In this document: in pieces, positions 1 through 13,403 of the stretch | How positions within the stretch are numbered: position 1 is the stretch's first letter | How the letters are laid out: every line of letters begins with the position of its first letter | IMG/VR virus record: IMGVR_UViG_3300006072_001582 | Reading direction: 5' to 3' (one strand) | Length of the DNA: 13,403 nucleotides | Source of the DNA: a virus | Position numbers and translations under genes: made by a program | Notes under the pieces: model-generated | Told to the model about the DNA's origin: nothing | What the model saw: only the letters and a program-made list of their open reading frames with translations | The model's database searches: none

Positions 1-120
1 GGTGTCGACGTACTCCCCGTTATCGTACTTGCGCACAGGGGCAGTTGACTTCCGGCACCACATCTGCTCATCTTCATTGATGAGGTAGACGGAACCGCTG
101 ATCGTTGTTACTTCCTTCAT
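1..120 (-). CDS. hypothetical protein, 5' portion only (N-terminus MKEVTTISGSVYLINEDEQMWCRKSTAPVRKYDNGEYVDT...). It runs off the window start.
   Basis: The reverse complement of 1-120 reads ATGAAGGAAGTAACAACGATC... in an open frame to the window edge. ATG is at 118-120, preceded by GAGGAGG 5 nt upstream. It shares an identical 48-nt leader and first 7 codons with the gene at 200-568. Confidence 0.5.
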   Translation of the reverse strand, partial: MKEVTTISGSVYLINEDEQMWCRKSTAPVRKYDNGEYVDT

Positions 121-147
121 AGTGTCCTCCTCAGGACTGGTTTAGTT
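100..147. repeat. copy A of an exact 48-nt direct repeat (minus-strand sense: aactaaaccagtcctgaggaggacactATGAAGGAAGTAACAACGATC), spanning RBS, start codon and the first 7 codons
   Basis: The plus-strand string gatcgttgttacttccttcatagtgtcctcctcaggactggtttagtt occurs identically at 100-147 and 548-595. Flanking sequence diverges immediately on both sides. Confidence 0.9.
126..132 (-). promoter_or_regulatory. Shine-Dalgarno GAGGAGG for the partial gene at 1-120
   Basis: cctcctc on the plus strand is GAGGAGG on the minus strand, 5 nt upstream of the ATG at 120-118. Confidence 0.5.
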
Positions 148-199
148 GGGTTGAGCCCGTTGGGTGGGGTGGAGCTCATACCCCTTGTGAACCGAGCTG

Positions 200-568
200 T
201 TACTGCTCAGCCTGAGCAGCGTTGAGCTCAGCCATAGCAGCGTAGAACTTAGCCCAAGCAGCCTTGACCTCAGGCTTAGACAAAGCAGCGTCGTACTTAG
301 CCAAAGCAGCGTGGTACTCAGCCCAAGCATCGTCGAACTCAGCCTCGGCAGCCTTGAACTCAGCCTGAGCAGCGTAGTACTCAGCCTTAGCAGCGTCACG
401 CTTAGCCCAAGCAGCGTCCTGCTTAGCCTCGTACTTAGCCTCAACAGCCTCGTACGCAGCCAAAGCAGCCTCGTACTCAGCCTTAGCCTCAGCAGTCATG
501 AGCTCAGCCGCAGCAGCGTAGTGCTCAACCAAAGCCTTAGCAGCGTCGATCGTTGTTACTTCCTTCAT
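200..568 (-). CDS. Ala-rich (about 45% Ala) acidic protein, probably alpha-helical, built on a 7-residue repeat with the consensus pattern x-A-A-x-A-x-aromatic
   Basis: 122-aa ORF with ATG at 566-568 and TAA at 200-202, preceded by a GAGGAGG RBS at 574-580. Aromatic residues (Y/F/W) recur every 7 residues at positions 32, 39, 46, 64, 71, 78, 85 and 92, and again at 54 with an 8-residue gap. The heptads read AEYEAAL, AAYEAVE, AKYEAKQ and so on. The overlapping frames 142-444(-) and 311-601(+) are low-complexity shadows of the same repeat. Confidence 0.7.
   Translation of the reverse strand: MKEVTTIDAAKALVEHYAAAAELMTAEAKAEYEAALAAYEAVEAKYEAKQDAAWAKRDAAKAEYYAAQAEFKAAEAEFDDAWAEYHAALAKYDAALSKPEVKAAWAKFYAAMAELNAAQAEQ
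215..545. repeat. imperfect 21-nt periodic tandem repeat at the DNA level, underlying the heptad repeats of the 200-568 protein
   Basis: Units of the form agcagcgt(a/c/g)gtactcagcc(t/c)tagc / cagcctcgtac recur about every 21 nt (for example 281-301, 302-322, 365-385, 386-406). The base composition is dominated by gca/gcc/gcg strings. Confidence 0.6.
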
Positions 569-595
569 AGTGTCCTCCTCAGGACTGGTTTAGTT
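548..595. repeat. copy B of the exact 48-nt direct repeat (leader, RBS, ATG and first 7 codons MKEVTTI) in front of the 200-568 gene
   Basis: Identical to 100-147. Upstream and downstream sequences are unrelated between the two copies. Confidence 0.9.
574..580 (-). promoter_or_regulatory. Shine-Dalgarno GAGGAGG for the gene at 200-568
   Basis: cctcctc at 574-580 on the plus strand, 5 nt upstream of the ATG at 568-566 on the minus strand. Confidence 0.55.
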
Positions 596-677
596 AGCTG
601 ACTGCCATCATCAGGCCGTAGGCATCACCCTACGACGACCACAACATCTCCCGACGTGATGATTTCGGCATTGCGTA

Positions 678-863
678 CTACTTCTTGGCTGTGTACAGGA
701 CTGCAGCCACGAACACCACGAAGGTGAACGACAACGAGACCGTGAGTACGGTCTGTGCCTGCCCCATGGGTGTGTACCACGAGATCATTGTGTTCACGAA
801 CGATACTGCGAACGTGAACGCAAAGCTACCAAGGAGCAGGGAAATCAGCTGAAAACGCTTCAT
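678..863 (-). CDS. small membrane protein (61 aa) with two predicted transmembrane helices and a short basic C-terminus. A holin-like role is possible but unproven.
   Basis: The ORF is MKRFQLISLLLGSFAFTFAVSFVNTMISWY TPMGQAQ TVLTVSLSFTFVVFVAAVLYTAKK. It has two hydrophobic stretches of about 20 aa separated by a short polar loop, and ends in KK. A purine-rich stretch (AGAAAGAGA) lies upstream of the ATG at 861-863. Confidence 0.5.
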   Translation of the reverse strand: MKRFQLISLLLGSFAFTFAVSFVNTMISWYTPMGQAQTVLTVSLSFTFVVFVAAVLYTAKK

Positions 864-901
864 TTTAATCTCTTTCTAATGCATAGGTGTTGGGTTGCTG
901 C

Positions 902-938
902 GTACGTTCGCGCACTACTGAGTAGTACGTTTGCGCAC
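902..938. promoter_or_regulatory. two 14-nt direct repeats, gtacgttcgcgcac at 902-915 and gtacgtttgcgcac at 925-938 (one mismatch), flanking a small palindrome actacTGAgtagt at 914-926. They are a candidate operator or protein-binding site in the divergent intergenic region.
   Basis: The repeats are read directly from the sequence. The centre-to-centre spacing of 23 nt is about two helical turns. A third partial copy, tgtacgg, sits at 944-950. The location is between the divergently transcribed minus and plus gene blocks. Confidence 0.3.
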
Positions 939-1289
939 ACAGCTGTACGGTGCTGTAGTTCAGCAACATACAGGTGATTGCTAGGACCATGAGTTCTCAG
1001 CCTCACTTGGACATTGTGCCCAAGGACGCAAAGAAGTTCATAATCTTTTGCTAGCGTGTAACTAACACGCAATCCAAGGCGTGAAATAGGATGGTAGGTT
1101 TTGCCATTTCCAGAACTAAAGGGTTTTAGAGGAGTGCCTTGAGAGGGGCCTAAAAGGCTCTGTAAGGCTCGCCAATAGGGGTCCCAATGGGAGCGTATAG
1201 AAACGCCTTTAAAAAATGGCGGGCAGCCCTATGGGGTATTCGATAGAGCAGGCGTTGAGATCGTACTGGTAAGAATTAAAAATGCCGGA

Positions 1290-1416
1290 GGCCTTGGCCA
1301 CGTATGAAATACTAGGTGCACTAAAGTAGATAGAAAAAAAGAGAGAATAATGTAAATACATATAGTTCTTGGTATAGGGGATAGCAATCGTTCTACTATC
1401 TACAAAGGGCTACACC
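1290..1416 (+). promoter_or_regulatory. AT-rich leader region, probably carrying the promoter for the plus-strand gene block
   Basis: GC content drops sharply here (gaaaaaaagagagaataatgtaaatacatatagttcttggtatagg), immediately upstream of the first plus-strand gene. No perfect -35/-10 pair was identified by eye. Confidence 0.25.
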
Positions 1417-2082
1417 ATGGCACAATTCAACGACTGGTCAAAGAGCTACCAGAACTCACTTGGCAATGCAAAAATGGCGGCGATTAGAATCGCTGAGAAT
1501 AGATACCAAACGCGTGATGAATACGAAAAGAACAAGCCTAACGTCCCTAATGCAAGAATGGTTGATGAAGTCCGTAATAACCACAATGACGTTATGGACA
1601 GCATTGGGAAGTTCCAGCAAGGCGTTGGCAAAATTAATGAGATGCACCAAGAAGTACTGAAGCGCACACAACCAGGCGTTAACCAAAAGAGCCTTGTGGA
1701 ACACTATAGTGATCTTATGGAAAAGCATTTCCCCACAGAGCAGACAAGCACAAAGAGCAAGGCTCCTCAGACAAACATTAGCAAAGAAGTAACAAATCCT
1801 AACGTTCCTCTTAATTCAAGAGTGAAAATGATGCAAGACCCAGACACTAAGTACGACCCACAAGTCTACAAGCACGTTCGCGATGTGCCACCACTTAAGC
1901 CTAAGAGTGCTTCTTTCGCTGAGCGTTACGCCAACGATAACTCAATGGGGGAAAATAAGCCTATGGATGGGCACATCCCAGGCAATTCTCGCTACTGCTA
2001 CAACTGTGGAAACACCCAAGACATTGTTTGGGACCCAAGTCAAGAATACGGTACTGGATGGATTTGCCGTGGTGGTTGCTAA
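1417..2082 (+). CDS. hypothetical protein (221 aa) with a C-terminal zinc-ribbon-like motif (CYNCGNTQ...WICRGGC). Its N-terminus (NDWSKSY) resembles the WSKRYAAE motif of the 4188-5202 paralogs.
   Basis: Long ORF, the first in the plus-strand block. Cys motif is C-x2-C-x17-C-x3-C at the C-terminus. The minus-strand overlapping ORFs (1446-1667, 1456-1728) look like shadows. Confidence 0.7.
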   Translation: MAQFNDWSKSYQNSLGNAKMAAIRIAENRYQTRDEYEKNKPNVPNARMVDEVRNNHNDVMDSIGKFQQGVGKINEMHQEVLKRTQPGVNQKSLVEHYSDLMEKHFPTEQTSTKSKAPQTNISKEVTNPNVPLNSRVKMMQDPDTKYDPQVYKHVRDVPPLKPKSASFAERYANDNSMGENKPMDGHIPGNSRYCYNCGNTQDIVWDPSQEYGTGWICRGGC

Positions 2083-2188
2083 CTAAGAGTCTAAACCCCT
2101 TATAACATAAGGGTAAAAGAAAATTCGGAATCGGGTCTAGGGCCGGTGACGCGCGGTGCCTGTTTTAACTTAACTAGGAGTACAACTT

Positions 2189-3304
2189 ATGTTCAACAGC
2201 AGAGAAGCTGCAAAACACGATAAGCAATTCAAGACTGGCGGACCTGCCAACGCTATGACGCTTATCTTCCAAGAGGGTACTGGCTACGCCACCCACAAGG
2301 AAGACCCTGAGTACTATCATGTGCCTCATGCTGCTGAGAAAGCCGCTAATCACTACATAGGTAGCCTTGGTGAGGGCGAAGAGCCCAATCCTGACGCAGT
2401 GCGTTTGTTTGGCTTGAAGCAAAGCAAAAAGGGCGACTGGTATCACAGTCGCGCTCACTCGCAGCTTGCCAACGTTAAAACCGCAAGTGACTACATGACC
2501 GTTGCTGTTCGCAACAAGACCACTGGTAAGCCTTACAAGCTCGAGCAGGGTATCCATCAACCTACTATGATGATTGCTCCCAGCGAAGAGGGCCACCTGG
2601 ATGATCGTGCTTTCCGTGCCGGTGAACACGTGAATGCAAAGACTGGTGAGCGTTTGATGGTCCACCCACTCTCAGCTTTGGGCCAATCGCACATTGAAAC
2701 GATCATGGCATTCAACGAGGGTAAGCGTAATGGCATCAAGGACCCTAAGTTCTACCGAGATGCCATGAAAACTGTCAGTGATCACACCCATGGTGACCTT
2801 GCAGTGCACCACGCATTCAACCACACCATCAATAACATGTGCAATACGCACGATGCTATCGATCCTGTTGAGCAAAATGTCATCGATCAGGGTAAAACTG
2901 CCCGTTTTGTTAAGTGTTTCTGCCCATACTGCGTTGTAAATGACAGTACTCACCCCACAAACCAGCTTTGGGACATGCAACACCACGAAGAAGCAGCCAA
3001 AAGAACTCAAGATCCCAAGATTAGAGCCGCTTATTTCGCTGGTTTCCCCGTTTCTAAGGAAGCTGGAGAGTTTGGTAAGGTCGGAAGACGTTCACACCAC
3101 CGTGTTTTGTATGGTACGAAGGCTGAACAGACCATTATCAACCACCATGTCAACTTTAGACAGGACGAAGACAACCATGCAGCTGTAGTTGCACCAAGAG
3201 TACGTCATCGTGCGAGAGGTGGAGAGGGTGTTTCTCACCTTTACAGTCCTTCAACAGCTATAAATAGAGCTGTTCACGCTGATGATAGCTACTCTGGCGA
3301 ATAA
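2189..3304 (+). CDS. hypothetical His-rich protein (371 aa) containing a CFCPYC motif
   Basis: Long ORF with an AGGAG RBS at 2176-2180, 8 nt before the ATG. No recognisable catalytic motif. Many His and HH pairs suggest metal binding. Confidence 0.75.
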   Translation: MFNSREAAKHDKQFKTGGPANAMTLIFQEGTGYATHKEDPEYYHVPHAAEKAANHYIGSLGEGEEPNPDAVRLFGLKQSKKGDWYHSRAHSQLANVKTASDYMTVAVRNKTTGKPYKLEQGIHQPTMMIAPSEEGHLDDRAFRAGEHVNAKTGERLMVHPLSALGQSHIETIMAFNEGKRNGIKDPKFYRDAMKTVSDHTHGDLAVHHAFNHTINNMCNTHDAIDPVEQNVIDQGKTARFVKCFCPYCVVNDSTHPTNQLWDMQHHEEAAKRTQDPKIRAAYFAGFPVSKEAGEFGKVGRRSHHRVLYGTKAEQTIINHHVNFRQDEDNHAAVVAPRVRHRARGGEGVSHLYSPSTAINRAVHADDSYSGE

Positions 3305-3330
3305 ATTTTAAAGTTTTATCTTAAAATCTA

Positions 3331-3360
3331 TTGACAAAATTTAAAAAATCCTCTTATATA
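3331..3360 (+). promoter_or_regulatory. sigma70-type promoter: TTGACA (3331-3336), a spacer of about 18 nt, then TATATA (3355-3360), followed by an extended TATATATAAC
   Basis: A perfect -35 hexamer TTGACA and a TA-rich -10 sit in a 72-bp intergenic gap of extremely low GC, directly upstream of the RBS AAGGA (3368-3372) and the ATG at 3377. Confidence 0.55.
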
Positions 3361-3376
3361 TATAACTAAGGAAAAC

Positions 3377-3769
3377 ATGTCAAACAACTGTGACTGTGAA
3401 ACTTGCAAGAACATAGCAAAGTACAGTGATACTACAGAGAAAAGTGCATATGTCTCCCGGTTTAAGGAGAGTATTGCCCAGATTTCCTCTCTTTCAGATG
3501 ATTTCTCCATCGATAAGCCAAAAGATGACGATGAAGACCACACTTATCGTATTAACGTAAGTGAATACTGTCAGCATGACGGTGTTTTTGTAGAATATTC
3601 AAGAGAAATCACCTTTTCTGCTTTCCAGATGATCATGGAAGAGCTTTTTTCGTCAGATGAAGACGATTTTGACCTAGATAACGACGAATATGAAGATGAT
3701 ATACGCGTTTTTGGCAGTTTAGACGAAGTTATTGACTACCTTCAGCAAGATAGAAGGGAAAAAGACTAA
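3377..3769 (+). CDS. highly acidic small protein (130 aa) with an N-terminal C-x-C-x2-C motif and Asp/Glu-rich C-terminal half
   Basis: The ORF follows the promoter and RBS above. It reads MSNNCDCETCKN..., then DDDEDH, SSDEDDFDLDNDEYEDD. The stop overlaps the next start (TAATG at 3767-3771). Confidence 0.75.
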   Translation: MSNNCDCETCKNIAKYSDTTEKSAYVSRFKESIAQISSLSDDFSIDKPKDDDEDHTYRINVSEYCQHDGVFVEYSREITFSAFQMIMEELFSSDEDDFDLDNDEYEDDIRVFGSLDEVIDYLQQDRREKD

Positions 3770-4191
3770 TGACCGTCGAAGAACACGACCAGAACATCAC
3801 TCATCATTACACCGTTCACTATCCACCTCACCCAGAGCGTGAAGATGACCCACATTACGTCGATTTTCACCATTTCCGTGAGAAAACGAAGGCAACAGCT
3901 AAATGTGCTATCGGTGAACACCGCAATGACTTCAGTGAGTGCGACTCTGAGCACCCTTTGGAGCTTCACCACACTCATATTGAGTTCTCATTGCAGAATG
4001 GCGTCGATCTTAAGTGGCTCGAAGTCGATTACCCCGGCGTTAGCGACCCAGACACCGTTGGTGCATGGGTAGAGAGCGCAACAAACCTGGAATGGCTATG
4101 CCTTTTCCACCACAGAGGTCATGGTGGCAAACACGTCACAGCTTACAGTGACTTTGAGGCAGCAAAATACGTGAGAGGACTCATCAAATGA
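3769..4191 (+). CDS. His-rich HNH-like nuclease fold protein (140 aa)
   Basis: The sequence ...CAIGEHRNDFSEC...LELHHTHIEFSLQNGVDL...ATNLEWLCLFHHRGHGGKH fits the HNH pattern: C...C, HH, N, then N-L-x-x-L-C-x-x-H-H...H. It is translationally coupled at both ends (TAATG at 3767, ATGA at 4188). Confidence 0.55.
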   Translation: MTVEEHDQNITHHYTVHYPPHPEREDDPHYVDFHHFREKTKATAKCAIGEHRNDFSECDSEHPLELHHTHIEFSLQNGVDLKWLEVDYPGVSDPDTVGAWVESATNLEWLCLFHHRGHGGKHVTAYSDFEAAKYVRGLIK

Positions 4192-4379
4192 GTAATTGGT
4201 CTAAAAGATACGCAGCAGAAAGCTGTTCATGCCATGGCTGGCCTAAACTGCAATGCCCTAACACTACTGAAGCAGAAAAACACATTATTTCTGAACTGAG
4301 TAGACAAGAAGGGCCATCTATTGGACAAGAACACTCACGCAGTAAAGAAGTAGCCGATTGGATCCTTGGAGAAGATTAA
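4188..4379 (+). CDS. small Cys-containing protein (63 aa), paralog 1 of the N-terminal WSKRYAAE-motif family
   Basis: N-terminus MSNWSKRYAAES, then SCSCHGWPKLQCP. The start overlaps the upstream stop (ATGA) and the stop overlaps the next start (TAATG). Confidence 0.7.
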   Translation: MSNWSKRYAAESCSCHGWPKLQCPNTTEAEKHIISELSRQEGPSIGQEHSRSKEVADWILGED

Positions 4380-4834
4380 TGAATTGGAAAAGAAGATACG
4401 CAGCTGAAGATACCTTTGGTTATGGTGATCCACACTACTTTGAGAAGCTGATTGATCACGCCAACTCAGGCAACCCCAAGCTTATTCAAAAGAAGCATGT
4501 TGATGATGCTAGGCGACACGGTATTACCGAAGACGAAATGATGCATGCCTATACCCAGGGTCACAATATCAGTTTATATGTTAGTGCACGTGCACGCAAT
4601 GATCCATGGCTTGGTGGCCCAGAAGCTTTAGAGCCCAGACTGCTAGCTACACATGATGAAGCGATTGACGCTCTCAACAAAAATGTTATTCCCAATCACT
4701 ATAGCTTGCTTAGATCAGTTGGAGAAACAATAGTCAATGGACGTCATAACCCCAACCCAACACCGCTGAGCCACGATGCTGCTGTAGCAAAATCAGGCAA
4801 GATGACTCCGTCAGAACGACAGAAATACTTCTAA
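4379..4834 (+). CDS. hypothetical protein (151 aa), paralog 2 of the WSKRYAAE-motif family
   Basis: N-terminus MNWKRRYAAED. I prefer the start at ATG 4379 over the upstream in-frame ATG 4358 because it reproduces the paralog N-terminus and has GGAGAAG 6 nt upstream. TAATG overlap at both ends. Confidence 0.7.
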   Translation: MNWKRRYAAEDTFGYGDPHYFEKLIDHANSGNPKLIQKKHVDDARRHGITEDEMMHAYTQGHNISLYVSARARNDPWLGGPEALEPRLLATHDEAIDALNKNVIPNHYSLLRSVGETIVNGRHNPNPTPLSHDAAVAKSGKMTPSERQKYF

Positions 4835-5202
4835 TGTCTTGGTCAGAACGTTACGCTGCTCGTCCTGACCAATGTCAGCTCTGTGGTGCATCAGATGATG
4901 GCACCCACACAATCGTTAGCAGCGGTAGGTGCAAAGACACTACCGATTGCGAGAACACGCAGAAGTACTTAGCAGAGAACCCACAGCCAGAGCCTCCTAA
5001 GAAAACTAGGAAAGCACCTTACGTAGACCGCAAGGGTATGGCTGCATGTGCTCATGGCGACTGCCAAGGTAAGAAGTACGAAGCAAAATACATGCATTGG
5101 TCTGATTCTTCAGTGCCAAGGCCATATTGCAACACTCACTCGTTCCTTGCAGGCAAAACTGGTTTGACTTTTAGTCAATGGAAAGATGTTTATGGGAGAT
5201 AA
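4834..5202 (+). CDS. Cys-rich basic protein (122 aa), paralog 3 of the WSKRYAAE-motif family
   Basis: N-terminus MSWSERYAARPD, then CQLCG...GRCKDTTDC...CAHGDCQGKKY...YCNTH. TAATG overlap with the upstream gene. Confidence 0.7.
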   Translation: MSWSERYAARPDQCQLCGASDDGTHTIVSSGRCKDTTDCENTQKYLAENPQPEPPKKTRKAPYVDRKGMAACAHGDCQGKKYEAKYMHWSDSSVPRPYCNTHSFLAGKTGLTFSQWKDVYGR

Positions 5203-5204
5203 TA

Positions 5205-5933
5205 ATGACTGATCGTATTGTTGGTAAATTAGGTAAGCTAGATCCTAAGCGCCCTGCTGGGTTGCACATGCTTGCTTTCTATCAGGGCAACCCGTTGCCA
5301 GCTGCACCAGAGAGCGTAGCAGTGCCAAACGTAGATAATTGGGGAATGTTAGGAAATGATAAATATGGGGATTGTACTTTTGCTGGTATTGTTCACGCCA
5401 GAATGGCTAACGCTGCTTTCTTACAACTTACAGAAGGATTCCCTTCTGACACCGAAGTCGAGCAAAGTTATCTCAATTATACGAATGGACAAGATGCTGG
5501 AGCGGTCGAGGCGGACCTACTAAAGTACTGGCAGACCAACGGCTTGTTCAACACAAAGCTTGCTGCGTTCGCCCCTACTGACCATGCTGACCTTGATGAG
5601 CTCCGTAGCGTAATTGCCTCATATGGGCTTGTATACATTGGTGTAAAGCTCCCAGTCACCTTCCAGCAGCAATTCCTTGACAACCAGCCATGGGACCTTA
5701 CAGGCACTCCTGCTGACAATCAGATCGAAGGTGGCCACTGTGTCATCCTCGTAGGTTACGACAAGGACTACGCTGAATGTATTACCTGGGGTAAAGTGCA
5801 GAAGGTAACGTGGAGATGGCTGCAAAGCTACATGGAAGAGAGCTGGGCTCTCATCACTCCAGAGATTGTTGAAAAGGGTCAATATGGCGATATGCGCCTT
5901 GAAGACCTCACTACTGACCTAGGAAAACTATAA
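5205..5933 (+). CDS. papain-like (C1-type) cysteine peptidase, 242 aa
   Basis: Motif order and spacing are as in the papain fold. They are NDKYGDC-TFAG (Asn/Gln six residues before the catalytic Cys), GGHCVILVGYD (compare papain HAVAAVGY) and ECITWGKV (compare NSWG). I prefer the start at ATG 5205 (GGGAGA 7 nt upstream) over the in-frame ATG 5178, which overlaps the previous gene. Confidence 0.55.
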   Translation: MTDRIVGKLGKLDPKRPAGLHMLAFYQGNPLPAAPESVAVPNVDNWGMLGNDKYGDCTFAGIVHARMANAAFLQLTEGFPSDTEVEQSYLNYTNGQDAGAVEADLLKYWQTNGLFNTKLAAFAPTDHADLDELRSVIASYGLVYIGVKLPVTFQQQFLDNQPWDLTGTPADNQIEGGHCVILVGYDKDYAECITWGKVQKVTWRWLQSYMEESWALITPEIVEKGQYGDMRLEDLTTDLGKL

Positions 5934-7012
5934 TGGCTACTATCCCACCAAGACTTAATGAGATCCTTGAAGAACAAGGTGACAAGGTTCGAATTGTTGC
6001 TAACGTTGGCCCAATGCAATACAAGACTGGTGGCACGTTCTCTGGTCTTCTTGTTGAAGCAATGGTTGGAGACGAAAGAATCGGTTATTTCACTGCTGAA
6101 AAGCAAGCTAGTGGCAACTACATCATGGATGGTGTTTACGTCGAGCCAGAATACCGAAACCAAGGCATTGCAACAGAAATGCTGCGCAAAGCGCACGCAA
6201 CTGTTAACGTTATTCCTTATGCATTGACAGATAACCAAGTTTACCAGTCAGAAGCTGGTAAGGGGTTCGCTGCTAAGGAACTTCGCATGGTCACAGCAAG
6301 CACAATTGTGACTGCTGGTCCTCTTCTTGCTATCCCAGAGCTTCTTGGTGCTGGAGAAGCAGTCGCTGGCGCTGGAGAGGCCGCTGCAGGTGCAGAAGGT
6401 GGTGGCCTTAGCGATGCATTGAAGAACTTGCCTAGTAGCAACTCAAGCGGTAATGAAAATGGCGACAATAGCAATGATATCAACAATACGCCAGATTCTG
6501 GTGGTGGACAGAGCTTTGCAAGCCCTGCTAACCCCGTAGTTGGTAGCATCATGCCTCTCGAGACTCACCCATTGGCTCCTACTAAGCCAATCACAGTTCC
6601 ACCTTTCACTGTTCCTGGTAAGCCATCAAAGACTCCTCCTAGCACACCACAACCATCTCCCACAACTTGGCAGCCAGCTCCTAAAACAATTGGTGATAAA
6701 ACAGAAGCTATGCCAGAACCTTCTCTTGAAGAAGAAACTTCTACTAAGAGTGAGCAAGAGACTAGTAACCCACCACAACAGAAAACTAAGCTTGAAACTG
6801 GTCAAGAACCAATGCCTACAAAGCAAACGCCAGAAAAAGGGTCATCTGGTCCTGGAGCAGGAATTAACCTTGAGCTTAATTTCCCACAAACTATATCTAA
6901 CTTCCCAACGCCAGCTCGACCAATCACTGGTAGCAGCAATAGATTAATTGATTTGTTGAATGAAGATCGTTTCAATTCAACTAACAATGACAAACCAACC
7001 AGCTGGGAATAA
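5933..7012 (+). CDS. N-terminal GNAT-family acetyltransferase-like domain (about 125 aa) fused to a long Pro/Thr/Ser/Gly/Glu-rich tail (about 230 aa) predicted to be disordered
   Basis: GNAT motif A is recognisable: VYVEPEYRNQGIATEMLRKA, matching V-x-V-x-P-E-x-R-x-x-G-I-A. The rest of the protein is GAGEAVAGAGEAAAGAEGGG, NSSGNENGDNSNDINN, PPFTVPGKPSKTPPSTPQPSPTTWQPAPK and similar. TAATG overlap with the upstream peptidase gene. Confidence 0.55.
   Translation: MATIPPRLNEILEEQGDKVRIVANVGPMQYKTGGTFSGLLVEAMVGDERIGYFTAEKQASGNYIMDGVYVEPEYRNQGIATEMLRKAHATVNVIPYALTDNQVYQSEAGKGFAAKELRMVTASTIVTAGPLLAIPELLGAGEAVAGAGEAAAGAEGGGLSDALKNLPSSNSSGNENGDNSNDINNTPDSGGGQSFASPANPVVGSIMPLETHPLAPTKPITVPPFTVPGKPSKTPPSTPQPSPTTWQPAPKTIGDKTEAMPEPSLEEETSTKSEQETSNPPQQKTKLETGQEPMPTKQTPEKGSSGPGAGINLELNFPQTISNFPTPARPITGSSNRLIDLLNEDRFNSTNNDKPTSWE
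6314..7009 (+). other. low-complexity coding segment (Pro/Thr/Ser/Gly/Gln/Glu-rich) within the 5933-7012 gene
   Basis: Translation is dominated by P, T, S, G, E, Q, N with no hydrophobic core. The shadow ORFs 6241-6552(-), 6540-6947(+) and 6626-6826(-) arise from this region. Confidence 0.6.
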
Positions 7013-7047
7013 GAGTTAAAATAGCCCCCAAGGCGCACTAGTCATTG

Positions 7048-8328
7048 ATGAGATACGCTACGCAGGATAACGGTAATTACGGAGACGATGCTTCGCTACG
7101 AGGCATTGAAGACGCTACCGAAGAAGACGATGCAGGGTTTGGCCTTCCAGGACAAAGCCAAGTCGGTACTGTTGGCCACTTTAGATTTGCAGACATTGGT
7201 AACGAAGACGAAAACTCTACGAGATTGACTGCTTTGGGCGATGAGCCTAAGGATACAATTGATCTCGAGGGGCAACCACCAGTTGTAAGCAATGAAGGGC
7301 TTTCTAGCGTATCTCCAGGATCGCTATCAACAATTATTGGAGCAAACATGAGCATGAATGCAAGAATTGCATACGTGATGGAGAATGGTGAGCCATTCTG
7401 TAATCACTGCGAAAAGACATACTTCCCAGGAACACGCATTGCATGCACAAATTGTGGTTGCAACCAGCCTGCTAATGACCACGGCATTGGCGAAAATAAC
7501 TTCTCGGGTGAGAGCCTTACAACAGTAGAAGGCCCTACTGCTGGCGACCTTGATGCTGGGCGTGACATCGTTAAGGAAGAAGCCAAGATGGGTGCCGCTG
7601 GTGCTTTCTACGCTATGTTCAAAGAAGCTAACGACAGTGAGCTTTACTACCAAGGCTACGGCGATGCACAAGCCGGTAAGCCAATGGACGAGGATCTTGC
7701 CCTCTTGAGCAAGGACTACTACAACGGTTACACACAATACAAGTTCTACAACAAGACCCCTCAGCAGAGCGAAGGTCAAAGCTTGTATGACATTAAACCA
7801 AATAGCAACTTAATTCCTCGTTCACACGATATGACACCTGGCGAAGCTGATCGTGGTCCTCTTGAGCTGACTGATGGTTTTGGTCACGCCACTGCATCCA
7901 AGCAAGCCGGTATGTATGATGCTGCACACATGTTCATGGATCGTAAAGACTCCCAAAAGGATGATACCAATAACTATCATGCAACTTTGCGTGATAATCA
8001 CCTCAATGCTGCTAACAAGTTGCAGGGTAACACTCCATGGACAGGAAGAACAAACTCCGATGGTTCTCCAGAGTTTCATGGTGCTGATACTTTCCATGGT
8101 AACAACCCTGATCACAGAGAAGCTTACTTCGCACACATGGATGCAGCAGAAGCACATGGAAAAGCTATAGCGACTCCTGGAACTGGCATGAACTACAACA
8201 AAGCTAAAAACAATGCAGATGTTGCTTCTAGAGCAGCTTGGGCAAAAGACCCAACGAACCCACCTGCTGCAAGAACTTCATCTATCGGTCTCCCCGTTGA
8301 TGTTCTCGAAAAGTTCTTTAGGTTCTAA
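7048..8328 (+). CDS. hypothetical protein (426 aa) with an internal Cys4 zinc-ribbon (CNHCEKTYFPGTRIACTNCGC)
   Basis: Long ORF. The first ATG is at 7048 (N-terminus MRYATQDNGNYGDD). No recognisable enzymatic motif. It is rich in Asp/Asn/Gly/Tyr. Confidence 0.7.
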   Translation: MRYATQDNGNYGDDASLRGIEDATEEDDAGFGLPGQSQVGTVGHFRFADIGNEDENSTRLTALGDEPKDTIDLEGQPPVVSNEGLSSVSPGSLSTIIGANMSMNARIAYVMENGEPFCNHCEKTYFPGTRIACTNCGCNQPANDHGIGENNFSGESLTTVEGPTAGDLDAGRDIVKEEAKMGAAGAFYAMFKEANDSELYYQGYGDAQAGKPMDEDLALLSKDYYNGYTQYKFYNKTPQQSEGQSLYDIKPNSNLIPRSHDMTPGEADRGPLELTDGFGHATASKQAGMYDAAHMFMDRKDSQKDDTNNYHATLRDNHLNAANKLQGNTPWTGRTNSDGSPEFHGADTFHGNNPDHREAYFAHMDAAEAHGKAIATPGTGMNYNKAKNNADVASRAAWAKDPTNPPAARTSSIGLPVDVLEKFFRF

Positions 8329-8329
8329 T

Positions 8330-8980
8330 ATGGAAAAATGTTTTATATGCAGAAAGGGTGAGCTTGTTAGAACATCTAGCAAGGCTGGCCCAGAAATCTA
8401 TTGCAATGGTTGCCGCCGCGTAATTCTTAGCTCATATCTTGGTTTTAGCATCACTGCTGCCAATATTAAGAACGAGCTGAGAGAATGCACTATTGAAACT
8501 GCAGAAGGCACTAAGCCTGGCTGGAAGGGTCCTGGAGACAGAGCCAAGTGTCACCCATACGAGCCTGGTCAAAAGGAAAGTGAAGAAGATGCACTTGATA
8601 AGGCAGCTGATTCAGTTTACTCTTGGAGACACCGCAAGGGTGCATCAAAGATCGTTAACGCACTTGCTTATTTTGAAGGTGCTCCCGATCTGATTGTCCC
8701 ACAGGCAGCAAGCTCACAGAACTTTGCCAACAACGGTCCTAACCCAGCTCCTCCTTCGGGAAAATCACAAGATTTTTCTGCCACTAACCAAAGTCCTATT
8801 GGCCAAGCTACTGCTCCCAATGACCTTCAACCCGGTGAGCTGAATGGTGCTAACCCATTGAATAGTGGTACTACTGCTAGCAAGAAGCTAGCCGAGTTGC
8901 TTTCAGAAGAGTTGGGCCCTAGTTTTTGCACAGAACATATGACACACGATGAATGTAATCATAGCCGTAACGCGCAATAG
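8330..8980 (+). CDS. hypothetical protein (216 aa) with an N-terminal zinc-ribbon (CFICRKG-x16-CNGCRR)
   Basis: ATG at 8330, 1 nt after the upstream stop (8326-8328). The upstream extension to 8213 offered by the ORF track would overlap the previous gene by 116 nt and was not adopted. Confidence 0.65.
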   Translation: MEKCFICRKGELVRTSSKAGPEIYCNGCRRVILSSYLGFSITAANIKNELRECTIETAEGTKPGWKGPGDRAKCHPYEPGQKESEEDALDKAADSVYSWRHRKGASKIVNALAYFEGAPDLIVPQAASSQNFANNGPNPAPPSGKSQDFSATNQSPIGQATAPNDLQPGELNGANPLNSGTTASKKLAELLSEELGPSFCTEHMTHDECNHSRNAQ

Positions 8981-9007
8981 TGTTTGAGGAAAAAGAAAGA
9001 TTCCATT

Positions 9008-9718
9008 ATGAACTACGAAAATATTGAGATTGAAGCCAAGACCGCAGCTGCTGATGCACGCTGGTTTAATGGTACCTCAGAGAGCATCTTGACACGTCTT
9101 GACAGGCTGCAGGACATTCTGGACAAGACTCGTATGGCTGCTAGCAACCCTAACGTTGGTCAAAGAGAGATCGAGCGCTATGCTAACATCATCACCGAGC
9201 TTGGTGCTGAGAAGGAATCGCTCGAGAAGCTGGCTTCAGAGTACGTTGACTTTGACACTGAGGACTACCTCAATAGCTTGCCTGGTGGCACAATTGCTAA
9301 GGAATATCGCGTTAGCAGTGCTGGCACAAGTGACCTTGGCGAAGACGATGGCAGCCTTTTGTACCGTACAGCTGCTGGCATTGAGAACGAGTTTGAGTCA
9401 GCTGACTGGATCAACTTCGTTACCGCTGGTGCTGAGGTTTGGGTCGAAGACCAACACAACCGCCTTCTGGGCAGCCAGCTTGACACACGTGAAGCTGCTG
9501 TTTACTACGTAGAGCGTAAGACGCTTCCTATCCTTGACACTGTAAAGCGTGCATCTATCATTGAAAACTTTGTTGACAATGTAGAGATTTGCCGTCGTGC
9601 TAAGAACGAGGGTGCAGGCTTCCGCAGCATCAAGAGTGCTAGCGCAAACAAGCTGTCTGCTCGCCTTGTTGAGCAATCAATTGATGAGTCGTTCGGAGAT
9701 GGCCTTAACTGGCTGTAA
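9008..9718 (+). CDS. hypothetical protein (236 aa)
   Basis: Long ORF. ATG 9008 is preferred over the in-frame TTG at 8984. A purine-rich stretch (GAGGAAAAAGAAAGA) lies upstream. No recognisable motif. Confidence 0.65.
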   Translation: MNYENIEIEAKTAAADARWFNGTSESILTRLDRLQDILDKTRMAASNPNVGQREIERYANIITELGAEKESLEKLASEYVDFDTEDYLNSLPGGTIAKEYRVSSAGTSDLGEDDGSLLYRTAAGIENEFESADWINFVTAGAEVWVEDQHNRLLGSQLDTREAAVYYVERKTLPILDTVKRASIIENFVDNVEICRRAKNEGAGFRSIKSASANKLSARLVEQSIDESFGDGLNWL

Positions 9719-9720
9719 CA

Positions 9721-10242
9721 ATGGACAATTGGAATGGCTTTAGAGTCGTCAGTGCAACAGAAGTAGAAGACGACACTAGAAACCCAGAATATGAAGAAGA
9801 TGTTAGTGATTTGGTCACTGCTCTGAAAAGAATGCTTGCTGAAGCATACGTTCTCTATCACACTATTCATGGTTTCCACTGGAATGTTGTTGGTAATGAC
9901 TTCTATCAATATCACAAGTTCTTTGATGAGATCGTAGATGATATCTACGAAAACATTGACCCAATTGCAGAAAACATCAGAAAGCTTGATGCTAAAGCTC
10001 CTTTTGTAATGAGCCAATTGTCTGGACTTAGTAGAATTAAAGAAGTAGGTTCTAACGATGATGATGCACGTAATCTTGCTAAGCAATTCTTAGATATGAA
10101 TAACGAATACATTGATCACATTAAAAAGGTCTTTGTTCTTGCTGACAAAGATAACGAGCAAGGTATTGCAAACTTCATTGCTGAACGCATTGATCAACAC
10201 CAAAAGTGGAGTTGGTTCTTGAAGGCGTCTACCGAGGCATAA
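9721..10242 (+). CDS. dps: Dps-like / ferritin-superfamily protein (173 aa)
   Basis: Strong match to the Dps signature: LYHTIHGFHWNVVGNDFYQYHKFFDEIVDDIYENIDPIAENIRKL (compare Dps Y-x-K-x-H-x-FHW-x-V-x-G-x-x-F-x-x-x-H-x-x-F-E-E...D-x-IAERI). The C-terminal ADKDNEQGIANFIAERIDQHQKWSWFLKA also resembles the Dps helix-D region. The ferroxidase-site residues (His and Asp/Glu) are present. Confidence 0.8.
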   Translation: MDNWNGFRVVSATEVEDDTRNPEYEEDVSDLVTALKRMLAEAYVLYHTIHGFHWNVVGNDFYQYHKFFDEIVDDIYENIDPIAENIRKLDAKAPFVMSQLSGLSRIKEVGSNDDDARNLAKQFLDMNNEYIDHIKKVFVLADKDNEQGIANFIAERIDQHQKWSWFLKASTEA

Positions 10243-10472
10243 TGGATTCTGTAACAGAGAACATTGGCAACGTAGTCGCTTTGATGACAGCAATCATCAG
10301 CGGCCAAGAGGAACTAGCTTATGAAATGGTCCTCGAGAGTGATCCCATCCAACTCTTCAGCTCACTTGCTGGTGTTATGATGGTGTTTATCAATAAACTA
10401 TCAAGCGTAAATGGGATCACCCCAGAAGAGTGCCTAAAGAACTTGGCACTTGTAGCTTACAAAGCTAACTAA
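10242..10472 (+). CDS. hypothetical small protein (76 aa)
   Basis: ATG 10242 overlaps the upstream stop (TAATG). ORF MDSVTENIGNVVALMTAIISGQEELAYEMVLESD... Predicted helical and acidic. Confidence 0.55.
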   Translation: MDSVTENIGNVVALMTAIISGQEELAYEMVLESDPIQLFSSLAGVMMVFINKLSSVNGITPEECLKNLALVAYKAN

Positions 10473-10474
10473 AT

Positions 10475-10771
10475 ATGGCATTAGAATTACCTGAAGGTAT
10501 TACGTACAACGATAATATTTCTAACGAAATAGAACTAGAATTTGTAAACGAAGTTGTAAATGATACAAAATGTAACGTATGTGACTTGCATTTTCAAGCT
10601 TCACTCGTTACAATTAATAACAAGCACGAAGGTATCGTAAAAACGTTACCTAGTGAAATTATCCTGTGGAAGAACGTTTTGCCAAAGGATCGCGTTAGAT
10701 GCATAAAAATGATCAACGAGACTCTCATTGCAAAACTTGATAAACACAAGGAAAGGCATAGCAATGATTAG
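10475..10771 (+). CDS. hypothetical small protein (98 aa) with a CNVC motif
   Basis: ATG 2 nt after the upstream stop. ORF MALELPEGITYNDN...KCNVCDLHF... Confidence 0.6.
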   Translation: MALELPEGITYNDNISNEIELEFVNEVVNDTKCNVCDLHFQASLVTINNKHEGIVKTLPSEIILWKNVLPKDRVRCIKMINETLIAKLDKHKERHSND

Positions 10772-10928
10772 ATACAGCAACAAGCCAGATAAGAATGCCC
10801 GCGTCATCACAGATAGCCCTACTTCAACAATTAAGACAACTAAGGACGTAGCTGGTCTTAATGATGAAGATAAGCCTAGCGAGAACTATAGAGACTTGCA
10901 GGATCTTGATGCAGAGGACCAGAACTAA
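10764..10928 (+). CDS. hypothetical small acidic protein (54 aa)
   Basis: ATG 10764 with AAGGAAAGG upstream. It overlaps the previous gene by 8 nt (ATGATTAG). The in-frame ATG at 10728 is an alternative start. ORF MIRYSNKPDKNARVITDSP...DLDAEDQN. Confidence 0.45.
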   Translation: MIRYSNKPDKNARVITDSPTSTIKTTKDVAGLNDEDKPSENYRDLQDLDAEDQN

Positions 10929-10936
10929 GGAATAGT

Positions 10937-11803
10937 GTGACGAATAGCTCTGTCGAGAAAGACCCAGCAACACACATCGTTATCCCGGACACCCAAGCTA
11001 AAGATGGGGTCCCAACCGACCACCTCACTTGGATCGGTAACTATATTGTAGAAGAGTTCCACAACCAAGATGTGAAGATCATTCACCTTGGTGACCACGC
11101 TGATATGCCAGCCCTTTCAATGTACGATAAGGGTAAGAAGAGCATGGAGGGTCGTCGTGTCAAAGCAGACATTGAAGCTGCCAATGAACACTGGCACATC
11201 CTAAACCAGCCTCTTTATGACTATAACGAAAACAAGCGTAAGTCTAAGCATGCTATCTGGAACCCAGAGCGTCACATTCTTCTTGGTAACCACGAAGATC
11301 GTATCAACCGTGCAACAGAGATGGATGCACAGATTGATGGCCTATTTAGCACAGATGACCTTGACTATGCCCGTAGCGGTTGGAGAGTTAGCCCATTCAA
11401 GCACATTCTTTGGCTTGATGGTGTAGCTTACAGTCACTTCTTTTATAACCCTATGACGGGAAACCCCTATGGTGGTACGATTGATGCTCGTCTGAAGAAT
11501 ATCGGCCACTCATTTACTATGGGTCACCAACAAACGTTCCTTTATGGCATGCGTTACGTAAATGGTGGAAGAGATGAGAATGATGCGTTCTCACAGCATG
11601 GCCTTGTAGCCGGTGCTTGTTACCTGCACGATGAAAACTACAAGGGACCACAAGGCAATGCTCACTTTAGAGGTATTGTCGTTAAGCATGGTGTCCAAAA
11701 CGGTAGTTATGACATCCAGCAGATTTCACTTGACTCTTTGTGCCGTAGATATGAGGGAATGAGCCTCGAACGGTTTAAAAAGCTCAAGTATCCGCGTATG
11801 TAG
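10937..11803 (+). CDS. calcineurin-like metallophosphoesterase (288 aa)
   Basis: Ordered metallophosphoesterase motifs are present. They are VIPDTQ (motif I, D-x-Q variant of D-x-H), IHLGDHADMP (G-D-x-x-D), LLGNHED (G-N-H-E), then GHSFTMGH and AGACYLHD. The start is the GTG at 10937, preceded by AAGGAA. There is no in-frame ATG before the first motif. Confidence 0.65.
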   Translation: MTNSSVEKDPATHIVIPDTQAKDGVPTDHLTWIGNYIVEEFHNQDVKIIHLGDHADMPALSMYDKGKKSMEGRRVKADIEAANEHWHILNQPLYDYNENKRKSKHAIWNPERHILLGNHEDRINRATEMDAQIDGLFSTDDLDYARSGWRVSPFKHILWLDGVAYSHFFYNPMTGNPYGGTIDARLKNIGHSFTMGHQQTFLYGMRYVNGGRDENDAFSQHGLVAGACYLHDENYKGPQGNAHFRGIVVKHGVQNGSYDIQQISLDSLCRRYEGMSLERFKKLKYPRM

Positions 11804-11806
11804 TAT

Positions 11807-12868
11807 ATGGCATCTGCAAATACTCCTCAGCGCAAGAACTTTCGCTGCGTCTTTAACCGTTATGTCTCAGAATATAACAAGGACGCAGTCGTTCGTTCAA
11901 TCATGTCGCAGTTCGAAGGATACTTTGCTGATCCTGAAGTTACTTTGATGGATGATGGGTTTATCCTATCTCTTCAACTTGGTGATAACCTTTCAGCTAC
12001 GATGGCAAGAGACAAGATTCTCTGGAACCAGTTCGTAGAGAGCGTAACTGCTGCTGATGCCATCCGTAAGATACAAATCATCCGTTTACCTAAGGCTGGC
12101 AAAGAGAATGAGGGCACCGTAGGCGCCTGGGGGCCACACGGCAGTGATTCTGGTGTTGATGAGAAGCTTAACGTACCACTAGACCACGATCCACAATACA
12201 CGATCGGTCCTAATGAAGACGGATCGCTTGGTTGGCATGCTAGCGTACACTACGCTGACCCAACCAGTGAAATCTTGCCAACTGTCTATGGTCCAGGTGC
12301 TGAAGAAAGCCAACCTGTTGACGAAGACACCCCAAGTGACATTACTGACATGGATAGTGATGGAGCTACCCCTCTAGACGGTGGTGCACCAGCTAAGAAT
12401 CACCCAAAACTGTTTATGGGTTTCAAGATCGTTGCTATTGACAGCGATACTGGTGGTGCTTTCACTCTTAACCGACCAAACGAGTTCCAGAGTGTCAATG
12501 ATGCTCCTCGAGACGGTGGGCTTCACCAAGAAGCCACTCCAGCTACTGGTATTGGTGGTGGAGCTCCAATTAGTGGTGCTAGCTGGTACGTAACGCAACC
12601 TGGGAACGAACAAGGTACAGATTTGGGTACTGAGCGAGTCAAAAGCGATGCTTCAGCTGCTCCATTCGGGAACATTGCCGTTGGTAGCAGAACTGTAGAT
12701 GAGCCAATCGAAGAAGACGTTGAAAGTGCTGTTGACCTGCCACAAGCACGTGGTGGTGGTCAGTCTGTGCCAGATGGTGGTGCAGTAGAGGGCTGGTTCG
12801 CCAGTAATCACTTTGGTTTGAATGAAACATATGGATATGAAGGTGATGTAGATGACTACGACATATAA
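11807..12868 (+). CDS. hypothetical protein (353 aa) with a globular N-terminal half and a Gly/Asp/Pro/Ala-rich acidic C-terminal half
   Basis: Long ORF, ATG 3 nt after the upstream stop. The C-terminal half has repeated GGAP / GGGAP / GGGQSVPDGG stretches. Confidence 0.65.
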   Translation: MASANTPQRKNFRCVFNRYVSEYNKDAVVRSIMSQFEGYFADPEVTLMDDGFILSLQLGDNLSATMARDKILWNQFVESVTAADAIRKIQIIRLPKAGKENEGTVGAWGPHGSDSGVDEKLNVPLDHDPQYTIGPNEDGSLGWHASVHYADPTSEILPTVYGPGAEESQPVDEDTPSDITDMDSDGATPLDGGAPAKNHPKLFMGFKIVAIDSDTGGAFTLNRPNEFQSVNDAPRDGGLHQEATPATGIGGGAPISGASWYVTQPGNEQGTDLGTERVKSDASAAPFGNIAVGSRTVDEPIEEDVESAVDLPQARGGGQSVPDGGAVEGWFASNHFGLNETYGYEGDVDDYDI

Positions 12869-13400
12869 GGTATATGCCGCAGGACAAGACCCAACAAAGT
12901 ATGTACCAGGTGACTTCATCCTGGTTTCATCTAAGGGCATTCTAGCTAAGTTCATTCGTTTTGGTCAATTCATCCGTTACCACGGAAAGATGAAGCCTTT
13001 TGCTCATTGGAACCATGCAGCTATGATCATCGATGAAGGTGGAACCATCGTTGAGGCTGTTGGCCGTGGTGTTATCGTAAGCAACATTAGTGAATACAAA
13101 GACGTAGAGTATTACTACGTTACAACAAAGCTTAACAAGCAAAGCCGTGATCAAACGGTTTCTGCTTGCAAGAGCTTCATTAAGGATAAGTATGGTTTCC
13201 TAACCATCTTGAGTATTGCCTTGGAGTTGCTGACTGGTATTAAGATGCAGTTCACAAATAGCAACACCATGATTTGTAGTGCCGTAGTAGCACAATCCTT
13301 GTGGGCAGGCGGCATTGTATTCGACCGCAACCCTTACCAAATGATGCCAGCTGATCTTGCTGCTTCTTTCAATATTTTGACAGAATTGCCAAATAATTGA
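12852..13400 (+). CDS. putative permuted NlpC/P60-superfamily (YiiX/YaeF-like) hydrolase, 182 aa
   Basis: A His motif (FAHWNHAAMIIDEGG) precedes a Cys-Ser motif (NTMICSAVVAQSLWAGG). This is the His-before-Cys order and the C-S dipeptide typical of permuted papain-fold YiiX/YaeF-type proteins. The start overlaps the upstream gene by 17 nt. Confidence 0.45.
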   Translation: MTTTYKVYAAGQDPTKYVPGDFILVSSKGILAKFIRFGQFIRYHGKMKPFAHWNHAAMIIDEGGTIVEAVGRGVIVSNISEYKDVEYYYVTTKLNKQSRDQTVSACKSFIKDKYGFLTILSIALELLTGIKMQFTNSNTMICSAVVAQSLWAGGIVFDRNPYQMMPADLAASFNILTELPNN

Positions 13401-13403
13401 TAA

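Follow-up and report, generated by a model that had tools for sequence, protein, structure and literature searches.

The window analysed here, the whole stretch of 13,403 nucleotides from the IMG/VR virus record IMGVR_UViG_3300006072_001582, is phage-like in its content: There are PHROG matches, a tRNA and, nearby, an HNH endonuclease. No match was obtained when window positions 1-1400 were compared by blastn with the GenBank phage collection. The genes on the minus strand form an array of cistrons of 40-150 aa. Read along this strand, the part of the array considered in this study (Table 1) consists of the gene of a small predicted membrane protein, a predicted type II hammerhead ribozyme, the first copy of a repeated module (R1) with the Ala-rich gene A behind it, an inter-cistronic element that we call S, the second copy of the module (R2), and gene B, which leaves the window before its end. 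The complete gene B could be read from the metagenome contig L001, which is identical to the window at 7177/7177 positions and runs on past window base 1 (a window coordinate is obtained by subtracting that of L001 from 7178); the gene encodes a protein of 86 aa (L001 7058-7318).

Table 1. Features of the repeat locus, in window coordinates.
Feature	Position	Strand	Description
Gene B, first 40 codons	1..121	-	ORFan behind R2; exits the window at base 1
Module copy 2 (R2)	100..147	-	48 nt, identical to R1; heads gene B, which is unrelated to gene A
Small hairpin GUCCU-GAGG-AGGAC	124..137 (R2), 572..585 (R1)	-	Shine-Dalgarno sequence in loop and 3' arm
Element S (GGGGUAUGAGCUCCACCCCACCCAACGGGCUCA...)	148..185	-	conserved inter-cistronic element between gene A and R2
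Gene A	200..568	-	122-aa Ala-rich ORF with a 21-nt (7-residue) repeat; member of the MKEVTT-headed family
Module copy 1 (R1)	548..595	-	27-nt leader with Shine-Dalgarno sequence, ATG and 6 codons (MKEVTTI); heads the Ala-rich gene A
Type II hammerhead ribozyme (predicted)	596..670	-	directly upstream of R1; Rfam RF02276
Gene of a 61-aa predicted membrane protein	678..863	-	cistron upstream of the hammerhead

The module reads AACTAAACCAGTCCTGAGGAGGACACTATGAAGGAAGTAACAACGATC in the minus sense. The initial annotation had described two fully identical copies of these 48 nt between unrelated flanks, in front of two proteins that share only their first seven residues, and all of this was confirmed. 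The two copies are exact, and not a single match to the 48-mer was found in 200 dinucleotide-preserving shuffles; a third copy is absent from the window even if up to three mismatches are allowed. The edges of the DNA repeat are sharp, and the flanks are unrelated on both sides: upstream, R1 is preceded by the hammerhead and R2 by S, and downstream the copies lead into gene A and gene B, respectively. The first base of R1 is the base right after the end of the hammerhead match. When the two proteins were aligned by BLASTP, the alignment covered only residues 1-15, was carried by MKEVTTI, and the similarity ended with this common head.

Gene A has no match in Pfam, PHROG or PDB, and the Ala-rich protein returned nothing as a homology query, probably as a consequence of compositional filtering. 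Gene B is devoid of the 21-nt periodicity. It has no Pfam match over the cut-off, with one match to Vault_4 below it, nothing usable in PHROG and no PDB match; the AlphaFold model of the protein is too poor to be of use (pLDDT 52). Homologues of gene B fall into only two clusters beyond the allele of the window itself, and all three variants known, including the 85%-identical P0002, keep MKEVTTI.

The cistrons of the array are each set apart by a structured RNA, i. e. by a type II hammerhead, a tRNA-like piece or S. The hammerhead in front of R1 scores 31.5 bits against its Rfam family, which is below the gathering score of 37; its core is canonical and has the type II order (GAAA, GUC, CUGAUGA). 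Self-cleavage is predicted after the C at window position 637, and the 3' product would start at position 636. Sister hammerheads in related phages (L026) reach 38.3 and 37.5 bits, and six IMG/VR contigs that match an 18-mer from the 3' half of the hammerhead all carry type II hammerheads over the threshold (37.6-60.6 bits). Moreover, the stems are supported by covariation: Across eight variants, none of the 13 tested pairs is broken in any sequence, and six of them show compensatory changes, as compared to stems slid out of register, which are paired in only 32-52% of cells. S is a different case. It has no match in Rfam and is absent from IMG/VR, yet every lineage examined has further copies of it behind small genes, Ala-rich ones and others. 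The 86 nt made up of S and R2 are 98.8% identical to S and R in the related contig L034. Elsewhere in related arrays, the equivalent slots are filled by tRNA-like pieces.

The initial annotation had proposed a search for further copies of the 48-mer in related genomes, and such copies do exist: The module heads at least 18 Ala-rich genes in addition to gene B. A scan of metagenomes with the pattern GGAGG-N3-8-ATGAAGGAAGTAACAAC gave 21 loci, all but two of which head either an Ala-rich heptad-repeat gene or gene B. Two loci from another biome, L028 and L043, with a 686-aa protein starting with MKEVTTM, were taken as chance matches. At least 18 distinct Ala-rich coding sequences of 30-182 aa begin with the same 17 nt, ATGAAGGAAGTAACAAC, and the start of these genes reads ATGAAGGAAG(T/C)AACAA; most of them were gathered by the exact 17-mer pattern, so that the conservation of the head at the nucleotide level is in part a result of how the genes were collected. 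Copies that were found without the pattern have either one change each (MKEATTI, MKEVTMT) or different heads (MTNFDVF, MTKLYVY). The leaders of the family are of several kinds (ggaggacac(t), ggaggtgagaat, ggaggtgaaact and ggagaaaca), and the upstream partner may be a hammerhead, S or a tRNA-like piece. The Ala-rich paralogues often occur as two to three tandem copies per genome that have the module in common. No copy of the module was found in scans of IMG/VR, and in the reference genomes of 185k species there was one match only, in an unrelated 34%-GC Bacilli MAG, which was taken as chance. The carriers are a group of uncultured phages from freshwater bogs and bog lakes. From the distribution of these copies, MKEVTT and its codons appear to be the start that is native to a family of Ala-rich heptad-repeat proteins with several copies and variable lengths, and gene B appears to be a graft, i. 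e. an outsider that bears the start of this family. The earlier view of one module shared by two genes thus stands as far as sharing is concerned, but the module does not belong equally to both: it is apparently native to the Ala-rich family.

The arrangement of the window was found in at least seven independent metagenome assemblies, among them the six contigs L001, L003-L006 and L044, which come from various JGI and ENA samples and assemblers (L044 stops within gene B). For the comparison of related phages, we distinguish three lineages: s1, i. e. the window and L001; s2, represented by L007-L016, with L007 from the same sample as L001; and s3, represented by L034. With HH for the hammerhead and R for the module, the order in s1 is HH-R-Ala122-S-R-B-HH-C-tRNA, and in s2 it is tRNA-like-R-B-HH-R-Ala98-S-R-Ala71-S-TM48-HH-106aa-C-tRNA. 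Several co-occurring lineages of one lake time series carry the same cassettes in different arrangements.

Three observations bear out the suggestion of the initial annotation that very recent recombination or exchange has taken place at the module. First, gene B occupies differing slots of the array: in s1 it fills the slot that is held by Ala71-S-TM48 in s2, and in both genomes it lies between a copy of the module and a type II hammerhead. Second, gene B is free of synonymous divergence. Between s1 and s2, 83/86 codons are identical, and the three differences are all nonsynonymous. A backbone gene of 242 codons, by comparison, has 74 synonymous differences and one of 140 codons has 49; backbone genes are about 77% identical and about 57% identical at third positions. 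The absence of synonymous differences in gene B against so diverged a backbone shows that the gene was transferred recently between the lineages rather than preserved by selection. Finally, homology breaks at the edges of the module. The near-identity of gene B in s1 and s2 begins at the ATG, and the leader upstream is in each case of the genome's own type. Downstream of gene B, the hammerhead of s1 is composite: its 5' edge, the first 14 nt past the stop codon (TAACAAACGCCGAA), matches the s2 hammerhead behind gene B, whereas its stem I instead matches the s2 hammerhead that follows TM48. The identity that starts at the ATG behind each genome's own leader and this composite hammerhead place the left junction of gene B within the module and its right junction within the hammerhead. 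The homology for the left crossover is short (21-48 nt), which speaks against recombination.

Breaks at the left edge of the module are seen in the comparison with s3. The R-Ala122-S cassette is 98.2% identical between s1 and s3, and gene A has 120/121 identical codons. This homology starts exactly at the first base of the module; to the left of it, there is the hammerhead in s1 and S in s3. A further contig, L002, follows L001 with 99.93% identity for 5745 nt and diverges from it 1 nt before R2; past the break it bears a gene for a 47-aa basic protein, as does s3, but L002, L045 and L046 all stop at the same base and could result from chimeric assembly via a stretch of about 450 nt that is shared with s3.

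The leaders point in the same direction. Both copies in s1 have the leader CCTGAGGAGGACACTATG (in a longer reading, CAGTCCTGAGGAGGACACTATG), and all three copies in s2 have CCT(T)AAGGAGGACACATG (in the longer reading, CAGTCCT(T)AAGGAGGACACATG). In s1 and s2, the paralogous copies of the module within one genome are thus more alike than the orthologous copies across genomes, and this is a signature of gene conversion or recent recombination. Gene conversion is not universal, since unlike leaders are present within one genome in L040 and in L033/L038.

Taken together, we consider it likely that the module is a portable 5' gene module and that gene B was spliced behind its second copy by homologous recombination. 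At the level of sequence, the comparisons establish that the module is common to many genes, that its edges coincide with the breaks in homology, and that gene B has moved recently. The module would provide the translation start of whatever ORF stands behind it, probably as a strong and open translation-initiation region, and it would in effect act as a homology patch that allows cistrons to be exchanged in frame. Such exchanges would proceed by homologous recombination in the module, with its 21-48 nt of identity, in the hammerheads and in S. Gene B may have entered by a left crossover in the module and a right crossover in the hammerhead that follows the gene, and the 48/48 identity of R1 and R2 would stem from recent recombination, or from gene conversion, among the copies of a single genome. 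The hammerhead upstream of R1 would cut the polycistronic transcript so that a 5' hairpin and the module remain in front of gene A. Selection for an open and efficient initiation region probably adds to the identity of the two copies.

In the module, an A/C-rich spacer is followed by a small hairpin that contains the Shine-Dalgarno sequence, and then by the AUG and the other codons of MKEVTTI; the Shine-Dalgarno sequence and the start are arranged as GAGGAGG-ACACT-ATG. A placement of the repeat close to a promoter, as suggested in the initial annotation, could not be upheld: a consensus scan of window positions 1-1500 detected no sigma-70-like promoter in or beside either copy, and a promoter within the repeat was rejected on this basis. 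Given the lack of such a promoter, we regard the repeat as a module for the start of translation and not as an element next to a promoter. The 5-bp hairpin has a predicted folding energy of -7.4 kcal/mol, which is no better than that of shuffled sequences (z = -0.73). It resembles a terminator on the antisense strand only, and there is no U-run after the hairpin on the sense strand. Variants with the pairing kept occur at about position 9003 of L001 (UCCCU/AGGGA) and in L023 (CACUU/AGGUG), and the hairpin is absent from some leaders of the family. Based on these predictions, we take it as a hint only. A structured RNA that comprises the whole 48-mer was considered and dropped, as the folding energies of the module with its flanks are no better than those of shuffles. 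The codons of the head are unusual for the family: the head uses GAA, GTA and ACA, and in the bodies of 18 family genes GAA accounts for 15/221 Glu codons, GTA for 0/31 Val codons and ACA for 0/20 Thr codons. No synonymous variant was found in codons 2-5 of the 18 family genes, most of which were gathered by the exact-match pattern. Since the head uses A-ending codons that the bodies avoid, selection on the initiation region probably adds to the conservation of the module.

These features also lend some support to the idea that the repeat is in the first place a cis-regulatory RNA site, for instance an operator of translation, the target of a small RNA or an element for the loading of ribosomes. 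Selection would then keep the two copies alike so that both genes are regulated together, with recombination being incidental. The A-ending codons of the head, the lack of synonymous variants in codons 2-5 and the recurrence of the Shine-Dalgarno hairpin with compensating variants would fit this idea, and so would the class of leaders with GUCCU/AGGAC, which is kept in at least five lineages. Nevertheless, we hold such a site to be an unlikely explanation. The leaders differ by lineage yet they are uniform in s1 and in s2, and this is better explained by conversion or recombination. Moreover, other lineages use unlike leaders (ggaggtgagaat, ggagaaaca) or other heads (MTNFDVF), and selection on a site at the start cannot account for the lack of synonymous differences over all of gene B.

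To another idea we likewise assign a low probability: the module might be the dedicated adaptor of a 'punctuated' operon, in which the leader of R and MKEVTT load ribosomes on transcripts with a 5'-OH end and tag the product N-terminally. Self-cleaving or RNase-processed elements, i. e. the hammerhead, the tRNA-like pieces and S, may release each cistron in such an operon, and S, which lies in the slot of the hammerhead, might represent a new motif for self-cleavage or processing. The common N-terminal tag may serve, for example, in packaging, export or turnover. If this were true, any ORF behind the module would be expressed and routed alike.

A tag may also be thought of without the operon: MKEVTTI might be an N-terminal peptide signal for capsid targeting, secretion or degradation, common to unrelated proteins that have to meet one fate, and the nucleotide identity would then be secondary. 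The seven residues are indeed common to unrelated bodies and kept in three gene B variants, divergent heads of the family retain a similar pattern (M-x-x-x-x-[TV]-[FYI]-E-A-A), and the internal proteins of phage T4 provide a precedent, as they are diverse save for a conserved targeting sequence (PMC3012670). We judge a peptide signal to be quite unlikely as the explanation of the repeat, though it may be a further role of the module: it leaves the identity of the 27-nt untranslated leader and the lack of synonymous variation unexplained, no T4-type protease-site motif is evident, and the genes sit among tiny ORFans rather than among recognisable head genes.

The initial annotation had also put forward the possibility that both genes arose by ordinary tandem duplication, with the 48 nt as the last similarity left between them. 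Ala-rich paralogues, two to three per genome, do occur in tandem with the module, but the origin of gene B from such a duplication is very improbable. Gene A and gene B are alike in MKEVTTI alone, with the similarity ending at residue 7, gene B does not have the periodicity of gene A, and it is found elsewhere in the array of s2; thus, the two are not decayed duplicates, and decay would not leave 48/48 identical positions with sharp edges. Least probable of all is an artefact of metagenome assembly that fused two strains via the shared repeat: related lineages co-occur in samples and some contigs break near the locus, but the k-mers of the final assembly exceed both the repeat (48 nt) and S plus R (86 nt) in length, the join of gene A, S, R2 and gene B is 100% identical over 4.6-5.3 kb between contigs of different samples and pipelines, and gene B of s1 is an allele distinct from that of s2 (three differences).

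If the module is a portable gene start, as we favour, the locus offers a view of the exchange of tiny genes at nucleotide resolution: an unrelated ORF would have been dropped in frame behind a ready translation start, and a ribozyme would have supplied the second boundary of the exchange. The Ala-rich proteins and the ORFans change fast. Their genes have many nonsynonymous but hardly any synonymous differences, and this makes them candidates for functions in the interaction with the host or in anti-defence. Moreover, the phages provide a natural system for asking how much homology phage recombination needs, how frequent such swaps are in the wild, and whether or not conserved initiation regions double as recombination linkers.

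Several known systems resemble parts of the locus. The internal proteins of T4 have highly diverse bodies and a short conserved capsid-targeting sequence (PMC3012670), and similarly the otherwise unrelated small proteins studied here share the N-terminal MKEVTTI alone. For the T4 proteins, packaging into the prohead and subsequent cleavage are established, whereas the comparison here is one of sequence only; on reading the sequences, no (L/I)xE prohead-protease site is obvious after the MKEVTTI head. In addition, the untranslated leader is shared as well in the case of the module. A second parallel concerns the ribozymes: In prophages, multiple hammerheads have been described that flank individual genes (Perreault et al. 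2011, PMC3088659). These are also of type II with a pseudoknot between loop I and the 3' tail, and the short genes between which they lie vary in identity, as in the array described here, and in both cases cleavage would split a polycistronic phage transcript into single-gene mRNAs. The earlier study covers the ribozymes but no shared translation-start module; in the array, by contrast, the hammerhead abuts the module and appears to double as the other boundary of recombination, and tRNA-like pieces and S are present in equivalent slots.

The closest parallel in terms of gene shuffling, which the initial annotation had drawn in a general form, are the PeSL (promoter-early stem-loop) cassettes of T4-type phages, repeated elements that mediate the shuffling of ORFans (Arbiol et al. 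2010, PMC2839356; Comeau et al. 2014, PMC4122927). As with the module, these are short conserved composite elements that are repeated between small ORFans in a hyperplastic region; the module has two to three copies per genome. A PeSL element contains a stem-loop and ends with the Shine-Dalgarno sequence and the start codon of the downstream gene, and the endpoints of indels and replacements between close relatives are located in the elements; the module resembles this in its Shine-Dalgarno sequence, start codon and junctions, and it has a small predicted hairpin. There are three differences: the module has no sigma-70-like promoter and no evident sense-strand terminator; its patch reaches 21 nt into the coding sequence, and swaps therefore yield N-terminal chimeras; and the other boundary of the cassette is a hammerhead or S rather than a second PeSL. 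There is no indication that the phage itself is T4-like, and the comparison with T4-like phages is therefore an analogy only. Because the defining promoter is missing, the patch extends into the coding sequence and the boundary is formed by a ribozyme or S, we do not file the module as a PeSL.

The boundaries of lambdoid genes offer a final comparison. Homology patches at these boundaries have reportedly been proposed to guide the homologous exchange of modules from one related phage to another. Such patches are usually intergenic and imperfect, whereas the patch described here is exact, takes in seven codons and is tandemly repeated in one genome. We place the module with the short, conserved elements at gene boundaries through which phage mosaicism arises rather than with PeSL, and the locus is a clear but not unprecedented case of the swapping of small genes at short shared sequences.

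The small cistrons of the minus-strand array are separated by type II hammerhead ribozymes at a density of two to three per 3 kb. Their stems show covariation: all sequences keep the pairing at each of the 13 stem pairs tested, six of them with compensatory changes, and two of the copies exceed the Rfam threshold. For the hammerhead of the window, cleavage is predicted after position 637. The two hammerheads at 7323-7385 and 9190-9252 of L001, the contig that is identical to the window over 7177 nt and continues past its base 1, carry a U15.1-A16.1 pair in place of the usual A15.1-U16.1; this flip lies beside the predicted cleavage site and is compensated.

Features of the small-gene array and related contigs (L numbers, metagenome or IMG/VR contigs; window coordinate = 7178 minus L001 coordinate)
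Feature	Location	Strand	Remark
Type II hammerhead	window 596-670	-	canonical
Type II hammerheads	L001 7323-7385, 9190-9252
Type II hammerheads	L007 10266-10340, 11184-11246
Type II hammerheads	L026 1691-1753, 2093-2167
Hammerhead clusters	L017 8229-9369; L021 223-1362		unrelated viral contigs; L017 is IMG/VR 3300007960_000436
Element S	window 148-185	-
Element S, other copies	L007 10670-10710, 10960-11000; L034 862-899, 1296-1342; L036 4540-4580
tRNA-like pieces	L007 9910-9965, 11629-11665; L034 474-525; L033 4500-4548
tRNA gene	L001 7724-7794; L007 12023-12093		just past window base 1 (L001); Rfam 57 bits
9-bp hairpins	L036 3480-3510, 4030-4060, 4775-4810, 5150-5180
Stretches with common end	L002 5762-5857; L045 2919-3014; L046 1750-1845
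HNH endonuclease gene	L001 9448-9867		PF13392; distal end of array

The inter-cistronic slot of the hammerheads is also filled by other elements. One is the conserved element S (GGGGUAUGAGCUCCACCCCACCCAACGGGCUCA), which could form a putative H-type pseudoknot between the loop GAGCUC and a downstream GGGCUC; there are few variants among the copies, and a C-to-U variant retains a G-U pair in this putative structure. Element S had no match in Rfam and was absent from IMG/VR. Between cistrons there are also tRNA-like pieces with the T-arm GGUUCGAUYCC, one type showing a tRNA-like fold without a D-arm, another an acceptor/T-arm minihelix ending in GCCA (fold z = -3.07). ARAGORN called none of them as a tRNA, Rfam gave one weak mascRNA-like match (29.5 bits), and they may serve as RNase P/Z processing signals. 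For the separate tRNA gene, ARAGORN returned 'tRNA-???' and showed an anticodon loop of irregular form. Finally, in the L036 lineage a 9-bp hairpin (UGUCAUGAC-N6-GUCAUGACA) precedes each Ala-rich gene directly 5' of the Shine-Dalgarno sequence; it has a covarying variant, GUCAUAG/CUAUGAC, and would bring the kinds of element between cistrons to four.

The genes themselves vary as well. Gene C, in L001 the cistron after the hammerhead that follows gene B, differs between L001 7413-7709 and L007 11709-12008 by 24 nonsynonymous but only one synonymous codon change; the corresponding counts are 30 and one for gene A against Ala98, the 98-aa Ala-rich gene of the L007 lineage, and three and zero for gene B between lineages. 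Diversifying selection may be acting on the genes of the array. Near-identical alleles of the Ala-rich genes (family of window 200-568, minus strand) differ strongly in length: 30 versus 100 aa (L024 323-415 versus L026 (rc) 1135-1437), and 121 versus 182 aa in the pair L027 271-819 and L034 927-1292. Such length changes resemble the addition or removal of 21-nt repeat units in frame. The Ala-rich genes have an extreme codon use, GCT providing 552 of 576 Ala codons.

In L002, L045 and L046, a basic 47-aa gene takes the place of gene B and its 48-nt gene-start module R2. These three contigs, from different samples, share an end base 96 nt into this gene, a pattern that points to a strain polymorphism at which the assembly graph branches, or to a chimeric join.

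On viral contigs unrelated to the window, type II hammerheads also occur in groups of two or three within about 1.1 kb. Since the hammerheads of these contigs, L017 and L021, have the 3' half CCUGAYGAUGGCAGUCA in common with those of the array, this subtype is widespread among viruses.

Follow-up and report, generated by a model that had tools for sequence, protein, structure and literature searches.

The stretch of viral DNA analysed here (13,403 nucleotides; IMG/VR virus record IMGVR_UViG_3300006072_001582), hereafter referred to as the window, carries on its minus strand, at positions 200–568 with the stop codon included, the coding sequence of an Ala-rich heptad protein of 122 residues (MKEVTT...AAQAEQ). 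As read from the list of open reading frames (ORFs) and the translation, the gene extends from an ATG at 566–568 to a TAA at 200–202, which confirms the ORF claimed in an earlier note on this DNA and assigns it to the minus strand. The same protein sequence is found on 11 contigs assembled independently and appears in 37 blocks of the assembly collection. Ala accounts for 45 of the 122 residues (36.9%), fewer than the about 45% initially claimed, charged residues for 36 (30%) and aromatics for 12%. With 23 Asp and Glu versus 13 Lys and Arg, the net charge is -10 and the pI 4.63; the protein is acidic, as had been stated, but the description 'strongly negative' overstates a charge that is not extreme. 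All three Thr residues fall within the first 25 positions.

Upstream in the same operon, at 678–863 (minus strand), lies a gene of the ORF list that has the G/C-ending codon bias of the cluster; judged by its sequence, its 61-residue product looks like a two-segment membrane protein. On the other side, the window edge cuts an 86-codon gene, the 5′ part of which (40 codons) occupies 1–120 (minus strand) and which is complete in the related contig L001 (7058–7318). It is unrelated to the 122-residue protein but has the same leader and MKEVTTI start, and its product weakly matches Pfam Vault_4. Every relative encodes downstream a conserved protein of 254–305 residues (298 for the window's neighbour). 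Synteny is conserved, and the cassettes of the family described below head an operon that diverges from the p221/p371 operon; GC3 is 0.57–0.82 in the cluster versus 0.28–0.51 in the opposite operon. In L048, genes for a DnaC-like loader, a DnaB-like helicase, an SSB and a DNA polymerase follow downstream on the same strand, while in L043 the terminase lies on the opposite strand about 8 kb away. The family genes head an early or replication-side operon, 'early' being judged from the order of genes in relatives.

A rod-like, acidic and helical build is typical of scaffolding proteins. The signals of high expression (GC3 and codon use) and the conserved downstream protein would fit an abundant, acidic and elongated helix that is encoded near a capsid gene and acts in virion assembly as a scaffold or decoration protein. 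However, searches of Pfam, PHROGs and PDB revealed no signature of a capsid, portal or protease protein in the 298-residue neighbour; the PDB search gave only chance ankyrin matches, and its structure model has a pLDDT of 33. Furthermore, the downstream genes in L048 serve replication, the terminase of L043 is remote and on the other strand, and scaffolds usually do not range from 30 to 126 residues between near-identical phages. We consider a role in virion assembly very improbable.

Heptad spacing, 21-nt arrays and predicted helices

The aromatic residues previously listed at positions 32, 39, 46, 54, 64, 71, 78, 82, 85 and 92 are all present, as is Pro99, and Y17, Y65, W105, F108 and Y109 add to them. 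Eight of the listed residues had been described as strictly spaced by seven. This spacing indeed exceeds chance, with 6 aromatic (i, i+7) pairs observed versus 1.72 in shuffled sequences (p=0.0016) and 13 versus 5.74 for all hydrophobic residues (p=0.0004), but the residues form two runs rather than one series: 32/39/46 (mod 7 = 4) and 64/71/78/85/92 (mod 7 = 1), separated by 18 residues and a shift of +4. A statistic based on the largest mod-7 class yields p=0.27, but is unsuited because it ignores the register shift; therefore, the i/i+7 pair test was used. W54 and W82, which had been set aside as an 8-residue offset and as lying off the series, respectively, prove to be 'a' positions of the second run: L89 and L96, which likewise have mod 7 = 5, join them in a second core position, three residues ahead of each second-run aromatic.

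The 21-nt periodicity claimed for the DNA is borne out by Tandem Repeats Finder, which detects two period-21 arrays on the minus strand. Array 1 (206–418; 9.9 copies, 72% matches, 6% indels) encodes residues ~51–121 and comprises seven in-phase heptads (51–98), a 6-nt insertion around S97-K98-P99 and three further heptads, with copies spaced by 21, 27, 21... nt. Array 2 (425–483; 2.8 copies, 81% matches) encodes residues ~29–48 and thereby the Y32/Y39/Y46 run. The two arrays are out of phase by 12 nt, that is, four residues, and the +4 shift of the aromatic register falls exactly at the gap between them (nt 419–424, K49–Q50). Pro99 (codon CCT, 272–274, minus strand) was thought to cap the repetitive block; instead, three heptads (100–122) follow it past the 6-nt insertion, and DSSP analysis of the structural model places here a predicted break between two helices. 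The ...AALSKPE... motif around Pro99 is also present in the family member L055_76.

The AlphaFold2 model of the monomer, a check that the earlier note had suggested, consists of long helices at residues 2–21, 26–96 (71 residues) and 99–121, with a mean pLDDT of 87.8. For a single idealized helical sequence, AlphaFold2 returns high pLDDT values nearly by default. The pTM of only 0.54 leaves the tertiary arrangement of the model uncertain. The predicted helices, together with the heptad spacings in 18 family members, are in keeping with the coiled-coil-like or helical-stripe geometry with an aromatic face that had been put forward. Position 'd' is Tyr, Leu or Phe in 100% of heptads by virtue of the anchoring, whereas 'a' is hydrophobic in only about 35% (Trp 19, Leu 13), and both core positions are mostly hydrophobic in a 98-residue paralogue but not in the 122-residue protein. 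In addition, the hydrophobic moment of residues 51–98 is below that of 97.7% of shuffled sequences, indicating that the helix of the main array is not amphipathic. Given that one-third of 'a' positions are hydrophobic and the moment is lower than random, a classical stable two-stranded coiled coil is not assured. A Foldseek search with the model against PDB and viral models retrieved just helical hairpins of a generic kind, with best E values of 0.77 and 0.17; the fold resemblance to PspA/Vipp1 and BAR helices was weak and of low probability.

These resemblances, and a gene for a small hydrophobic protein that adjoins family members in several phages (61 residues here, 48 in relatives), might point to a membrane-active amphipathic helix that works with its membrane-protein neighbour in lysis control or superinfection exclusion. 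The low hydrophobic moment of the main array speaks against this, as it does against the surface-binding helix proposed earlier, if taken in the membrane sense. Neither a signal peptide nor a transmembrane segment was found in the 122-residue protein, and the 61- and 48-residue membrane-type proteins are mutually unrelated and inconstant in their adjacency to family genes. A membrane-active role is thus disfavoured and, in our estimate, very improbable.

Type I antifreeze proteins are Ala-rich single helices of short repeats with an 11-residue, Thr-containing period and >60% Ala. The 122-residue protein, with a 7-residue Tyr/Phe/Leu period, 37% Ala, three Thr and no enrichment of period 11, was rightly set apart from them, and an antifreeze role is likewise disfavoured. 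A single α-helix (SAH/ER-K) domain, which is mostly Glu, Lys and Arg, is held by i/i+4 salt bridges and contains few hydrophobic residues, was rejected in view of 30% charged residues, 37% Ala and 12% aromatics.

The MKEVTT...AEQ family

The earlier note did not recognize the protein family, and in Pfam, PHROGs and NCBIfam no match to the 122-residue protein passes. Homology searches of the protein collection gave one weak match at first and five in an exhaustive HMMER search, a yield that says little since that collection contains hardly any of the family. Scans of IMG/VR with the 122-residue protein, the 86- and 298-residue neighbours and an exact DNA pattern gave no match, nor did megablast and tblastn of GenBank phages with the window, the 122-residue protein or the 298-residue neighbour, or a scan of GTDB genomes with the 5′ signature, which thus offered no hint of the host. 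By contrast, local tblastn without low-complexity masking uncovered relatives of 98, 71 and 35 residues, and L019 carries two paralogues downstream of its 86-residue gene. A DNA-pattern scan of metagenomes, which required the MKEVTT start with synonymous variants allowed, added about 14 distinct members, so that local searches yield about 18 distinct relatives of 30–126 residues in related metagenomic phages. A widespread family had passed for an orphan owing to the masking of low-complexity sequence and to the incompleteness of large protein collections.

We conclude that ORF 568..200 truly encodes a protein, in an uncultured, tailed, freshwater-type phage, and that this protein is a member of a family of small phage proteins not described before. 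The true relatives stand alone; they are not the ordinary linkers of larger proteins that the earlier note had considered. All begin with MKEVTT, a conservation that is partly by construction because the scan pattern demands it, and most end in AEQ (A-x-A-E-Q). From 110 heptads we derive the consensus [Y/L/F](d)-[E/K/D]-A-A-x(a)-A-[E/K]: while members diverge to ~50% identity, Ala is kept at b, f and g (77–86%), Glu/Lys at c and e, and Tyr/Leu/Phe at d. Pooled over the 18 members, hydrophobic spacings peak at 3, 4, 7, 10, 11, 14, 18 and 21 and aromatic spacings at 7, 14 and 21. The 98-residue paralogue keeps a single unbroken a/d register across ~12 heptads.

Family-wide comparison also bears on the idea, raised earlier, of a nucleic-acid mimic. 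An early acidic helix whose carboxylates imitate the DNA backbone, as in anti-restriction proteins of the Ocr/ArdA type, would agree with a gene that heads an early or replication-side operon, with the pI and net charge of the 122-residue protein and with the elongated predicted helix. However, family members do not share this acidity (net charge -18 to +3, pI 4.19–8.95, one member being basic at the upper value), and this variation weakens the idea. The 13 Lys and Arg of the 122-residue protein are interleaved with acidic residues at the same heptad positions, and no PHROG or Pfam anti-restriction family is matched. DNA mimicry is accordingly disfavoured, and we attach a very slight probability to it.

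Repeat turnover and shared leader cassettes

The body of the gene is a 21-nt minisatellite, the units of which have been gained and lost in frame among family members as repeats recombined with one another. Precisely 210 nt, lying between exact direct repeats of 45 nt, distinguish L030 from L033, whose flanks are 99.2–100% identical; the 30-residue allele is present on five contigs, and the length varies from 30 to 126 residues in near-identical phage backgrounds. The family thereby offers a clean natural example of a protein whose length evolves in 7-residue steps by repeat recombination.

Such turnover raises the question of whether the protein matters at all, or whether the locus is a selfish or neutral minisatellite in a mobile regulatory cassette, or functions as DNA or RNA. 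The wide range of lengths fits this explanation, and so does the ease with which an ORF stays open when the amplified unit has no stop codon: the next-best frame, antisense -1, is open in 13 of the 18 members. Further, the two ends of the gene are conserved in their nucleotides, synonymous sites included, and remarkably few differences are synonymous (4.6% of the in-register codon pairs that differ versus 21% of possible changes), a deficit that could reflect constraint on nucleic acid rather than on protein. A is almost absent from third positions (23/1415). On the other hand, the Ala frame alone among the six is open in all 18 members, the amino-acid pattern is maintained position by position despite the divergence, and the Shine-Dalgarno (SD) sequence, AGGAGGA, is strong and correctly spaced. 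mRNA folding energies do not differ from those of shuffled sequences (z -0.3 and -1.1), and Rfam detected only a tRNA; a structured RNA is therefore unsupported, and there is no signal either for selection of an unstructured mRNA. On balance, we judge the absence of a function at the protein level to be rather improbable.

Codon use is extremely skewed, with GCT for 531 of 556 Ala codons in the family (95%), AAG for 169 of 169 Lys codons and TAC for 98 of 100 Tyr codons. Supply of GCU decoding by a phage tRNA-Ala was considered and rejected; the nearby tRNA-like gene is not a tRNA-Ala.

The start of the gene lies in an exact 48-nt direct repeat. Leader copy 1 (548–595, minus strand) comprises 27 nt of 5′ UTR with the SD sequence, the ATG and the first seven codons (MKEVTTI), and the SD sequence is held in a small predicted hairpin, GUCCU-GAGG-AGGAC (572–585). 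Copy 2, with the same 48 nt at 100–147 (minus strand), precedes and starts the 86-codon gene, and in L019 the leader precedes three consecutive genes. The first 17 nt of the coding sequence are identical across all 18 members, though the search pattern admitted synonymous variants. Upstream of copy 1, intercistronic module A (596–677, minus strand) contains the predicted hairpins CGUAGG-GUGAUG-CCUACG (~618–633) and CUGAU-GAUGGCA-GUCAG (~598–616), with z = -2.4, and recurs ahead of other small genes in related phages. Downstream of the gene, module B (148–199, minus strand; core CCACCCCACCCAACGGGC at 155–172) belongs to a set of three 3′ flanks that recur beside family genes. Hairpins with z of about -2.1 to -2.6 are predicted in four of five intergenic regions, and lack a U-tract. 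A consensus scan of window positions 1–1500 located no σ70-like promoter beside the gene or in the modules; the sole weak promoter-like site (1255–1283) is on the other strand and at the level expected from shuffled sequences.

The family genes sit in cassettes, shuffled among related phages, whose borders are formed by a leader with SD sequence and start codon that is conserved at the nucleotide level and by hairpin modules that recur. This arrangement resembles the PeSL cassettes of T4-type phages, where a plastic early region holds small accessory genes accompanied by repeated stem-loop modules and recombination between modules causes insertions, deletions and reshuffling among close relatives (Arbiol et al. 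2010, PMC2839356). Here as well, small accessory ORFs are flanked by intergenic modules that repeat, and indels and shuffling distinguish close relatives. In contrast to PeSL, where each module contains a strong σ70-like early promoter, we find none; the hairpins are without U-tracts and the phage is not T4-like. Also unlike PeSL, the repeated unit takes in the SD sequence and the first seven codons, and as a result unrelated proteins share their N terminus. That unrelated phage genes possess a nucleotide-identical translation-start cassette extends the idea of the mobile regulatory cassette beyond T4-type phages.

A predicted Ala-based helix and the probable role of its aromatic stripe

Taken as a whole, the data are best explained by a real family gene whose product is a highly expressed helical rod acting through its aromatic stripe, an explanation to which we give about an even chance. 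The strong SD sequence, the G/C-ending codon bias of the cluster and the near-exclusive use of GCU for Ala suggest that the protein is made fast, abundantly and early. It would fold into a very stable Ala-based α-helix, in the 122-residue member a rod of ~70 residues plus two shorter helices, on which a continuous Tyr/Phe/Leu stripe (d), reinforced in places by Trp, Leu or Met (a), would run between two charged stripes. This stripe most likely acts either by self-association, as a coiled coil or a helical hairpin bundle, or by docking to a partner. The role is probably accessory, in host takeover or in defence and counter-defence, and length variation would be tolerated or exploited.

If the protein is made as predicted, it and its relatives form a new natural family of minimal helical repeat proteins with an aromatic core position and a mostly Ala surface. 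This design has mainly been studied in synthetic coiled coils, its natural case being the stalk of the streptococcal antigen I/II (AgI/II) adhesin. Expression, biophysical work and the search for partners have in these proteins a well-defined object.

Parallels exist in canonical heptad coiled coils whose cores are small or aromatic, such as Alacoil-type antiparallel coils, the Ala clusters of tropomyosin and the α-hairpins of the periplasmic adaptors MacA and MexJ, which share the 3/4 spacing, the high Ala content and the long helices and hairpin predicted here. The family profile matches the MacA and MexJ hairpins with E=3.5e-4 and 5e-3 and tropomyosin with 0.5. In contrast to these coiled coils, only d is consistently hydrophobic in the 122-residue protein, and mostly aromatic, Ala occupies b, f and g, and there is almost no hydrophobic moment; none of the other domains of MacA-, MexJ- or tropomyosin-type proteins is present.

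The closest analogue, which the earlier note did not mention, is the A-domain of streptococcal antigen I/II (SpaP/P1; PDB 3IOX), a precedent for a heptad-Tyr, Ala-rich helix as docking surface (PMC7732690; PMC3707005): the tyrosines of its heptads interlock with a polyproline helix at the PxxP pockets of the latter (PMC7732690). Like the helix predicted for the 122-residue protein, the A-domain is an extended Ala-rich helix with Tyr at every seventh position and Leu four residues later (Y-x-A-x-L-A-x). AgI/II is the recurrent best weak match in our searches (PDB phmmer E=2.6; PDB profile 6e36 E=0.44; NCBIfam NF033804), but NF033804 scores 10.3 bits against a cutoff of 1500 and Pfam Strep_SA_rep gives no match even at E≤10. 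The similarity is non-significant, and homology is therefore not shown. AgI/II is, moreover, a secreted, LPXTG-anchored adhesin of ~1500 residues, the 82-residue A repeats of which pair with its own P-region, whereas the 122-residue protein is a cytoplasmic stand-alone phage protein that has no signal peptide, V-region, proline-rich P-region or LPXTG motif.

A hybrid fibril of α-helix and polyproline-II (PPII) helix, in which the heptad Tyr stripe would not self-associate but clamp a PPII stretch of the PxxP type in a protein of the phage or of its host, is consistent with this precedent. The heptad Y-x-A-A-L/x-A-x matches the SpaP A-region pattern in the alignment, and a single constant hydrophobic position per heptad is expected of a docking stripe rather than of an a/d core. 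The phage also encodes a GNAT protein (window 5933–7012) with a Pro/Thr-rich tail; that tail, however, is irregular and of low complexity and contains no PxxP repeat. As every AgI/II match is far below significance and the P-region is lacking, we hold this hetero-association to be unlikely.

Returning to the helical rod as such, a more far-reaching and decidedly speculative version, which we rate as fairly improbable, would view the MKEVTT...AEQ genes as a self-diversifying early system. In this scheme, a cassette whose ends are fixed in nucleotide sequence would allow phages to exchange, duplicate and resize, by whole heptads, an Ala/Tyr helical 'ruler'; this stand-alone helix would use an AgI/II-type tyrosine interlock to bind some host target, proline-rich or coiled-coil, such as a defence sensor. 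Variation in length and stripe would then have arisen from an arms race, with scarce synonymous amid abundant amino-acid changes as its signature. The tyrosine interlock of an α-helix with PPII is so far known only inside streptococcal AgI/II adhesins.

The best database matches (E 4e-3 to 1e-5) are the small proteins P0001, P0003 and P0006. They differ from the family in that the Ala/aromatic heptad array is internal, located between two conserved Cys/His-containing ends, namely an N-terminal 'HLHHD...EWC.DY' domain and a following 'CPxCPWxGKTIFP' segment; they lack MKEVTT and are basic (net +1 to +12). Their arrays are nevertheless of variable length and use nearly the same heptad words (FDAAWAEYVAAWATYKPE versus FDDAWAEYHAALAKYDAALSKPE).

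The MKEVTT family and how it was found

The MKEVTT family consists of new, repeat-built, stand-alone heptad proteins of polymorphic length, with aromatic residues at position d and an Ala surface. Its member in the window is encoded by minus-strand positions 568 to 200 (ATG 566-568, TAA 200-202; 122 residues) behind the Shine-Dalgarno sequence AGGAGGA. The gene body repeats a unit without stop codons, and three ORFs consequently overlap at this locus. The Ala frame, however, is open in 18 of 18 distinct relatives, compared with none for the other two sense frames and 13 for the best antisense frame, which settles the coding frame. The identical protein occurs on 11 independently assembled contigs and is recorded in 37 blocks of an assembly collection. 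We conclude that the ORF is a real gene; that the array, which by itself keeps several frames open, lacks a function at the protein level is improbable.

No Pfam, PHROG or NCBIfam model reached its threshold for the window protein. A word-indexed protein search gave one weak match and an exhaustive HMMER search of 1.84 billion representatives gave five, with no close relative among either set. On exact look-up in a 15-billion-protein collection, seven of eight tested family sequences, including the window protein, were absent, the only one present being the 30-aa member; despite this, the assembly index lists the window gene. Pattern matches in IMG/VR were also discarded by a tblastn confirmation step. 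For low-complexity proteins, homology negatives from such searches are not evidence of rarity. Relatives were reached through the neighbouring genes: diverged copies of the 298-aa and 86-aa ones led to contigs that were searched by tblastn without low-complexity masking. The sister phage L019 yielded 98-aa and 71-aa paralogues (48-56% identity, E down to 7e-18), and the common gene start revealed another relative with a 35-aa member. When this start was written as a degenerate DNA pattern, ATGAARGARGTNACNAC-N7-GCNGC, it matched 43 metagenome loci, 20 of which carry Ala-rich members. Together, the members collected amount to 18 distinct proteins of 30-126 aa. Most end in A-x-A-E-Q and all start with MKEVTT, a feature demanded by the search pattern for the members found with it but also present in both L019 paralogues, which were detected by pattern-independent tblastn. 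Judged by these comparisons, the window protein is no orphan and belongs to a hidden family.

Heptad architecture and possible mode of action

The 21-nt DNA periodicity proposed in the earlier note is borne out by Tandem Repeats Finder, which delimits two minus-strand arrays, 206-418 (9.9 copies, 72% matches) and 425-483 (2.8 copies, 81% matches). The aromatic positions listed there are all right, and their 7-residue spacing exceeds chance (six i/i+7 pairs versus 1.72 expected, p=0.0016; for hydrophobic residues 13 versus 5.74, p=0.0004). The eight aromatics do not form a single series, however: they fall into two runs, one at 32/39/46 and one from 64 to 92, which lie 18 residues apart, and the +4 shift between the runs coincides with the 6-nt gap between the DNA arrays. 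Trp54 and Trp82, taken to lie off the series, fill the second core position of the second run together with Leu89 and Leu96. Pro99 is present but does not cap the block, as three further heptads follow past a 6-nt repeat insertion; the registers are 25-50, 51-98 and 100-122. Ala accounts for 45 residues (36.9%), instead of the estimated 45%.

Across 110 phased heptads of the family, the anchor position d is Tyr (50%), Leu (41%) or Phe (9%), e is Glu, Lys or Asp, and c is mostly Glu (47%) or Lys (35%). Ala dominates f (82%), g (77%) and b (86%), and position a is mixed (Trp 19%, Leu 13%, Glu 19%, Lys 15%). Pooled hydrophobic spacings peak at 3, 4, 7, 10, 11 and 14, and aromatic spacings at 7, 14 and 21; in the 98-aa paralogue, a single a/d register continues without a break across about 12 heptads. 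Single-sequence AlphaFold2 prediction of the window protein gives helices 2-21, 26-96 and 99-121 with a mean pLDDT of 87.8, a confidence expected for such an idealized helical sequence, and a pTM of 0.54. We take the model as support for the secondary structure only; a Foldseek comparison with the PDB and with viral models yielded no significant neighbour. The helix lacks ordinary amphipathicity: residues 51-98 have a lower hydrophobic moment than 97.7% of shuffles, because Ala lies all round the helix and two charged stripes run on opposite sides. The window protein has a net charge of -10 and a pI of 4.63, but acidity varies between members (-18 to +3; pI 4.19-8.95).

Among the weak matches, the one that recurs as best is to the Ala-rich A-region of streptococcal antigen I/II, with E=2.6 in the PDB, E=0.44 for the profile and an NCBIfam score of 10 bits (cutoff 1500). 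The heptad of this region, Y-x-A-x-L-A-x, has the same pattern. In SpaP, the tyrosines lock into PxxP pockets of a polyproline-II helix (PMC7732690, PMC3707005). Because the similarity falls short of significance and the window protein lacks the remaining parts of the adhesin, the likeness is best described as an analogy of design, without membership. Family-profile matches to the α-hairpins of MacA and MexJ (E=3.5e-4 and 5e-3) and to tropomyosin reflect generic coiled-coil likeness. Nearly the same heptad words occur in the small database proteins P0001, P0003 and P0006, here between two conserved Cys/His-containing end domains, and the two groups may have a module in common. These proteins (P0001 at L007 362-769) form an unannotated family of 135-216 aa with an N-terminal 'HLHHD..EWC.DY', a variable Ala/aromatic heptad array and a C-terminal 'CPxCPWxGKTIFP'; the terminal Cys/His residues might form one metal site and the array a protruding hairpin.

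We propose that the window protein could be a rigid helix whose Tyr/Phe/Leu stripe mediates self-association or partner docking, possibly in an accessory host-interaction role. We hold the structural and evolutionary description with good confidence; the functional part is tentative, and for the explanation as a whole the chances appear even. DNA-mimic, membrane-helix, antifreeze and scaffold readings were each disfavoured by a specific test. The earlier suggestion of nucleic-acid mimicry is thereby weakened, while the mismatch to type I antifreeze proteins noted at the same time is upheld.

Length change and codon use

Family members differ by in-frame blocks. The 30-aa and 100-aa alleles on contigs L030 and L033 are exactly 210 nt (10 units) apart, with a 45-nt exact direct repeat at the bounds and flanks that are 99.2-100% identical; the short allele occurs on five contigs. 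Among differing codon pairs of in-register units, 4.6% are synonymous, compared with 21% of possible single-base changes. This count is crude and no dN/dS estimate; we read the deficit as strong synonymous-site selection for translation, protein-level diversifying change, or both.

Codon choice in the family is extreme (GCT 531 of 556 Ala codons, AAG 169/169, TAC 98/100, GAG 193/226, CAG 21/22). The preference for GAG, AAG and TAC is common to the entire minus-strand cluster, whereas the GCT monopoly is confined to the family, the 298-aa neighbour spreading its four Ala codons 7/5/8/7. By standard wobble rules, GCU would be the Ala codon that both bacterial tRNA-Ala species can read, which would suit a 37%-Ala gene. 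The window protein is probably expressed at a high level. GC3 is 0.57-0.82 in the minus-strand cluster versus 0.28-0.51 in the divergent plus-strand operon. The split is sharp (window 1-900 versus 1400-13403; 6315-9185 in the related contig L001), and the cluster (61, 122, 86, 98, 298 and 54 aa) uses 86-100% G-ending purine and 80-97% C-ending pyrimidine codons. It could reflect high expression or a different origin.

Operon position and cassette ends

The Ala-rich gene or genes of each relative are located within the first 1-2 kb of an operon diverging from the p221/p371 operon, upstream of a conserved 254-305-aa protein, a 54-aa protein and an AAA_5 ATPase. Farther along the same strand, contig L048 encodes a DnaC-like loader, a DnaB-like helicase, SSB and DNA polymerase. 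The place at the head of an early-side operon is conserved, and gene order suggests an accessory role in the early or middle phase and not a place among the virion genes. A MoxR-type AAA_5 ATPase of the relatives is paired with a protein of about 498 aa (phrog_33218).

The window content is phage-like, with HNH endonuclease(s), a GNAT protein, a Dps-like ferritin (9721-10242; Pfam Ferritin, 7e-20), a permuted papain-like C92 amidase-like protein (12852-13400) and a metallophosphoesterase (10937-11803; phrog_221) sharing about 45% identity with counterparts in Vibrio, Alcaligenes, Rheinheimera, Pseudomonas and Acinetobacter phages; no close relative was found among the GenBank phages searched. 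In the GNAT protein (5933-7012, plus strand), the acetyltransferase domain (residues ~35-90) is followed by a low-complexity tail of about 250 residues, rich in Gly/Ala, then Pro/Thr/Ser/Gln/Glu, and kept in relatives (321-344 aa). That this tail is a polyproline partner of the Tyr-stripe helix is speculative; it has no regular PxxP repeat.

The cassette ends are fixed down to the nucleotide. Positions 100-147 and 548-595 (minus strand) form an exact 48-nt direct repeat, which comprises 27 nt of leader, the Shine-Dalgarno sequence, the ATG and the first seven codons and precedes both the window gene and the next, unrelated 86-aa gene, whose product therefore also begins MKEVTTI. L019 has the same leader before three consecutive genes (9984-10021, 10348-10386, 10722-10756). 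All 18 members agree exactly over the first 17 nt of their coding sequence, although the search pattern permitted synonymous variants; these 17 nt carry GAA, GTA and ACA, codons avoided or not favoured in the gene bodies. Such invariance suggests that the nucleic acid itself is constrained, the simplest reason being translation initiation. The Shine-Dalgarno sequence lies inside a predicted 5-bp hairpin, and the sole variant observed alters the loop alone.

On both sides, family genes are flanked by a few recurring hairpin modules, also found beside other small genes, and gene order and copy number vary among relatives. Module A (two or three hairpins, ...GTAGGGTGATGCCTACGGCCTGAYGATGGCAGTCAG) and module B (...GAGCTCCACCCCACCCAACGGGCTC) occupy 596-677 and 148-199 between small genes of the window and are reshuffled across related phages (L001 6545-6581, 7006, 7366 and 9233; L019 10303-10340, 10691, 10979 and 11227; L017 5281 and 7949; L045 3429-3465 and 3834). 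Predicted folds are modestly stabler than shuffles in four of five intercistronic regions (z about -2.1 to -2.6); neither a sigma-70 promoter nor a U-tract was seen in the modules. Recurring hairpins flanking reshuffled small genes recall the PeSL mobile regulatory cassettes of T4-type phages (PMC2839356), from which the window phage differs in that no sigma-70-like promoter was detected.

Neighbours with a common N-terminus occur a second time in the window, where three consecutive plus-strand proteins (4188-4379, 4358-4834, 4834-5202) open with W-x-x-R-Y-A-A (MSNWSKRYAAE, MNWKRRYAAE, MSWSERYAAR). The 86-aa neighbour (window 1-120; L001 7058-7318) is a borderline match to Pfam Vault_4, a Major Vault Protein repeat (40-aa fragment 23.9 bits, full protein 21.6, cutoff 22.9). 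The left window edge is probably an assembly-graph break between strains, as many contigs (L002, L008-L012) likewise stop within or just past the leader and 86-aa gene, and this gene is 97% identical in the co-occurring L019, with a different upstream context (L019 and L001 come from one JGI sample). A tRNA-like gene (Rfam tRNA, 57 bits) is kept in four phage types (L001 7724-7794, L019 12023-12093, L017 3751-3821, L062 2623-2693); ARAGORN assigns it no anticodon, because the anticodon loop appears one base short (GCGAA-CGUAUG-UUCGU). Other tRNAs in the vicinity are odd as well: Asn-ATT in L013, Ile-AAT in L017 and one with a 4-base 'ATAA' anticodon in L062.

Follow-up and report, generated by a model that had tools for sequence, protein, structure and literature searches.

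A conserved strand-switch region of an uncultured freshwater phage as a candidate control region for divergent early genes

The strand-switch gap and its phage family

The window analysed here, a stretch of viral DNA of 13,403 nt (IMG/VR record IMGVR_UViG_3300006072_001582), contains a strand-switch gap of 553 nt at positions 864-1416, flanked by a 61-aa gene on the minus strand (678-863) and a 221-aa gene on the plus strand (1417-2082). Most genes of the window abut or overlap and the next-largest gaps measure only 165, 109, and 106 nt, which bears out the outstanding gap length noticed in a first-pass annotation of this DNA. A sharp transition from GC to AT had been described as well; the drop is real, but it is moderate rather than sharp, with GC contents of 0.475 (864-1290), 0.373 (1291-1416), and 0.345 (1301-1416). 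The gap consists of two parts, a lineage-specific left part from 864 to approximately 1000 and a conserved right part from approximately 1000 to 1416. Their features are compiled in Table 1.

The source is an uncultured freshwater phage with a genome of approximately 130 kb. Metagenomes from bog lakes and other freshwater habitats are rich in this family, whose contigs reach up to 137 kb, and more than 1000 homologues were found for a 140-aa, HNH-like core protein. Copies of this protein in a Mycobacterium interjectum contig (74% identity) and in a Jatrophihabitantaceae MAG (68% identity) give a clue that the host may be an actinobacterium; both of these loci have approximately 67% GC, are not syntenic, and lack the conserved element. 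No relative of the family has been cultured or annotated, and hardly any of its early genes has a known function. Since near and distant DNA searches and a tblastn search with the 140-aa protein returned no relatives among 50,697 GenBank phages, there is no annotated homologue to borrow from.

Table 1. Features of the strand-switch gap and of the start of the rightward gene (window positions; strand left empty where none is assigned).
Feature	Position	Strand	Remarks
Possible 41-aa ORF (MVLAITCMLLNYSTVQLCAQTYYSVVRERTQQPNTYALERD)	865-990	minus	GAGG 10 nt upstream of ATG; some gene calls
Two 14-nt direct repeats, GTACGTTCGCGCAC and GTACGTTTGCGCAC	902-915, 925-938		around palindrome TACTGAGTA; third GTACG at 946
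Motif Z, CCTCACTTGG	1001-1010	minus	minus-strand reading AAGTGAGG; leader region of the first leftward gene
Block A, AAGAAGTTCATAATCTTTT	1031-1049	plus	nearly invariant AT-rich 19-mer in the centre of the divergent region; candidate binding site for a protein
Spacer	1050-1081		variable sequence, fixed length of 32 nt; window hairpin GCGTGT/ACACGC (1054-1059/1065-1070)
Block B, AAGGCGTGAAATAGGATGGTAGGTTTT	1076-1102	plus	-10-like hexamer at 1082-1087, TGAAAT in the window
Site 1, GCCATTTCCAGAACT, then AAAGGGTTTTAGAGG	1103-1133	plus	module M1 in the window, TTCnnGAA dyad
Variable G-rich core	1134-1270	plus	hairpin 1145-1161; inverted motif CAATAGGGGTCCCA 1173-1186; GCGT/ACGC hairpin 1193-1206
A-tract and GC hairpin, copy 1 (TTTAAAAAATGGCGGGCAGCCC)	1208-1229		insertion/duplication relative to other group-1 lineages
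A-tract and GC hairpin, copy 2 (TTAAAAATGCCGGAGGCCTTGGCCA)	1276-1300		universal terminator-like element; T-run after the hairpin on the minus strand
Site 2, module C	1305-1328	plus	TGAAATACT (1305-1313), extended -10-like, overlapping operator-like dyad TACTAGGTGCACTAAAGTA (1310-1328)
Block D, AATGTAAA (TGTAAAAT in group 2)	1349-1356	plus	-10-like on plus; TTTACA (-35-like) on minus
Block E, TATAGGGGATAG, and leader	1373-1416	plus	block E at 1373-1384, then leader and ribosome-binding site AAAGGG (1404-1409) of gene 1417
Third A-tract and hairpin (AAAAATGGCGGCGATTAGAATCGC)	1470-1493		within the 5' end of gene 1417; terminator-like on minus strand

The lineage-specific left part

The two direct repeats around a small palindrome, reported in the first-pass annotation, were found exactly as described. 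They are non-random, as none of 300 shuffles of the gap yielded a 14-nt repeat with at most one mismatch within 60 nt. Their proposed role as an operator did not hold up, however, because they are situated in the lineage-specific part and were absent from the relatives in which they were sought.

The same stretch carries a 41-codon ORF on the minus strand (865-990) that had been overlooked before. It is possible, albeit doubtful, that 864-990 is a 41-aa protein-coding gene that is translationally coupled to the 61-aa membrane-protein gene, and not regulatory DNA; in that case only 426 nt of the gap would be truly non-coding and the 14-nt repeats would be incidental. This reading draws on the Shine-Dalgarno-like GAGG in front of the ATG, on a stop codon only 1 nt ahead of the ATG of the 61-aa gene, on the leader motif AAGTGAGG preceding the ORF, and on gene callers that predicted it on four contigs. 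Small genes also sit at the same position in relatives, among them a gene for a 44-aa basic peptide with a strong ribosome-binding site, which is conserved, with amino-acid substitutions, between L016 and L075/L105/L122. However, a search against 5.8 billion proteins returned the ORF itself as its sole match, with no diverged homologue, BLASTP revealed no similarity to the small ORF that L011 carries in this position, and the 23-nt repeat spacing puts the two copies into different reading frames of the ORF. All six contigs bearing the ORF are 100% identical and thus show no substitution pattern. A DNA patch, GGTGCTGTAGnTCAnCAACA, is common to the ORF region and L011. Judging from the sequence, the stretch from 864 to approximately 1000 would be either a small gene or a set of strain-specific binding repeats.

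Conservation of the right part

At least 17 related metagenomic lineages share the right part (approximately 1000-1416) with a DNA identity of 70-80%, whereas the adjacent 221-aa protein is only 31-67% identical in relatives or undetectable, and a long strand-switch gap is found at the same place in divergent relatives. The first-pass annotation had named a spacer that is not conserved among related genomes as one of the findings that would speak against its proposal. The right two-thirds pass this test because they are conserved in position and sequence across many related phage contigs; the left part is lineage-specific. In the distant lineages L016 and L184, the segment with blocks A and B is the sole DNA-similar stretch outside of protein-coding genes, and it is the only match at all in L139, which covers just about 1 kb to the right of block A. 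The likewise distant L185 gave no blastn match here, yet both blocks can be made out in its sequence.

Blocks A, B, C, E, and M1 are confined to this element within each 7-14-kb locus, and the motifs vary in orientation, copy number, and position among lineages. Indels and rearrangements distinguish the lineages in the variable core. No ORF is conserved in frame across lineages within 1000-1416, the indels of this stretch are not multiples of three, and a T-run length of either 4 or 5 rules out a conserved ORF. A small conserved ORF starting from AGGATGG in block B was considered and dismissed on account of frameshifts and a start codon that is absent in six lineages. A fixed spacer length over varying sequence, together with module swaps, inversion, and duplication, is behaviour typical of DNA rather than RNA.

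Anatomy of the conserved element

Block A occurs once per 10-14-kb locus with 0-2 mismatches in all family lineages, and it varies chiefly at two positions (C/G at 1039 and T/C at 1044). A role as a -10 element, or as a symmetric bidirectional -10, is disfavoured because the key T at 1044 is replaced by C in approximately half of the lineages; as a -35 element for block B, it has the wrong spacing. Motif Z, which reads AAGTAAGG or AACTAAGG in relatives, is found 16-37 nt leftward of block A in almost every lineage, and on the plus strand of many relatives AAGTAAGG also stands at the head of block B. Between block A and the hexamer of block B, the spacer measures exactly 32 nt in every lineage counted by hand. 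Its hairpin has a z-score of -2.5 in the window; a general enrichment of hairpins in this spacer failed the shuffling test over 16 lineages (mean z of -0.7 on the plus and -0.5 on the minus strand).

In relatives, the hexamer of block B reads TAAAAT, TATAAT (L167), TATACT (L024), AATAAT (L033, L180), or TAAAAA (L016, L051, L133, L185). The A at position 2 and the T at position 6 are present in most forms, with the former missing from the window and the latter from the four TAAAAA lineages. Site 1 is occupied by module M1 in most lineages and by a C-type module (TTGAATACTwGGTGCACTAAA) in L011, L033, and L180, and both modules exchange between site 1 and site 2 in different lineages. The 14-mer TGGGACCCCTATTG of the core is found on the minus strand in the window, inverted relative to its orientation in relatives, where it is on the strand of block A.

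A tract of five to eight A residues followed by a GC hairpin was present in 16 of 16 lineages with differing stem sequences, such as GGCTC/GAGCC (L012), GGGCT/AGCCC (L024), GGGGC/GCCCC (L180), and GCCC/GGGC (L051). A T-run on the plus strand follows the hairpin in most lineages and is missing in the window, L007, L011, and L180. The stem of the third hairpin reads GCGAT/ATCGC in the window and GCAGT/ACTGC in L011, which amounts to two compensatory pair changes in coding sequence. At site 2, TGnAATACT was found in all seven group-1 lineages, and in each of them the A-tract ends 24-27 nt upstream of the hexamer. The motif AGTGCACT is an 8-bp palindrome in relatives, of which GTGCAC is retained in the window, and module C is found nowhere else within each locus. 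Block D is invariant in group 1 and overlaps a leftward promoter-like site (TTGACT-16-TATACT) in L012; in group 2, TGTAAAAT is located 16 nt upstream of block E.

Putative promoters, operators, and terminators

The stretch from approximately 1000 to 1416 may best be read as a control region at the level of the DNA, serving the divergent early gene arms (host-takeover type) of the phage, a reading to which we assign a probability of roughly 0.5. Gene 1417 and its operon would be transcribed rightward from one or more promoters with little or no -35 element. The best-supported candidate is site 2 with its extended -10-like sequence TGAAATACT; the upstream A-tract would lie where an UP element is expected, and the dyad TACTAGGTGCACTAAAGTA over the hexamer and the predicted start would match the layout expected of an operator for a dimeric regulator. 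A second promoter-like core is suggested at blocks D and E (1349-1384), and both promoters would give a leader of approximately 50-100 nt up to the ribosome-binding site. The upstream unit appears to follow the same design, with the A-rich hexamer of block B, about 25 nt, and then site 1, and with block A ahead at its fixed distance. Block A might be bound by a conserved protein, of the phage or of the host, through which both divergent units are organised or regulated, although the function of block A is a guess. The A-tract and GC hairpins (1208-1229, 1276-1300, and 1470-1493) are putative intrinsic terminators that would stop leftward (antisense) transcription in all lineages and, where the T-run follows, as in most relatives, also rightward transcription from the upstream unit. 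With regard to the first-pass annotation, which had placed divergent early promoters and their operator in the gap, the right part does carry promoter-, operator-, and terminator-like elements, and the repeats proposed as the operator lie outside of it.

Several results count against this control-region model. A scan of 500-2300 for sigma-70 promoters, defined by -35 and -10 hexamers at 16-18 nt spacing with at least 9 of 12 matches, returned one site as compared to 2.2 expected by chance, with the reservation that the promoters of the likely host may lack a -35 element. This sole site within the gap, a weak TTGAGA-17-AAAAAT at 1255-1283, coincides with no conserved block, and no conserved -35 element was found beside any candidate -10. 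The hexamer of block B lacks A2 in the window and T6 in four lineages, ordinary promoter elements vary far more than block A does, no leftward promoter was definable, and no promoter feeding the leftward terminators was found in the window. The neighbouring genes, which include those for small Cys-rich early proteins (1417, 3377, 4188, and 4834), contain no recognised DNA-binding regulator, and the consistent excess of G on the plus strand falls outside of what the model explains.

The putative terminators give a mixed picture. By RNAfold, the A-tract and hairpin element reaches -6 to -17 kcal/mol in relatives. The window hairpins at 1284-1299 and 1221-1229 reach only -5 to -8 kcal/mol with z-scores of about 0, with -5 to -6 kcal/mol for copy 2 (1276-1300), and this weakness also counts against the model. 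When intrinsic terminators were defined as a GC-rich stem-loop directly followed by a T-run, the scan left both window hairpins uncalled and detected the A-tract and hairpin element in a single relative (L139, plus strand). In the window, a terminator was called at 1493-1480 on the minus strand. Strong leftward terminators were called in L012 and L033 as well, located in an insertion between C and D and hence outside of the A-tract and hairpin element.

Promoters for a T7/T3-type phage RNA polymerase were also considered, as CACTAAAG (module C), ACTATAGG (block E), and, in some relatives, ATAGGGAGA (block B) are similar to them. They were rejected because the upstream halves have nothing in common and none of these motifs is seen again in the 10 kb to either side.

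Alternative readings: RNA, replication origin, and genome end

A structured non-coding RNA, which the first-pass annotation had considered possible, found no backing. The 4227 Rfam models gave no match at gathering thresholds over the whole window on both strands, and for 800-1500 at E-values of up to 10 only a chance match of 14.5 bits to a trypanosomatid snoRNA (gathering threshold 50 bits) was obtained. ARAGORN detected no tRNA or tmRNA gene over the window. Compared to dinucleotide shuffles, the folding of 1087-1305 yielded z-scores of -0.25 (plus) and -0.13 (minus). The GC hairpins singled out in that annotation are no more stable than such shuffles, with a z-score of -1.8 for 1138-1168 and of +0.13 (plus) and -0.43 (minus) for 1270-1306. 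Across 16 lineages, z-scores from mononucleotide shuffles were mostly between 0 and -3 and similar on both strands. RNAalifold gave covariation terms of -0.12 (plus) and +1.94 (minus) for four sequences; for nine lineages, it predicted eight pairs at -2.29 kcal/mol with a covariation term of +0.22 that does not favour structure, and only one of the eight pairs survives a two-sided change, in a single sequence. Compensatory stems were found only in the terminator-like hairpin. The conserved part shows no sign of a structured RNA gene. Nevertheless, the layout of a -10-like hexamer at block B, a conserved stretch, and a hairpin with T-run in most relatives would suit a non-coding or cis-acting leader RNA of approximately 120-210 nt, running rightward from block B to the A-tract and hairpin terminator, either as an sRNA or as a leader for antitermination or attenuation in front of the early operon. 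The plus-strand G excess permits G-U pairs, most lineages fold at lower energy on the plus than on the minus strand, and the sequence is more conserved than the neighbouring genes. In view of the RNA tests, of modules that are inverted, swapped, and duplicated among lineages, of the missing plus-strand T-run in the window lineage, and of the degenerate B hexamer in the window, we regard such an RNA as quite unlikely.

A replication origin, possibly of the transcription-primed (R-loop) type, appears unlikely as well. Here, block A and other unique motifs would bind an initiator, the block B promoter would transcribe into a G-rich non-template stretch to form a stable RNA-DNA hybrid, and the A-tracts would serve as the unwinding element. 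Such an origin would agree with motifs that are unique per locus, with the nearly invariant 19-mer, and with the position of the element precisely at the point of divergence of two gene arms, each at least 11 kb long. It would also agree with the plus-strand GC skew (+0.09 to +0.29 in 16 of 16 lineages), with G7-G8 runs in relatives, with the universal A-tracts, and with the variation in motif copy number and orientation, which origins tolerate. However, the change of GC skew in the window coincides with the switch of the coding strand and is therefore not independent evidence for an origin, and the G content stays below that of typical R-loop-forming sequences. An iteron-type origin, with several conserved direct repeats by an AT-rich unwinding region, was not recognised: A-tracts are present, but there are no conserved iterons, the sole direct repeats (902-938) are lineage-specific, and tandem arrays are absent from the gap. 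Moreover, the 10-12 kb on either side contain no recognised replication genes. Taken jointly, an R-loop origin extending from blocks A and B over site 1 and the G-rich stretch to the A-tract, with the 19-mer as the initiator site, or else a leader RNA or sRNA from block B to the hairpin that acts via its sequence and not its structure, would be a rather improbable explanation of the element. Hardly credible is a physical genome end, terminal repeat, or packaging site. Many family contigs, including those of 79, 116, and 123 kb, do end within approximately 1 kb of block A. However, L001 runs through the element, L016 carries it about 41 kb inside a 137.6-kb contig, no terminase gene is nearby, and the flanks contain assembly-breaking repeats (a 47-nt repeat, 21-nt tandem repeats, and 5' ends that paralogous genes have in common). 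The first 40 nt of a 122.8-kb contig occur once in that contig and are internal in a related one, so that a terminal repeat was rejected. A search of 30 neighbouring proteins against Pfam and PHROGs revealed no repressor, integrase, replication protein, or terminase; an attP core, which was considered as well, would thus have no integrase nearby.

Returning to the control region, a delimited conserved module with its 19-mer, 32-nt spacer, swappable promoter and operator modules, and terminators gives a handle on regulation in this family. It supplies motifs for finding more members and candidate sites for capturing regulators, and in metatranscriptomes it marks a defined spot at which to seek starts of transcription or an origin of replication. 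Should the module be no more than a promoter and operator region, it would represent ordinary biology within an unexplored phage group.

Comparison with known systems

Transcription-primed origins of the R-loop type are represented by ColE1 RNA II and T4 oriF/oriG. As a putative origin, the element would share with them a promoter-like element followed by a G-rich non-template strand and A-tracts, and it is unique in the genome and situated at the divergence point; it differs in its modest G density and in the lack of a known initiator or primase context. The A-tract, the compensatory GC-rich hairpin, and the T-run in most relatives resemble bidirectional intrinsic (rho-independent) terminators, whereas the window lineage has no plus-strand T-run, its hairpins are weak, and no leftward promoter was identified upstream.

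Divergent early control regions of phages include PRM/PR-OR of lambda and Pe/Pc of Mu with its central IHF site. Unlike these, the region in the window has no recognised repressor, Cro-like, or DNA-binding gene near the gap, no array of identical operators, and candidate promoters without a -35 element, and it is unusually long (approximately 400 nt) with terminator-like hairpins. Block A fits the IHF consensus loosely, on the reverse strand and at 11-12 of 13 positions by eye. In common with the lambda and Mu regions, it lies between oppositely transcribed early genes with a dyad over putative promoter cores, has a central conserved site at fixed spacing, and is conserved while the flanking early genes diverge. 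Tandem clusters of early promoters with terminators are known from host-takeover regions such as A1-A3/TE of T7 and the terminal-redundancy module of SPO1. Compared to these, the candidate promoters of the window match the sigma-70 consensus poorly, further copies of the motifs are absent from the 10 kb to either side, and no genome end is demonstrated. The likeness to T7 and SPO1 consists in tandem promoter-like cores with interspersed putative intrinsic terminators and, downstream, in a long series of small early genes that are closely spaced, have strong ribosome-binding sites, and lack a known function.

Conservation and anatomy of the strand-switch gap

The window comes from an uncultured phage-like genome. 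The left edge of the window carries three leftward genes, after which come at least 18 rightward genes in tight packing; hardly any of them has a family assignment. The gap between the leftward 61-aa gene and the rightward 221-aa gene (gene 1417) is unusually long, as the first-pass annotation had stated: it measures 553 nt, and no other gap in the window exceeds 165 nt. The two 14-nt direct repeats and the palindrome between them were found exactly where it had placed them, and such a repeat is improbable by chance (0 of 300 shuffles). The GC content falls from 0.475 (864-1290) to 0.373 (1291-1416). The hairpins quoted in that annotation were no more stable than shuffled sequence. A 41-codon ORF was overlooked there, a 70-codon ORF having been set aside; it has an SD-like GAGG, adjoins the next gene and is predicted by gene callers on some contigs, its sole homologue being itself.

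Relatives (metagenomic lineages with L-numbers) were gathered through homologues of the 221-aa protein, homologues of a 140-aa protein and exact-pattern scans with the most conserved 19-mer, and chance matches were weeded out by BLAST before lineages were counted. At least 17 distinct lineages carry the element, and each has its own long strand-switch gap in the corresponding place. Alignment of these gaps with that of the window begins only at about 1000 and continues rightwards with 70-80% identity; the left part, including the repeats, does not align, except for a short patch common to L011. When whole loci are compared, the window and distant lineages resemble each other in DNA sequence only in a few core genes and, within the gap, in blocks A-B. 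The conserved part is therefore under purifying selection that equals in strength the selection on the best-conserved proteins.

Features of the gap and its surroundings, from left to right (window positions unless a lineage is named)
Feature	Position	Content
47-nt direct repeat	101-147, 549-596	atcgttgttacttccttcatagtgtcctcctcaggactggtttagtt
122-aa gene	200-568 (minus)
Second conserved non-coding piece	598-672
61-aa gene	678-863 (minus)
41-codon ORF	865-990 (minus)
Motif Z	1001-1010
Block A	1031-1049	19-mer
Spacer		32 nt
Block B	1076-1102
Site 1	1103-1133	M1 in window, L007, L012, L024; C in L011, L033, L180; M1 in shorter group 2/3 elements
Variable G-rich core
GCGT/ACGC hairpin
A-tract and GC hairpin
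Site 2	1305-1328	C in window, L007, L012, L024, L011, L033, L180; M1 in group 2/3
C-D insertion	L012 3555-3670; L033 5955-5990; L024 between C and D	absent from window
D	1349-1356
E	1373-1384
Ribosome-binding site
Gene 1417 (221 aa)	1417-2082
Gap after gene 1417	2083-2188	106 nt
140-aa HNH-like gene	3769-4191
W-x-x-R-Y-A genes	1417, 4188, ~4379, 4834

Block A is nearly invariant, and the spacer that follows is constant in length and free in sequence. The block B hexamer reads TAAAAT, TATAAT, TATACT or AATAAT, with TAAAAA in four lineages and TGAAAT in the window. Sites 1 and 2 are each filled by one of two modules, M1 (GCCATTTCCAGAAAC) or C (TGnAATACT overlapping the dyad TACTwAGTGCACTAAAGTA). 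Throughout the seven group-1 lineages (those with C at site 2), 24-27 nt separate the end of the A-tract from the AATACT hexamer downstream of it, and where site 1 is also C, the A-rich block B hexamer precedes the AATACT of site 1 by about 25 nt. As these distances are similar at both sites, the region looks like two tandem units of one design. The A-tract with GC hairpin is universal, and its stem sequences vary among lineages yet remain complementary; a plus-strand T-run follows the hairpin in most lineages and is absent from the window's. Two copies of this element lie in the window gap; gene 1417 contains a third, and two pairs in the stem of this third copy have changed in a compensatory way in L011.

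Downstream of site 1, a tract of 7-8 G occurs in L016, L075, L122, L157, L184, L185, L133 and L065. Its length varies among very close relatives (G8 in L075, G7 in L122 and L157), which could be real slippage or assembly error. The C-D insertion of three related lineages (range ~80-115 nt: L033 about 83, L012 105, L024 114) carries a leftward promoter-like site (TTGACT-16-TATACT in L012, 10/12 matches) as well as a strong terminator in leftward orientation (stem of 12-13 bp with a T-run). It is a candidate gene for an antisense sRNA of ~80-100 nt. In L012, a block D copy stands on each flank.

Proposed function of the conserved part

The structured RNA that the first-pass annotation had put forward found no support: no Rfam family or tRNA was found, folding z-scores were close to zero for the window and modest on either strand for relatives, neither consensus structure nor covariation emerged with 4 or 9 sequences, and spacer hairpins were not enriched. 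Coding in the conserved part was excluded by frame-breaking indels. A leader RNA or sRNA that starts at block B and stops at the hairpin would suit the arrangement of the element, but fails every structure test. The strict spacer length with free sequence, the swapping of modules between sites, the duplication of the A-tract and hairpin, and the 14-mer TGGGACCCCTATTG, which lies on opposite strands in the window and its relatives, point to a function at the DNA level rather than as RNA.

The conserved part is most likely a divergent early control region. Its conservation, anatomy, motif uniqueness and the compensatory stems of the terminator-like hairpins are observed directly. TGAAATACT with its A-tract, together with D/E, would provide the rightward operon promoters and the GTGCAC dyad the operator; block A, at its fixed phasing, would be bound by a conserved protein, and the hairpins would stop leftward transcription in every lineage and, in most, rightward transcription as well. 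The general idea of the earlier proposal, early promoters with an operator, has partial support, but its emphasis on the repeats at 902-938, in the unalignable left part, has none. Weak points of the control-region model are that the candidate promoters share no conserved -35 element, that the block B hexamer is degenerate in the window, and that neither a leftward promoter nor a regulator was identified; the plus-strand G excess is left unaccounted for.

A transcription-primed replication origin is a less likely candidate. It would agree with motif uniqueness, the position of the element, the G-rich strand, the A-tracts and the runs of G7-G8 seen in relatives, but neither conserved iterons nor nearby replication genes were found. 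A genome terminus came into question, since many contigs of the family stop near block A (within ~1 kb), far more commonly than by chance (L051, L105, L133, L065, L180, L167, L139 and the window), among them contigs of 79, 116 and 123 kb. Other contigs run through the element, however, and no terminal repeat was found, so assemblies are probably broken by repeats or hypervariable flanks on both sides.

Neighbouring features and the phage family

Read on the minus strand, the ~47-nt direct repeat gives two successive leftward genes a common leader, strong ribosome-binding site (GAGGAGG) and CDS 5' end (start codon and first ~7 codons, MKEVTTI). The alanine-rich, coiled coil-like 122-aa protein is encoded by 21-nt tandem repeats (period 21, 9.9 copies); such repeat-built genes vary in number and version among relatives, and the left arm differs even among strains with identical right arms. 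The 109-nt gap that separates the leftward 61-aa gene from the 122-aa gene holds the second conserved non-coding piece, which is 94.7% identical to L012 (2699-2773) and 87.5% to L011. Since the hairpin after gene 1417 (CCCCTTATaacATAAGGG) has a very similar counterpart after the first gene of L167, that gap may be conserved too. Many early proteins (window, L180, L184, L185, L139) share a short N-terminal W-x-x-R-Y-A motif, as in MSNWSKRYAAE, MNWKRRYAAE, MSWSERYAAR and MAQFNDWSKSYQN in the window, and MPFIPDMWERRYAS, MPFTKDKWSYRYAN and MNWNQRYAND in relatives.

No DNA or protein relatives were found among 50,697 GenBank phage records. Identical copies are present in several bog-lake metagenomes (601-1500 being 100% identical among them), and the longest contig with the neighbouring gene reaches 131,916 bp. 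The 140-aa HNH-like protein has more than 1000 metagenome homologues (70-84% identity) and no match in GenBank phages; copies with 74% and 68% identity occur, in non-syntenic contexts, in two actinobacterial assemblies of ~67% GC (a contig of Mycobacterium interjectum and a MAG of Jatrophihabitantaceae), and give a weak hint to the host. The element is real and well conserved, most likely a cis-regulatory module of an unexplored phage family.

What the first reader, a model, noticed from the sequence alone, without database searches (positions are those of the whole stretch)
1417..1460. The first gene of the plus-strand block carries a near-copy of the same N-terminal tag (NDWSKSY versus NWSKRY)
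The 221-aa zinc-ribbon protein at 1417-2082 begins MAQFNDWSKSYQNS. Residues 5-11 (N-D-W-S-K-S-Y) match the paralog-1 N-terminus (S-N-W-S-K-R-Y) at 5 of 6 positions, although the gene is 2.7 kb away and on a different codon background (AAC GAC TGG TCA AAG AGC TAC). An internal SFAERYANDN also echoes RYAAED. If real, the tag is a portable module found on at least four proteins in this window. The start of the 7048 gene (MRYATQDNGNYGDD versus RRYAAEDTFGYGD) may be a fifth, degenerate instance.
Basis: seen in the sequence. Interest (0 to 1): 0.6.

Follow-up and report, generated by a model that had tools for sequence, protein, structure and literature searches.

The report
Portable leader peptide on phage proteins
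A lineage of uncultured freshwater phages puts the same 8-10-residue peptide (M-N-W-x-x-R-Y-A-x-E) in front of well over a hundred unrelated proteins; the start of gene 1417 is at best a diverged cousin of this peptide, and a better match lies inside that protein.

Summary
The sequence is there as described: codons 5-11 of gene 1417-2082 read NDWSKSY. It matches MSNWSKRY at W, S, K and Y, or 5 of 7 positions if a one-residue gap is allowed.

Taken alone the match is not significant. A tag profile scores it -4 bits, against 13-37 bits for true tags. The chance of such a score is about 0.014 per protein, and 0.11 when its own residues are shuffled.

In 3.0 Mb of related phage DNA, W-x-x-[RK]-Y-[AS] starts 170 distinct proteins and sits at 35 internal module junctions. 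Scrambled motifs give 0-1 and 1-4. Cargo includes an aminotransferase, a PD-(D/E)XK nuclease and zinc ribbons. Synonymous codons vary freely, so selection acts on the peptide.

Gene 1417's N-terminus is invariant in its homologues. It sits where homologues carry an MPFIxD(M)W leader, some with canonical RYA, so it is probably a diverged long form. Its internal SFAERYAND, at a module-swap junction, is the better match.

The tag slot abuts a papain-like (C1) protease that is itself tagged in one subclade. The block runs into the head genes. My best guess, unproven, is a targeting and processing leader like the T4 capsid-targeting sequence.

The parts
1417..2082 (+). First gene of the plus-strand block. 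It is a 221-aa mosaic protein made of an N-terminal module, a junction tag and a C-terminal zinc ribbon.
   Evidence: ORF. Homologues P0002-P0006, P0129 and P0133. Modules are swapped after the internal tag. The same C-terminal ribbon sits behind a canonical tag in P0134, which starts MKNWNNRYAHE.
1429..1449 (+). It is probably a diverged long-form leader, not a canonical tag.
   Evidence: Sequence. Profile score -4.0 bits with chance p 0.014 to 0.11. Invariant in homologues. The MPFIxD(M)W leader class links it to canonical tags.
1915..1938 (+). Internal F-A-E-R-Y-A-N-D, a junction-type tag of the F variant, between the N-terminal module and the zinc ribbon.
   Evidence: Scores 10.6 bits, the best site in the protein, against about 3 per million random positions. 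Conserved as SFAERYAN(E/D) or SFVKRYASE. C-terminal modules differ after it. L007's tag plus ribbon is homologous to the N-terminus of L042, E 7e-9. Caveat: internal F-type motifs as a class are not enriched.
2189..3304 (+). Second gene, starting MFNSREAAK. This is a second recurrent N-terminal motif, M(x0-3)FNS[RK], possibly a distant variant of the tag.
   Evidence: N-termini listed. Hybrid N-termini FNSRYA(A/H)G and MSVKFNSRHQSWTQRYSKD link the two motifs. Its profile score is only -1.6 bits.
3769..4191 (+). Conserved 140-aa gene with a weak match to HNH endonucleases. It bounds the variable tag-gene slot on the left.
   Evidence: phrog_8048, E 0.004. 74-86% identity across relatives. It served as the anchor for the metagenome scan that returned 80 loci.
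4188..4379 (+). Tagged gene 1 (63 aa): MSNWSKRYAAE followed by a Cys-rich stretch. The tag is at nt 4191-4220.
   Evidence: Profile score 32.8 bits. Its start overlaps the stop of the upstream gene (ATGA).
4379..4834 (+). Tagged gene 2 (151 aa): MNWKRRYAAED. The tag is at nt 4379-4408.
   Evidence: Profile score 32.9 bits. A homologue is fused behind other modules in the L048 polyprotein (...SSRIRD|WAQRYAAEDTFGYND). P0128 keeps the tag.
4834..5202 (+). Tagged gene 3 (122 aa): MSWSERYAARP followed by a zinc ribbon. The tag is at nt 4834-4863.
   Evidence: Profile score 27.4 bits. A homologue is fused behind an MKC...VIDINTRKRILS domain in L071.
5205..5933 (+). C1-family papain-like cysteine protease (242 aa). 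It lies immediately after the tag slot.
   Evidence: AF2 model with pLDDT 90.9. Foldseek top hits are xylellain 3ois (E 7e-9, TM-score 0.68), Lpg2622, procathepsins and papain. Cys57 (GDCT) and His178 (GGHC) are invariant. One subclade carries the tag on the protease itself.
7048..8328 (+). Conserved 426-aa gene starting M-R-Y-A-T-Q-D, a truncated tag without the W-x-x part.
   Evidence: Orthologues start MRYAAG, MRYATQ, MRYADT or MKYADT.
10764..10928 (+). Small conserved gene (54 aa) starting M-I-R-Y-S-N. This may be another truncated tag.
   Evidence: Orthologues start MIRYST, MIRYSN or MIKYST.

Best explanation
**What it is (shown).** Gene 1417 belongs to a repertoire of phage accessory proteins that share one short peptide.
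- The canonical peptide is M-(S)-N-W-[N/S]-x-R-Y-[A/S]-x-[E/D].
- It is the first 8-10 residues of many unrelated proteins.
- It also sits at the boundary between modules in fused multi-module proteins. There the residues before W are S-S, G-S or A-S instead of M-N.

**Where gene 1417 fits (probable).** Its internal SFAERYAND is a junction copy of the tag. Its N-terminus MAQFNDWSKSYQ is probably a diverged long-form leader of the MPFIxD(M)W class, not a canonical tag.

**How it likely works (inferred, not shown).** The peptide is a short amphipathic helix on a flexible tether. A helix-capping N, S or D precedes W, and W0, R3, Y4 and E7 lie on one face. I propose that the phage's own assembly or processing machinery reads it in trans. 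It would be a targeting and processing leader like the 10-residue capsid-targeting sequence of the T4 internal proteins. The adjacent C1 papain-like protease, the prohead protease, or both would separate modules or remove the leader. Cleavage after R-Y-A would put Tyr at P2, which suits papain-type enzymes.
For: **The tag is real and portable.**
- 170 unique N-terminal and 35 junction instances, against 0-1 and 1-4 for reversed or scrambled motifs, in 3.0 Mb.
- Dozens of unrelated downstream families.
- Cargo includes a class I/II aminotransferase (3e-33), a PD-(D/E)XK nuclease (2e-29), a ParB-like domain and an RNase_T-type exonuclease.

**Selection is on the peptide.** Synonymous codon use inside 182 unique tag DNAs equals genome-wide use. 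Two tags typically share only 5-9 nt of exact identity.

**Phage-specific.** The same DNA pattern gives clustered hits in IMG/VR (16 of 33 stretches hold 2-4 matches).

**Standalone and fused forms of the same cargo.** Examples are MNWNKRYANSKIPSKC versus ...TTSSWNKRYANSKIPSKC, and multi-tag polyproteins L048 and L058.

**Gene arrangement.** 86 of 153 tagged genes start by overlapping the stop codon of the gene before them.

**Link to the protease.**
- The slot abuts a protease with a confident C1 fold.
- 25 of 28 loci whose protease is at least 55% identical to the window's carry tags within 6 kb. None of 39 loci with a protease of 39% identity or less does.
- Five protease clusters carry the tag themselves, for example MNWNKKYLQEKIWRNN-MTDRK....
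- AF2 predicts that tag as a helix (residues 3-15) on a low-confidence linker.

**Link to the virion genes.** In two large contigs the tag block lies on the same strand as, and about 12-20 kb upstream of, the genes for portal, head maturation protease, a scaffold-like protein, cement protein and major capsid protein.

**Precedent.** In T4 the first 10 residues suffice for capsid targeting. Residues 4 and 7 govern targeting and residues 8 and 10 govern processing. The T4 internal proteins are diverse anti-defence proteins that share only this sequence (PMC9026906, PMC3012670). The tag here has aromatic residues at 3 and 7, Ala at 8 and Glu at 10.
Against: - No cleavage or packaging has been observed. 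Every mechanistic step is inference.
- Glu at +7 is present in only about 35-45% of tags, so Glu-specific cleavage cannot be universal.
- Some cargo, an aminotransferase and a DnaQ-type exonuclease, is odd for capsid contents.
- C1 peptidases are not a known family of prohead protease.
- A distant homologue of the protease sits beside an amidase in an unrelated myovirus. In the protease clade without tags it lies among endolysin and holin-like genes. Its role may therefore be in lysis.
- 7 of 22 long tag-bearing IMG/VR contigs showed no protease, though these may be partial genomes.
- None of the structural proteins examined carries the tag.
- For the 1417 N-terminus specifically, the similarity is not statistically significant on its own.
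Confidence: 0.4

Rival explanations
1. The tag is only a cleavage and docking site for the neighbouring C1 protease. Multi-module precursors are cut into single modules in the cytoplasm, as in a viral polyprotein, and short leaders are trimmed. There is no role in virion targeting.
For: - C1 fold with an intact Cys/His pair.
- The slot is contiguous with the protease gene.
- Tags co-occur with the protease clade of at least 55% identity only.
- Polyprotein and split forms of the same modules exist.
- The protease is tagged in one subclade, which is compatible with self-processing.
- Invariant R-Y would occupy P3-P2. The preference of papain-type enzymes for a hydrophobic P2 is from general knowledge, not tested here.
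Against: - Standalone proteins would not need a cleavage site, yet 170 of them keep it under strong constraint.
- The protease was not detected on 7 long tag-bearing contigs.
- Homologues of the protease in phages without tags sit among lysis genes.
Confidence: 0.2
2. The tag is a short linear motif that docks many phage proteins onto one host (actinobacterial) factor, such as a chaperone, an unfoldase-protease or a replication hub. This would serve localisation or timed turnover.
For: - A short helical peptide on a flexible tether.
- Enzymatic cargo that makes more sense in the cytoplasm.
- The lineage infects Actinobacteria: WhiB on a tag-bearing contig (8e-19), and a major capsid protein 64% identical to that of Cluster C mycobacteriophages.
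Against: - No known host-binding motif resembles it.
- The first 50 kb of the related mycobacteriophage Myrna holds no tags.
- The pattern is at chance level in bacterial genomes, so hosts do not appear to use it.
- Internal junction copies are less easily explained.
Confidence: 0.2
3. For the flagged motif itself: NDWSKSY is a separate conserved N-terminal element of the 1417 family. Its resemblance to the tag is coincidence.
For: - Profile score -4 bits, with p 0.014 per protein and 0.11 on shuffling.
- It lacks R and A and has an extra D.
- It is embedded in a 20-residue invariant block, unlike tags, which lose conservation right after RYAxE.
Against: - Relatives carry true tag genes in the same slot.
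- Protein-body homologue L260 starts MPFIEDMWSKKTAS, and that leader class includes WERRYA and WDVKYA-NSLG-x-K-x-AA forms.
- P0133, MPQFNDWSKGYQ, is intermediate between the two forms.
- One other tag-like family has S at the R position: M[NGD]WVHSY[ARV]D.
Confidence: 0.35
4. The conservation is at the DNA or RNA level: a recombination site for swapping cassettes, or a translation-initiation element.
For: - Modules are clearly shuffled at tags.
- One tandem double tag looks like a recombination scar: KKMNWNERYASEKTGADWSLIPPAMSNWSKRYAAED.
- Most starts overlap the upstream stop codon.
Against: - Codon choice inside tags matches genome-wide usage. R is AGA 45% / CGT 33% / CGC 12% in tags against 36 / 33 / 13 genome-wide, and Ala and Tyr behave likewise.
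- Two tags usually share only 5-9 nt of exact identity.
- Fused junction copies have no start codon yet keep the peptide.
Confidence: 0.04

Closest known systems
Capsid-targeting sequence (CTS) of the T4 internal proteins IPI, IPII, IPIII and Alt
   Same: - A leader of about 10 N-terminal residues is the only thing shared by otherwise unrelated, fast-evolving accessory proteins encoded in variable loci.
- Aromatic residues matter: T4 positions 4 and 7, positions 3 and 7 here.
- A small or hydrophobic residue at position 8 and Glu at position 10.
- The protease may itself carry such a peptide (PMC9026906, PMC3012670).
   Different: - No sequence similarity to the T4 leader, which I recall as MKTYQEFIAE; the sequence was not verified in the papers read.
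- The tag here also occurs internally, at module junctions.
- Glu is not universal.
- The neighbouring protease is papain-like (C1), not gp21-like.
- Packaging and cleavage are untested.
- The phages are relatives of actinobacterial Cluster C myoviruses.
Polyvalent proteins of phages and conjugative elements (Iyer et al. 2017, PMC5512222)
   Same: - Multi-domain, mosaic, rapidly shuffled proteins.
- They combine ParB-like nucleases, peptidases and other enzymes.
- They are often encoded near late genes and are thought to be processed by their own peptidases and delivered with the DNA.
   Different: - Here most modules are separate small genes.
- A single conserved peptide marks every module boundary, a feature not seen in the parts of that paper that were read (keyword look-up only).
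- The protease is a separate C1 enzyme, not an embedded metallopeptidase.
Demarcation motifs of polymorphic toxins (for example VENN in CdiA, DPxGL in Rhs). From my own knowledge.
   Same: - A short conserved motif separates a constant part from interchangeable C-terminal modules.
- 'Orphan' modules that keep the motif lie in tandem.
   Different: - No paired immunity genes were seen.
- The motif is mostly at the extreme N-terminus of standalone proteins.
- DNA-level homology for recombination is absent.
- The system is phage-encoded and has no secretion domain.
Polyprotein processing by papain-like proteases in eukaryotic RNA viruses, and the Prp/L27-type N-terminal leader mimicked by staphylococcal phage 80alpha capsid and scaffold proteins. 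From my own knowledge.
   Same: - A cysteine protease recognises a short conserved motif at protein boundaries or at N-terminal leaders of about 10 residues.
   Different: - No cleavage is demonstrated here.
- The modules are mostly separate genes.
- Prp is a host enzyme of a different fold.

Membership tests
T4-type capsid-targeting sequence | A short (about 10 aa) N-terminal peptide shared by otherwise unrelated phage proteins | tested here: met
   170 unique N-terminal instances fronting dozens of unrelated downstream families, against 0-1 for controls.
T4-type capsid-targeting sequence | The peptide ends in a prohead-protease site (hydrophobic or small residue, any residue, Glu) and is removed during head maturation | tested here: inconclusive
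   A/S-x-E is present in about 35-45% of tags and D in about 14%. A head maturation protease exists in the lineage (phrog_18299, 2e-24), but its family and specificity are unknown. Cleavage itself cannot be tested here.
T4-type capsid-targeting sequence | Tagged proteins are packaged into the capsid and ejected | not testable with these tools
   Needs virion proteomics. The only indirect support is that the tag block shares a strand with the head genes and lies about 12-20 kb upstream of them.
T4-type capsid-targeting sequence | Sequence homology to the T4 CTS, or a T4-like (gp21, gp22, gp23) head module | tested here: not met
   No similarity of the peptide. The major capsid protein is 64% identical to that of Cluster C mycobacteriophages, not to T4-like phages.
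Viral polyprotein with papain-like protease | A papain-fold cysteine protease with a catalytic Cys/His pair, encoded with its substrates | tested here: met
   AF2 pLDDT 90.9. Foldseek hits to xylellain, cathepsins and papain (E down to 7e-9). C57 and H178 are invariant. The gene abuts the tag slot.
Viral polyprotein with papain-like protease | A conserved motif at every boundary between mature products | tested here: met
   35 junction-type tags against 1-4 for controls. Multi-tag ORFs L048 and L058.
Viral polyprotein with papain-like protease | Cleavage at that motif by that protease | not testable with these tools
   Model coordinates are not returned and no complex prediction is available. 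An enzyme assay is needed.
Polymorphic-toxin demarcation motif | Nucleotide-level conservation of the motif that allows homologous exchange of downstream cassettes | tested here: not met
   Codon usage in tags equals the genome-wide background. Shared exact runs are mostly 5-9 nt.
Polymorphic-toxin demarcation motif | A cognate immunity gene after each variable module | not tested
   Tagged genes follow one another directly with overlapping stop and start codons. No systematic search for immunity partners was made.
Canonical tag of this phage lineage (does the 1417 N-terminus belong to it?) | W at residue 3-4, R/K at +3, Y at +4, A/S at +5, with conservation ending after about +8 | tested here: not met
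   The sequence is W-S-K-S-Y-Q, with W at residue 7, embedded in a 20-residue invariant block. Profile score -4 bits. It is related through the MPFIxD(M)W leader class, not as a canonical member.

The most novel reading that the evidence does not exclude
These phages use a previously undescribed protein-sorting code. One 8-residue helix serves both as the N-terminal leader and as the inter-module junction for more than 100 accessory-protein families. A phage-encoded cathepsin-like (C1) protease and/or the head-assembly core reads it. This would be a bacterial-virus counterpart of polyprotein processing combined with cargo loading, evolved independently of the T4 CTS, and possibly usable to load foreign proteins into actinobacteriophage particles.
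Probability: 0.3. Interest if true: 0.85.

Novelty: new variant of a known kind. Interest (0 to 1): 0.66.

Why it matters
**If it is a targeting or processing signal.**
- It would be the second well-defined example, after the T4 CTS, of a minimal portable leader that lets a phage plug arbitrary proteins into a common pathway.
- It would be the first such example in relatives of mycobacteriophages.
- It flags, in one step, a large and otherwise unannotatable repertoire that evolves like arms-race effectors: hundreds of small 'hypothetical' genes, including nucleases, ParB-like domains and zinc ribbons.

**A directly testable enzyme-substrate pair.** The C1 protease and the W-x-x-R-Y-A peptide can be tested together in vitro.

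**A practical use.** The motif is a cheap sequence marker for finding these gene arrays in metagenomes.

**For the finding as written.** A 4-5 residue resemblance in one N-terminus was not significant by itself. It became interpretable only through comparative data.

Tried and rejected
**Searches that found nothing.**
- Megablast of the window against INPHARED phages gave no match.
- Pfam, PHROGs and NCBIfam gave nothing for gene 1417, the tagged genes or gene 7048.
- An IMG/VR scan with the 1417-family alignment found no locus.
- A sequence search of the PDB with the protease profile gave nothing; only fold comparison worked.
- Gene 4379 has only two database homologues, too few for a useful model.
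- Two literature searches for a prior description of such a tag found none.

**Ideas rejected.**
- A DNA-level explanation, either a recombination site or a translation signal, was rejected on codon usage.
- I first took locus L114 for an unrelated small phage carrying tags. That would have argued for a host receptor. Its 498-aa protein is in fact 64-74% identical to proteins of the large tag-bearing contigs, so L114 is a fragment of the same lineage.
- A strictly Glu-specific (gp21-like) cleavage rule was rejected because of the variability at +7.
- P0130, which shows 8 repeats of SSNWSKTYQNC, is a translated repeat sequence and is irrelevant.

**Limits.**
- AF2 of a naturally tagged protease returned only secondary structure and confidence, not coordinates. 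Whether the tag docks in the active-site cleft could not be read.
- The profile used for scoring is circular at W, R, Y and A. A non-circular look showed that +5 tolerates I, K, V, L and T, and found one other family with S at the R position.
Full report
**1. What is at the coordinates**

ORF 1417-2082 (+, 221 aa) begins MAQFNDWSKSYQNS. Three tandem genes with overlapping stop and start codons begin as follows:
- 4188: MSNWSKRYAAE
- 4379: MNWKRRYAAED
- 4834: MSWSERYAARP

In the six-frame translation of the window, W[SK][KRE][RS]Y occurs four times. Each time it is at the N-terminus of a plus-strand gene. Aligned on W, the 1417 motif shares W, S, K and Y with the tag but has S for R and Q for A. 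The N before W is displaced by one residue.

**2. The tag is real and far larger than the window suggests**

The window has no close relative among deposited phages. Exact or related copies occur on bog-lake metagenome contigs of up to about 130-140 kb.

In syntenic relatives, the slot between a conserved gene with a weak HNH-endonuclease match (140 aa) and a conserved 242-aa gene holds 0-4 unrelated genes. In the loci examined first, every one begins with the same peptide. Examples are MSNWNNKYAIDK, MSNLVYRYATDT, VNWNRRYASEL, MNWAQRYASKEY and MSNWYERYANKDY. A few slot genes in other relatives lack it.

I then gathered more loci:
- A metagenome scan anchored on the HNH-like gene returned 80 loci.
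- An IMG/VR scan with a degenerate DNA version of the tag returned 33 stretches. Sixteen of them held 2-4 matches within about 1 kb.
All 80 printed rows were single matches in unrelated taxa. About 140 are expected by chance.

Over 3.0 Mb of related phage DNA the counts for W-x-x-[RK]-Y-[AS] are:

| Class | Tag motif | Reversed or scrambled controls |
|---|---|---|
| Distinct proteins with the motif at the N-terminus | 170 | 0-1 |
| Internal sites with at least 30 open codons upstream | 35 | 1-4 |

After removing the tag, the downstream sequences fall into dozens of unrelated families: 64 in the first data set and 109 in the last, looser one.

Some cargo is ordinary globular enzyme:
- class I/II aminotransferase, 3e-33
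- PD-(D/E)XK nuclease, 2e-29
- ParB_N-like domain
- RNase_T-type exonuclease behind MYNSRYANQ

Many other cargo proteins are small Cys-rich zinc ribbons.

**3. Selection acts on the peptide, not the DNA**

Inside 182 unique tag DNAs, synonymous codon choice matches the genome-wide background:
- Arg: AGA 45%, CGT 33%, CGC 12%, CGA 7% in tags, against 36, 33, 13 and 9 genome-wide.
- Ala: GCT 49%, GCA 33%, GCC 18% in tags, against 48, 30 and 16 genome-wide.

Two tags usually share only 5-9 nt of exact identity.

The position-specific pattern is M(0.64) N(0.68) W R(0.97) Y A(0.86)/S, with E (about 0.35-0.44) or D at +7. I infer a short helix from three observations. The residue before W is N, S or D, which are helix N-cap residues. 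W0 and Y4, and R3 and E7, are spaced i/i+4. AF2 of a naturally tagged protein predicts residues 3-15 as a helix on a low-confidence linker.

**4. The tag is also a module junction**

The same downstream domain occurs in two forms:
- standalone, for example MNWNKRYANSKIPSKC...
- fused in frame behind another domain, for example ...RRLTTSSWNKRYANSKIPSKC...

Ten families show both forms.

The window's own genes illustrate this. The homologue of gene 4379 is the last module of a multi-tag ORF in L048. The homologue of gene 4834 follows an MKC...VIDINTRKRILS domain in L071.

Standalone tagged genes are tightly packed. Of 153 such genes, 86 have starts that overlap the upstream stop codon as ATGA or TAATG.

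**5. Where gene 1417 fits**

*Homologues.* The homologues share two conserved pieces, while the middle of the protein diverges:
- the N-terminal block of about 20 residues, M(A/P/T)Q(F/Y/T)NDWSK(S/G)YQxSLG
- an internal (A/I)SF(A/V)(E/K)RYA(N/S/G)(E/D)

*The internal motif.* The C-terminal module changes after it:
- The window and L010 carry the CYNCG...GTGWICRGGC ribbon.
- L007 carries a different ribbon, which is the N-terminus of the first gene in L043 and L042.
- L011 has no tag and a different tail.
- P0134 carries the window's ribbon behind a canonical MKNWNNRYAHE.

The internal motif scores 10.6 bits, the best site in the protein, against about 3 per million random positions. One caveat applies. 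Internal F-type motifs as a class are not enriched (10 against 10). The case for this site therefore rests on its conservation and its junction position.

*The N-terminal motif.* By profile it scores -4.0 bits, at the top of the noise:
- 6 of 213 non-tag families score as high or higher.
- p = 0.014 under random composition.
- p = 0.11 on shuffling its own residues.

It is therefore not significant alone, and it is not a canonical tag.

*Evidence that the N-terminus is related to the tag.*
- Gene 1417 lies in a second variable slot, before the MFNS gene, where relatives carry true tag genes (L015, L079, L020).
- L260's first gene is homologous to the 1417 protein body (E 9e-9; E 7e-16 to the L011 orthologue). 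It starts MPFIEDMWSKKTAS.
- That MPFIxD(M)W leader class spans canonical and relaxed forms: L069 MPFIPDMWERRYASD, L120 MPFIPDPLSPWDVKYANSLGQKIAA, L045 MPFINDMWNIRTAG and L073 MPFIPSVWDRKDD.
- P0133, MPQFNDWSKGYQ, is intermediate.

I put the chance that the 1417 N-terminus is an evolutionary derivative of the tag at about 0.6. Whether it still works as one is open.

**6. Context that bears on mechanism**

*The neighbouring protease.* The 242-aa gene after the slot (5205-5933) is a C1-family papain-like cysteine protease.
- The AF2 model has pLDDT 90.9.
- Foldseek top hits are xylellain (E 7e-9, TM-score 0.68), Lpg2622, procathepsins and papain.
- Cys57 and His178 are invariant.

*Its association with tags.*
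- Tags lie within 6 kb in 25 of 28 IMG/VR loci whose protease is at least 55% identical to the window's.
- Tags lie within 6 kb in none of 39 loci with a protease of 39% identity or less.
- Five protease clusters carry the tag on a 16-residue N-terminal extension.

*Evidence against a direct link.*
- A distant homologue lies next to an amidase in an unrelated myovirus.
- In the clade without tags, the protease lies among endolysin and holin-like genes.
- Seven long tag-bearing contigs showed no protease.

*Lineage and gene order.*
- The major capsid protein is 64% identical to that of Cluster C mycobacteriophages.
- A WhiB gene lies on a tag-bearing contig.
- In two large contigs the tag block is on the same strand as the genes for portal, head maturation protease (phrog_18299), an acidic 461-aa scaffold-like protein, cement protein and major capsid protein. 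It lies about 12-20 kb upstream of them.
- The first 50 kb of mycobacteriophage Myrna holds no tags.

**7. Interpretation**

*Shown.* A peptide-level, phage-specific, portable leader and junction motif exists on a very large and diverse protein repertoire.

*Inferred.*
- It is a helical recognition peptide read in trans.
- The closest functional precedent is the T4 capsid-targeting sequence. It has 10 residues. Targeting depends on residues 4 and 7 and processing on residues 8 and 10. It is shared by otherwise unrelated anti-defence internal proteins (PMC9026906, PMC3012670).
- The tag here has aromatic residues at 3 and 7, Ala at 8 and often Glu at 10.
- The multi-module forms and part of the domain repertoire recall polyvalent proteins (PMC5512222).

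*Conclusion.* I favour a targeting and processing leader that involves the C1 protease and/or the prohead protease, at about 0.4. The rivals are processing only (0.2) and a host-factor docking motif (0.2). A DNA-level signal is largely excluded. None of the mechanistic steps is demonstrated.

**8. Verdict on the finding**

The general idea of a portable tag is right and important. The specific identification of the 1417 N-terminus as a near-copy is only partly right.

Noticed in passing
window 2189-2215; L020:1614, 2763, 5345; L021:5567; L114:11033: A second recurrent N-terminal motif, M(x0-3)FNS[RK]xAA, fronts several proteins of unrelated length. Hybrid N-termini (FNSRYAAG; MSVKFNSRHQSWTQRYSKD) link it to the W-x-x-R-Y-A tag.
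   Followed up: partly
window 3769-4191: A 140-aa gene with a weak HNH-endonuclease match is 74-86% identical across relatives whose neighbouring genes differ completely. It sits at the left edge of the variable slot. A homing-endonuclease role in cassette turnover is conceivable.
   Followed up: no
window 5205-5933; P0079, P0082, P0083, P0089, P0094: The phage encodes a cathepsin/xylellain-like C1 cysteine protease. In its high-confidence model, residues 1-55 are mostly coil (a short helix at 23-26), which may be a pro-region. One subclade has the tag fused to the N-terminus of the protease.
   Followed up: yes
window 5933-7012: A protein with a GNAT acetyltransferase domain has a long Pro/Ser/Thr-rich low-complexity tail. 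It ends in a conserved T(S/T)WE in most relatives.
   Followed up: no
window 9721-10242: A phage-encoded Dps/ferritin-like protein (PF00210, 7e-20; phrog_3636). Its N-terminus, MDNWNGFRV or MTDTWNGFRF, faintly echoes the tag.
   Followed up: no
window 200-568 (-); L043:4204-5794 (-): Minus-strand genes encode Ala/Glu/Lys/Tyr-rich repetitive proteins (...AEAKAEYEAALAAYEA...). L043 has three paralogues. The window and contig L004 share gene coordinates from their left ends, which may mark a shared assembly break in or near this repetitive stretch.
   Followed up: no
L336:11948-12946; L123:1152-1400: The lineage is related to Cluster C mycobacteriophages (Myrna, Bxz1-like), with a major capsid protein 64% identical to theirs. 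It carries WhiB, so the host is probably a freshwater actinobacterium. The tag is absent from the first 50 kb of Myrna.
   Followed up: partly
L336:8686-9363: The head maturation protease contains C-S-A-C-G-R-Y-A-S-K-P inside a Cys-rich insertion. This is an RYA string without the W, and is probably coincidence.
   Followed up: no
L029:7134, L039:11187, L048:5608, L071:1460, L075:5505, L086:9502, L092:3968, L100:2821: A recurrent zinc-binding N-terminal domain of about 60 aa (MKC(T/S)..C...PYC.PHA...APVIDIKTR(K/E)RI(G/A)S) is always followed by a junction tag. Different C-terminal modules of 95-550 aa come after the tag.
   Followed up: partly
L058:932-2992: A 687-aa multi-tag ORF contains at least nine tandem repeats of about 30 residues (...YGATHEEILD(S/A)HKHG(I/M)(N/D)LG.Y...) between two tags.
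   Followed up: no

What the first reader, a model, noticed from the sequence alone, without database searches (positions are those of the whole stretch)
3305..3769. Near-consensus host-type promoter driving a very acidic Zn-finger protein that could be a DNA mimic
TTGACA, a spacer of about 18 nt and TATATATATAAC lie in a 72-bp gap of very low GC, followed by a good RBS. This is the only clear sigma70-like promoter inside the plus-strand block, which marks the gene as early and strongly expressed. The product has an N-terminal CDCETC metal site and then a long poly-acidic region (DDDEDH, SSDEDDFDLDNDEYEDD). Small, highly acidic early phage proteins are frequently DNA mimics that block restriction or other DNA-binding defences (Ocr and ArdA are examples). 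It also heads the coupled operon that continues into the HNH gene and the tagged-protein family.
Basis: partly seen in the sequence, partly recalled or inferred. Interest (0 to 1): 0.5.

Follow-up and report, generated by a model that had tools for sequence, protein, structure and literature searches.

The report
Conserved promoter driving orphan acidic phage protein
An uncultivated phage keeps a host-type promoter, at a fixed distance from the start codon, in front of a small, very acidic protein of unknown fold; it is a reasonable but unproven candidate for a host-interference decoy, and neither the zinc-finger nor the Ocr/ArdA-type DNA-mimic label is supported.

Summary
The sequence facts hold. 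TTGACA lies at 3331-3336, followed by an 18-nt spacer and a TA tract at 3355-3366, in a 72-bp gap of 17% GC. AAGGA precedes the ATG at 3377. The product is 130 aa, pI 4.09, net charge -23.

"Near-consensus" is only half right: the -10 is TATATA (4 of 6, no final T), and the mechanical scan does not list the site. Conservation rescues it. In 10 of 10 relatives (proteins 25-62% identical) TTGACA is exact, 40-41 nt from the start codon, with a TA-rich -10 at spacer 17-19.

The protein belongs to an orphan family of about 25 representatives, found only in metagenomic phage contigs. It has no Pfam, PHROG, NCBIfam, PADLOC or PDB relative and no convincing fold match.

- The Cys cluster is missing in 8 of 25 members.
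- The acidic C-terminal half is present in all members.
- The most acidic loop is modelled with low confidence.
- There is no similarity to Ocr, ArdA, T7 gp1.2 or SPO1 Gp44.
- The HNH-like neighbour occurs widely without this gene, so the two are not an obligate pair.

Best reading (about 0.35): an early, abundant decoy that binds a basic nucleic-acid-binding surface through a flexible acidic segment. The function is untested. Interest is modest.

The parts
3305..3330 (+). AT-rich tract upstream of the -35. It may act as an UP element; this is inferred.
   Evidence: The 25 nt before TTGACA are 88% A+T in the window and 64-80% in nine relatives. The whole 72-bp gap has GC 0.17.
3331..3336 (+). 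-35 hexamer TTGACA (6 of 6)
   Evidence: Exact in 10 of 10 lineages, at a fixed 40-41 nt from the start codon, while flanking intergenic bases vary.
3355..3366 (+). TA tract TATATATATAAC. The usable -10 is TATATA at 3355-3360 (spacer 18, 4 of 6, no T at position 6). The TAAC end belongs to the phage-wide RBS context.
   Evidence: Relatives carry TATAGT (spacer 19) or TATATT (spacer 17-18), each 5 of 6 with A2 and T6. The AACTA..AGGA context recurs before many genes of L005.
3367..3369 (+). Inferred transcription start, 7-9 nt after the -10. This gives a leader of only about 8-10 nt.
   Evidence: Inferred from sigma-70 geometry (my own knowledge) and the fixed distance from the -35 to the ATG. 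No measurement.
3368..3372 (+). Shine-Dalgarno AAGGA
   Evidence: AAGGAAA is invariant in 8 of 8 aligned upstream regions.
3377..3769 (+). CDS of the 130-aa acidic protein, the founding member here of an orphan family
   Evidence: The family was found and aligned as A3.
3389..3406 (+). Codons for C5-D-C7-E-T-C10, an N-terminal Cys cluster that is dispensable within the family
   Evidence: At least 3 Cys in 16 of 25 members, 0-1 Cys in 8 of 25. pLDDT 45-58.
3398..3499 (+). Long amphipathic helix, residues 8-41 in model 2 (two helices, 7-15 and 19-39, in model 1), with the nearly invariant F29-K30 of the FKEN motif
3542..3646 (+). Best-modelled core, residues 56-90: a beta-hairpin (YRI.L.E..DG..EYSKEI) followed by a helix
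   Evidence: pLDDT 87-95 for residues 61-90 in model 2. Conserved block in A3.
3650..3706 (+). Acidic loop, residues 92-110 (SSDEDDFDLDNDEYEDDIR): 58% D/E, one basic residue, two aromatics
   Evidence: The equivalent loop in all 25 members is 24-60% D/E with 0-3 K/R/H. Confidence is low in both models.
3707..3742 (+). Conserved C-terminal motif VFGSLDEVIDYL (residues 111-122): a short strand followed by the start of the last helix
   Evidence: F112 is invariant; I119 and L122 are nearly invariant.
3767..3771 (+). TAATG stop/start overlap with the next gene
3769..4191 (+). Downstream 140-aa gene, HNH-like by motif only. It is co-transcribed but is not an obligate partner.
   Evidence: Invariant C46, C58, H67, H68, H70, N77, N106, C111, H114 and H115. 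The only family hit is phrog_8048 at E=0.0043. No Pfam or PDB hit. It is found without the acidic gene.

Best explanation
A promoter read by the host's housekeeping RNA polymerase lies in front of this gene. It has a perfect -35, a TA-rich -10 and an AT-rich upstream tract, all kept at a fixed 40-41 nt from the start codon. It probably yields an mRNA with a leader of only about 9 nt, beginning at the Shine-Dalgarno sequence. That mRNA drives high, probably immediate-early, synthesis of a 130-aa orphan protein and of the genes coupled behind it.

The protein has two poles. The N-terminal part is an optional Cys cluster followed by a long helix, and is neutral to basic in most relatives. The C-terminal part is a small beta-hairpin/helix core carrying a 17-28-residue acidic loop with aromatic residues and almost no basic ones, followed by a conserved acidic helix.

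The most likely mechanism is stoichiometric decoy binding. The acidic C-terminal half would occupy the basic, nucleic-acid-binding surface of a host protein, either a defence enzyme or a DNA/RNA-handling protein. This would be a flexible mimic in the manner of SPO1 Gp44 or T7 gp5.9, not a rigid B-DNA-shaped mimic like Ocr or ArdA.

Shown: the anatomy and conservation of the promoter; the composition and conservation of the acidic half; fast divergence; independence from the HNH-like gene. Inferred: early timing, the transcription start, the binding mode and the target.
For: Promoter:
- TTGACA is exact in 10 of 10 lineages at 40-41 nt from the start codon. A TA-rich hexamer lies at spacer 17-19, and the upstream tract is 64-88% A+T.
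- The intergenic block is nearly identical in L005 and L009 although the proteins are only 56-62% identical.
- No other copy of the TTGACA-N(14-24)-TATATA pattern occurs on the gene strand in the nine loci searched, each up to 20 kb. In L005, none of the other intergenic regions printed shows such a promoter.
- The better-scoring site at 9534 is not conserved.

Protein:
- pI 4.09, net -23.
- In all 25 family representatives the C-terminal half carries net -12 to -21, while the N-terminal half runs from -6 to +9.
- The acidic loop is 24-60% D/E with 0-3 basic residues, and 22 of 25 members have 1-3 aromatic residues in it.
- No enzyme or known-domain signature appears in Pfam, PHROGs, NCBIfam, PADLOC or PDB sequences.

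Evolution and context:
- The gene is 25-56% identical between lineages in which the HNH-like, 242-aa and 236-aa neighbours are 65-90% identical.
- It heads a stretch where accessory genes are inserted and swapped.

Precedent: SPO1 Gp44 is an early phage protein with a DNA-binding N-terminus and a flexible domain that is 57% acidic and free of basic residues. It binds RNA polymerase (PMC8208478).
Against: - No experiment or expression data exist for this gene or its family.
- The models are of moderate quality: pLDDT 62.8 with pTM 0.53, and pLDDT 74.3 with pTM 0.32.
- The window's -10 lacks the conserved final T.
- The host is unknown, so the fit to its sigma factor is untested.
- No terminator separates the gene from the upstream ORF, so read-through transcription also reaches it.
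- Acidity alone is a weak predictor of function.
Confidence: 0.35

Rival explanations
1. The protein is the partner of the co-translated HNH-like protein. It would act as an inhibitor, immunity protein or chaperone, made in matched amounts through the TAATG coupling, much as acidic immunity proteins neutralise colicin HNH DNases.
For: - The stop and start overlap in the window. The same adjacency is seen in L015, L018/L019, L020, L024 and L031, with a 6-nt gap in L028.
- Both genes are present in every locus that carries the acidic gene.
- The acidic charge would suit a DNA-binding cleft. The colicin/Im analogy is from my own knowledge.
Against: - The HNH-like family is very large (2145 clusters at E<=0.001). 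It occurs with no acidic-family gene within 4 kb in three other phage contigs, where the upstream neighbours are neutral to basic (pI 7.1-10.1) and unrelated.
- It also occurs in ten bacterial genome or MAG contigs, mostly Actinomycetota, where the acidic family is absent from the 1-6 kb of flank fetched.
- Other genes are inserted between the two in L025, L027, L032 and the P0029 contig.
- The two genes evolve at very different rates: 25-56% against 65-84% identity.
- The nuclease identity of the neighbour is itself unproven.
Confidence: 0.12
2. The protein is a nucleic-acid-binding regulator. The Cys cluster and the long, often basic N-terminal helix and linker would bind DNA or RNA, perhaps with a metal. 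The acidic half would serve oligomerisation or recruitment, making this an early transcription or translation switch rather than a decoy.
For: - The N-terminal half is net positive in 18 of 25 members, and the linker before the hairpin is net +1 to +6 in 19 of 25.
- At least 3 Cys are clustered within about 10 residues in 16 of 25 members.
- The gene is the first one behind the promoter.
Against: - In the window protein, and in 2 other family members, the N-terminal half is net acidic (-6 in the window protein).
- The Cys cluster is dispensable in the family.
- No helix-turn-helix, zinc-ribbon or other binding domain is detected.
Confidence: 0.15
3. The protein binds divalent cations or acts as an acidic assembly chaperone. 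The D/E-rich loop, with its alternating pattern (GIDIDVDYDED in relatives), would bind Ca2+ or Mg2+, or would shield a basic phage protein, with no role against the host.
For: - DxDxD-type runs occur in the loop of many members.
- One member gives a sub-threshold hit to a Ca2+-binding domain (PF07492, E=0.0064).
- A Dps/ferritin gene lies in the same gene block.
Against: - The loop sequence is poorly conserved and fits no defined Ca-binding motif.
- The Pfam hit concerns one member of 25 and is below threshold.
- Fast divergence and a dedicated strong promoter are not expected of an assembly factor.
Confidence: 0.08
4. The conserved AT-rich block is not a promoter. It could be a translation-initiation enhancer, a processing site or another DNA signal, and the gene would simply be read from an upstream promoter.
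For: - The window's -10 is 4 of 6 without the final T, and the scan does not list the site.
- No terminator precedes it.
- Part of the conserved block (TAACTAAGGA) is the phage's general RBS context.
- The host and its sigma specificity are unknown.
Against: - An invariant TTGACA lies exactly where a -35 should be relative to a TA-rich hexamer in 10 of 10 lineages, although the spacer sequence varies.
- Half of the lineages have a 5-of-6 -10 with A2 and T6 at spacer 17-19.
- Other genes of these phages have the RBS context without TTGACA.
Confidence: 0.1

Closest known systems
T7 Ocr (gp0.3), a DNA-mimic inhibitor of Type I R-M and BREX (PMC3439906, PMC2806950, PMC7261183)
   Same: Similar size (117 aa against 130 aa here) and strongly acidic. 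It is the first gene behind strong host-type promoters: T7 promoters A1-A3 lie 175-427 nt upstream of gene 0.3.
ArdA anti-restriction proteins (PMC2731889)
   Same: Acidic, made early from an incoming mobile element, and proposed to compete with DNA.
   Different: No Pfam ArdA hit and no structural match. ArdA mimics DNA extensively along its whole length (PMC2731889); nothing comparable is predicted here.
SPO1 Gp44, a host-takeover protein that inhibits RNA polymerase (PMC8208478)
   Same: An early phage protein with a bipolar design. Gp44 has a folded N-terminal DNA-binding part and a flexible domain that is 57% D/E and lacks basic residues. Here the loop is 58% D/E with one basic residue. 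This is the best analogy for a flexible, not rigid, mimic.
   Different: No homology (hhalign probability 0.09%). Gp44 is 237 aa with a 67-residue acidic domain; here the loop is 19 residues and is embedded in a folded core. DNA binding by the N-terminus has not been shown here.
T7 gp5.9, a RecBCD inhibitor (PMC9836394, abstract only; its small size and acidity are from my own knowledge)
   Same: The paper's abstract describes gp5.9 as a phage-encoded inhibitor that targets RecBCD, a host DNA-processing complex. That gp5.9 is small and acidic is my own knowledge.
   Different: Not compared directly here. No such match appeared in the PDB fold or sequence searches.
T7 gp1.2, an inhibitor of host dGTPase (PDB 7u65)
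Colicin DNase immunity proteins (Im7/Im9; my own knowledge)
   Same: A small acidic protein encoded next to an HNH-type nuclease gene.
   Different: The HNH-like gene is widespread without the acidic gene. Other genes are inserted between them in some lineages. There is no sequence relation to any PDB chain.

Membership tests
Sigma-70-type (housekeeping) promoter | -35 hexamer close to TTGACA | tested here: met
   6 of 6 at 3331-3336 and exact in 10 of 10 lineages.
Sigma-70-type (housekeeping) promoter | -10 hexamer close to TATAAT (A at position 2, T at position 6), 16-18 nt after the -35 | tested here: inconclusive
   The window has TATATA at spacer 18 (4 of 6, A2 present, T6 absent), and the scan does not list it. 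Five of the ten lineages compared have a 5-of-6 hexamer with A2 and T6 at spacer 17-19.
Sigma-70-type (housekeeping) promoter | Transcription starts there with host holoenzyme | not testable with these tools
   This needs 5'-end mapping, a reporter assay or in vitro transcription. The host is unknown.
Zinc finger / structural Zn site | Four conserved metal ligands (Cys/His) in a defined spacing, retained across homologues | tested here: not met
   The window protein has three clustered Cys (C5, C7, C10). Eight of 25 members have 0-1 Cys in the first 30 residues, and P0021 and P0024 have no Cys at all. No Zn-finger Pfam hit. A facultative metal site in the Cys-bearing members is not excluded.
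Ocr (T7 gp0.3) family | Sequence or profile homology to Ocr | tested here: not met
   hhalign probability 0.35%. No Pfam hit for any of 25 members.
Ocr (T7 gp0.3) family | Rigid helical dimer whose acidic surface mimics bent B-DNA | tested here: not met
ArdA family | Sequence homology (Pfam ArdA) and an elongated three-domain mimic fold | tested here: not met
T7 gp1.2-like dGTPase inhibitors | Homology or a robust fold match to gp1.2 | tested here: not met
SPO1 Gp44-like flexible mimics | Homology to Gp44 | tested here: not met
   hhalign probability 0.09%.
SPO1 Gp44-like flexible mimics | Highly acidic segment free of basic residues and predicted flexible, next to a folded part | tested here: met
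   Residues 92-110 are 58% D/E with one K/R/H. The trait is family-wide. Confidence is low in both models. This is a resemblance in design, not membership.
DNA-mimic proteins (functional class) | Binds the DNA-binding site of a target protein in competition with DNA | not testable with these tools
   This needs binding or competition assays, or a confident complex model.
HNH nuclease with cognate inhibitor pair | The two genes co-occur obligatorily | tested here: not met
   The HNH-like gene is found without the acidic gene in L033-L035 and L036-L045. Other genes are inserted between them in L025, L027, L032 and the P0029 contig.

The most novel reading that the evidence does not exclude
The family could be a previously unrecognised class of phage counter-defence or host-takeover protein from uncultivated phages. 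Its design would be bipolar: an optional metal-binding Cys cluster and a helix serve as anchor, and a short, aromatic-studded acidic loop on a new alpha/beta scaffold acts as a nucleic-acid decoy. It would be expressed from a minimal-leader, host-type promoter whose geometry is fixed across the clade.
Probability: 0.25. Interest if true: 0.6.

Novelty: new member of a known kind. Interest (0 to 1): 0.35.

Why it matters
If the protein is a decoy inhibitor, it would add a new fold and a new target to the small catalogue of phage nucleic-acid mimics. It would also give an entry point into the biology of an abundant clade of uncultivated phages: contigs reach about 138 kb, and no cultured relative was found at the DNA level or for three of the five window proteins searched. 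The strictly conserved promoter is also a compact, testable regulatory part that may be portable. As it stands, this is one more small acidic phage protein of unknown function. Its value lies in being a prioritised candidate, not a discovery.

Tried and rejected
- **Cultured relatives.** Megablast of the whole window and tblastn of the acidic protein, the HNH-like protein and the 236-aa protein against 50,697 phage records gave no match. No expression data can therefore be borrowed.
- **Family libraries.** Pfam, PHROGs, NCBIfam, PADLOC and PDB sequence searches, with both the single sequence and the profile, gave nothing significant.
- **Direct comparisons.** hhalign against Ocr, gp1.2 and SPO1 Gp44 was negative in all three cases.
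- **Repeated phage promoter motif.** Rejected. The TTGACA..TATATA pattern occurs on the gene strand only in front of this gene in the nine loci searched.
- **Alternative promoter at 9534.** Rejected because it is not conserved.
- **TATAAC as the -10.** Rejected. It lies at spacer 24 and is part of the general RBS context.
- **tRNA and Rfam scans of the window.** Empty.
- **Scan of bacterial genomes with the acidic-family alignment.** The HNH-like alignment was used instead.
- **Multimer prediction.** No job was available.
Full report
**1. What is in the sequence**

ORF 2189..3304 ends at 3304 and the next ATG is at 3377. The 72-bp gap between them has GC 0.17, against 0.463 for the window. Its elements, in order, are:
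- an AT-rich tract;
- TTGACA at 3331-3336;
- an 18-nt spacer;
- the tract TATATATATAAC at 3355-3366;
- AAGGA at 3368-3372.

The ORF 3377..3769 encodes 130 aa. It begins MSNNCDCETC, contains DDDEDH at residues 50-55, and contains SSDEDDFDLDNDEYEDD at residues 92-108. The protein has pI 4.09, 36 D+E against 13 K+R, and net charge -23. This is the highest acidic fraction (0.28) among the 18 plus-strand ORFs tabulated, and the gene's GC is 0.38 against 0.45-0.49 for its immediate neighbours. Its stop overlaps the next start (TAATG, 3767-3771), and the following genes also overlap or abut.

**2. Is the promoter more than chance?**

Taken alone, it is not. The consensus scan finds 13 promoter-like sites against 18.2 expected in shuffles, and it does not list this one. 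At the usable spacing the -10 is TATATA, which is 4 of 6 and lacks the final T. TATAAC sits 24 nt from the -35, too far to serve. The scan's best plus-strand site is TTGACA-16-TATCAT at 9534-9561, inside ORF 8984..9718.

Comparative data settle the matter. I recovered relatives of the acidic gene from metagenomic and viral contigs. In 10 of 10 lineages, whose proteins are only 25-62% identical to the window's, the following hold:
- TTGACA is exact.
- It lies 40-41 nt from the start codon.
- A TA-rich hexamer follows at spacer 17-19: TATATA in the window's clade, and TATAGT or TATATT (5 of 6, with A2 and T6) in the others.
- The 25 nt upstream are 64-88% A+T.

In L005 and L009 the block from TATTGACAA to the ATG is almost identical to the window's, although the coding sequence has diverged to 56-62% protein identity. 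In contrast, the TTGACA of the 9534 site is broken by synonymous changes in 4 of the 5 relatives aligned.

The TTGACA..TATATA pattern occurs on the gene strand only at this position in the nine loci searched, each up to 20 kb. In L005, the other intergenic regions are mostly GC-rich and structured. Most of them share only the RBS context AACTA(G)TAAGGAG. That context explains the 'TAAC' end of the tract.

I conclude that this is a real, selectively maintained host-type promoter. 'Near-consensus' describes its -35 but not the window's -10. With standard geometry (my own knowledge), transcription would start at about 3367-3369. That would give a leader of only about 9 nt beginning at the Shine-Dalgarno sequence. 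This start site is inferred, not measured. No terminator precedes the promoter, so read-through from upstream is also possible.

**3. The protein family**

The protein has no hit in Pfam, PHROGs (best E 0.046), NCBIfam, PADLOC or PDB sequences. It has no tblastn match in 50,697 deposited phage genomes. An exhaustive HMMER search of 1.84 billion representatives found 26 proteins at E<=0.001. Nearly all are 124-165 aa long and collinear with the query. I aligned 25 family sequences as A3.

Conserved features of the family are:
- F29-K30 of an FKEN motif in a long N-terminal helix;
- a block YRI.L.E..DG..EYSKEI..F.F..LL.E.F;
- an acidic loop;
- VF.SLDEVIDFL near the C-terminus.

Every member is acidic (pI 4.08-4.96), but the charge is polar. 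The C-terminal half carries net -12 to -21 in all 25 members, while the N-terminal half runs from -6 to +9. The loop between the invariant F91 and F112 is 17-28 residues long. It is 24-60% D/E, has 0-3 K/R/H, and in 22 of 25 members has 1-3 aromatic residues. The window's loop is at the extreme (58% D/E).

**4. The 'Zn finger'**

C5, C7 and C10 are real. However, at least 3 Cys occur in the first 30 residues in only 16 of 25 members. Eight members have 0-1, including P0003 (56% identical, NRDYESH in place of NCDCETC). P0021 and P0024 have no cysteine at all. Both structure models give the segment low confidence. A facultative metal site in some members cannot be excluded. It is not a defining or necessary feature, and no zinc-finger family is matched.

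**5. Structure**

Two AlphaFold2 models were built.
- Model 1 used 3 sequences and reached pLDDT 62.8 and pTM 0.53. Its topology is helix, three strands, helix, a disordered stretch at 88-107 (pLDDT <50), strand, helix.
- Model 2 used 25 sequences and reached pLDDT 74.3 and pTM 0.32. It shows one long helix at residues 8-41, a confident hairpin-plus-helix core (pLDDT 87-95 for residues 61-90), a low-confidence loop (56-60), and a C-terminal helix.

The fold searches gave the following.
- Foldseek against BFVD: best E 0.2.
- Profile comparisons with T7 Ocr, T7 gp1.2 and SPO1 Gp44, each taken from its genome record, gave probabilities of 0.35%, 1.0% and 0.09%.

The fold is therefore unassigned, and membership of any known mimic family fails. 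I could not obtain model coordinates to measure charge spacing.

**6. Genomic context and the HNH question**

Gene order is conserved in every complete locus carrying the acidic gene. The order is:
1. a 370-470-aa protein;
2. a gap of about 70 nt holding the promoter;
3. the acidic gene;
4. the HNH-like 140-aa gene;
5. variable accessory genes;
6. a 242-aa putative cysteine protease (phrog_19005);
7. a GNAT acetyltransferase;
8. three conserved proteins;
9. a Dps/ferritin.

The acidic gene is 25-56% identical between lineages. By comparison, the HNH-like gene is 65-84% identical, the 242-aa gene 68-86%, and the 236-aa gene 78-90%. Fast evolution and a position at the head of a variable stretch fit a host-interaction role, but they do not prove one.

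The neighbour has an HNH-like pattern of invariant residues: C46, C58, HH67-68, H70, N77, N106, C111 and HH114-115. Its only family hit is phrog_8048 at E=0.0043, with no Pfam or PDB relative. 'HNH' is therefore plausible but not established.

The neighbour is not an obligate partner of the acidic protein.
- Its family has 2145 clusters at E<=0.001.
- In three other phage contigs (70-72% identical HNH-like protein) no acidic-family gene lies within 4 kb, and the upstream neighbours are neutral to basic and unrelated.
- In ten bacterial genome or MAG contigs, mostly Actinomycetota and including Catenulispora isolates (GC 0.54-0.73), the acidic family is absent from the fetched flanks. The 242-aa gene co-occurs in three of these.
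- Other genes are inserted between the pair in L025 and L027 (two oxygenase-looking ORFs), in L032 and in the P0029 contig.

**7. Most likely mechanism**

I commit, at about 0.35, to the following. Host RNA polymerase reads the conserved promoter as soon as the DNA enters the cell. The short-leader mRNA with a strong RBS yields abundant protein. The protein uses its acidic C-terminal half, above all the aromatic-studded loop that lacks basic residues, to occupy a basic nucleic-acid-binding surface of a host protein. That target could be a defence nuclease or methyltransferase complex, a recombination or repair enzyme, RNA polymerase, or a nucleoid protein.

The nearest functional analogy is the flexible-mimic design of SPO1 Gp44. 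Gp44 has a DNA-binding N-terminus and a 57%-acidic flexible domain free of basic residues that binds RNA polymerase (PMC8208478). T7 gp5.9 is a second analogy (PMC9836394). The rigid Ocr and ArdA mimics fit less well (PMC3439906, PMC2731889).

- Shown: promoter conservation, family-wide charge polarity, rapid divergence, and independence from the HNH-like gene.
- Inferred: early timing, the transcription start, binding, and the target.

The rivals are an HNH partner (0.12), a nucleic-acid-binding regulator (0.15), a cation-binding protein or chaperone (0.08), and 'not a promoter' (0.10). The remaining probability is for something not yet imagined.

**8. Novelty and verdict**

The family is new to the curated libraries, has no recognisable fold, and is confined to uncultivated phages. 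As a kind of thing it is familiar: a small acidic protein behind a host-type promoter, with no known function. I class it as a new member of a known kind with modest interest (0.35). The promoter and the acidity are right. The Zn-finger label and the Ocr/ArdA-type mimicry are not supported, and the function is undetermined.

Noticed in passing
window 4188, 4379, 4834 and 7045 (ORF starts); L018 4853; L019 7032; L020 6857; L024 6854 and 7276; L028 6896; L027 7582-8781: The motif W-[SNK]-[EKR]-R-Y-A sits within the first 10 or so residues of several otherwise unrelated small ORFs downstream of the HNH-like gene (for example MSNWSKRYAAE, MNWKRRYAAE, MSWSERYAAR). A 399-aa ORF in L027 carries three internal copies (SWAQRYANN, YWSERYAKQ, NWKARYAAD). 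The attached proteins differ; those in L024 and L028 have a ParB-like DGHHR motif. It could be a cassette boundary, a targeting tag or a cleavage signal.
   Followed up: partly
window 3769-4191 and L033-L045: The HNH-like 140-aa protein is extremely widespread and conserved: 2145 clusters, and 65-84% identity across the loci that carry the acidic gene. It has 43-72% identical homologues in Actinomycetota genomes and MAGs, including Catenulispora isolates, and in three of these it lies near the 242-aa putative cysteine protease. This hints at actinobacterial hosts or prophages, and at a core rather than homing role.
   Followed up: partly
L005 1636-1708 (-) and 19060-19134 (+); L005 minus-strand intergenic regions 1571-7045: Relatives carry tRNA genes: tRNA-Asn with an unusual ATT anticodon, and tRNA-Asp GTC. 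They also have GC-rich, hairpin-rich spacers between the small minus-strand genes. These spacers have no sigma-70-like promoter, which is reminiscent of RNA-processing sites.
   Followed up: partly
window 124-137 and 572-585; ORF 200..568 (-): Two identical hairpin-plus-tail sequences (GTCCTCCTCAGGAC TGGTTTAGTT) lie 448 bp apart. They flank an Ala/Glu/Lys-rich repetitive ORF (AEAKAEYEAALAAYEA...).
   Followed up: no
window 9534-9561: TTGACA-16-TATCAT (11 of 12) lies inside ORF 8984..9718, about 160 nt upstream of the Dps/ferritin-like gene. The -35 is not conserved in 4 of the 5 relatives aligned, so it is probably a chance match.
   Followed up: yes
L025 6390-7166 and 7163-7951; L027 6390-7166: ORFs of 258-262 aa that look like 2OG-Fe(II) oxygenases (HTD...H motifs) are inserted, in tandem in L025, between the acidic gene and the HNH-like gene. 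This marks the junction as an insertion hot spot.
   Followed up: no
window 1073-1416: A non-coding, GC-rich region of 340 bp or more separates the minus-strand and plus-strand gene blocks. No tRNA, Rfam family or conserved promoter was found in it. In L005 the equivalent gap is 838 bp.
   Followed up: partly
window 2189-3304 and homologues: The 371-aa protein upstream is always present next to the acidic gene. It diverges even faster (23-48% identity) and varies in length (371-476 aa). It has no known domain.
   Followed up: no

Follow-up and report, generated by a model that had tools for sequence, protein, structure and literature searches.

We find that otherwise unrelated proteins of a clade of phages from lake metagenomes share a peptide of about ten residues, with the consensus M1-N2-W3-N4-x5-R6-Y7-A8-x9-[E/D]10. 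This peptide, here called the tag, is conserved as a peptide, is spread across the clade on unrelated protein bodies, stands at N-termini and at the junctions of modules, and marks genes in a hot spot of gene turnover. As the best explanation, we tentatively propose that the tag serves for capsid targeting and as a propeptide, in analogy to the capsid-targeting sequence (CTS) of phage T4. In the following, we describe the tagged genes, their distribution among related phages and the explanations that compete with this proposal.

Tagged genes and their variable slot

The window, i.e. the whole stretch of 13,403 nucleotides that was analysed, contains three tandem genes, P1, P2 and P3 (Table 1), which an earlier note had described as sharing an N-terminal motif in front of unrelated bodies. 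We confirmed the coordinates and the tags of all three. Their N-termini are MSNWSKRYAAES (P1), MNWKRRYAAED (P2) and MSWSERYAARPD (P3), and their bodies without the tag show no significant BLASTP similarity to one another. The differences in composition that had been ascribed to the three proteins hold as well (Table 1). The genes are tightly packed: the start of P1 overlaps the stop codon of the upstream HNH-like gene (ATGA), the junctions P1/P2 and P2/P3 are both TAATG overlaps, and the ATG of the downstream C1 protease gene lies 2 nt past the stop of P3.

Table 1. Tag-bearing genes in the window and the two genes that flank the variable slot.
Feature	Position	Strand	Length	Tag (position)	Remarks
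221-aa protein	1417..2082	+	221 aa	MAQFNDWSKSY (FNDWSKSY, 1426-1449); internal SAS-FAERYANDNS (1915-1944)	First gene of the rightward operon; N-terminal tag degenerate; internal tag precedes a C-terminal Cys-rich module
371-aa protein	2189..3304	+	371 aa	MFNSREAAK (2189-2215)	His-rich; F-N-S-[KR]-x-A-A variant
HNH-like protein	3769..4191	+	140 aa		His-rich; left flank of the variable tag-gene slot
P1	4188..4379	+	63 aa	MSNWSKRYAAE (4188-4220)	Acidic, pI 5.5
P2	4379..4834	+	151 aa	MNWKRRYAAE (4379-4408)	His/Arg-rich (10 His, 10 Arg); ORFan
P3	4834..5202	+	122 aa	MSWSERYAAR (4834-4863); tag-like C-terminus FSQWKDVYGR (5170-5199)	Cys-rich (7 Cys) and basic, pI 8.7
C1 (papain-like) cysteine protease	5205..5933	+	242 aa		Conserved right flank of the slot; phrog_19005
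426-aa core protein	7048..8328	+	426 aa	MRYATQ (7048-7065)	Acidic, low complexity; tag shortened

The tags stand out against the background of the window. A degenerate DNA pattern for W-x-x-R-Y-A-A has exactly three matches in the window, which are the three tags, and 0.01 matches are expected (200 shuffles). In the six-frame translation of the window, RYA[AT] occurs only four times, each time among residues 1–10 of a called gene, and the fourth occurrence is MRYATQ at 7048. The earlier count of three copies was too low, as the window also carries variants of the tag at 1426, 1915, 2189 and 7048 and the tag-like C-terminus of P3. The heptapeptide RYANDNS of the internal copy at 1915 is found identically in L103 (MNWNQRYANDNS). 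Orthologs of the 426-aa core protein begin with MKYADT (L013) and MSNFAERYRQ (L146).

Searches with P1, P2 and P3 against Pfam, PHROGs and NCBIfam revealed no known domain. For P1, no homolog was found in related loci, and P2 has only two homologs among 5.8e9 proteins in an indexed search, one of which is 75% identical and has the N-terminus MSNWSRRYAAED. An AlphaFold2 (AF2) prediction for P2 from a two-sequence alignment reached a pLDDT of 49, with 38 in the tag region, where the conformation of the tag is not readable. P3 has two matches in the indexed search and seven credible family members in an exhaustive HMMER search, from which low-complexity giant proteins among the matches were left out. 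The W-x-x-R-Y core is kept in all members of this family at body identities of 39–73%, and it is followed by Ala in all of them except P0139 (RYK). The linker from the tag to the first Cys is 3 to 12 aa long, depending on the family member. All full-length members of the family also have a C-terminal [FY]xxWxxxY/F motif; a general search for tag remnants at C-termini found one in no other family. In P3 itself, Y-A-A is followed by R-P-D, without Glu or Asp at position 10.

The three genes occupy a slot between an HNH-like gene and a C1 protease gene that holds 0–5 tag genes in relatives, with tag genes present at this place in 13 of them. The HNH-like protein has a weak match to an HNH family (phrog_8048, E 0.004). 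Its position directly upstream had been taken as a likeness to T4, but the adjacency weighs little in this comparison because the HNH-like gene is a highly conserved core gene (74–84% protein identity across the clade) and not a mobile homing endonuclease. The right-hand neighbour has 222 homologs, and its residues Cys57 and His178 do not vary among 35 sequences. Its AF2 model (pLDDT 93.8) has xylellain (3OIS, E 2.4e-9), Lpg2622 and procathepsins as top Foldseek matches and also matches papain; its Pfam match to C39_2 is marginal (E 0.07, below the cutoff). By its predicted fold, this neighbour is a true C1 papain-like protease, which keeps alive the alternative, raised before, that the tag is a leader for the adjacent peptidase. 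PDB sequence searches with the C1 protease, the prohead protease, the HNH-like protein and a phrog_2859-type body yielded nothing useful.

The tag across the phage clade

The tag is present in related phage contigs of 40–139 kb from lake metagenomes. These contigs belong to uncultured freshwater phages whose host is probably actinobacterial, and their portal protein is 40% identical to that of Cluster C mycobacteriophages. We found no near-identical cultured phage for the window. A scan of IMG/VR for MNWNxRYA returned 55 matches on 31 stretches, often with two to four matches clustered on a stretch. Applied to 596 Gb of cellular genomes, this pattern matched 88 times, always singly and scattered, which is the chance level, and thus the tag provides no clue to the host.

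In the related contigs we counted 64 N-terminal copies and about 10 in-frame internal copies. When the tag was stripped, the 74 bodies fell into 41 BLAST clusters. The question whether the tag marks a larger family, which had been posed as a check, is thereby answered: the family is clade-wide. The logo derived from loci that were found without use of the pattern is the same as the consensus. Among 22 such unbiased copies, position 10 is Glu in ten and Asp in six (16/22 acidic), and [AS]-x-[ED] is likewise found in 16/22; Asp, Thr or Ser often stand where Glu would be. Across 688 ORFs, RYA within the first 12 residues was observed 49 times (1.9 expected). A second form, F-N-S-[KR]-x-A-A, is found on larger proteins, and FNS at N-termini was observed 16 times (2.0 expected). 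We link this variant to the W-x-x-R-Y tag because hybrids of the form FNSRYA exist (L133, L146).

The proteins that carry the tag range from 40 to about 740 aa (the 739-aa protein is encoded in L146) and belong to at least 41 families. Some of the bodies have recognisable folds, including a ParB-like nuclease (ParBc_2, E 1e-4), Cupin_2 and zinc ribbons. Solo ParB domains beside virion genes have been described previously (PMC5512222). Two bodies that we considered as ADP-ribosyltransferases (383 aa in L125 and 192 aa in L129) were dropped from this assignment for lack of Pfam or PHROGs support. Internal tags are located at the junctions of modules, and a stand-alone tagged gene of one phage corresponds to the module that follows an internal tag in another. 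The tag also marks the exact points at which genes are gained, lost, fused or split.

The codons for Arg, Ala, Tyr and Asn vary synonymously in the P3 copy and across 15 copies from relatives. Since the codons vary at invariant residues, selection acts on the peptide, which agrees with what had been concluded from the third copy in the window. A DNA or RNA element (promoter, ribosome-binding site, downstream box, repressor site or recombination site) was rejected on the basis of the synonymous codons and the in-frame internal copies, and a search of Rfam gave no family match. We also rejected recent local duplication or paralogy, which had been named as the outcome that would undo the finding: the bodies are unrelated by BLASTP, the same tag occurs on 41 body clusters throughout the clade, and the core is kept in the P3 family over diverging bodies.

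Tag genes are promoter-proximal and adjoin a divergent regulatory region, and a second cluster of them lies at the start of the operon, far from the C1 protease gene. They are found about 25 kb upstream of the portal gene, among genes that resemble early or auxiliary functions, which counts against a role in packaging. Portal and prohead-protease genes share the operon direction of the tag genes: in a related contig, the same strand also encodes, farther downstream, a portal (phrog_2833, E 3.5e-165) as well as a head-maturation protease (phrog_18299, E 8e-26). Large proteins encoded immediately upstream of the portal bear the FNS variant. The N-terminus of the portal itself, MMATNDWSAS, was not accepted as a tag, as it is homologous to the N-terminus of the Cali portal. 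One of the tagged bodies has a link to capsid assembly. The body of the 183-aa tagged protein in L130 (phrog_2859, E 3.6e-31) shares homology with the domain that stands at the N-terminus of head-assembly polyproteins in the cultured phages Roseobacter CRP-831, Synechococcus S-CBS1, Vibrio 1.122.A and Actinomycetia phage DSL-LC01.

Comparison with known systems

The earlier note had likened the three genes to the internal-protein locus of T4, and this likeness holds in part. The T4 CTS has the sequence MKTYQEFIAE. Compared by eye, it has no sequence similarity to MNWNxRYAxE, and the resemblance is one of format only. The CTS comprises about ten N-terminal residues, of which the seventh is aromatic and the tenth is Glu (PMC9026906); the tag has an aromatic residue at 7 and often an acidic one at 10. 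As in IPI, IPII, IPIII and Alt of T4, a short N-terminal peptide is borne by unrelated, poorly conserved small proteins, whose genes cluster within a variable locus, and the turnover of T-even internal-protein loci resembles that of the slot with its 0–5 tag genes and its ORFans P1 and P2 (PMC9026906, PMC3012670). A prohead protease is encoded here as well, in the related contig, and the homology of the L130 body to capsid polyproteins also speaks for the comparison. Other features depart from it. Unlike in T4, Glu10 is not universal, and Asp blocks processing in T4 (PMC9026906). The CTS of T4 is not known outside the N-terminus, whereas the tag also occurs internally and at the C-terminus of the P3 family; a strictly N-terminal signal of the T4 type fails to predict these copies. 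Furthermore, the cargo here is larger and more diverse, and the host and the phage lineage are different (an actinophage with a Cluster C-like portal).

Prohead-protease sites are Glu-specific in T4, phiKZ and SPN3US, and in phiKZ and SPN3US many proteins of the head and inner body are cut after a Glu that follows a short motif, internally as well as at their N-terminal propeptides (PMC9026906). The A-x-E at positions 8–10 of the tag has the form of such a site. However, these phages have no counterpart of the W-x-x-R-Y core upstream of the site, and the protease here belongs to phrog_18299, which is also found as a fusion in Cluster C phages. In phage P1, an N-terminal segment of the anti-restriction protein DarB is enough for packaging of this protein, or of a reporter, in the capsid (PMC9024508). 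There, the Dar proteins gave no consensus and 30 residues were used, whereas the tag is a sharp consensus of 8–10 residues on many proteins.

The pool of tagged modules also resembles the polyvalent proteins and solo effector domains described by Iyer, Burroughs and Aravind in 2017 (PMC5512222), in which conflict domains, including ParB-like nucleases and peptidases, occur fused or solo. For these proteins, delivery together with the DNA and processing by an associated peptidase have been proposed, and they are defined by their domain architecture and not by a common short peptide (PMC5512222). Pfam detected no MuF, MPTase or LPD domain in the proteins of the window or in 10 tagged proteins, where only ParBc_2 and Cupin_2 matched. 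For these proteins, the class of MuF-type polymorphic toxins and polyvalent proteins was rejected, as Pfam shows no MuF, no large packaging domain and no MPTase architecture in them. Bacteriocin and lanthipeptide leaders with a C39 peptidase share with the tag genes the tandem arrangement, the conserved leader, the hypervariable remainder and a neighbouring cysteine protease. They differ in that the leader here is about 10 aa long without Gly-Gly, the 'cores' span 40–740 aa, and neither a transporter nor a modification enzyme accompanies them. With no GG in the tag and a peptidase that is C1-like by fold, with its C39_2 match below the cutoff, this class was rejected. The tag is also not an ESX/type VII substrate signal (WxG, YxxxD/E), as its acidic residue is at Y+3 and not at Y+4 and no WxG is found.

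Proposed packaging signal and competing explanations

In the proposed explanation, P1–P3 belong to a large, fast-turnover pool of accessory modules shared by a clade of large actinophages from fresh water, and the tag is their portable docking or sorting motif. The residues W, R, Y and E/D, at i, i+3, i+4 and i+7, would point to the same side of a short helix, which a linker of variable length would join to the body. This helix may attach to some component of the prohead core during assembly, and unrelated effector or anti-defence proteins would in this way be encapsidated and later ejected with the DNA. Tags that end in A-x-E would be clipped by the head-maturation protease, and internal tags in fused multi-module proteins might serve as extra docking or cleavage points.

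A broader formulation seems to us possible but slightly more doubtful than the packaging signal as such. The tag would then be part of a sorting code that has not been recognised before, in which a helical peptide of 10 residues, together with its FNS variant, at N-termini and module junctions loads dozens of interchangeable, freely fused and split effector modules into the virion, from where they are co-injected. Such a code, in actinobacterial phages, would amount to another CTS system besides that of T4, more general in scope and of independent origin, and would offer a ready-made label to find ejected anti-defence proteins in metagenomes. As a packaging signal, the tag would place dozens of orphan genes of uncultured phages into one functional class that is delivered with the DNA, which is where anti-defence functions are expected. 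The solution of T4, one label for many cargos, would have arisen independently in a distant phage lineage, and the ten residues could become a handle for protein delivery by actinophages into Actinobacteria.

The strongest competitor, which we nevertheless regard as rather unlikely, is that the tag is the recognition and cleavage site of the adjacent C1 protease, which would remove a leader and make polyprotein-like cuts at internal tags independently of the capsid. The tag-gene slot abuts the protease gene in 13 relatives, the protease has a genuine C1 endopeptidase fold with an invariant Cys and His, and internal tags stand at junctions whose modules occur elsewhere as stand-alone tagged genes. 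C1 proteases generally prefer a hydrophobic or aromatic P2 residue, which the Tyr followed by Ala would supply. Yet the second tag cluster is distant from the protease gene, and the L144 phage encodes a 58%-identical protease and has no tagged genes in 20 kb. A cursory look at Komagataeibacter phages with distant protease homologs likewise revealed no tagged genes. Moreover, a plausible scissile bond is not flanked by a conserved pattern on both sides, and taking 8–10 residues off a stand-alone protein needs a further rationale. Somewhat less probable still is a role of the tag as a short linear motif through which the modules dock on another common partner, either a host hub protein, which would serve host takeover, or a phage factor outside the virion. 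This agrees with conserved residues on one helical face, with the tolerance of N-terminal, internal and C-terminal positions and with the promoter-proximal genes beside the divergent regulatory region. A candidate partner is a MoxR-type AAA+/vWA pair encoded on the genome's other arm, of which the AAA+ gene is common to the group of the 54-kb contig and that of the roughly 100-kb contig, both of which are tagged. However, each genome would set five to eight different proteins in competition for one partner; such competition would be expected at a single host target and not at a scaffold of many copies. The motif does not exceed chance in host proteins (596 Gb of cellular genomes), and the link of the L130 body to capsid-assembly polyproteins is left unexplained. 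Even if the papain-like protease or another partner reads the tag, a position-flexible peptide on more than 40 unrelated families is an unusually clean short linear motif for a phage.

We consider it very improbable that the tag is a degron, as the earlier note had suggested among its alternatives, or a timing signal through which a host or phage protease gives the accessory proteins the same short lifetime. A common N-terminal peptide on many small, probably transient proteins would suit such a role, and bacterial AAA+ proteases are known to recognise motifs at N-termini. But internal and C-terminal copies fit poorly, and the tag is retained on large conserved proteins such as the 739-aa L146 protein and the g426 family. 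In addition, a Met-Asn N-terminus keeps its initiator Met, and thus no N-degron is exposed at tags with Asn after Met. Equally improbable, and largely refuted, is a shared sequence without a protein function of its own, that is, a junction for the shuffling of cassettes or a remnant of fast-diverging paralogous ancestry. The exact coincidence of gene gain, loss, fusion and splitting with the tag would fit this reading, as would the tag-coding stretches of P1 and P2, which match at 17/20 nt. On the other side, the Asn, Arg, Tyr and Ala residues are invariant over synonymous codons, and the core of the tag is kept in the P3 family as the body drops to 39% identity. The 41 unrelated bodies, among them ParB-like, cupin and zinc-ribbon proteins, exclude simple paralogy.

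The tag in the window

The earlier note had described three coupled genes that share only a short N-terminal motif. We recovered these ORFs (P1, P2 and P3, Table) in tandem on the plus strand, with the junctions ATGA, TAATG and TAATG. Within the block, no promoter-like or terminator-like site was found on the plus strand, and the downstream peptidase gene starts 2 nt past the P3 stop. The shared motif, hereafter the tag, held up as well: a degenerate DNA pattern for W-x-x-R-Y-A-A matches only the three tag sites, where shuffled sequences lead us to expect 0.01 matches. Furthermore, RYA[AT] occurs four times in the six-frame translation of the window, each time among residues 1–10 of a called gene. 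The remainders of the proteins (bodies) are otherwise unrelated, as had been claimed. Tag-stripped P1, P2 and P3 have no significant similarity in BLASTP, and their compositions match the description (P1 short and acidic, P2 His/Arg-rich, P3 Cys-rich and basic). Nothing was recognised when P1–P3 were searched in Pfam, PHROGs, NCBIfam and Rfam. Related loci contain no homologs of P1 or P2, and only two P2 homologs were found among 5.8 billion proteins.

The members in the window exceed these three (Table). Larger proteins (370–820 aa) start with F-N-S-[KR]-x-A-A, and FNS is found at 16 N-termini vs 2.0 expected. Hybrid tags (MKRTFNSRYAHG, MRHFNSRYAATE in a 739-aa protein and KFNSRHQSWTQRYSKD), such as FNSRYAAT, show that this F-variant and the W-type tag are one motif; we thus read the variant as a W-type tag with Phe replacing Trp. 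Just upstream of the portal gene of a merged relative, three F-variant proteins of 492, 817 and 779 aa begin MDKTFNSKYSSG, MKKFVFNKEIEY and MNKPTFNSKIAAT, respectively; they are low-complexity and Cys/His-rich.

Coordinates of tagged genes, tag-like sites and other features (in the window unless a related locus is named)
Feature	Position	Strand	Length	Tag or remark
P1	4188–4379	+	63 aa	MSNWSKRYAAE
P2	4379–4834	+	151 aa	MNWKRRYAAE
P3	4834–5202	+	122 aa	MSWSERYAAR
P3, C-terminal tag-like site	5170–5199			FSQWKDVYGR
First gene, internal tag	1915–1944		221 aa	N-terminal MAQFNDWSKSY, internal SAS-FAERYANDNS
F-variant protein	2189–2215		371 aa	MFNSREAAK, at the given position
F-variant sites, L107	6562, 8801, 11247			8801 and 11247 identical to 8801 and 11247 of L108
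F-variant site, L146	5072
Acidic protein	7048		426 aa	MRYATQ; orthologs begin MKYADT or MSNFAERYRQ
353-aa protein family, tag-like stretch	11852–11872			CVFNRYVSE, close to N-terminus
Ortholog of the 353-aa protein, L146	16609			tag-like stretch mid-protein, NFNSRYADPESDD
HNH-like gene	3769–4191		140 aa	17 His
Peptidase gene	5205–5933
GNAT-domain protein	5933–7012
Ferritin/Dps-like protein	9721–10242			Pfam Ferritin, E 7e-20
Ala/Glu/Lys/Tyr-rich ORF	200–568	−	122 aa
21-nt (heptad) tandem repeat	206–483			~10 copies
Leftward arm, L008	1–7000			G+C 50–56%
Rightward arm, L008	7000–20726			G+C ~37–47%
Two consecutive genes, L144	12042–13210			MANWFED, MSWYED
Cali gp93 'tape measure' region, L141	18335–18874

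Conservation and spread of the tag

Conservation had been placed on the peptide, and this is what we observe: across 15 copies, the codons for Asn, Arg, Tyr, Ala and Ser show synonymous variation at constant residues. Selection is at the peptide level. All members of the P3 family, whose identity ranges from 73% to 39%, keep the W-x-x-R-Y core; in all but one, Ala comes next. Between the tag and the first Cys lie 3 to 12 linker residues, and some members (L014, P0126, P0127) carry a 57-residue zinc-ribbon-like extension ahead of the tag. The kept core, the variable linker and these extensions set the tag apart as an element separate from the fold of the body. At the C-terminus, full-length members have a conserved tag-like [FY]-x-x-W-x-x-x-[YF]-[RK]-R-R (P0125–P0131; e.g. 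FNSWKNRYRRR in a relative) and are thus tag-like at both ends. On a helical wheel, the four best conserved positions (W0, R3, Y4 and E7) fall inside a 100-degree arc, which suggests a short helix with a single recognition face; the AF2 model of P2 is too poor in quality for the conformation of the tag to be read.

The tag marks a larger family across related phages. In relatives, this peptide heads different bodies, and one 99.7-kb contig contains five tandem genes that all start with MNW-N-x-[RK]-Y-A. An exact scan of IMG/VR for DNA encoding M-N-W-N-x-R-Y-A yielded 55 matches in 31 stretches, often 2–4 of them clustered; all 31 are on contigs of 5.8–133 kb, apparently from one kind of lake sample. 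Scanned in the same way, 596 Gb of bacterial and archaeal genomes gave 88 scattered single matches in unrelated taxa, as expected by chance. Related loci hold 64 distinct N-terminal copies, with the start codon 2–3 codons upstream of Trp, and about ten more that are internal and in-frame; without their tags, the 74 bodies form 41 BLAST clusters. The consensus is M(-2) N(-1) W0 N1 x2 R3 Y4 A5 x6 [E/D]7. Since a logo from loci recovered via other proteins (22 N-terminal and 8 internal copies) is identical, the consensus does not stem from the search pattern. Furthermore, 'RYA' is found 49 times within the first 12 residues of the 688 ORFs of related loci vs 1.9 expected.

Depending on the relative, zero to five tagged genes occupy the slot between the HNH-like and peptidase genes, and a second cluster lies at the operon start. 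The peptidase, 54–90% identical across the clade, is a core gene. The gene that the earlier note called HNH does adjoin the block, but its match is weak (phrog_8048, E 0.004); as its protein is 74–84% identical in relatives, it behaves like part of the core genome rather than like a mobile homing endonuclease. Fusion and splitting of modules occur at the tag. Several 350–500-aa proteins have an N-terminal tag and an internal one ~100–150 residues from the end, and what one phage encodes as a separate tagged gene corresponds in another to the module behind an internal tag. Most bodies are unrecognisable; the exceptions include a family that is a ParB-like nuclease domain and a cupin family.

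Candidate functions of the tag

The occurrence of the tag across the clade, on unrelated bodies and in several positions, would require a position-tolerant reader. In a single phage, such a reader would simultaneously recognise many unrelated proteins by a short peptide and accept this peptide at N-termini, module junctions and a C-terminus. Marking many cargos with one short address is a known principle, with the T4 capsid-targeting sequence (CTS) of internal proteins as the best-known precedent. The first 10 residues of IPIII are sufficient; targeting involves residues 4 and 7, and processing involves residues 8 and 10; an Asp in the tenth position stops cleavage and leaves targeting unaffected; the prohead protease cleaves after L/I-x-E; and internal proteins vary widely among T4 relatives (PMC9026906, PMC3012670). 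DarB of bacteriophage P1 has an N-terminal packaging signal as well (PMC9024508).

Our tag resembles the CTS in its length and in having an aromatic position 7 and an acidic position 10 preceded by A-x; a prohead protease gene also lies in the operon direction of the tag genes. This shared format leads us to rank a putative capsid-targeting and propeptide role first, at somewhat less than an even chance. Against it stand the Glu that is missing in many copies, the internal copies and the promoter-proximal position of the tagged genes. The resemblance to the T4 internal-protein locus proposed earlier extends to the tag format and the variable slot; the reported A-A-E ending applies to P1 and P2 but not to P3. 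Evidence directly on location, itself indirect, comes solely from one tagged family (L130, 183 aa) that matches phrog_2859 (E 3.6e-31). By tblastn, this domain is the N-terminus of head-assembly polyproteins in cultured phages: a 975-aa 'major capsid protein' directly behind the portal in Roseobacter phage CRP-831, the 837-aa major head protein of Synechococcus phage S-CBS1, a 661-aa protein between MuF-like and capsid genes in Vibrio phage 1.122.A and a 'capsid maturation protease' in Actinomycetia phage DSL-LC01. Elsewhere, the domain thus enters the procapsid interior via covalent fusion; here it is solo and tagged.

As the main rival to capsid targeting, the tag may be read by the neighbouring C1 protease, an alternative that we consider unlikely. 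This peptidase, with 222 homologs, is among the most conserved genes of the clade. A confident model (pLDDT 93.8), structural matches to xylellain and Legionella Lpg2622 (the closest) as well as procathepsins and papain, and the invariant Cys57 and His178 identify it as a true C1 papain-like endopeptidase. The protease does not need the tag: in L144, a phage whose copy is 58% identical, 20 kb contain no tagged gene. A little less probable still is docking to a different partner, for example a host hub or the AAA+/vWA pair, and we give very little credence to a degron. We think just as little of a functionless recombination scar or paralogy, which is largely refuted by the synonymous codon variation, the 41 body clusters and the core retention in the P3 family.

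A full-text literature search found no report of this tag, which appears not to have been described previously. The same appears to apply to the F-variant, the use at module junctions, the range of carriers (at least 41 families, with proteins of 40 to about 740 aa) and the occurrence in actinophages. The observation of the tag itself is solid and directly testable.

Source phages and other genes

DNA identical to the window was found in freshwater-lake metagenome assemblies, on contigs of at most 41.9 kb; no close cultured phage was found. Related IMG/VR contigs were recovered via the neighbouring peptidase (70–86% identical), and 50 kb of one of these relatives was merged. Since peptidase homologs occur on contigs of up to about 139 kb, the true genome size is probably of that order. 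The divergently transcribed arms of a related genome differ strongly in G+C (Table), and the junction between them recurs in contigs of three samples (L008, L009, L099). Read by eye, the leftward arm of the merged relative (G+C 52–56%) codes for a WhiB-like protein, an AAA+/vWA pair and an Rpf-like transglycosylase, a set that suggests an actinobacterial host. The rightward arm (G+C about 42%) starts with a tagged gene, followed by the window genes, sugar-metabolism genes and large low-complexity proteins. Farther down come a head-maturation protease (phrog_18299, E 8e-26) and a portal (phrog_2833, E 3.5e-165) that shares 40% identity with the portals of Cluster C mycobacteriophages.

Cell-wall amidase and C39 leader peptidase were ruled out as identities of the peptidase by the C1 fold matches and the invariant Cys57 and His178. 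In L144, a more distant phage that lacks W-x-x-R-Y-A tags, the consecutive genes beginning MANWFED and MSWYED are two genes downstream of the protease, past a DUF5872 gene, and may represent a different short N-terminal motif with two instances only. The phrog_2859-type domain lacks both a Pfam family and a solved structure; as an N-terminal module, it is widespread among the capsid-assembly polyproteins of cyanophages, roseophages, vibriophages and haloviruses (L148–L151).

In the window, the GNAT acetyltransferase domain (residues ~35–90) is followed by a ~250-residue Pro/Thr/Ser/Glu-rich low-complexity tail. The ferritin/Dps-like protein, an unusual phage cargo, is conserved in the operon. 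The 21-nt repeat underlies the 122-aa minus-strand ORF and also yields long ORFs, on both strands and in other frames, that are spurious. Lastly, the N-terminus of the Mycobacterium phage Cali gp93 'tape measure' region is 49% identical to the head-maturation protease of the clade; the old annotation is probably wrong, unless the protein is a fusion.

Follow-up and report, generated by a model that had tools for sequence, protein, structure and literature searches.

What is the product of a gene that directly follows three genes with a common N-terminal peptide (the tag), and does it act on that peptide? The gene lies in the window analysed here, the whole 13,403-nucleotide stretch of IMG/VR virus record IMGVR_UViG_3300006072_001582. 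The block comprises the following genes.

4188..4379, + strand: tagged gene 1, 63 aa, N-terminus MSNWSKRYAAE (tag codons 4188-4220)
4379..4834, + strand: tagged gene 2, 151 aa from the ATG at 4379, N-terminus MNWKRRYAAE, sharing a TAATG overlap with gene 1
4834..5202, + strand: tagged gene 3, 122 aa, N-terminus MSWSERYAAR
5205..5933, + strand: predicted papain-fold cysteine peptidase gene, 242 aa, xylellain-like, no signal peptide and no transmembrane (TM) segment
5933..7012, + strand: coupled downstream gene, 359 aa, with a GNAT-like N-terminal region and a Pro/Ser/Thr-rich tail

The peptidase open reading frame was located where an earlier note on this DNA had placed it, with the ATG at 5205-5207, the stop codon TAA at 5931-5933 and a length of 242 aa. 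A Shine-Dalgarno-like site (GGGAG) was present 6 nt 5' of the ATG. Since homologues begin at the same Met, translation was taken to start at 5205 and not at the ATG at 5178. The position directly 3' of the third tagged gene was also as described before: the stop codon of that gene (5200-5202) and the peptidase start are separated by a 2-nt spacer. The peptidase stop codon overlaps the start of the next gene (5933) in the sequence TAATG, and no terminator-like sites were found on the + strand between 3377 and 7012. Because of the short spacer and the overlap, with no terminator between, the peptidase gene was assigned to the same transcription unit as its neighbours. In the window the gene is surrounded by an auxiliary-gene region that encodes Dps, a metallophosphoesterase, dCMP deaminase, NUDIX and GNAT proteins.

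The gene most probably encodes a papain-fold cysteine peptidase (probability roughly 0.9). The AF2 model of the 242-aa protein had a pLDDT of 89.7, and the best 50 Foldseek matches in the PDB were all C1 peptidases. The best matches in BFVD were C1 peptidases of phages and giant viruses. In the model the chain folds into the two lobes of papain: the Cys opens the central helix, and the His follows later in the sequence, on a beta-strand in the second lobe. The fold was compared with xylellain of Xylella fastidiosa (PDB 3OIS) and with short xylellain-type C1A enzymes including Legionella Lpg2622 (6A0N), to which the identity in structural alignments was only 14–18%. The model strongly supports the prediction that the product is a soluble cysteine endopeptidase, made in the cytoplasm and with both lobes of the papain fold complete, and that its nearest known relative is the short bacterial C1 enzyme xylellain.

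Sequence profiles gave a different result. The 242-aa protein did not match Peptidase_C1 (PF00112) at E values up to 10, its 91 diverse relatives gave no match at E values up to 0.01 either, and no precomputed Pfam domains were present among the 240 homologues listed. A profile searched against PDB sequences reached xylellain at an E value of 1.2; matches to alanyl-tRNA synthetase among PDB sequences (E 0.25–0.34) were treated as chance. The profile-profile check gave no support for C1 membership: hhalign against an approximate papain sequence gave a probability of 5%, over the His strand only. The peptidase is C1-like by fold and not a C1 member at the sequence level. The earlier assignment as a papain-like C1-type enzyme therefore stood for the fold and for the invariant Cys/His topology, whereas sequence-profile membership and the catalytic Asn did not.

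A match to Peptidase_C39_2 (PF13529) was below the Pfam gathering score, and the structure was much closer to C1 than to the C39/C39_2 leader proteases of bacteriocin exporters. In contrast to those enzymes, there is no fusion to a transporter, and the tag lacks a double-glycine motif. Identity with the actinophage annotation 'lysin A, protease C39 domain' was discarded, as only 4 of 50,697 GenBank phage records carry the family.

The predicted active-site features were assigned as listed.

5205..5321, + strand: conserved N-terminal extension, residues 1-39 (K-L-G-K-L-P...Y...LP..P), ahead of the mature-type domain, which begins with P-x-x-D-x-W
5355..5357, + strand: Asn51, predicted oxyanion-hole residue at the papain Gln19 position, six residues before the Cys (role inferred from papain)
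5373..5375, + strand: Cys57, predicted nucleophile, first residue of helix 57-72 (DSSP)
5736..5738, + strand: His178, predicted general base, in the GGHC motif on strand 174-185
5781..5792, + strand: I193-T194-W195-G196, counterpart of papain N175-S176-W177-G178 (hhalign register)
5838..5840, + strand: Glu212 in a DEAW motif, Glu in 90 and Asp in 1 of 91 distant relatives

Both motifs first read, YGDC57TFAG for the Cys and GGH178CVILVGYD for the His, were present. Cys57 and His178 were invariant in 38 close and 91 distant relatives, as were Asn51 and Trp195 (91/91 distant relatives), and His178 aligned with the catalytic-His motif of xylellain and with papain His159. The third element, first read as ITWGKV, was retained in part. 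Among the 91 distant relatives, position 193 was Val in 55, Ile in 24 and Leu in 7, position 194 Thr in 79 and Ser in 12, position 195 Trp in all, and position 196 Gly in 87. Thus Ser/Thr-Trp-Gly is kept, whereas an aliphatic residue stands at the Asn175 position (Ile here, Val/Ile/Leu family-wide), and the catalytic Asn of an N-S-W-G-type motif is absent from the family in the columns of these relatives. The phage peptidase differs from xylellain in this replacement, in having Asn for the oxyanion Gln, and in a loop from the P-x-x-D-W motif to the Cys that is approximately 7 residues shorter.

Catalysis would be carried out by a Cys57 thiolate/His178 imidazolium pair; Asn51 would form the oxyanion hole, and Thr194-Trp195 would shield His178. 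Because the canonical Asn is absent, the enzyme would work either as a dyad or with the His oriented by Thr194 or Glu212; Glu212 is, speculatively, a candidate stand-in for the missing third catalytic residue. The 39-residue N-terminal extension was modelled confidently, and zymogens and xylellain aligned with the model over more residues than mature enzymes did. It probably lies along the cleft in the manner of a prosegment, and may be a built-in one.

Inteins commonly insert into active-site motifs. In three relatives (P0133, P0151 and P0228) an intein was inserted right before the catalytic Cys, and in P0150 between the catalytic His and Cys179. The invariance of the Cys, the His, the oxyanion Asn and the Trp, together with inteins in precisely those motifs, argues for a functioning active site.

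The position of the gene drew attention to the tag as a possible substrate. Its core, M-N-W-N-x-R-Y-A, had the fuller consensus [M/S/T]-[N/S]-W-[N/S]-x-R-Y-[A/S], and 87 distinct N-terminal and approximately 22 internal copies were found. Trp, Arg and Tyr were invariant, Ala/Ser was kept in 97%, and the information content fell beyond that residue. The Arg was encoded by AGR in 53 and by CGN in 62 copies, and the Tyr, Ala and Asn codons were mixed, which argues for selection on the peptide rather than on the DNA. A cause at the DNA or RNA level, such as a recombination linker or a translation signal, was rejected as the main one on the same grounds, although recombination at the tag seems to occur. 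In IMG/VR the tag was found only in this phage lineage. Taken from these sequences, the tag is real, selected at the protein level and specific to one phage lineage.

Copies of the tag clustered 0.25–12 kb upstream of the peptidase gene on the same strand, and the adjacent upstream gene was tagged in 21 of 31 loci. In five loci of the lineage, no protease other than the papain-fold peptidase was recognised within ±10 kb. At least four independent fusion or fission events fell exactly at the tag. The members of one pair, 95% identical, were stand-alone in one form and fused in the other. The gene 3 module corresponded to the C-terminal part of fusion proteins of relatives, joined at an internal tag: in BLAST against the fusions of L033 (443 aa) and L026, the alignment of the gene 3 protein began exactly there. 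A 396-aa protein of L007 is a further natural fusion.

A further copy is split between two genes downstream of the peptidase. The 359-aa protein (Pfam Acetyltransf_1/7, E about 2e-6) ends in ...T-S-W-E (6998-7009), the first half; the second half opens the next reading frame.

7048..7059, + strand: M-R-Y-A N-terminus of the open reading frame 7045/7048-8328

Together, ...W-E and M-R-Y-A restore the W-x-x-R-Y-A spacing. The C-terminal [ST][ST]W[x]* was kept across the lineage, in which the body of the downstream gene varied from 47 to 502 aa.

Since the fusions and fissions fall exactly at the tag, we tentatively took as the leading hypothesis for this lineage that the peptidase cleaves the tag, at junctions or as a leader, while recognising that the odds are somewhat against it. 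Its three circumstantial supports are the lineage-wide protein-level motif, the internal copies at fusion junctions and the split copy near the peptidase gene. The link may hold and is attractive, but it is unproven. Because synteny is inherited, the co-location of tags and peptidase amounts to about one evolutionary observation. Four further points weaken the link, as read from the sequences: the family is far wider than the tag; it is enriched beside lysis genes elsewhere; its actinobacterial homologues are chromosomal; and L035 and L038, of the same lineage, keep an intact peptidase gene with no W..RY tag within ±10 kb. Beyond ordinary paralogues, no N-terminal motif was shared among the genes at 43 diverse IMG/VR peptidase loci. 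Under a simple cleavage model one would not expect both halves of the split tag to be conserved.

Under tag cleavage, the substrates would be the co-transcribed proteins bearing the fuller consensus; the peptidase would trim the motif from N-termini and cut internal copies, so that fused cassettes are freed as separate proteins. Papain-type S2 pockets accept a bulky hydrophobic residue at P2. One candidate scissile bond is R-Y-A|x, with Tyr at P2 and a small P1 residue, where the conservation ends; another is W-N|x-R-Y-A, with Trp at P2, where the natural gene split occurs. The cleavage site RYAAE|x suggested in the earlier note is weakly grounded, because Glu or Asp occupied position 10 in only 52 of the 87 tags (~60%) and conservation stops at the Ala/Ser after R-Y. 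If the motif were cut wherever present, genes of the block could fuse, split and shuffle at it without loss of function, and the hypervariable block would become a polyprotein-tolerant cassette array. The more ambitious proposal pairs a papain-fold protease with a portable junction motif of eight residues (x-N-W-N-x-R-Y-A) as a polyprotein-style processing system for such an array in a tailed phage. It would account for N-terminal, internal and split copies together; we regard it as improbable, if worth stating.

Phage T4 has a serine prohead protease, gp21, whose gene lies in the head module and which cleaves after Glu. In T4, a short N-terminal capsid-targeting sequence (CTS) is common to otherwise unrelated, hypervariable internal proteins (PMC3012670). 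The tag resembles the CTS in being a ~10-residue N-terminal peptide on hypervariable proteins clustered in one region on one strand, and the ~60% of tags with an acidic tenth residue recall the Glu at which the CTS ends. Removal of the CTS by the head protease rather than by a dedicated enzyme (PMC3012670) counts against a link between peptidase and tag. The systems also differ: here the candidate enzyme is a papain-fold cysteine peptidase inside the cassette block with no head genes within ±10 kb, tag conservation stops at R-Y-A, and internal and split copies exist. The cysteine protease Prp (family C108) cleaves an N-terminal extension from ribosomal protein L27 and from capsid and scaffold proteins of Staphylococcus phage 80alpha. 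Like Prp, the peptidase is proposed here as a dedicated cysteine protease for a short conserved N-terminal leader on several unrelated proteins; in contrast, Prp belongs to the host, its fold is unrelated and its leader motif is another, and we know of no cassette array or internal junction copies for Prp.

The aliphatic residue at the Asn175 position family-wide raises another explanation, in which the protein does not act as a hydrolase in vivo. It would be an inactive scaffold, with its N-terminal segment permanently bound, or a transpeptidase or ligase joining W-x C-termini to x-R-Y-A N-termini. Free ...[ST][ST]W[x] C-terminal and M-R-Y-A N-terminal halves are indeed both conserved beside the gene, and transpeptidation is known for Cys-His enzymes of other folds. 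However, papain mutants without Asn175 stay active, thousands of clusters all keep the Cys, the His, the oxyanion Asn and the Trp, in exactly the motifs that inteins target, and genetic fusions at the tag already exist. To our knowledge there is no precedent for protein ligation by C1-like folds in phages. This explanation appears very improbable.

The peptidase family extends well beyond this lineage. It comprised 4,829 clusters at 50% identity in metagenomes and more than 410 matches in IMG/VR, whereas tblastn with three family members as queries found homologues in only 4 of the 50,697 GenBank phage records. The description of the gene as not routine in phages thus applies to GenBank and not to metagenomes. 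A scan with the 242-aa protein alone found nothing beyond close relatives. The family is large, occurs in phages and actinobacteria, and is unnamed and unannotated. The nearest cellular homologues (41–45% identity) were chromosomal, in Acidimicrobiaceae, Acidimicrobiales and Micrococcales MAGs with contigs of up to 1.29 Mb. In Acidimicrobiia MAGs they are ordinary genes of the chromosome. The actinobacterial homologues lacked signal peptides and lay in non-phage, housekeeping-gene neighbourhoods, which points to a protein or peptide inside the cell as the substrate of the family.

These homologues favour a cytoplasmic protease from actinobacteria that acts on host proteins (takeover, anti-defence or nutrient release) or on untagged phage proteins. 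The tags would then serve otherwise, for example in capsid targeting, and be processed, if at all, by the prohead protease; other phages that carry the family encode S78 or ClpP prohead proteases of their own. A phylogenomic study reports that short xylellain-type C1A peptidases passed horizontally from bacteria into Caudoviricetes (PMC10380794), and the auxiliary-gene surroundings of the gene fit this explanation too. T-even internal proteins are hypervariable anti-defence proteins with only the CTS in common (PMC3012670); by analogy, anti-defence cargo is the obvious guess for the tagged hypervariable proteins. Yet a host-directed role gives no reason for the embedding in the tag block or the coupling to tagged genes and the split-tag pair, leaves the enrichment beside lysis genes elsewhere unexplained, and comes with no nameable host target. 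We consider it doubtful.

That enrichment was seen in the two genes on either side of the peptidase gene at 43 diverse IMG/VR loci, which included at least 10 domains that hydrolyse or bind peptidoglycan, along with holins: Rv2525c-like glycosidase (3), GH25 (2), Phage_lysozyme, Amidase_2, CHAP, Peptidase_C71 and PG_binding_1. Among control genes at positions ±6 to 8 no such lysis families were listed; portal, MuF, ClpP, S78, RecA and similar were present instead. In several high-GC loci the peptidase gene followed the tail genes directly and preceded genes for holin-like TM proteins, and in MW202816 it overlapped a gene for N-acetylmuramoyl-L-alanine amidase. P0262 was a fusion of lysozyme, lipase and peptidase domains, and at least 8 relatives had N-terminal holin-like domains of 2–4 TM segments. 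These contexts suggest a lysis-module enzyme, which after permeabilisation by the holin would make a late cut in stem peptides or cross-links, or in an envelope or lysis protein. Its place among the tagged genes would be coincidental, like that of the dispersed lysis genes of large phages. In the lineage itself, a Peptidase_C92-like gene followed by a small one-TM protein lies 7 kb downstream. Papain-superfamily wall hydrolases are common, e.g. CHAP, NlpC/P60 and C71 (PMC10318531).

Against this role, no lysis PHROG and no head or tail family was found within ±10 kb in the five lineage loci (genome roughly 130 kb, with lineage contigs of 122–140 kb), and no holin or TM protein was adjacent to the peptidase gene in the window or the lineage. 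The closest non-lineage relatives, P0122 and P0124, had no obvious lysis cassette, and a lysis context was present in only about a quarter of the loci of distant relatives. The papain-superfamily endolysin domains (CHAP/C51, NlpC/P60/C40, the pseudomurein endoisopeptidases PeiW/PeiR, C71) are minimal folds of ~120–150 aa, whereas the phage peptidase has the full L+R C1 architecture and no wall-binding domain. The window protein is a single domain, structurally closest to proteases, and the cellular homologues are cytosolic, chromosomal and set among housekeeping genes. We know of no C1-like protease with an assigned role in lysis modules, yet the family sits there in many phages. On balance a lysis role seems rather unlikely for this protein. 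A Rosetta-stone link between the small downstream TM protein (L003 13634-13948) and the fused TM domains of relatives was dropped, as the two had no significant similarity.

If the tag-cleavage hypothesis is true, the phage would provide a simple, transferable protease-and-tag pair, a mechanism that lets an accessory-gene block withstand continual fusion and fission, and a way of approaching the purpose of roughly 100 hypervariable proteins in an uncultured freshwater phage lineage. If true, the polyprotein-style version would give bacteriophages their first cysteine protease that is dedicated to processing, has a defined recognition tag and is not a capsid protease. The finding would be ordinary if the peptidase were just a horizontally acquired housekeeping protease. 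Apart from the substrate, a family of thousands of clusters in phages and Actinomycetota has a C1-like fold that is invisible to the C1 profile; it is notable for its missing canonical Asn and for repeated intein invasion at two catalytic residues.

The gap of the split tag was also inspected. Translational bypassing or readthrough across 7010-7047 was rejected, with no matching take-off and landing codons, a gap varying from 29 to 42 nt, and no conserved RNA structure in the gap by RNAalifold. The intergenic region 7013-7044 holds a conserved motif, TAAGAGTTAAAAT, which occurs a second time in the window at 1270-1282 with 2 mismatches.

The 242-aa protein had a single, sub-threshold Pfam match (Peptidase_C39_2, E 0.072), no match in NCBIfam and only chance matches among PDB sequences, and its PHROGs match (phrog_19005, E 2.7e-29) is labelled 'unknown function'. 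AlphaFold2, given 38 homologues, produced a confident model (pLDDT 89.7, pTM 0.90). When compared with the PDB using Foldseek, this model retrieved xylellain (E 4e-9), Lpg2622 (1e-5), and papain and cathepsins (approximately 1e-4); all top 50 matches were C1 peptidases. In BFVD, the best-matching proteins came from phages and giant viruses and carried a Peptidase_C1 annotation. Gly10, Asn51, Cys57, Gly99, His178 and Trp195 were invariant in 91 distant relatives (29–50% identity), position 194 was Thr or Ser in all 91, and Glu212 was present in 90. In the predicted model, Cys57 is the first residue of a helix (57–72) and His178 lies on a strand (174–185). The residue conservation is consistent with a papain fold: Asn51 precedes the Cys by six residues, the spacing of Gln19 in papain, and T-W-G is the counterpart of papain S176-W177-G178. 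In contrast, the position of papain Asn175 is Ile in the window peptidase and Val, Ile or Leu throughout its family, and the protein would be a Cys-His enzyme lacking the canonical Asn.

Inteins support the predicted active site. In three relatives (P0133, P0151 and P0228) an intein is located between G-D and Cys57, with the catalytic Cys as the +1 extein residue, and in a fourth (P0150) between His178 and Cys179. The peptidase gene thus has two distinct intein sites, each abutting a catalytic residue; some of the inteins carry LAGLIDADG domains. We conclude that the protein is a papain-fold, C1-like cysteine peptidase, with a probability of roughly 90% that it is active; a non-hydrolytic role of this Cys-His protein is very improbable. 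The papain-like call of the earlier note was right in substance (fold, Cys and His), but the sequence profile and the Asn of C1 proper are both missing. Enzymes of this kind are already known; the missing Asn and a conserved N-terminal extension are new, as are inteins targeting both catalytic residues.

When 1.84 billion cluster representatives were searched with the family profile, 4,829 clusters matched with an E-value limit of 1e-3 and 3,268 with a limit of 1e-10, a very large, unannotated and newly recognized family outside the C1 profile. IMG/VR contained more than 410 matches to a single family motif pattern; one contig (L066) held two copies, at 7977–8711 and 8882–9730, approximately 170 nt apart. 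Only four of 50,697 GenBank phage records encoded a member (three Komagataeibacter phages and one metagenomic myovirus), and all named homologues were 'hypothetical protein' entries without a Pfam domain. Cellular homologues (41–45% identity) were found on contigs of Acidimicrobiaceae, Acidimicrobiales and Micrococcales MAGs (L204–L208, L198–L203) reaching 1.29 Mb. The occurrence in both phages and actinobacteria is new. It agrees with a published report that bacterial short xylellain-type C1A peptidases passed into Myoviridae and Siphoviridae (PMC10380794). The chromosomal actinobacterial homologues, together with a WhiB gene near one relative (P0122, locus L197), point tentatively to freshwater Actinomycetota as hosts of the phage lineage. 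The neighbours of the MAG homologues were ordinary metabolic genes, and no signal peptide was found in these homologues; another cytoplasmic protease role is unlikely, though far from negligible.

The placement of the gene in the earlier note (5205–5933, + strand) was borne out. A GGGAG site lies 6 nt upstream of the ATG; an in-frame ATG at 5178 was rejected as the start because the corresponding Met is the first residue in each of the 38 aligned relatives. The upstream neighbour has its stop codon at 5200–5202, leaving a gap of 2 nt, the downstream neighbour begins at 5933 (TAATG), and no terminator-like sites were found on the + strand between 3377 and 7012. Therefore, the peptidase is most likely co-transcribed with the three upstream tagged genes and the downstream GNAT-like gene. 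Promoter- and terminator-like sites showed no excess over the shuffled expectation.

The shared N-terminal tag noticed earlier is real and extends far beyond the window. It was surveyed in the phage lineage of the window (peptidase 54–90% identical, contigs up to approximately 140 kb).

Tag copies in the window and in other loci of the lineage
4188–4220, + strand, window, tagged gene 1
4379–4408, + strand, window, tagged gene 2
4834–4863, + strand, window, tagged gene 3
2095–9720, locus L007
Further copies in loci L010–L038 and L119–L149

The lineage contained 87 distinct N-terminal and approximately 22 genuine internal copies, with the consensus M-N-W-N-x-R-Y-A-[S/A/K]-[E/D]. W, R and Y were invariant, the following position was A or S in 97%, and the information content collapsed beyond. 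The mixed codon usage (Arg: AGA 48, AGG 5, CGN 62; Tyr: TAC 61, TAT 54) shows that selection acts on the peptide. In an IMG/VR DNA search, the exact consensus matched only contigs from freshwater samples of the kind that yielded the lineage, including many peptidase-bearing contigs; within IMG/VR the tag is confined to a single group of freshwater phage contigs. The copies were on the peptidase strand, 0.25 to approximately 12 kb upstream, and the gene directly before the peptidase was tagged in 21 of 31 loci; some relatives had up to about 10 tagged genes in a row. Stand-alone tagged proteins (including the 122-aa tagged protein of the window) aligned from residue 1–3 onto longer proteins exactly from an internal tag; there were four or more independent cases, including one at 95% identity. 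The tag therefore marks module boundaries where genes fuse and split. In this lineage the peptidase is embedded in a tag-delimited cassette array, which is also a new point. A Dps/ferritin-like gene at 9721–10242 (Pfam Ferritin, E 7e-20) has a tag-like start with one extra residue (M-D-N-W-N-G-F-R-V), and the gene before it (8984–9718) ends in L-N-W-L-stop in nearly all lineage members.

Across the lineage, the gene after the peptidase always ends in [S/T]-[S/T]-W-x-stop and the next starts with M(M)-[R/K]-Y-A; joined, the halves give exactly W-x-x-R-Y-A.

Split tag, conserved across the lineage
6998–7012, C-terminal half (T-S-W-E-stop)
7013–7047, intergenic
7048–7059, N-terminal half (M-R-Y-A)

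The gap (29–42 nt) carries a conserved TAAGAGTTAAAAT motif, of which a two-mismatch copy occurs in the divergent intergenic region at 1270–1282; possibly the motif serves as a phage promoter. The gap showed no conserved RNA fold. The protein of 5933–7012 has a GNAT-like N-terminal region, a hydrophobic Ala/Gly-rich stretch and a long Pro/Ser/Thr/Gln-rich tail; its orthologues keep the first 15 or so and the last four residues, with 47 to 502 aa in between.

Found at N-termini, inside fusions and at an exact gene split, the tag behaves like a processing site, for which the peptidase, the sole protease in the block, would be the enzyme. Papain-type (C1) enzymes select chiefly via a hydrophobic P2 residue, which both candidate scissile bonds would provide: a cut at R-Y-A|x would account for the end of tag conservation, and one at W-N|x-R-Y-A for the position of the natural split. 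The processing role proposed in the earlier note is attractive and is sharpened here, but unproven; processing of the tag or junction is tentatively the most probable of the readings weighed, though less likely than not. Against it, the link rests on a single inherited synteny, and the wider family is associated with lysis genes and cellular genomes. Two lineage loci, L035 and L038 (peptidases 56–58% identical; L038 contig 124.7 kb), lacked W..RY tags in the 10 kb on either side of the peptidase, which also counts against the link; L038 does have a downstream array with M-x-x-M-R-Y-A-like starts. The T4 precedent, in which the tag is removed by the head protease (PMC3012670), is a further point against it.

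Among 150 proteins within two genes on each side of the family member in 43 non-redundant, diverse IMG/VR loci, at least 10 had wall-hydrolase or wall-binding domains (Rv2525c-like, three; GH25, two; Phage_lysozyme, Amidase_2, CHAP, Peptidase_C71 and PG_binding_1), and holins also occurred. Neither was listed among 145 control proteins at positions ±6 to 8 of the same loci, which included portal, MuF, ClpP, S78 protease, baseplate J, RecA and integrase. In MW202816, the family gene overlaps an amidase gene after baseplate genes; P0262 fuses Phage_lysozyme, Lipase_3 and the peptidase domain; and at least eight relatives (P0124, P0164, P0172, P0227, P0247, P0149, P0177 and P0330) have 2–4 N-terminal TM helices preceding a conserved K-x-G-[KR]-L-P motif. 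Some members of the family are therefore lysis-associated. Another member is fused to a PLD-like domain. None of the 43 loci showed a common N-terminal motif among its genes. The two closest inspected relatives outside the lineage were without a clear lysis cassette, and five lineage loci scanned over ±10 kb around the peptidase showed neither other proteases nor lysis, head or tail families. Genes for metallophosphoesterase, Dps, dCMP deaminase, NUDIX, ADH and epimerase occur in these regions. A lysis-related role of the window peptidase is rather unlikely, less so than the cytoplasmic alternative; a small share of the probability goes to none of the readings named here.

A second papain-superfamily gene (12852–13400) resembles Peptidase_C92, a YiiX-like permuted papain (E 1.6e-4, below the Pfam cut-off). 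Approximately 230 nt after it, just past the window end, is a conserved 104-aa one-TM protein (MSDPINTTTTRAIGRAFVAAIVGALIAWGA...; L003 13634–13948), with which it possibly forms a lysis pair. Locus L074 has a C92-like gene plus TM proteins upstream of its peptidase homologue. A highly conserved 140-aa His/Cys-rich protein (3769–4191; L007 8392–8814) had a weak HNH endonuclease PHROG match (E 0.004). Its gene lies before the last tagged genes in distant members of the lineage, and its stop codon shares an ATGA overlap with the start codon of tagged gene 1. Two ORFs, 200–568 and 678–863, lie on the strand opposite to the main block.

Products of the ORFs 200–568 and 678–863, − strand
One of the two: 122-aa Ala/Glu/Lys-rich repeat protein (AAKAEY-type heptads)
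The other: 61-aa protein with two predicted TM helices

Follow-up and report, generated by a model that had tools for sequence, protein, structure and literature searches.

The window, by which we mean the whole stretch of 13,403 nucleotides that was analysed, carries a gene for a protein of the Dps family in a series of genes that all read in the same direction. The features on which our analysis is built are the following.

7048..13400, + strand: conserved co-directional block that includes the Dps gene; IMG/VR contigs with proteins 30-92% identical to those of the window keep the gene order
9008..9718, + strand: upstream partner gene, 236 aa, predicted to be all-alpha, of no known family; its TAA stop lies 2 nt ahead of the Dps ATG
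9721..10242, + strand: Dps gene, an ATG to TAA open reading frame of 173 codons (173 aa plus stop)
9721..9756, + strand: conserved N-terminal peptide of Dps, residues 1-12, MDNWNGFRVVSA; family motif M-x-x-[W/L]-[N/E]-[G/N]-F-R-[V/T/I]-[V/F]
9757..9810, + strand: variable acidic linker, residues 13-30, differing in length and sequence within the family and predicted to be disordered
9811..10236, + strand: Dps core, with helices A (31-55), B (61-88), a short BC helix (97-103), C (116-143) and D (147-172), as assigned by DSSP on the AlphaFold2 model
9877..9882, + strand: codons CAC and TGG of H53 (ferroxidase ligand) and W54, which correspond to HP-NAP H25/W26 and E. coli Dps H51/W52; conserved in 120/120 relatives
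9913..9915, + strand: codon CAC of H65 (ferroxidase ligand), which corresponds to HP-NAP H37 and E. coli H63; conserved in 120/120
9958..9972, + strand: D80-P-I-A-E84, with codons GAC and GAA for the Asp and Glu ligands from the partner subunit, which correspond to HP-NAP D52/E56 and E. coli D78/E82; conserved in 119/120 and 120/120
10242..10771, + strand: two conserved small downstream genes, of 76 aa (10242-10472) and 98 aa (10475-10771); the ATG of the first overlaps the Dps stop (TAATG)
10764-10928: third small gene, unknown
10937..11803, + strand: phage-type metallophosphoesterase (PHROG 221, E=4.9e-41)

The Dps gene and its neighbours

The preliminary description of this DNA had placed the Dps gene between small unknown proteins and a metallophosphoesterase, and this is indeed what lies at 10242-10472, 10475-10771, 10764-10928 and 10937-11803. 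The 76-aa and 98-aa genes have no family match in Pfam or PHROG, and both are found in 31-32 of the 34 related loci. The metallophosphoesterase is 41-46% identical to the annotated phosphoesterases of 495 phage records. The neighbours of Dps in the window are enzymes, with metallophosphoesterase, amidase-like and acetyltransferase genes. A scan for sigma-70 promoters gave 13 sites where 18 were expected, that is, no enrichment, and sigma-70 may not be the promoter type of the host.

The gene immediately upstream encodes a 236-aa protein that has no match in Pfam, in PHROG or in phage records, and its AlphaFold2 model is poor (pLDDT 61), too low for a fold search. Its domain nevertheless recurs in a metagenomic protein, P0243, in which a Dps domain is fused to two copies of it (32% identity, E=2e-20). 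Because of this fusion, we consider the upstream protein to be the prime candidate partner for the N-terminal peptide of Dps that is described below.

Family assignment, ferroxidase site and N-terminus

The protein is a bona fide Dps, and every defining feature of the family that can be tested on a sequence or a fold is found in it. It matches Pfam PF00210 (Ferritin) over residues 34-169 with E=7.3e-20 and 71.8 bits, against a gathering cut-off of 24.5, and the phage Dps family PHROG 3636 with E=1.3e-29, its residues 26-171 covering positions 3-147 of the 149 of the profile. Of its 54 sequence matches in the PDB, every one is a Dps-family protein or an engineered Dps chimera; they are headed by Pseudomonas aeruginosa PA0962 (8ff9, E=1e-19) and Helicobacter pylori NAP (HP-NAP). 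The NCBIfam matches are likewise limited to Dps models, each of them under its equivalog cut-off (NF041388 DpsA-Halo, 61.9 bits vs 170; NF006975 Dps, 49.5 vs 114; NF052461 DpsA-Cyano, 35.0 vs 300), and by these scores the protein belongs to the superfamily and is not an ortholog of the named cellular subfamilies. No ExxH (E..H) di-iron motif of the ferritin type occurs anywhere in its sequence. Profile, sequence and fold searches thus return Dps alone, with no ferritin, bacterioferritin or DUF four-helix bundles, which speaks against the non-Dps ferritin-like family named beforehand as a possible refutation.

The Dps signature announced in the preliminary description is present in both of its first parts, H50-G-F-H53-W54-N-V-V-G58 and H65-K-F-F-D69-E70. 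Its third part needs to be corrected: the I153-A-E-R-I157 motif does exist, but it sits in helix D, and the motif that carries ligands is D80-P-I-A-E84-N-I instead. The two His, the Asp and the Glu of the ferroxidase site, whose conservation was to be checked, align as H53, H65, D80 and E84 with H25, H37, D52 and E56 of HP-NAP and with H51, H63, D78 and E82 of E. coli Dps, as seen in a HMMER alignment to HP-NAP and, for both reference proteins, in a MAFFT alignment; the two His sit on helices A and B, and the Asp and Glu on helix B of the partner subunit. The HP-NAP and E. coli reference sequences used here reproduce the published residue numbering correctly. Conservation, as given in the feature list, was counted over 120 relatives at 50% identity or more, and the same four ligands are also invariant across 79 long fusion proteins with a Dps domain, to which we return below. 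This invariance of the catalytic residues argues for real ferroxidase chemistry, and the protein is apparently active; judged from its sequence, iron sequestration and H2O2 detoxification would be its best-supported role.

The fold leads to the same family. The AlphaFold2 monomer model, built from 61 family sequences, has a pLDDT of 88.7 overall and of 89-99 over the core blocks (residues 31-170). It shows the short helix in the long B-C loop and lacks a fifth (E) helix, which is the Dps architecture. Foldseek places Dps-family proteins alone, mostly described as Dps dodecamers, among its 50 best PDB matches (rmsd mostly 1.1-1.6 Å, target-normalised TM 0.76-0.93). Given this predicted fold and the conservation of the interface ligands, the protein presumably assembles as a dodecamer too.

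What sets the protein apart is its N-terminus. The conserved peptide of residues 1-12 is a new feature of the window family and is conserved at the protein level: F7 is found in 117 of the 117 ungapped family members and R8 in 109 of 117. Its codons differ synonymously between loci (GGT, GGC, GGA or GGG for Gly; AGA, CGA, AGG or CGT for Arg), from which it follows that selection acts on the peptide itself and not on the DNA. The motif is not found in E. coli Dps or HP-NAP, and the confidence of AlphaFold2 is low over it (pLDDT ~60) and falls below 50 for residues 12-25. Residues 1-30 together contain no Lys, 2 Arg and 10 Asp/Glu, which gives a net charge of -8. For the subunit as a whole the net charge is -15 and the pI 4.65 (family median 4.99). 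At the other end, the C-terminal tail is nearly nil, with 2 residues past helix D. Tails with a net charge of at least +1 do occur in 12 of 121 relatives, in other sub-clades. A conserved peptide held on a flexible acidic linker suggests, most simply, a docking peptide.

The search for other genes of the lineage that start with a W-x-F-R peptide of the Dps type gave none that was convincing, and the peptide was not found on any head protein of the lineage. One candidate was discarded. In locus L034, a leader, MSWRFRDDSPIGA, seemed to be common to Dps and to the XkdF protease, and it proved to belong to a perfect DNA repeat of 61 nt that takes in 20 nt from upstream. Since it shows no synonymous differences and the repeat extends those 20 nt upstream, it was downgraded to a possible regulatory repeat.

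A freshwater phage lineage, the ancestry of its Dps and the head-protein fusions

The same Dps protein, identical in sequence, is encoded on at least 22 metagenome contigs, all with the same neighbours, and its relatives were located on 29 IMG/VR contigs, the largest of 122.8 kb. This largest contig bears a copy that is 81% identical to the window Dps, together with portal and major capsid genes, so that the phage context proposed for the Dps gene is confirmed. The portal gene (PHROG 2833, E=2.7e-164) is found ~16 kb downstream of this copy, on the same strand, and is ~40% identical to the portals of Cluster C mycobacteriophages and Gordonia phages. The major capsid protein, encoded beyond the portal, is 64% identical to Cluster C mycobacteriophage capsids. 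The window comes from a tailed phage related to the Bxz1/Myrna-type (Cluster C) actinophages and belongs to an uncultured freshwater lineage. The longest contigs of the lineage group at about 118-143 kb, and we take its members to be phages of roughly 120-140 kb; their host is presumably an actinobacterium. When the whole window was compared by megablast with 50,697 phage records, no match appeared; the lineage has no close cultured relative, and Dps is not detectable in any cultured Cluster C phage.

Within this lineage, Dps is an old, vertically inherited and fixed gene. When IMG/VR loci were fetched by the upstream 236-aa gene alone, 39 of 41 had Dps directly downstream; the gap between the tblastn alignments of the two genes was 3-47 nt in 38 loci and 200 nt in one, and the two remaining loci are the most divergent of the set. 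This core-gene test rests on the loci fetched by the upstream gene, those fetched by the portal extending back only 10 kb. Across the IMG/VR contigs, moreover, the divergence of Dps (44-85% identity) runs parallel to that of its neighbours.

The relationship to cellular Dps proteins is distant, with identities of 31% for P. aeruginosa, 27% for HP-NAP and 19% for E. coli. A scan of GTDB (one genome per species, 185,579 species) for the clade signature peptides turned up just two loci, which are 40-45% identical; since the scan used two exact signature peptides, it tells us that cellular genomes seldom contain the clade signature, and not that cellular relatives are absent. One of these two loci, L035, is a phage contig that encodes a capsid protein, and ten of the nearest short Dps representatives are known from metagenomes only. 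The phylogeny that had been called for, to tell a host clade from a viral one, places the window family within a phage-specific clade: in the neighbour-joining tree the family is monophyletic and nested in a large Dps radiation, which is sampled here solely from phage and metagenomic sequences. The 'S78' labels of this tree are undercounts, as the locally built S78 profile is narrow: Pfam and PHROG detect 20-26 protease fusions, of which it recovered 8-10.

The recent capture from a host that had been envisaged for this gene is therefore not borne out, given the conserved gene order with parallel divergence, the 39 of 41 loci and the 19-31% identity to cellular Dps. The wider explanation, in which a bacterial stress gene would be in the contig by chance, through recent capture or mis-binning of cellular DNA, could draw on the ubiquity of Dps among bacteria and on two related loci that lie on contigs binned as bacterial MAGs. 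We regard it as very improbable. One of the two MAG contigs is the capsid-encoding L035, the identical protein recurs between the same neighbours on the 22 or more contigs, and the start and stop codons of Dps are coupled to phage genes on either side; in addition, no cellular relative above 45% identity was found in the signature-peptide genome scan, among the nearest representatives or in the tree.

An exhaustive search for Dps relatives among 1.84 billion representatives led to a different type of protein. The nearest Dps domains (40-51% identity) are mostly found inside long proteins, and 79 long representatives were analysed. Pfam Peptidase_S78 is carried by 20 of the 79, and 26 match PHROG 80, 'head maturation protease'; 10 or 11 match major-head-protein families and 10 a portal family, with further matches to MuF, Mu-like protease and XkdF families. 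About one third of the nearest long Dps-domain proteins are thus fused to prohead proteases or to other head-assembly modules, which is a new feature. In four IMG/VR loci, uninterrupted open reading frames of 1,664-1,847 codons hold the S78 and Dps domains together, and BFVD/UniProt entries named 'Prohead protease', from uncultured phages, contain a Dps domain that is 37-40% identical to the window Dps. The Dps domain is absent from ~60 related protease-encoding loci, which makes it an optional insert.

Stand-alone genes may be close to head genes as well. In L035, Dps comes directly after a capsid gene that is 63% identical to that of the window lineage, and in L034 the large terminase and the XkdF protease flank it. 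Sequence searches of the PDB for the partner domains of four of the fusions (P0351, P0271, P0328 and P0249) returned the Dps domain alone, and a literature search on Dps and capsid maturation protease found no paper that discusses such fusions. This association with the head is a property of the relatives; the window Dps is stand-alone, ~16 kb upstream of the portal and outside the head module.

Role of the protein and comparison with known systems

We think it probable, arguing from sequence, that the gene product is a catalytically active Dps which shields the phage DNA in the course of infection and which its N-terminal peptide anchors to a partner. Its subunits would form a hollow dodecamer of 12 subunits with 23 symmetry. 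Fe(II) would bind at the two-fold interfaces, coordinated by H53 and H65 from one subunit together with D80 and E84 from its partner, and would be oxidised, by H2O2 in preference to O2, and then stored as a ferric core. Both Fenton reagents would be removed in this way, and the phage DNA, which is irreparable once packaged, would be protected. The N-terminal peptide would dock the dodecamer to its partner, for which the translationally coupled upstream protein is the prime candidate. The site of action would be either the cytoplasm of the infected cell or the head. Close relatives are often fused to head-assembly proteins, which counts against the present reading and suggests that the site may be the procapsid rather than the cytoplasm. 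A role of phage Dps in oxidative stress has been proposed earlier for gut and Lactobacillus phages (PMC8008677, PMC6669764).

The head deserves a closer look, since the N-terminal peptide could also target Dps to the procapsid, and a Dps carried in the head could then shield packaged DNA from iron and peroxide or aid head assembly. The nearest long relatives would plead for this, fused as they are to S78, PHROG 80, major-head, portal, MuF, Mu-like protease and XkdF families, and so would the S78-Dps reading frames of 1,664-1,847 codons, the 'Prohead protease' entries of UniProt/BFVD with their Dps domain, and the stand-alone genes next to the capsid gene in L035 and next to the large terminase and XkdF protease in L034. 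By analogy, a conserved terminal peptide followed by a disordered linker may also be read as the architecture of known cargo signals. We hold such an association with the head to be possible but doubtful for the window protein: in its lineage the gene is stand-alone, among enzymes and ~16 kb upstream of the portal, the peptide was not found on the head proteins, the common leader of L034 is a DNA repeat that is perhaps regulatory, and ~60 related protease-encoding loci do without Dps. A dodecamer of roughly 9 nm, besides, is too big to exit through a phage tail. The more specific proposal, in which the window Dps would be loaded into the procapsid via its [W/L]NGFRVV peptide while its relatives would get there by being covalently joined to prohead protease or scaffold modules, we put forward as tentative and rather unlikely.

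Compaction of DNA, which the preliminary description had offered as a role, would make the protein a nucleoid-type Dps like that of E. coli: phage or host DNA would be bound and condensed by it, whether within the cell or after it has itself been packaged. The family name, the 'DNA binding protein' annotation of PHROG 3636 and of phage records, and the net-positive tails of 12 of 121 relatives in other sub-clades all point that way, but the window protein has little of what this would demand. DNA binding and condensation by E. coli Dps depend on a Lys-rich N-terminus, and tail-less or tail-immobilised Dps proteins (Listeria, Agrobacterium) are not known to bind DNA, although some acidic Dps proteins bind it nonetheless, via cation bridges. 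With residues 1-30 free of Lys at net -8, a subunit at net -15 and pI 4.65, and only 2 residues after helix D, condensation in the E. coli style is probably absent; the compaction role is poorly supported, and we judge the nucleoid-type reading improbable. The Dps shell might alternatively be a simple assembly hub or scaffold, devoid of iron chemistry, as the fusion of relatives to scaffold and protease modules could suggest. The four ligands and the Trp are invariant in the stand-alone family and in the 79 fusions, which is hard to explain without catalysis, and we give this non-catalytic use a very slim chance. The catalytic and protective Dps is thus the reading that we retain.

Phage-encoded Dps is in itself a known kind of protein, with its own family (PHROG 3636), two papers (PMC8008677, PMC6669764) and ~14 distinct cultured phages. 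The preliminary description had called it uncommon in viruses, and this holds among cultured phages, where it is found in 25 of 50,697 records; in uncultured phages, however, it is abundant and already catalogued in the same sources. A literature search for Dps in freshwater actinophages, or for viral Dps as an auxiliary metabolic gene, returned nothing relevant. What is new is an undescribed lineage in which Dps is fixed, has a distinctive peptide at its N-terminus and is accompanied by a partner gene that is likewise fixed, within a radiation that has repeatedly been fused to head-assembly proteins. Phage Dps has so far been viewed as an occasional auxiliary gene, and here it is a fixed one, part of a large radiation that keeps its catalytic site. 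If the protein works inside the capsid or on its surface, phage particles would bear their own defence against iron and peroxide, and a mini-ferritin in the head would guard the packaged DNA against Fenton damage. Such heads would be HK97-fold shells that hold an iron-oxidising mini-ferritin, the viral equivalent of the ferritin-loaded encapsulins and possibly related to them by descent. This would also give a concrete and testable example of the parallel that has been proposed between encapsulin cargo and the scaffolds of procapsids, a 2025 preprint having speculated that procapsids could carry cargo-like enzymes (10.1101/2025.06.18.659913). Even on the conservative reading, iron and oxidative stress would constitute a significant selective pressure on these freshwater phages.

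Among characterised cellular proteins, HP-NAP, P. aeruginosa PA0962 and V. cholerae Dps (1ji4, 8ff9 and 3iq1) share with the window Dps the four-helix bundle with its BC helix and a similar core length. The model superposes on the HP-NAP and V. cholerae chains with an rmsd of 1.3-1.5 Å and on 8ff9 with ~3 Å (target-normalised TM 0.83-0.93). The inter-subunit H-H-D-E ferroxidase ligands and the Trp of the HP-NAP type are also common to both. The differences lie in the identity, which is 27-31%, in the 30-residue N-terminal extension of the window Dps with its [W/L]NGFRVV peptide and acidic linker, and in the fact that the window protein is phage-encoded and paired with a partner gene found only in phages. 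For E. coli Dps (1dps), the ligands H51, H63, D78 and E82 and the W52 correspond; the identity is 19%, and the E. coli tail is Lys-rich with a net charge of +3, whereas that of the window Dps has a net charge of -8 and no Lys.

The phage Dps proteins noted earlier come from PHROG 3636, Lactobacillus phages (Semele, LP65), gut 'Gratiaviridae', Synechococcus phage S-SRM01, Aeromonas LAh phages, C. tetani phages and Bacillus phage G. Like the window Dps, they are stand-alone and phage-encoded, with a proposed role in oxidative stress or iron (PMC8008677; PMC6669764). They belong, however, to other phage lineages and habitats, at no more than ~35% identity to the window Dps, and no report on them describes a conserved peptide at the N-terminus, a partner gene that is fixed, or a kinship to head-protein fusions. 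The closest Dps outside the window family (37-51%) is instead found in the prohead protease-Dps fusions of uncultured Caudovirales (among them P0248, P0257, P0279 and P0303; UniProt A0A6J7XDU5, A0A6J7WIS1 and A0A6J7WPK9), which have the clade signatures IDPIAENI.KL and NEQGIANF.AERID.HQKW in common with it. In these fusions Dps is covalently embedded in head-assembly polyproteins, whereas the window Dps is a separate protein of 173 aa encoded far from the head genes.

Two other systems offer analogies only. Encapsulins with ferritin-like cargo resemble what a Dps-bearing head would be, that is, an HK97-fold shell around an iron-oxidising four-helix-bundle protein. Encapsulin cargo is EncFtn or Flp rather than Dps, and its peptide is usually C-terminal. 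As for the placement of the gene in or next to a shell or head-assembly operon, as expected of capsid-targeted or cargo proteins, it is seen in L035 and in the protease fusions, and in the window lineage the gene lies elsewhere. The internal proteins of T4 that have a capsid-targeting sequence provide the other analogy, that of a short terminal targeting peptide borne on a flexible linker.

Surroundings of the Dps gene and gene content of related loci

A promoter-like sequence is embedded in the gene preceding Dps, about 160 nt 5' of the Dps start. It matches the sigma-70 consensus at 11 of 12 positions, a consensus that may not be the host's:

9534-9561: TTGACA-16-TATCAT

Our sigma-70 scan found no overall enrichment of promoter-like sites, and the promoter type of the host may differ from this consensus. 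In L034, a distant phage contig, a perfect 61-nt direct repeat (9909-9969 and 10497-10557) is found at the Dps gene and again at the adjacent XkdF-type protease gene. Each copy takes in the first 41 nt of an ORF and the 20 nt that precede it. The repeat could be regulatory and common to both genes, or it could stem from a recent duplication.

Some relatives have sugar-nucleotide and heptose-pathway genes a few kb 3' of the Dps block; in L034 such genes immediately precede Dps. They include a split transketolase, a PfkB kinase, an epimerase, a cytidylyltransferase, a SIS isomerase, a nucleotidyltransferase and a cupin, in the following regions:

L001, 10596-15922
L006, 15158-19032
L034, 7787-9915

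In many related contigs (L154, L174, L176-L182, L184-L190 and L192), the match to the 780-aa portal protein extends over 3.2-3.5 kb, not 2.3 kb. This length implies a putative insert within the portal gene, for instance an intron, intein or homing endonuclease. The related loci often carry HNH endonucleases.

The Dps domain itself occurs in several viral architectures. In some proteins the Dps core is preceded by a zinc ribbon or by a DnaJ-like zinc finger (CxxCxGxG), P0241 is a tandem Dps-Dps protein, and several stand-alone Dps of another lineage have in common a different conserved N-terminal leader, MSIV.KQ.EPD. Besides P0241, the proteins concerned are P0268, P0274, P0286, P0339, P0242 and P0244.

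Enzyme-like genes and repeats of the window

Four further genes of the window can be described as follows:

200-568, minus strand: Ala-rich protein
5205-5933: conserved 242-aa protein (PHROG 19005, E=2.7e-29)
5933-7012: protein with a GNAT acetyltransferase domain (residues about 35-90; Pfam E=2e-6)
12852-13400: final gene (PHROG 1128, E=1e-18)

The 242-aa protein has no Pfam match; its GDCTFAG and GGHCVILVGYD motifs, judged by eye, resemble a papain-like Cys/His pair. In its neighbor, the GNAT domain is followed by a low-complexity C-terminal tail of about 250 residues that is rich in Pro, Thr and Ser. The final gene, which is kept in 26 of the 34 related loci, matches the C92 permuted papain-like amidases (YaeF/YiiX) weakly, at E=1.6e-4, below the cut-off.

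The Ala-rich protein is composed of heptads encoded by 21-nt repeats, of which 11 copies were found. A perfect 48-nt direct repeat (100-147 and 548-595) spans the start and the ribosome-binding site of its gene, and this implies that a tandem paralogue probably extends past the left edge of the window.

Recurring N-terminal leaders

Many small proteins of this block of genes, otherwise unrelated, begin with the same peptide, M-(x)-N-W-[N/S]-x-R-Y-A-[A/S/G]-E, with variants such as MSNWSKRYAAE, MNWKRRYAAE and MSWSERYAAR. We count 30 distinct gene starts with this N-W-[N/S]-x-R-Y-A leader, including these:

Window: 4188-4379, 4379-4834, 4834-5202
Window, weaker matches: 1417-2082, 7048-8328
L032: 4634-5775
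L006: 5824-6536
L018: 3833-5162
L040: 8209-11140

In every locus examined, the arrays of leader-bearing genes lie directly 5' of the conserved gene 5205-5933.

A second recurring N-terminal motif, (K/T)-F-N-S, is found mainly on larger proteins:

Window: 2189-3304 (start reads MFNSREAAK)
L008: 2064, 4326, 14700
L032: 2560, 15134, 17272
L037: 13296
L040: 7887

At one gene start, MKRTFNSRYAHG, this motif is combined with N-W-N-x-R-Y-A, which suggests a relationship between the two leaders.

The codons of the N-W-[N/S]-x-R-Y-A leader differ synonymously between genes (Arg is encoded by CGT, AGA, CGC, CGA or CGG), and the DNA upstream of these gene starts is not conserved. Since the codons vary in this manner and the upstream DNA is unconserved, it is the N-W-[N/S]-x-R-Y-A peptide that is under selection. 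The internal proteins of T4 have a common capsid-targeting leader, which the peptide of the phage block resembles.
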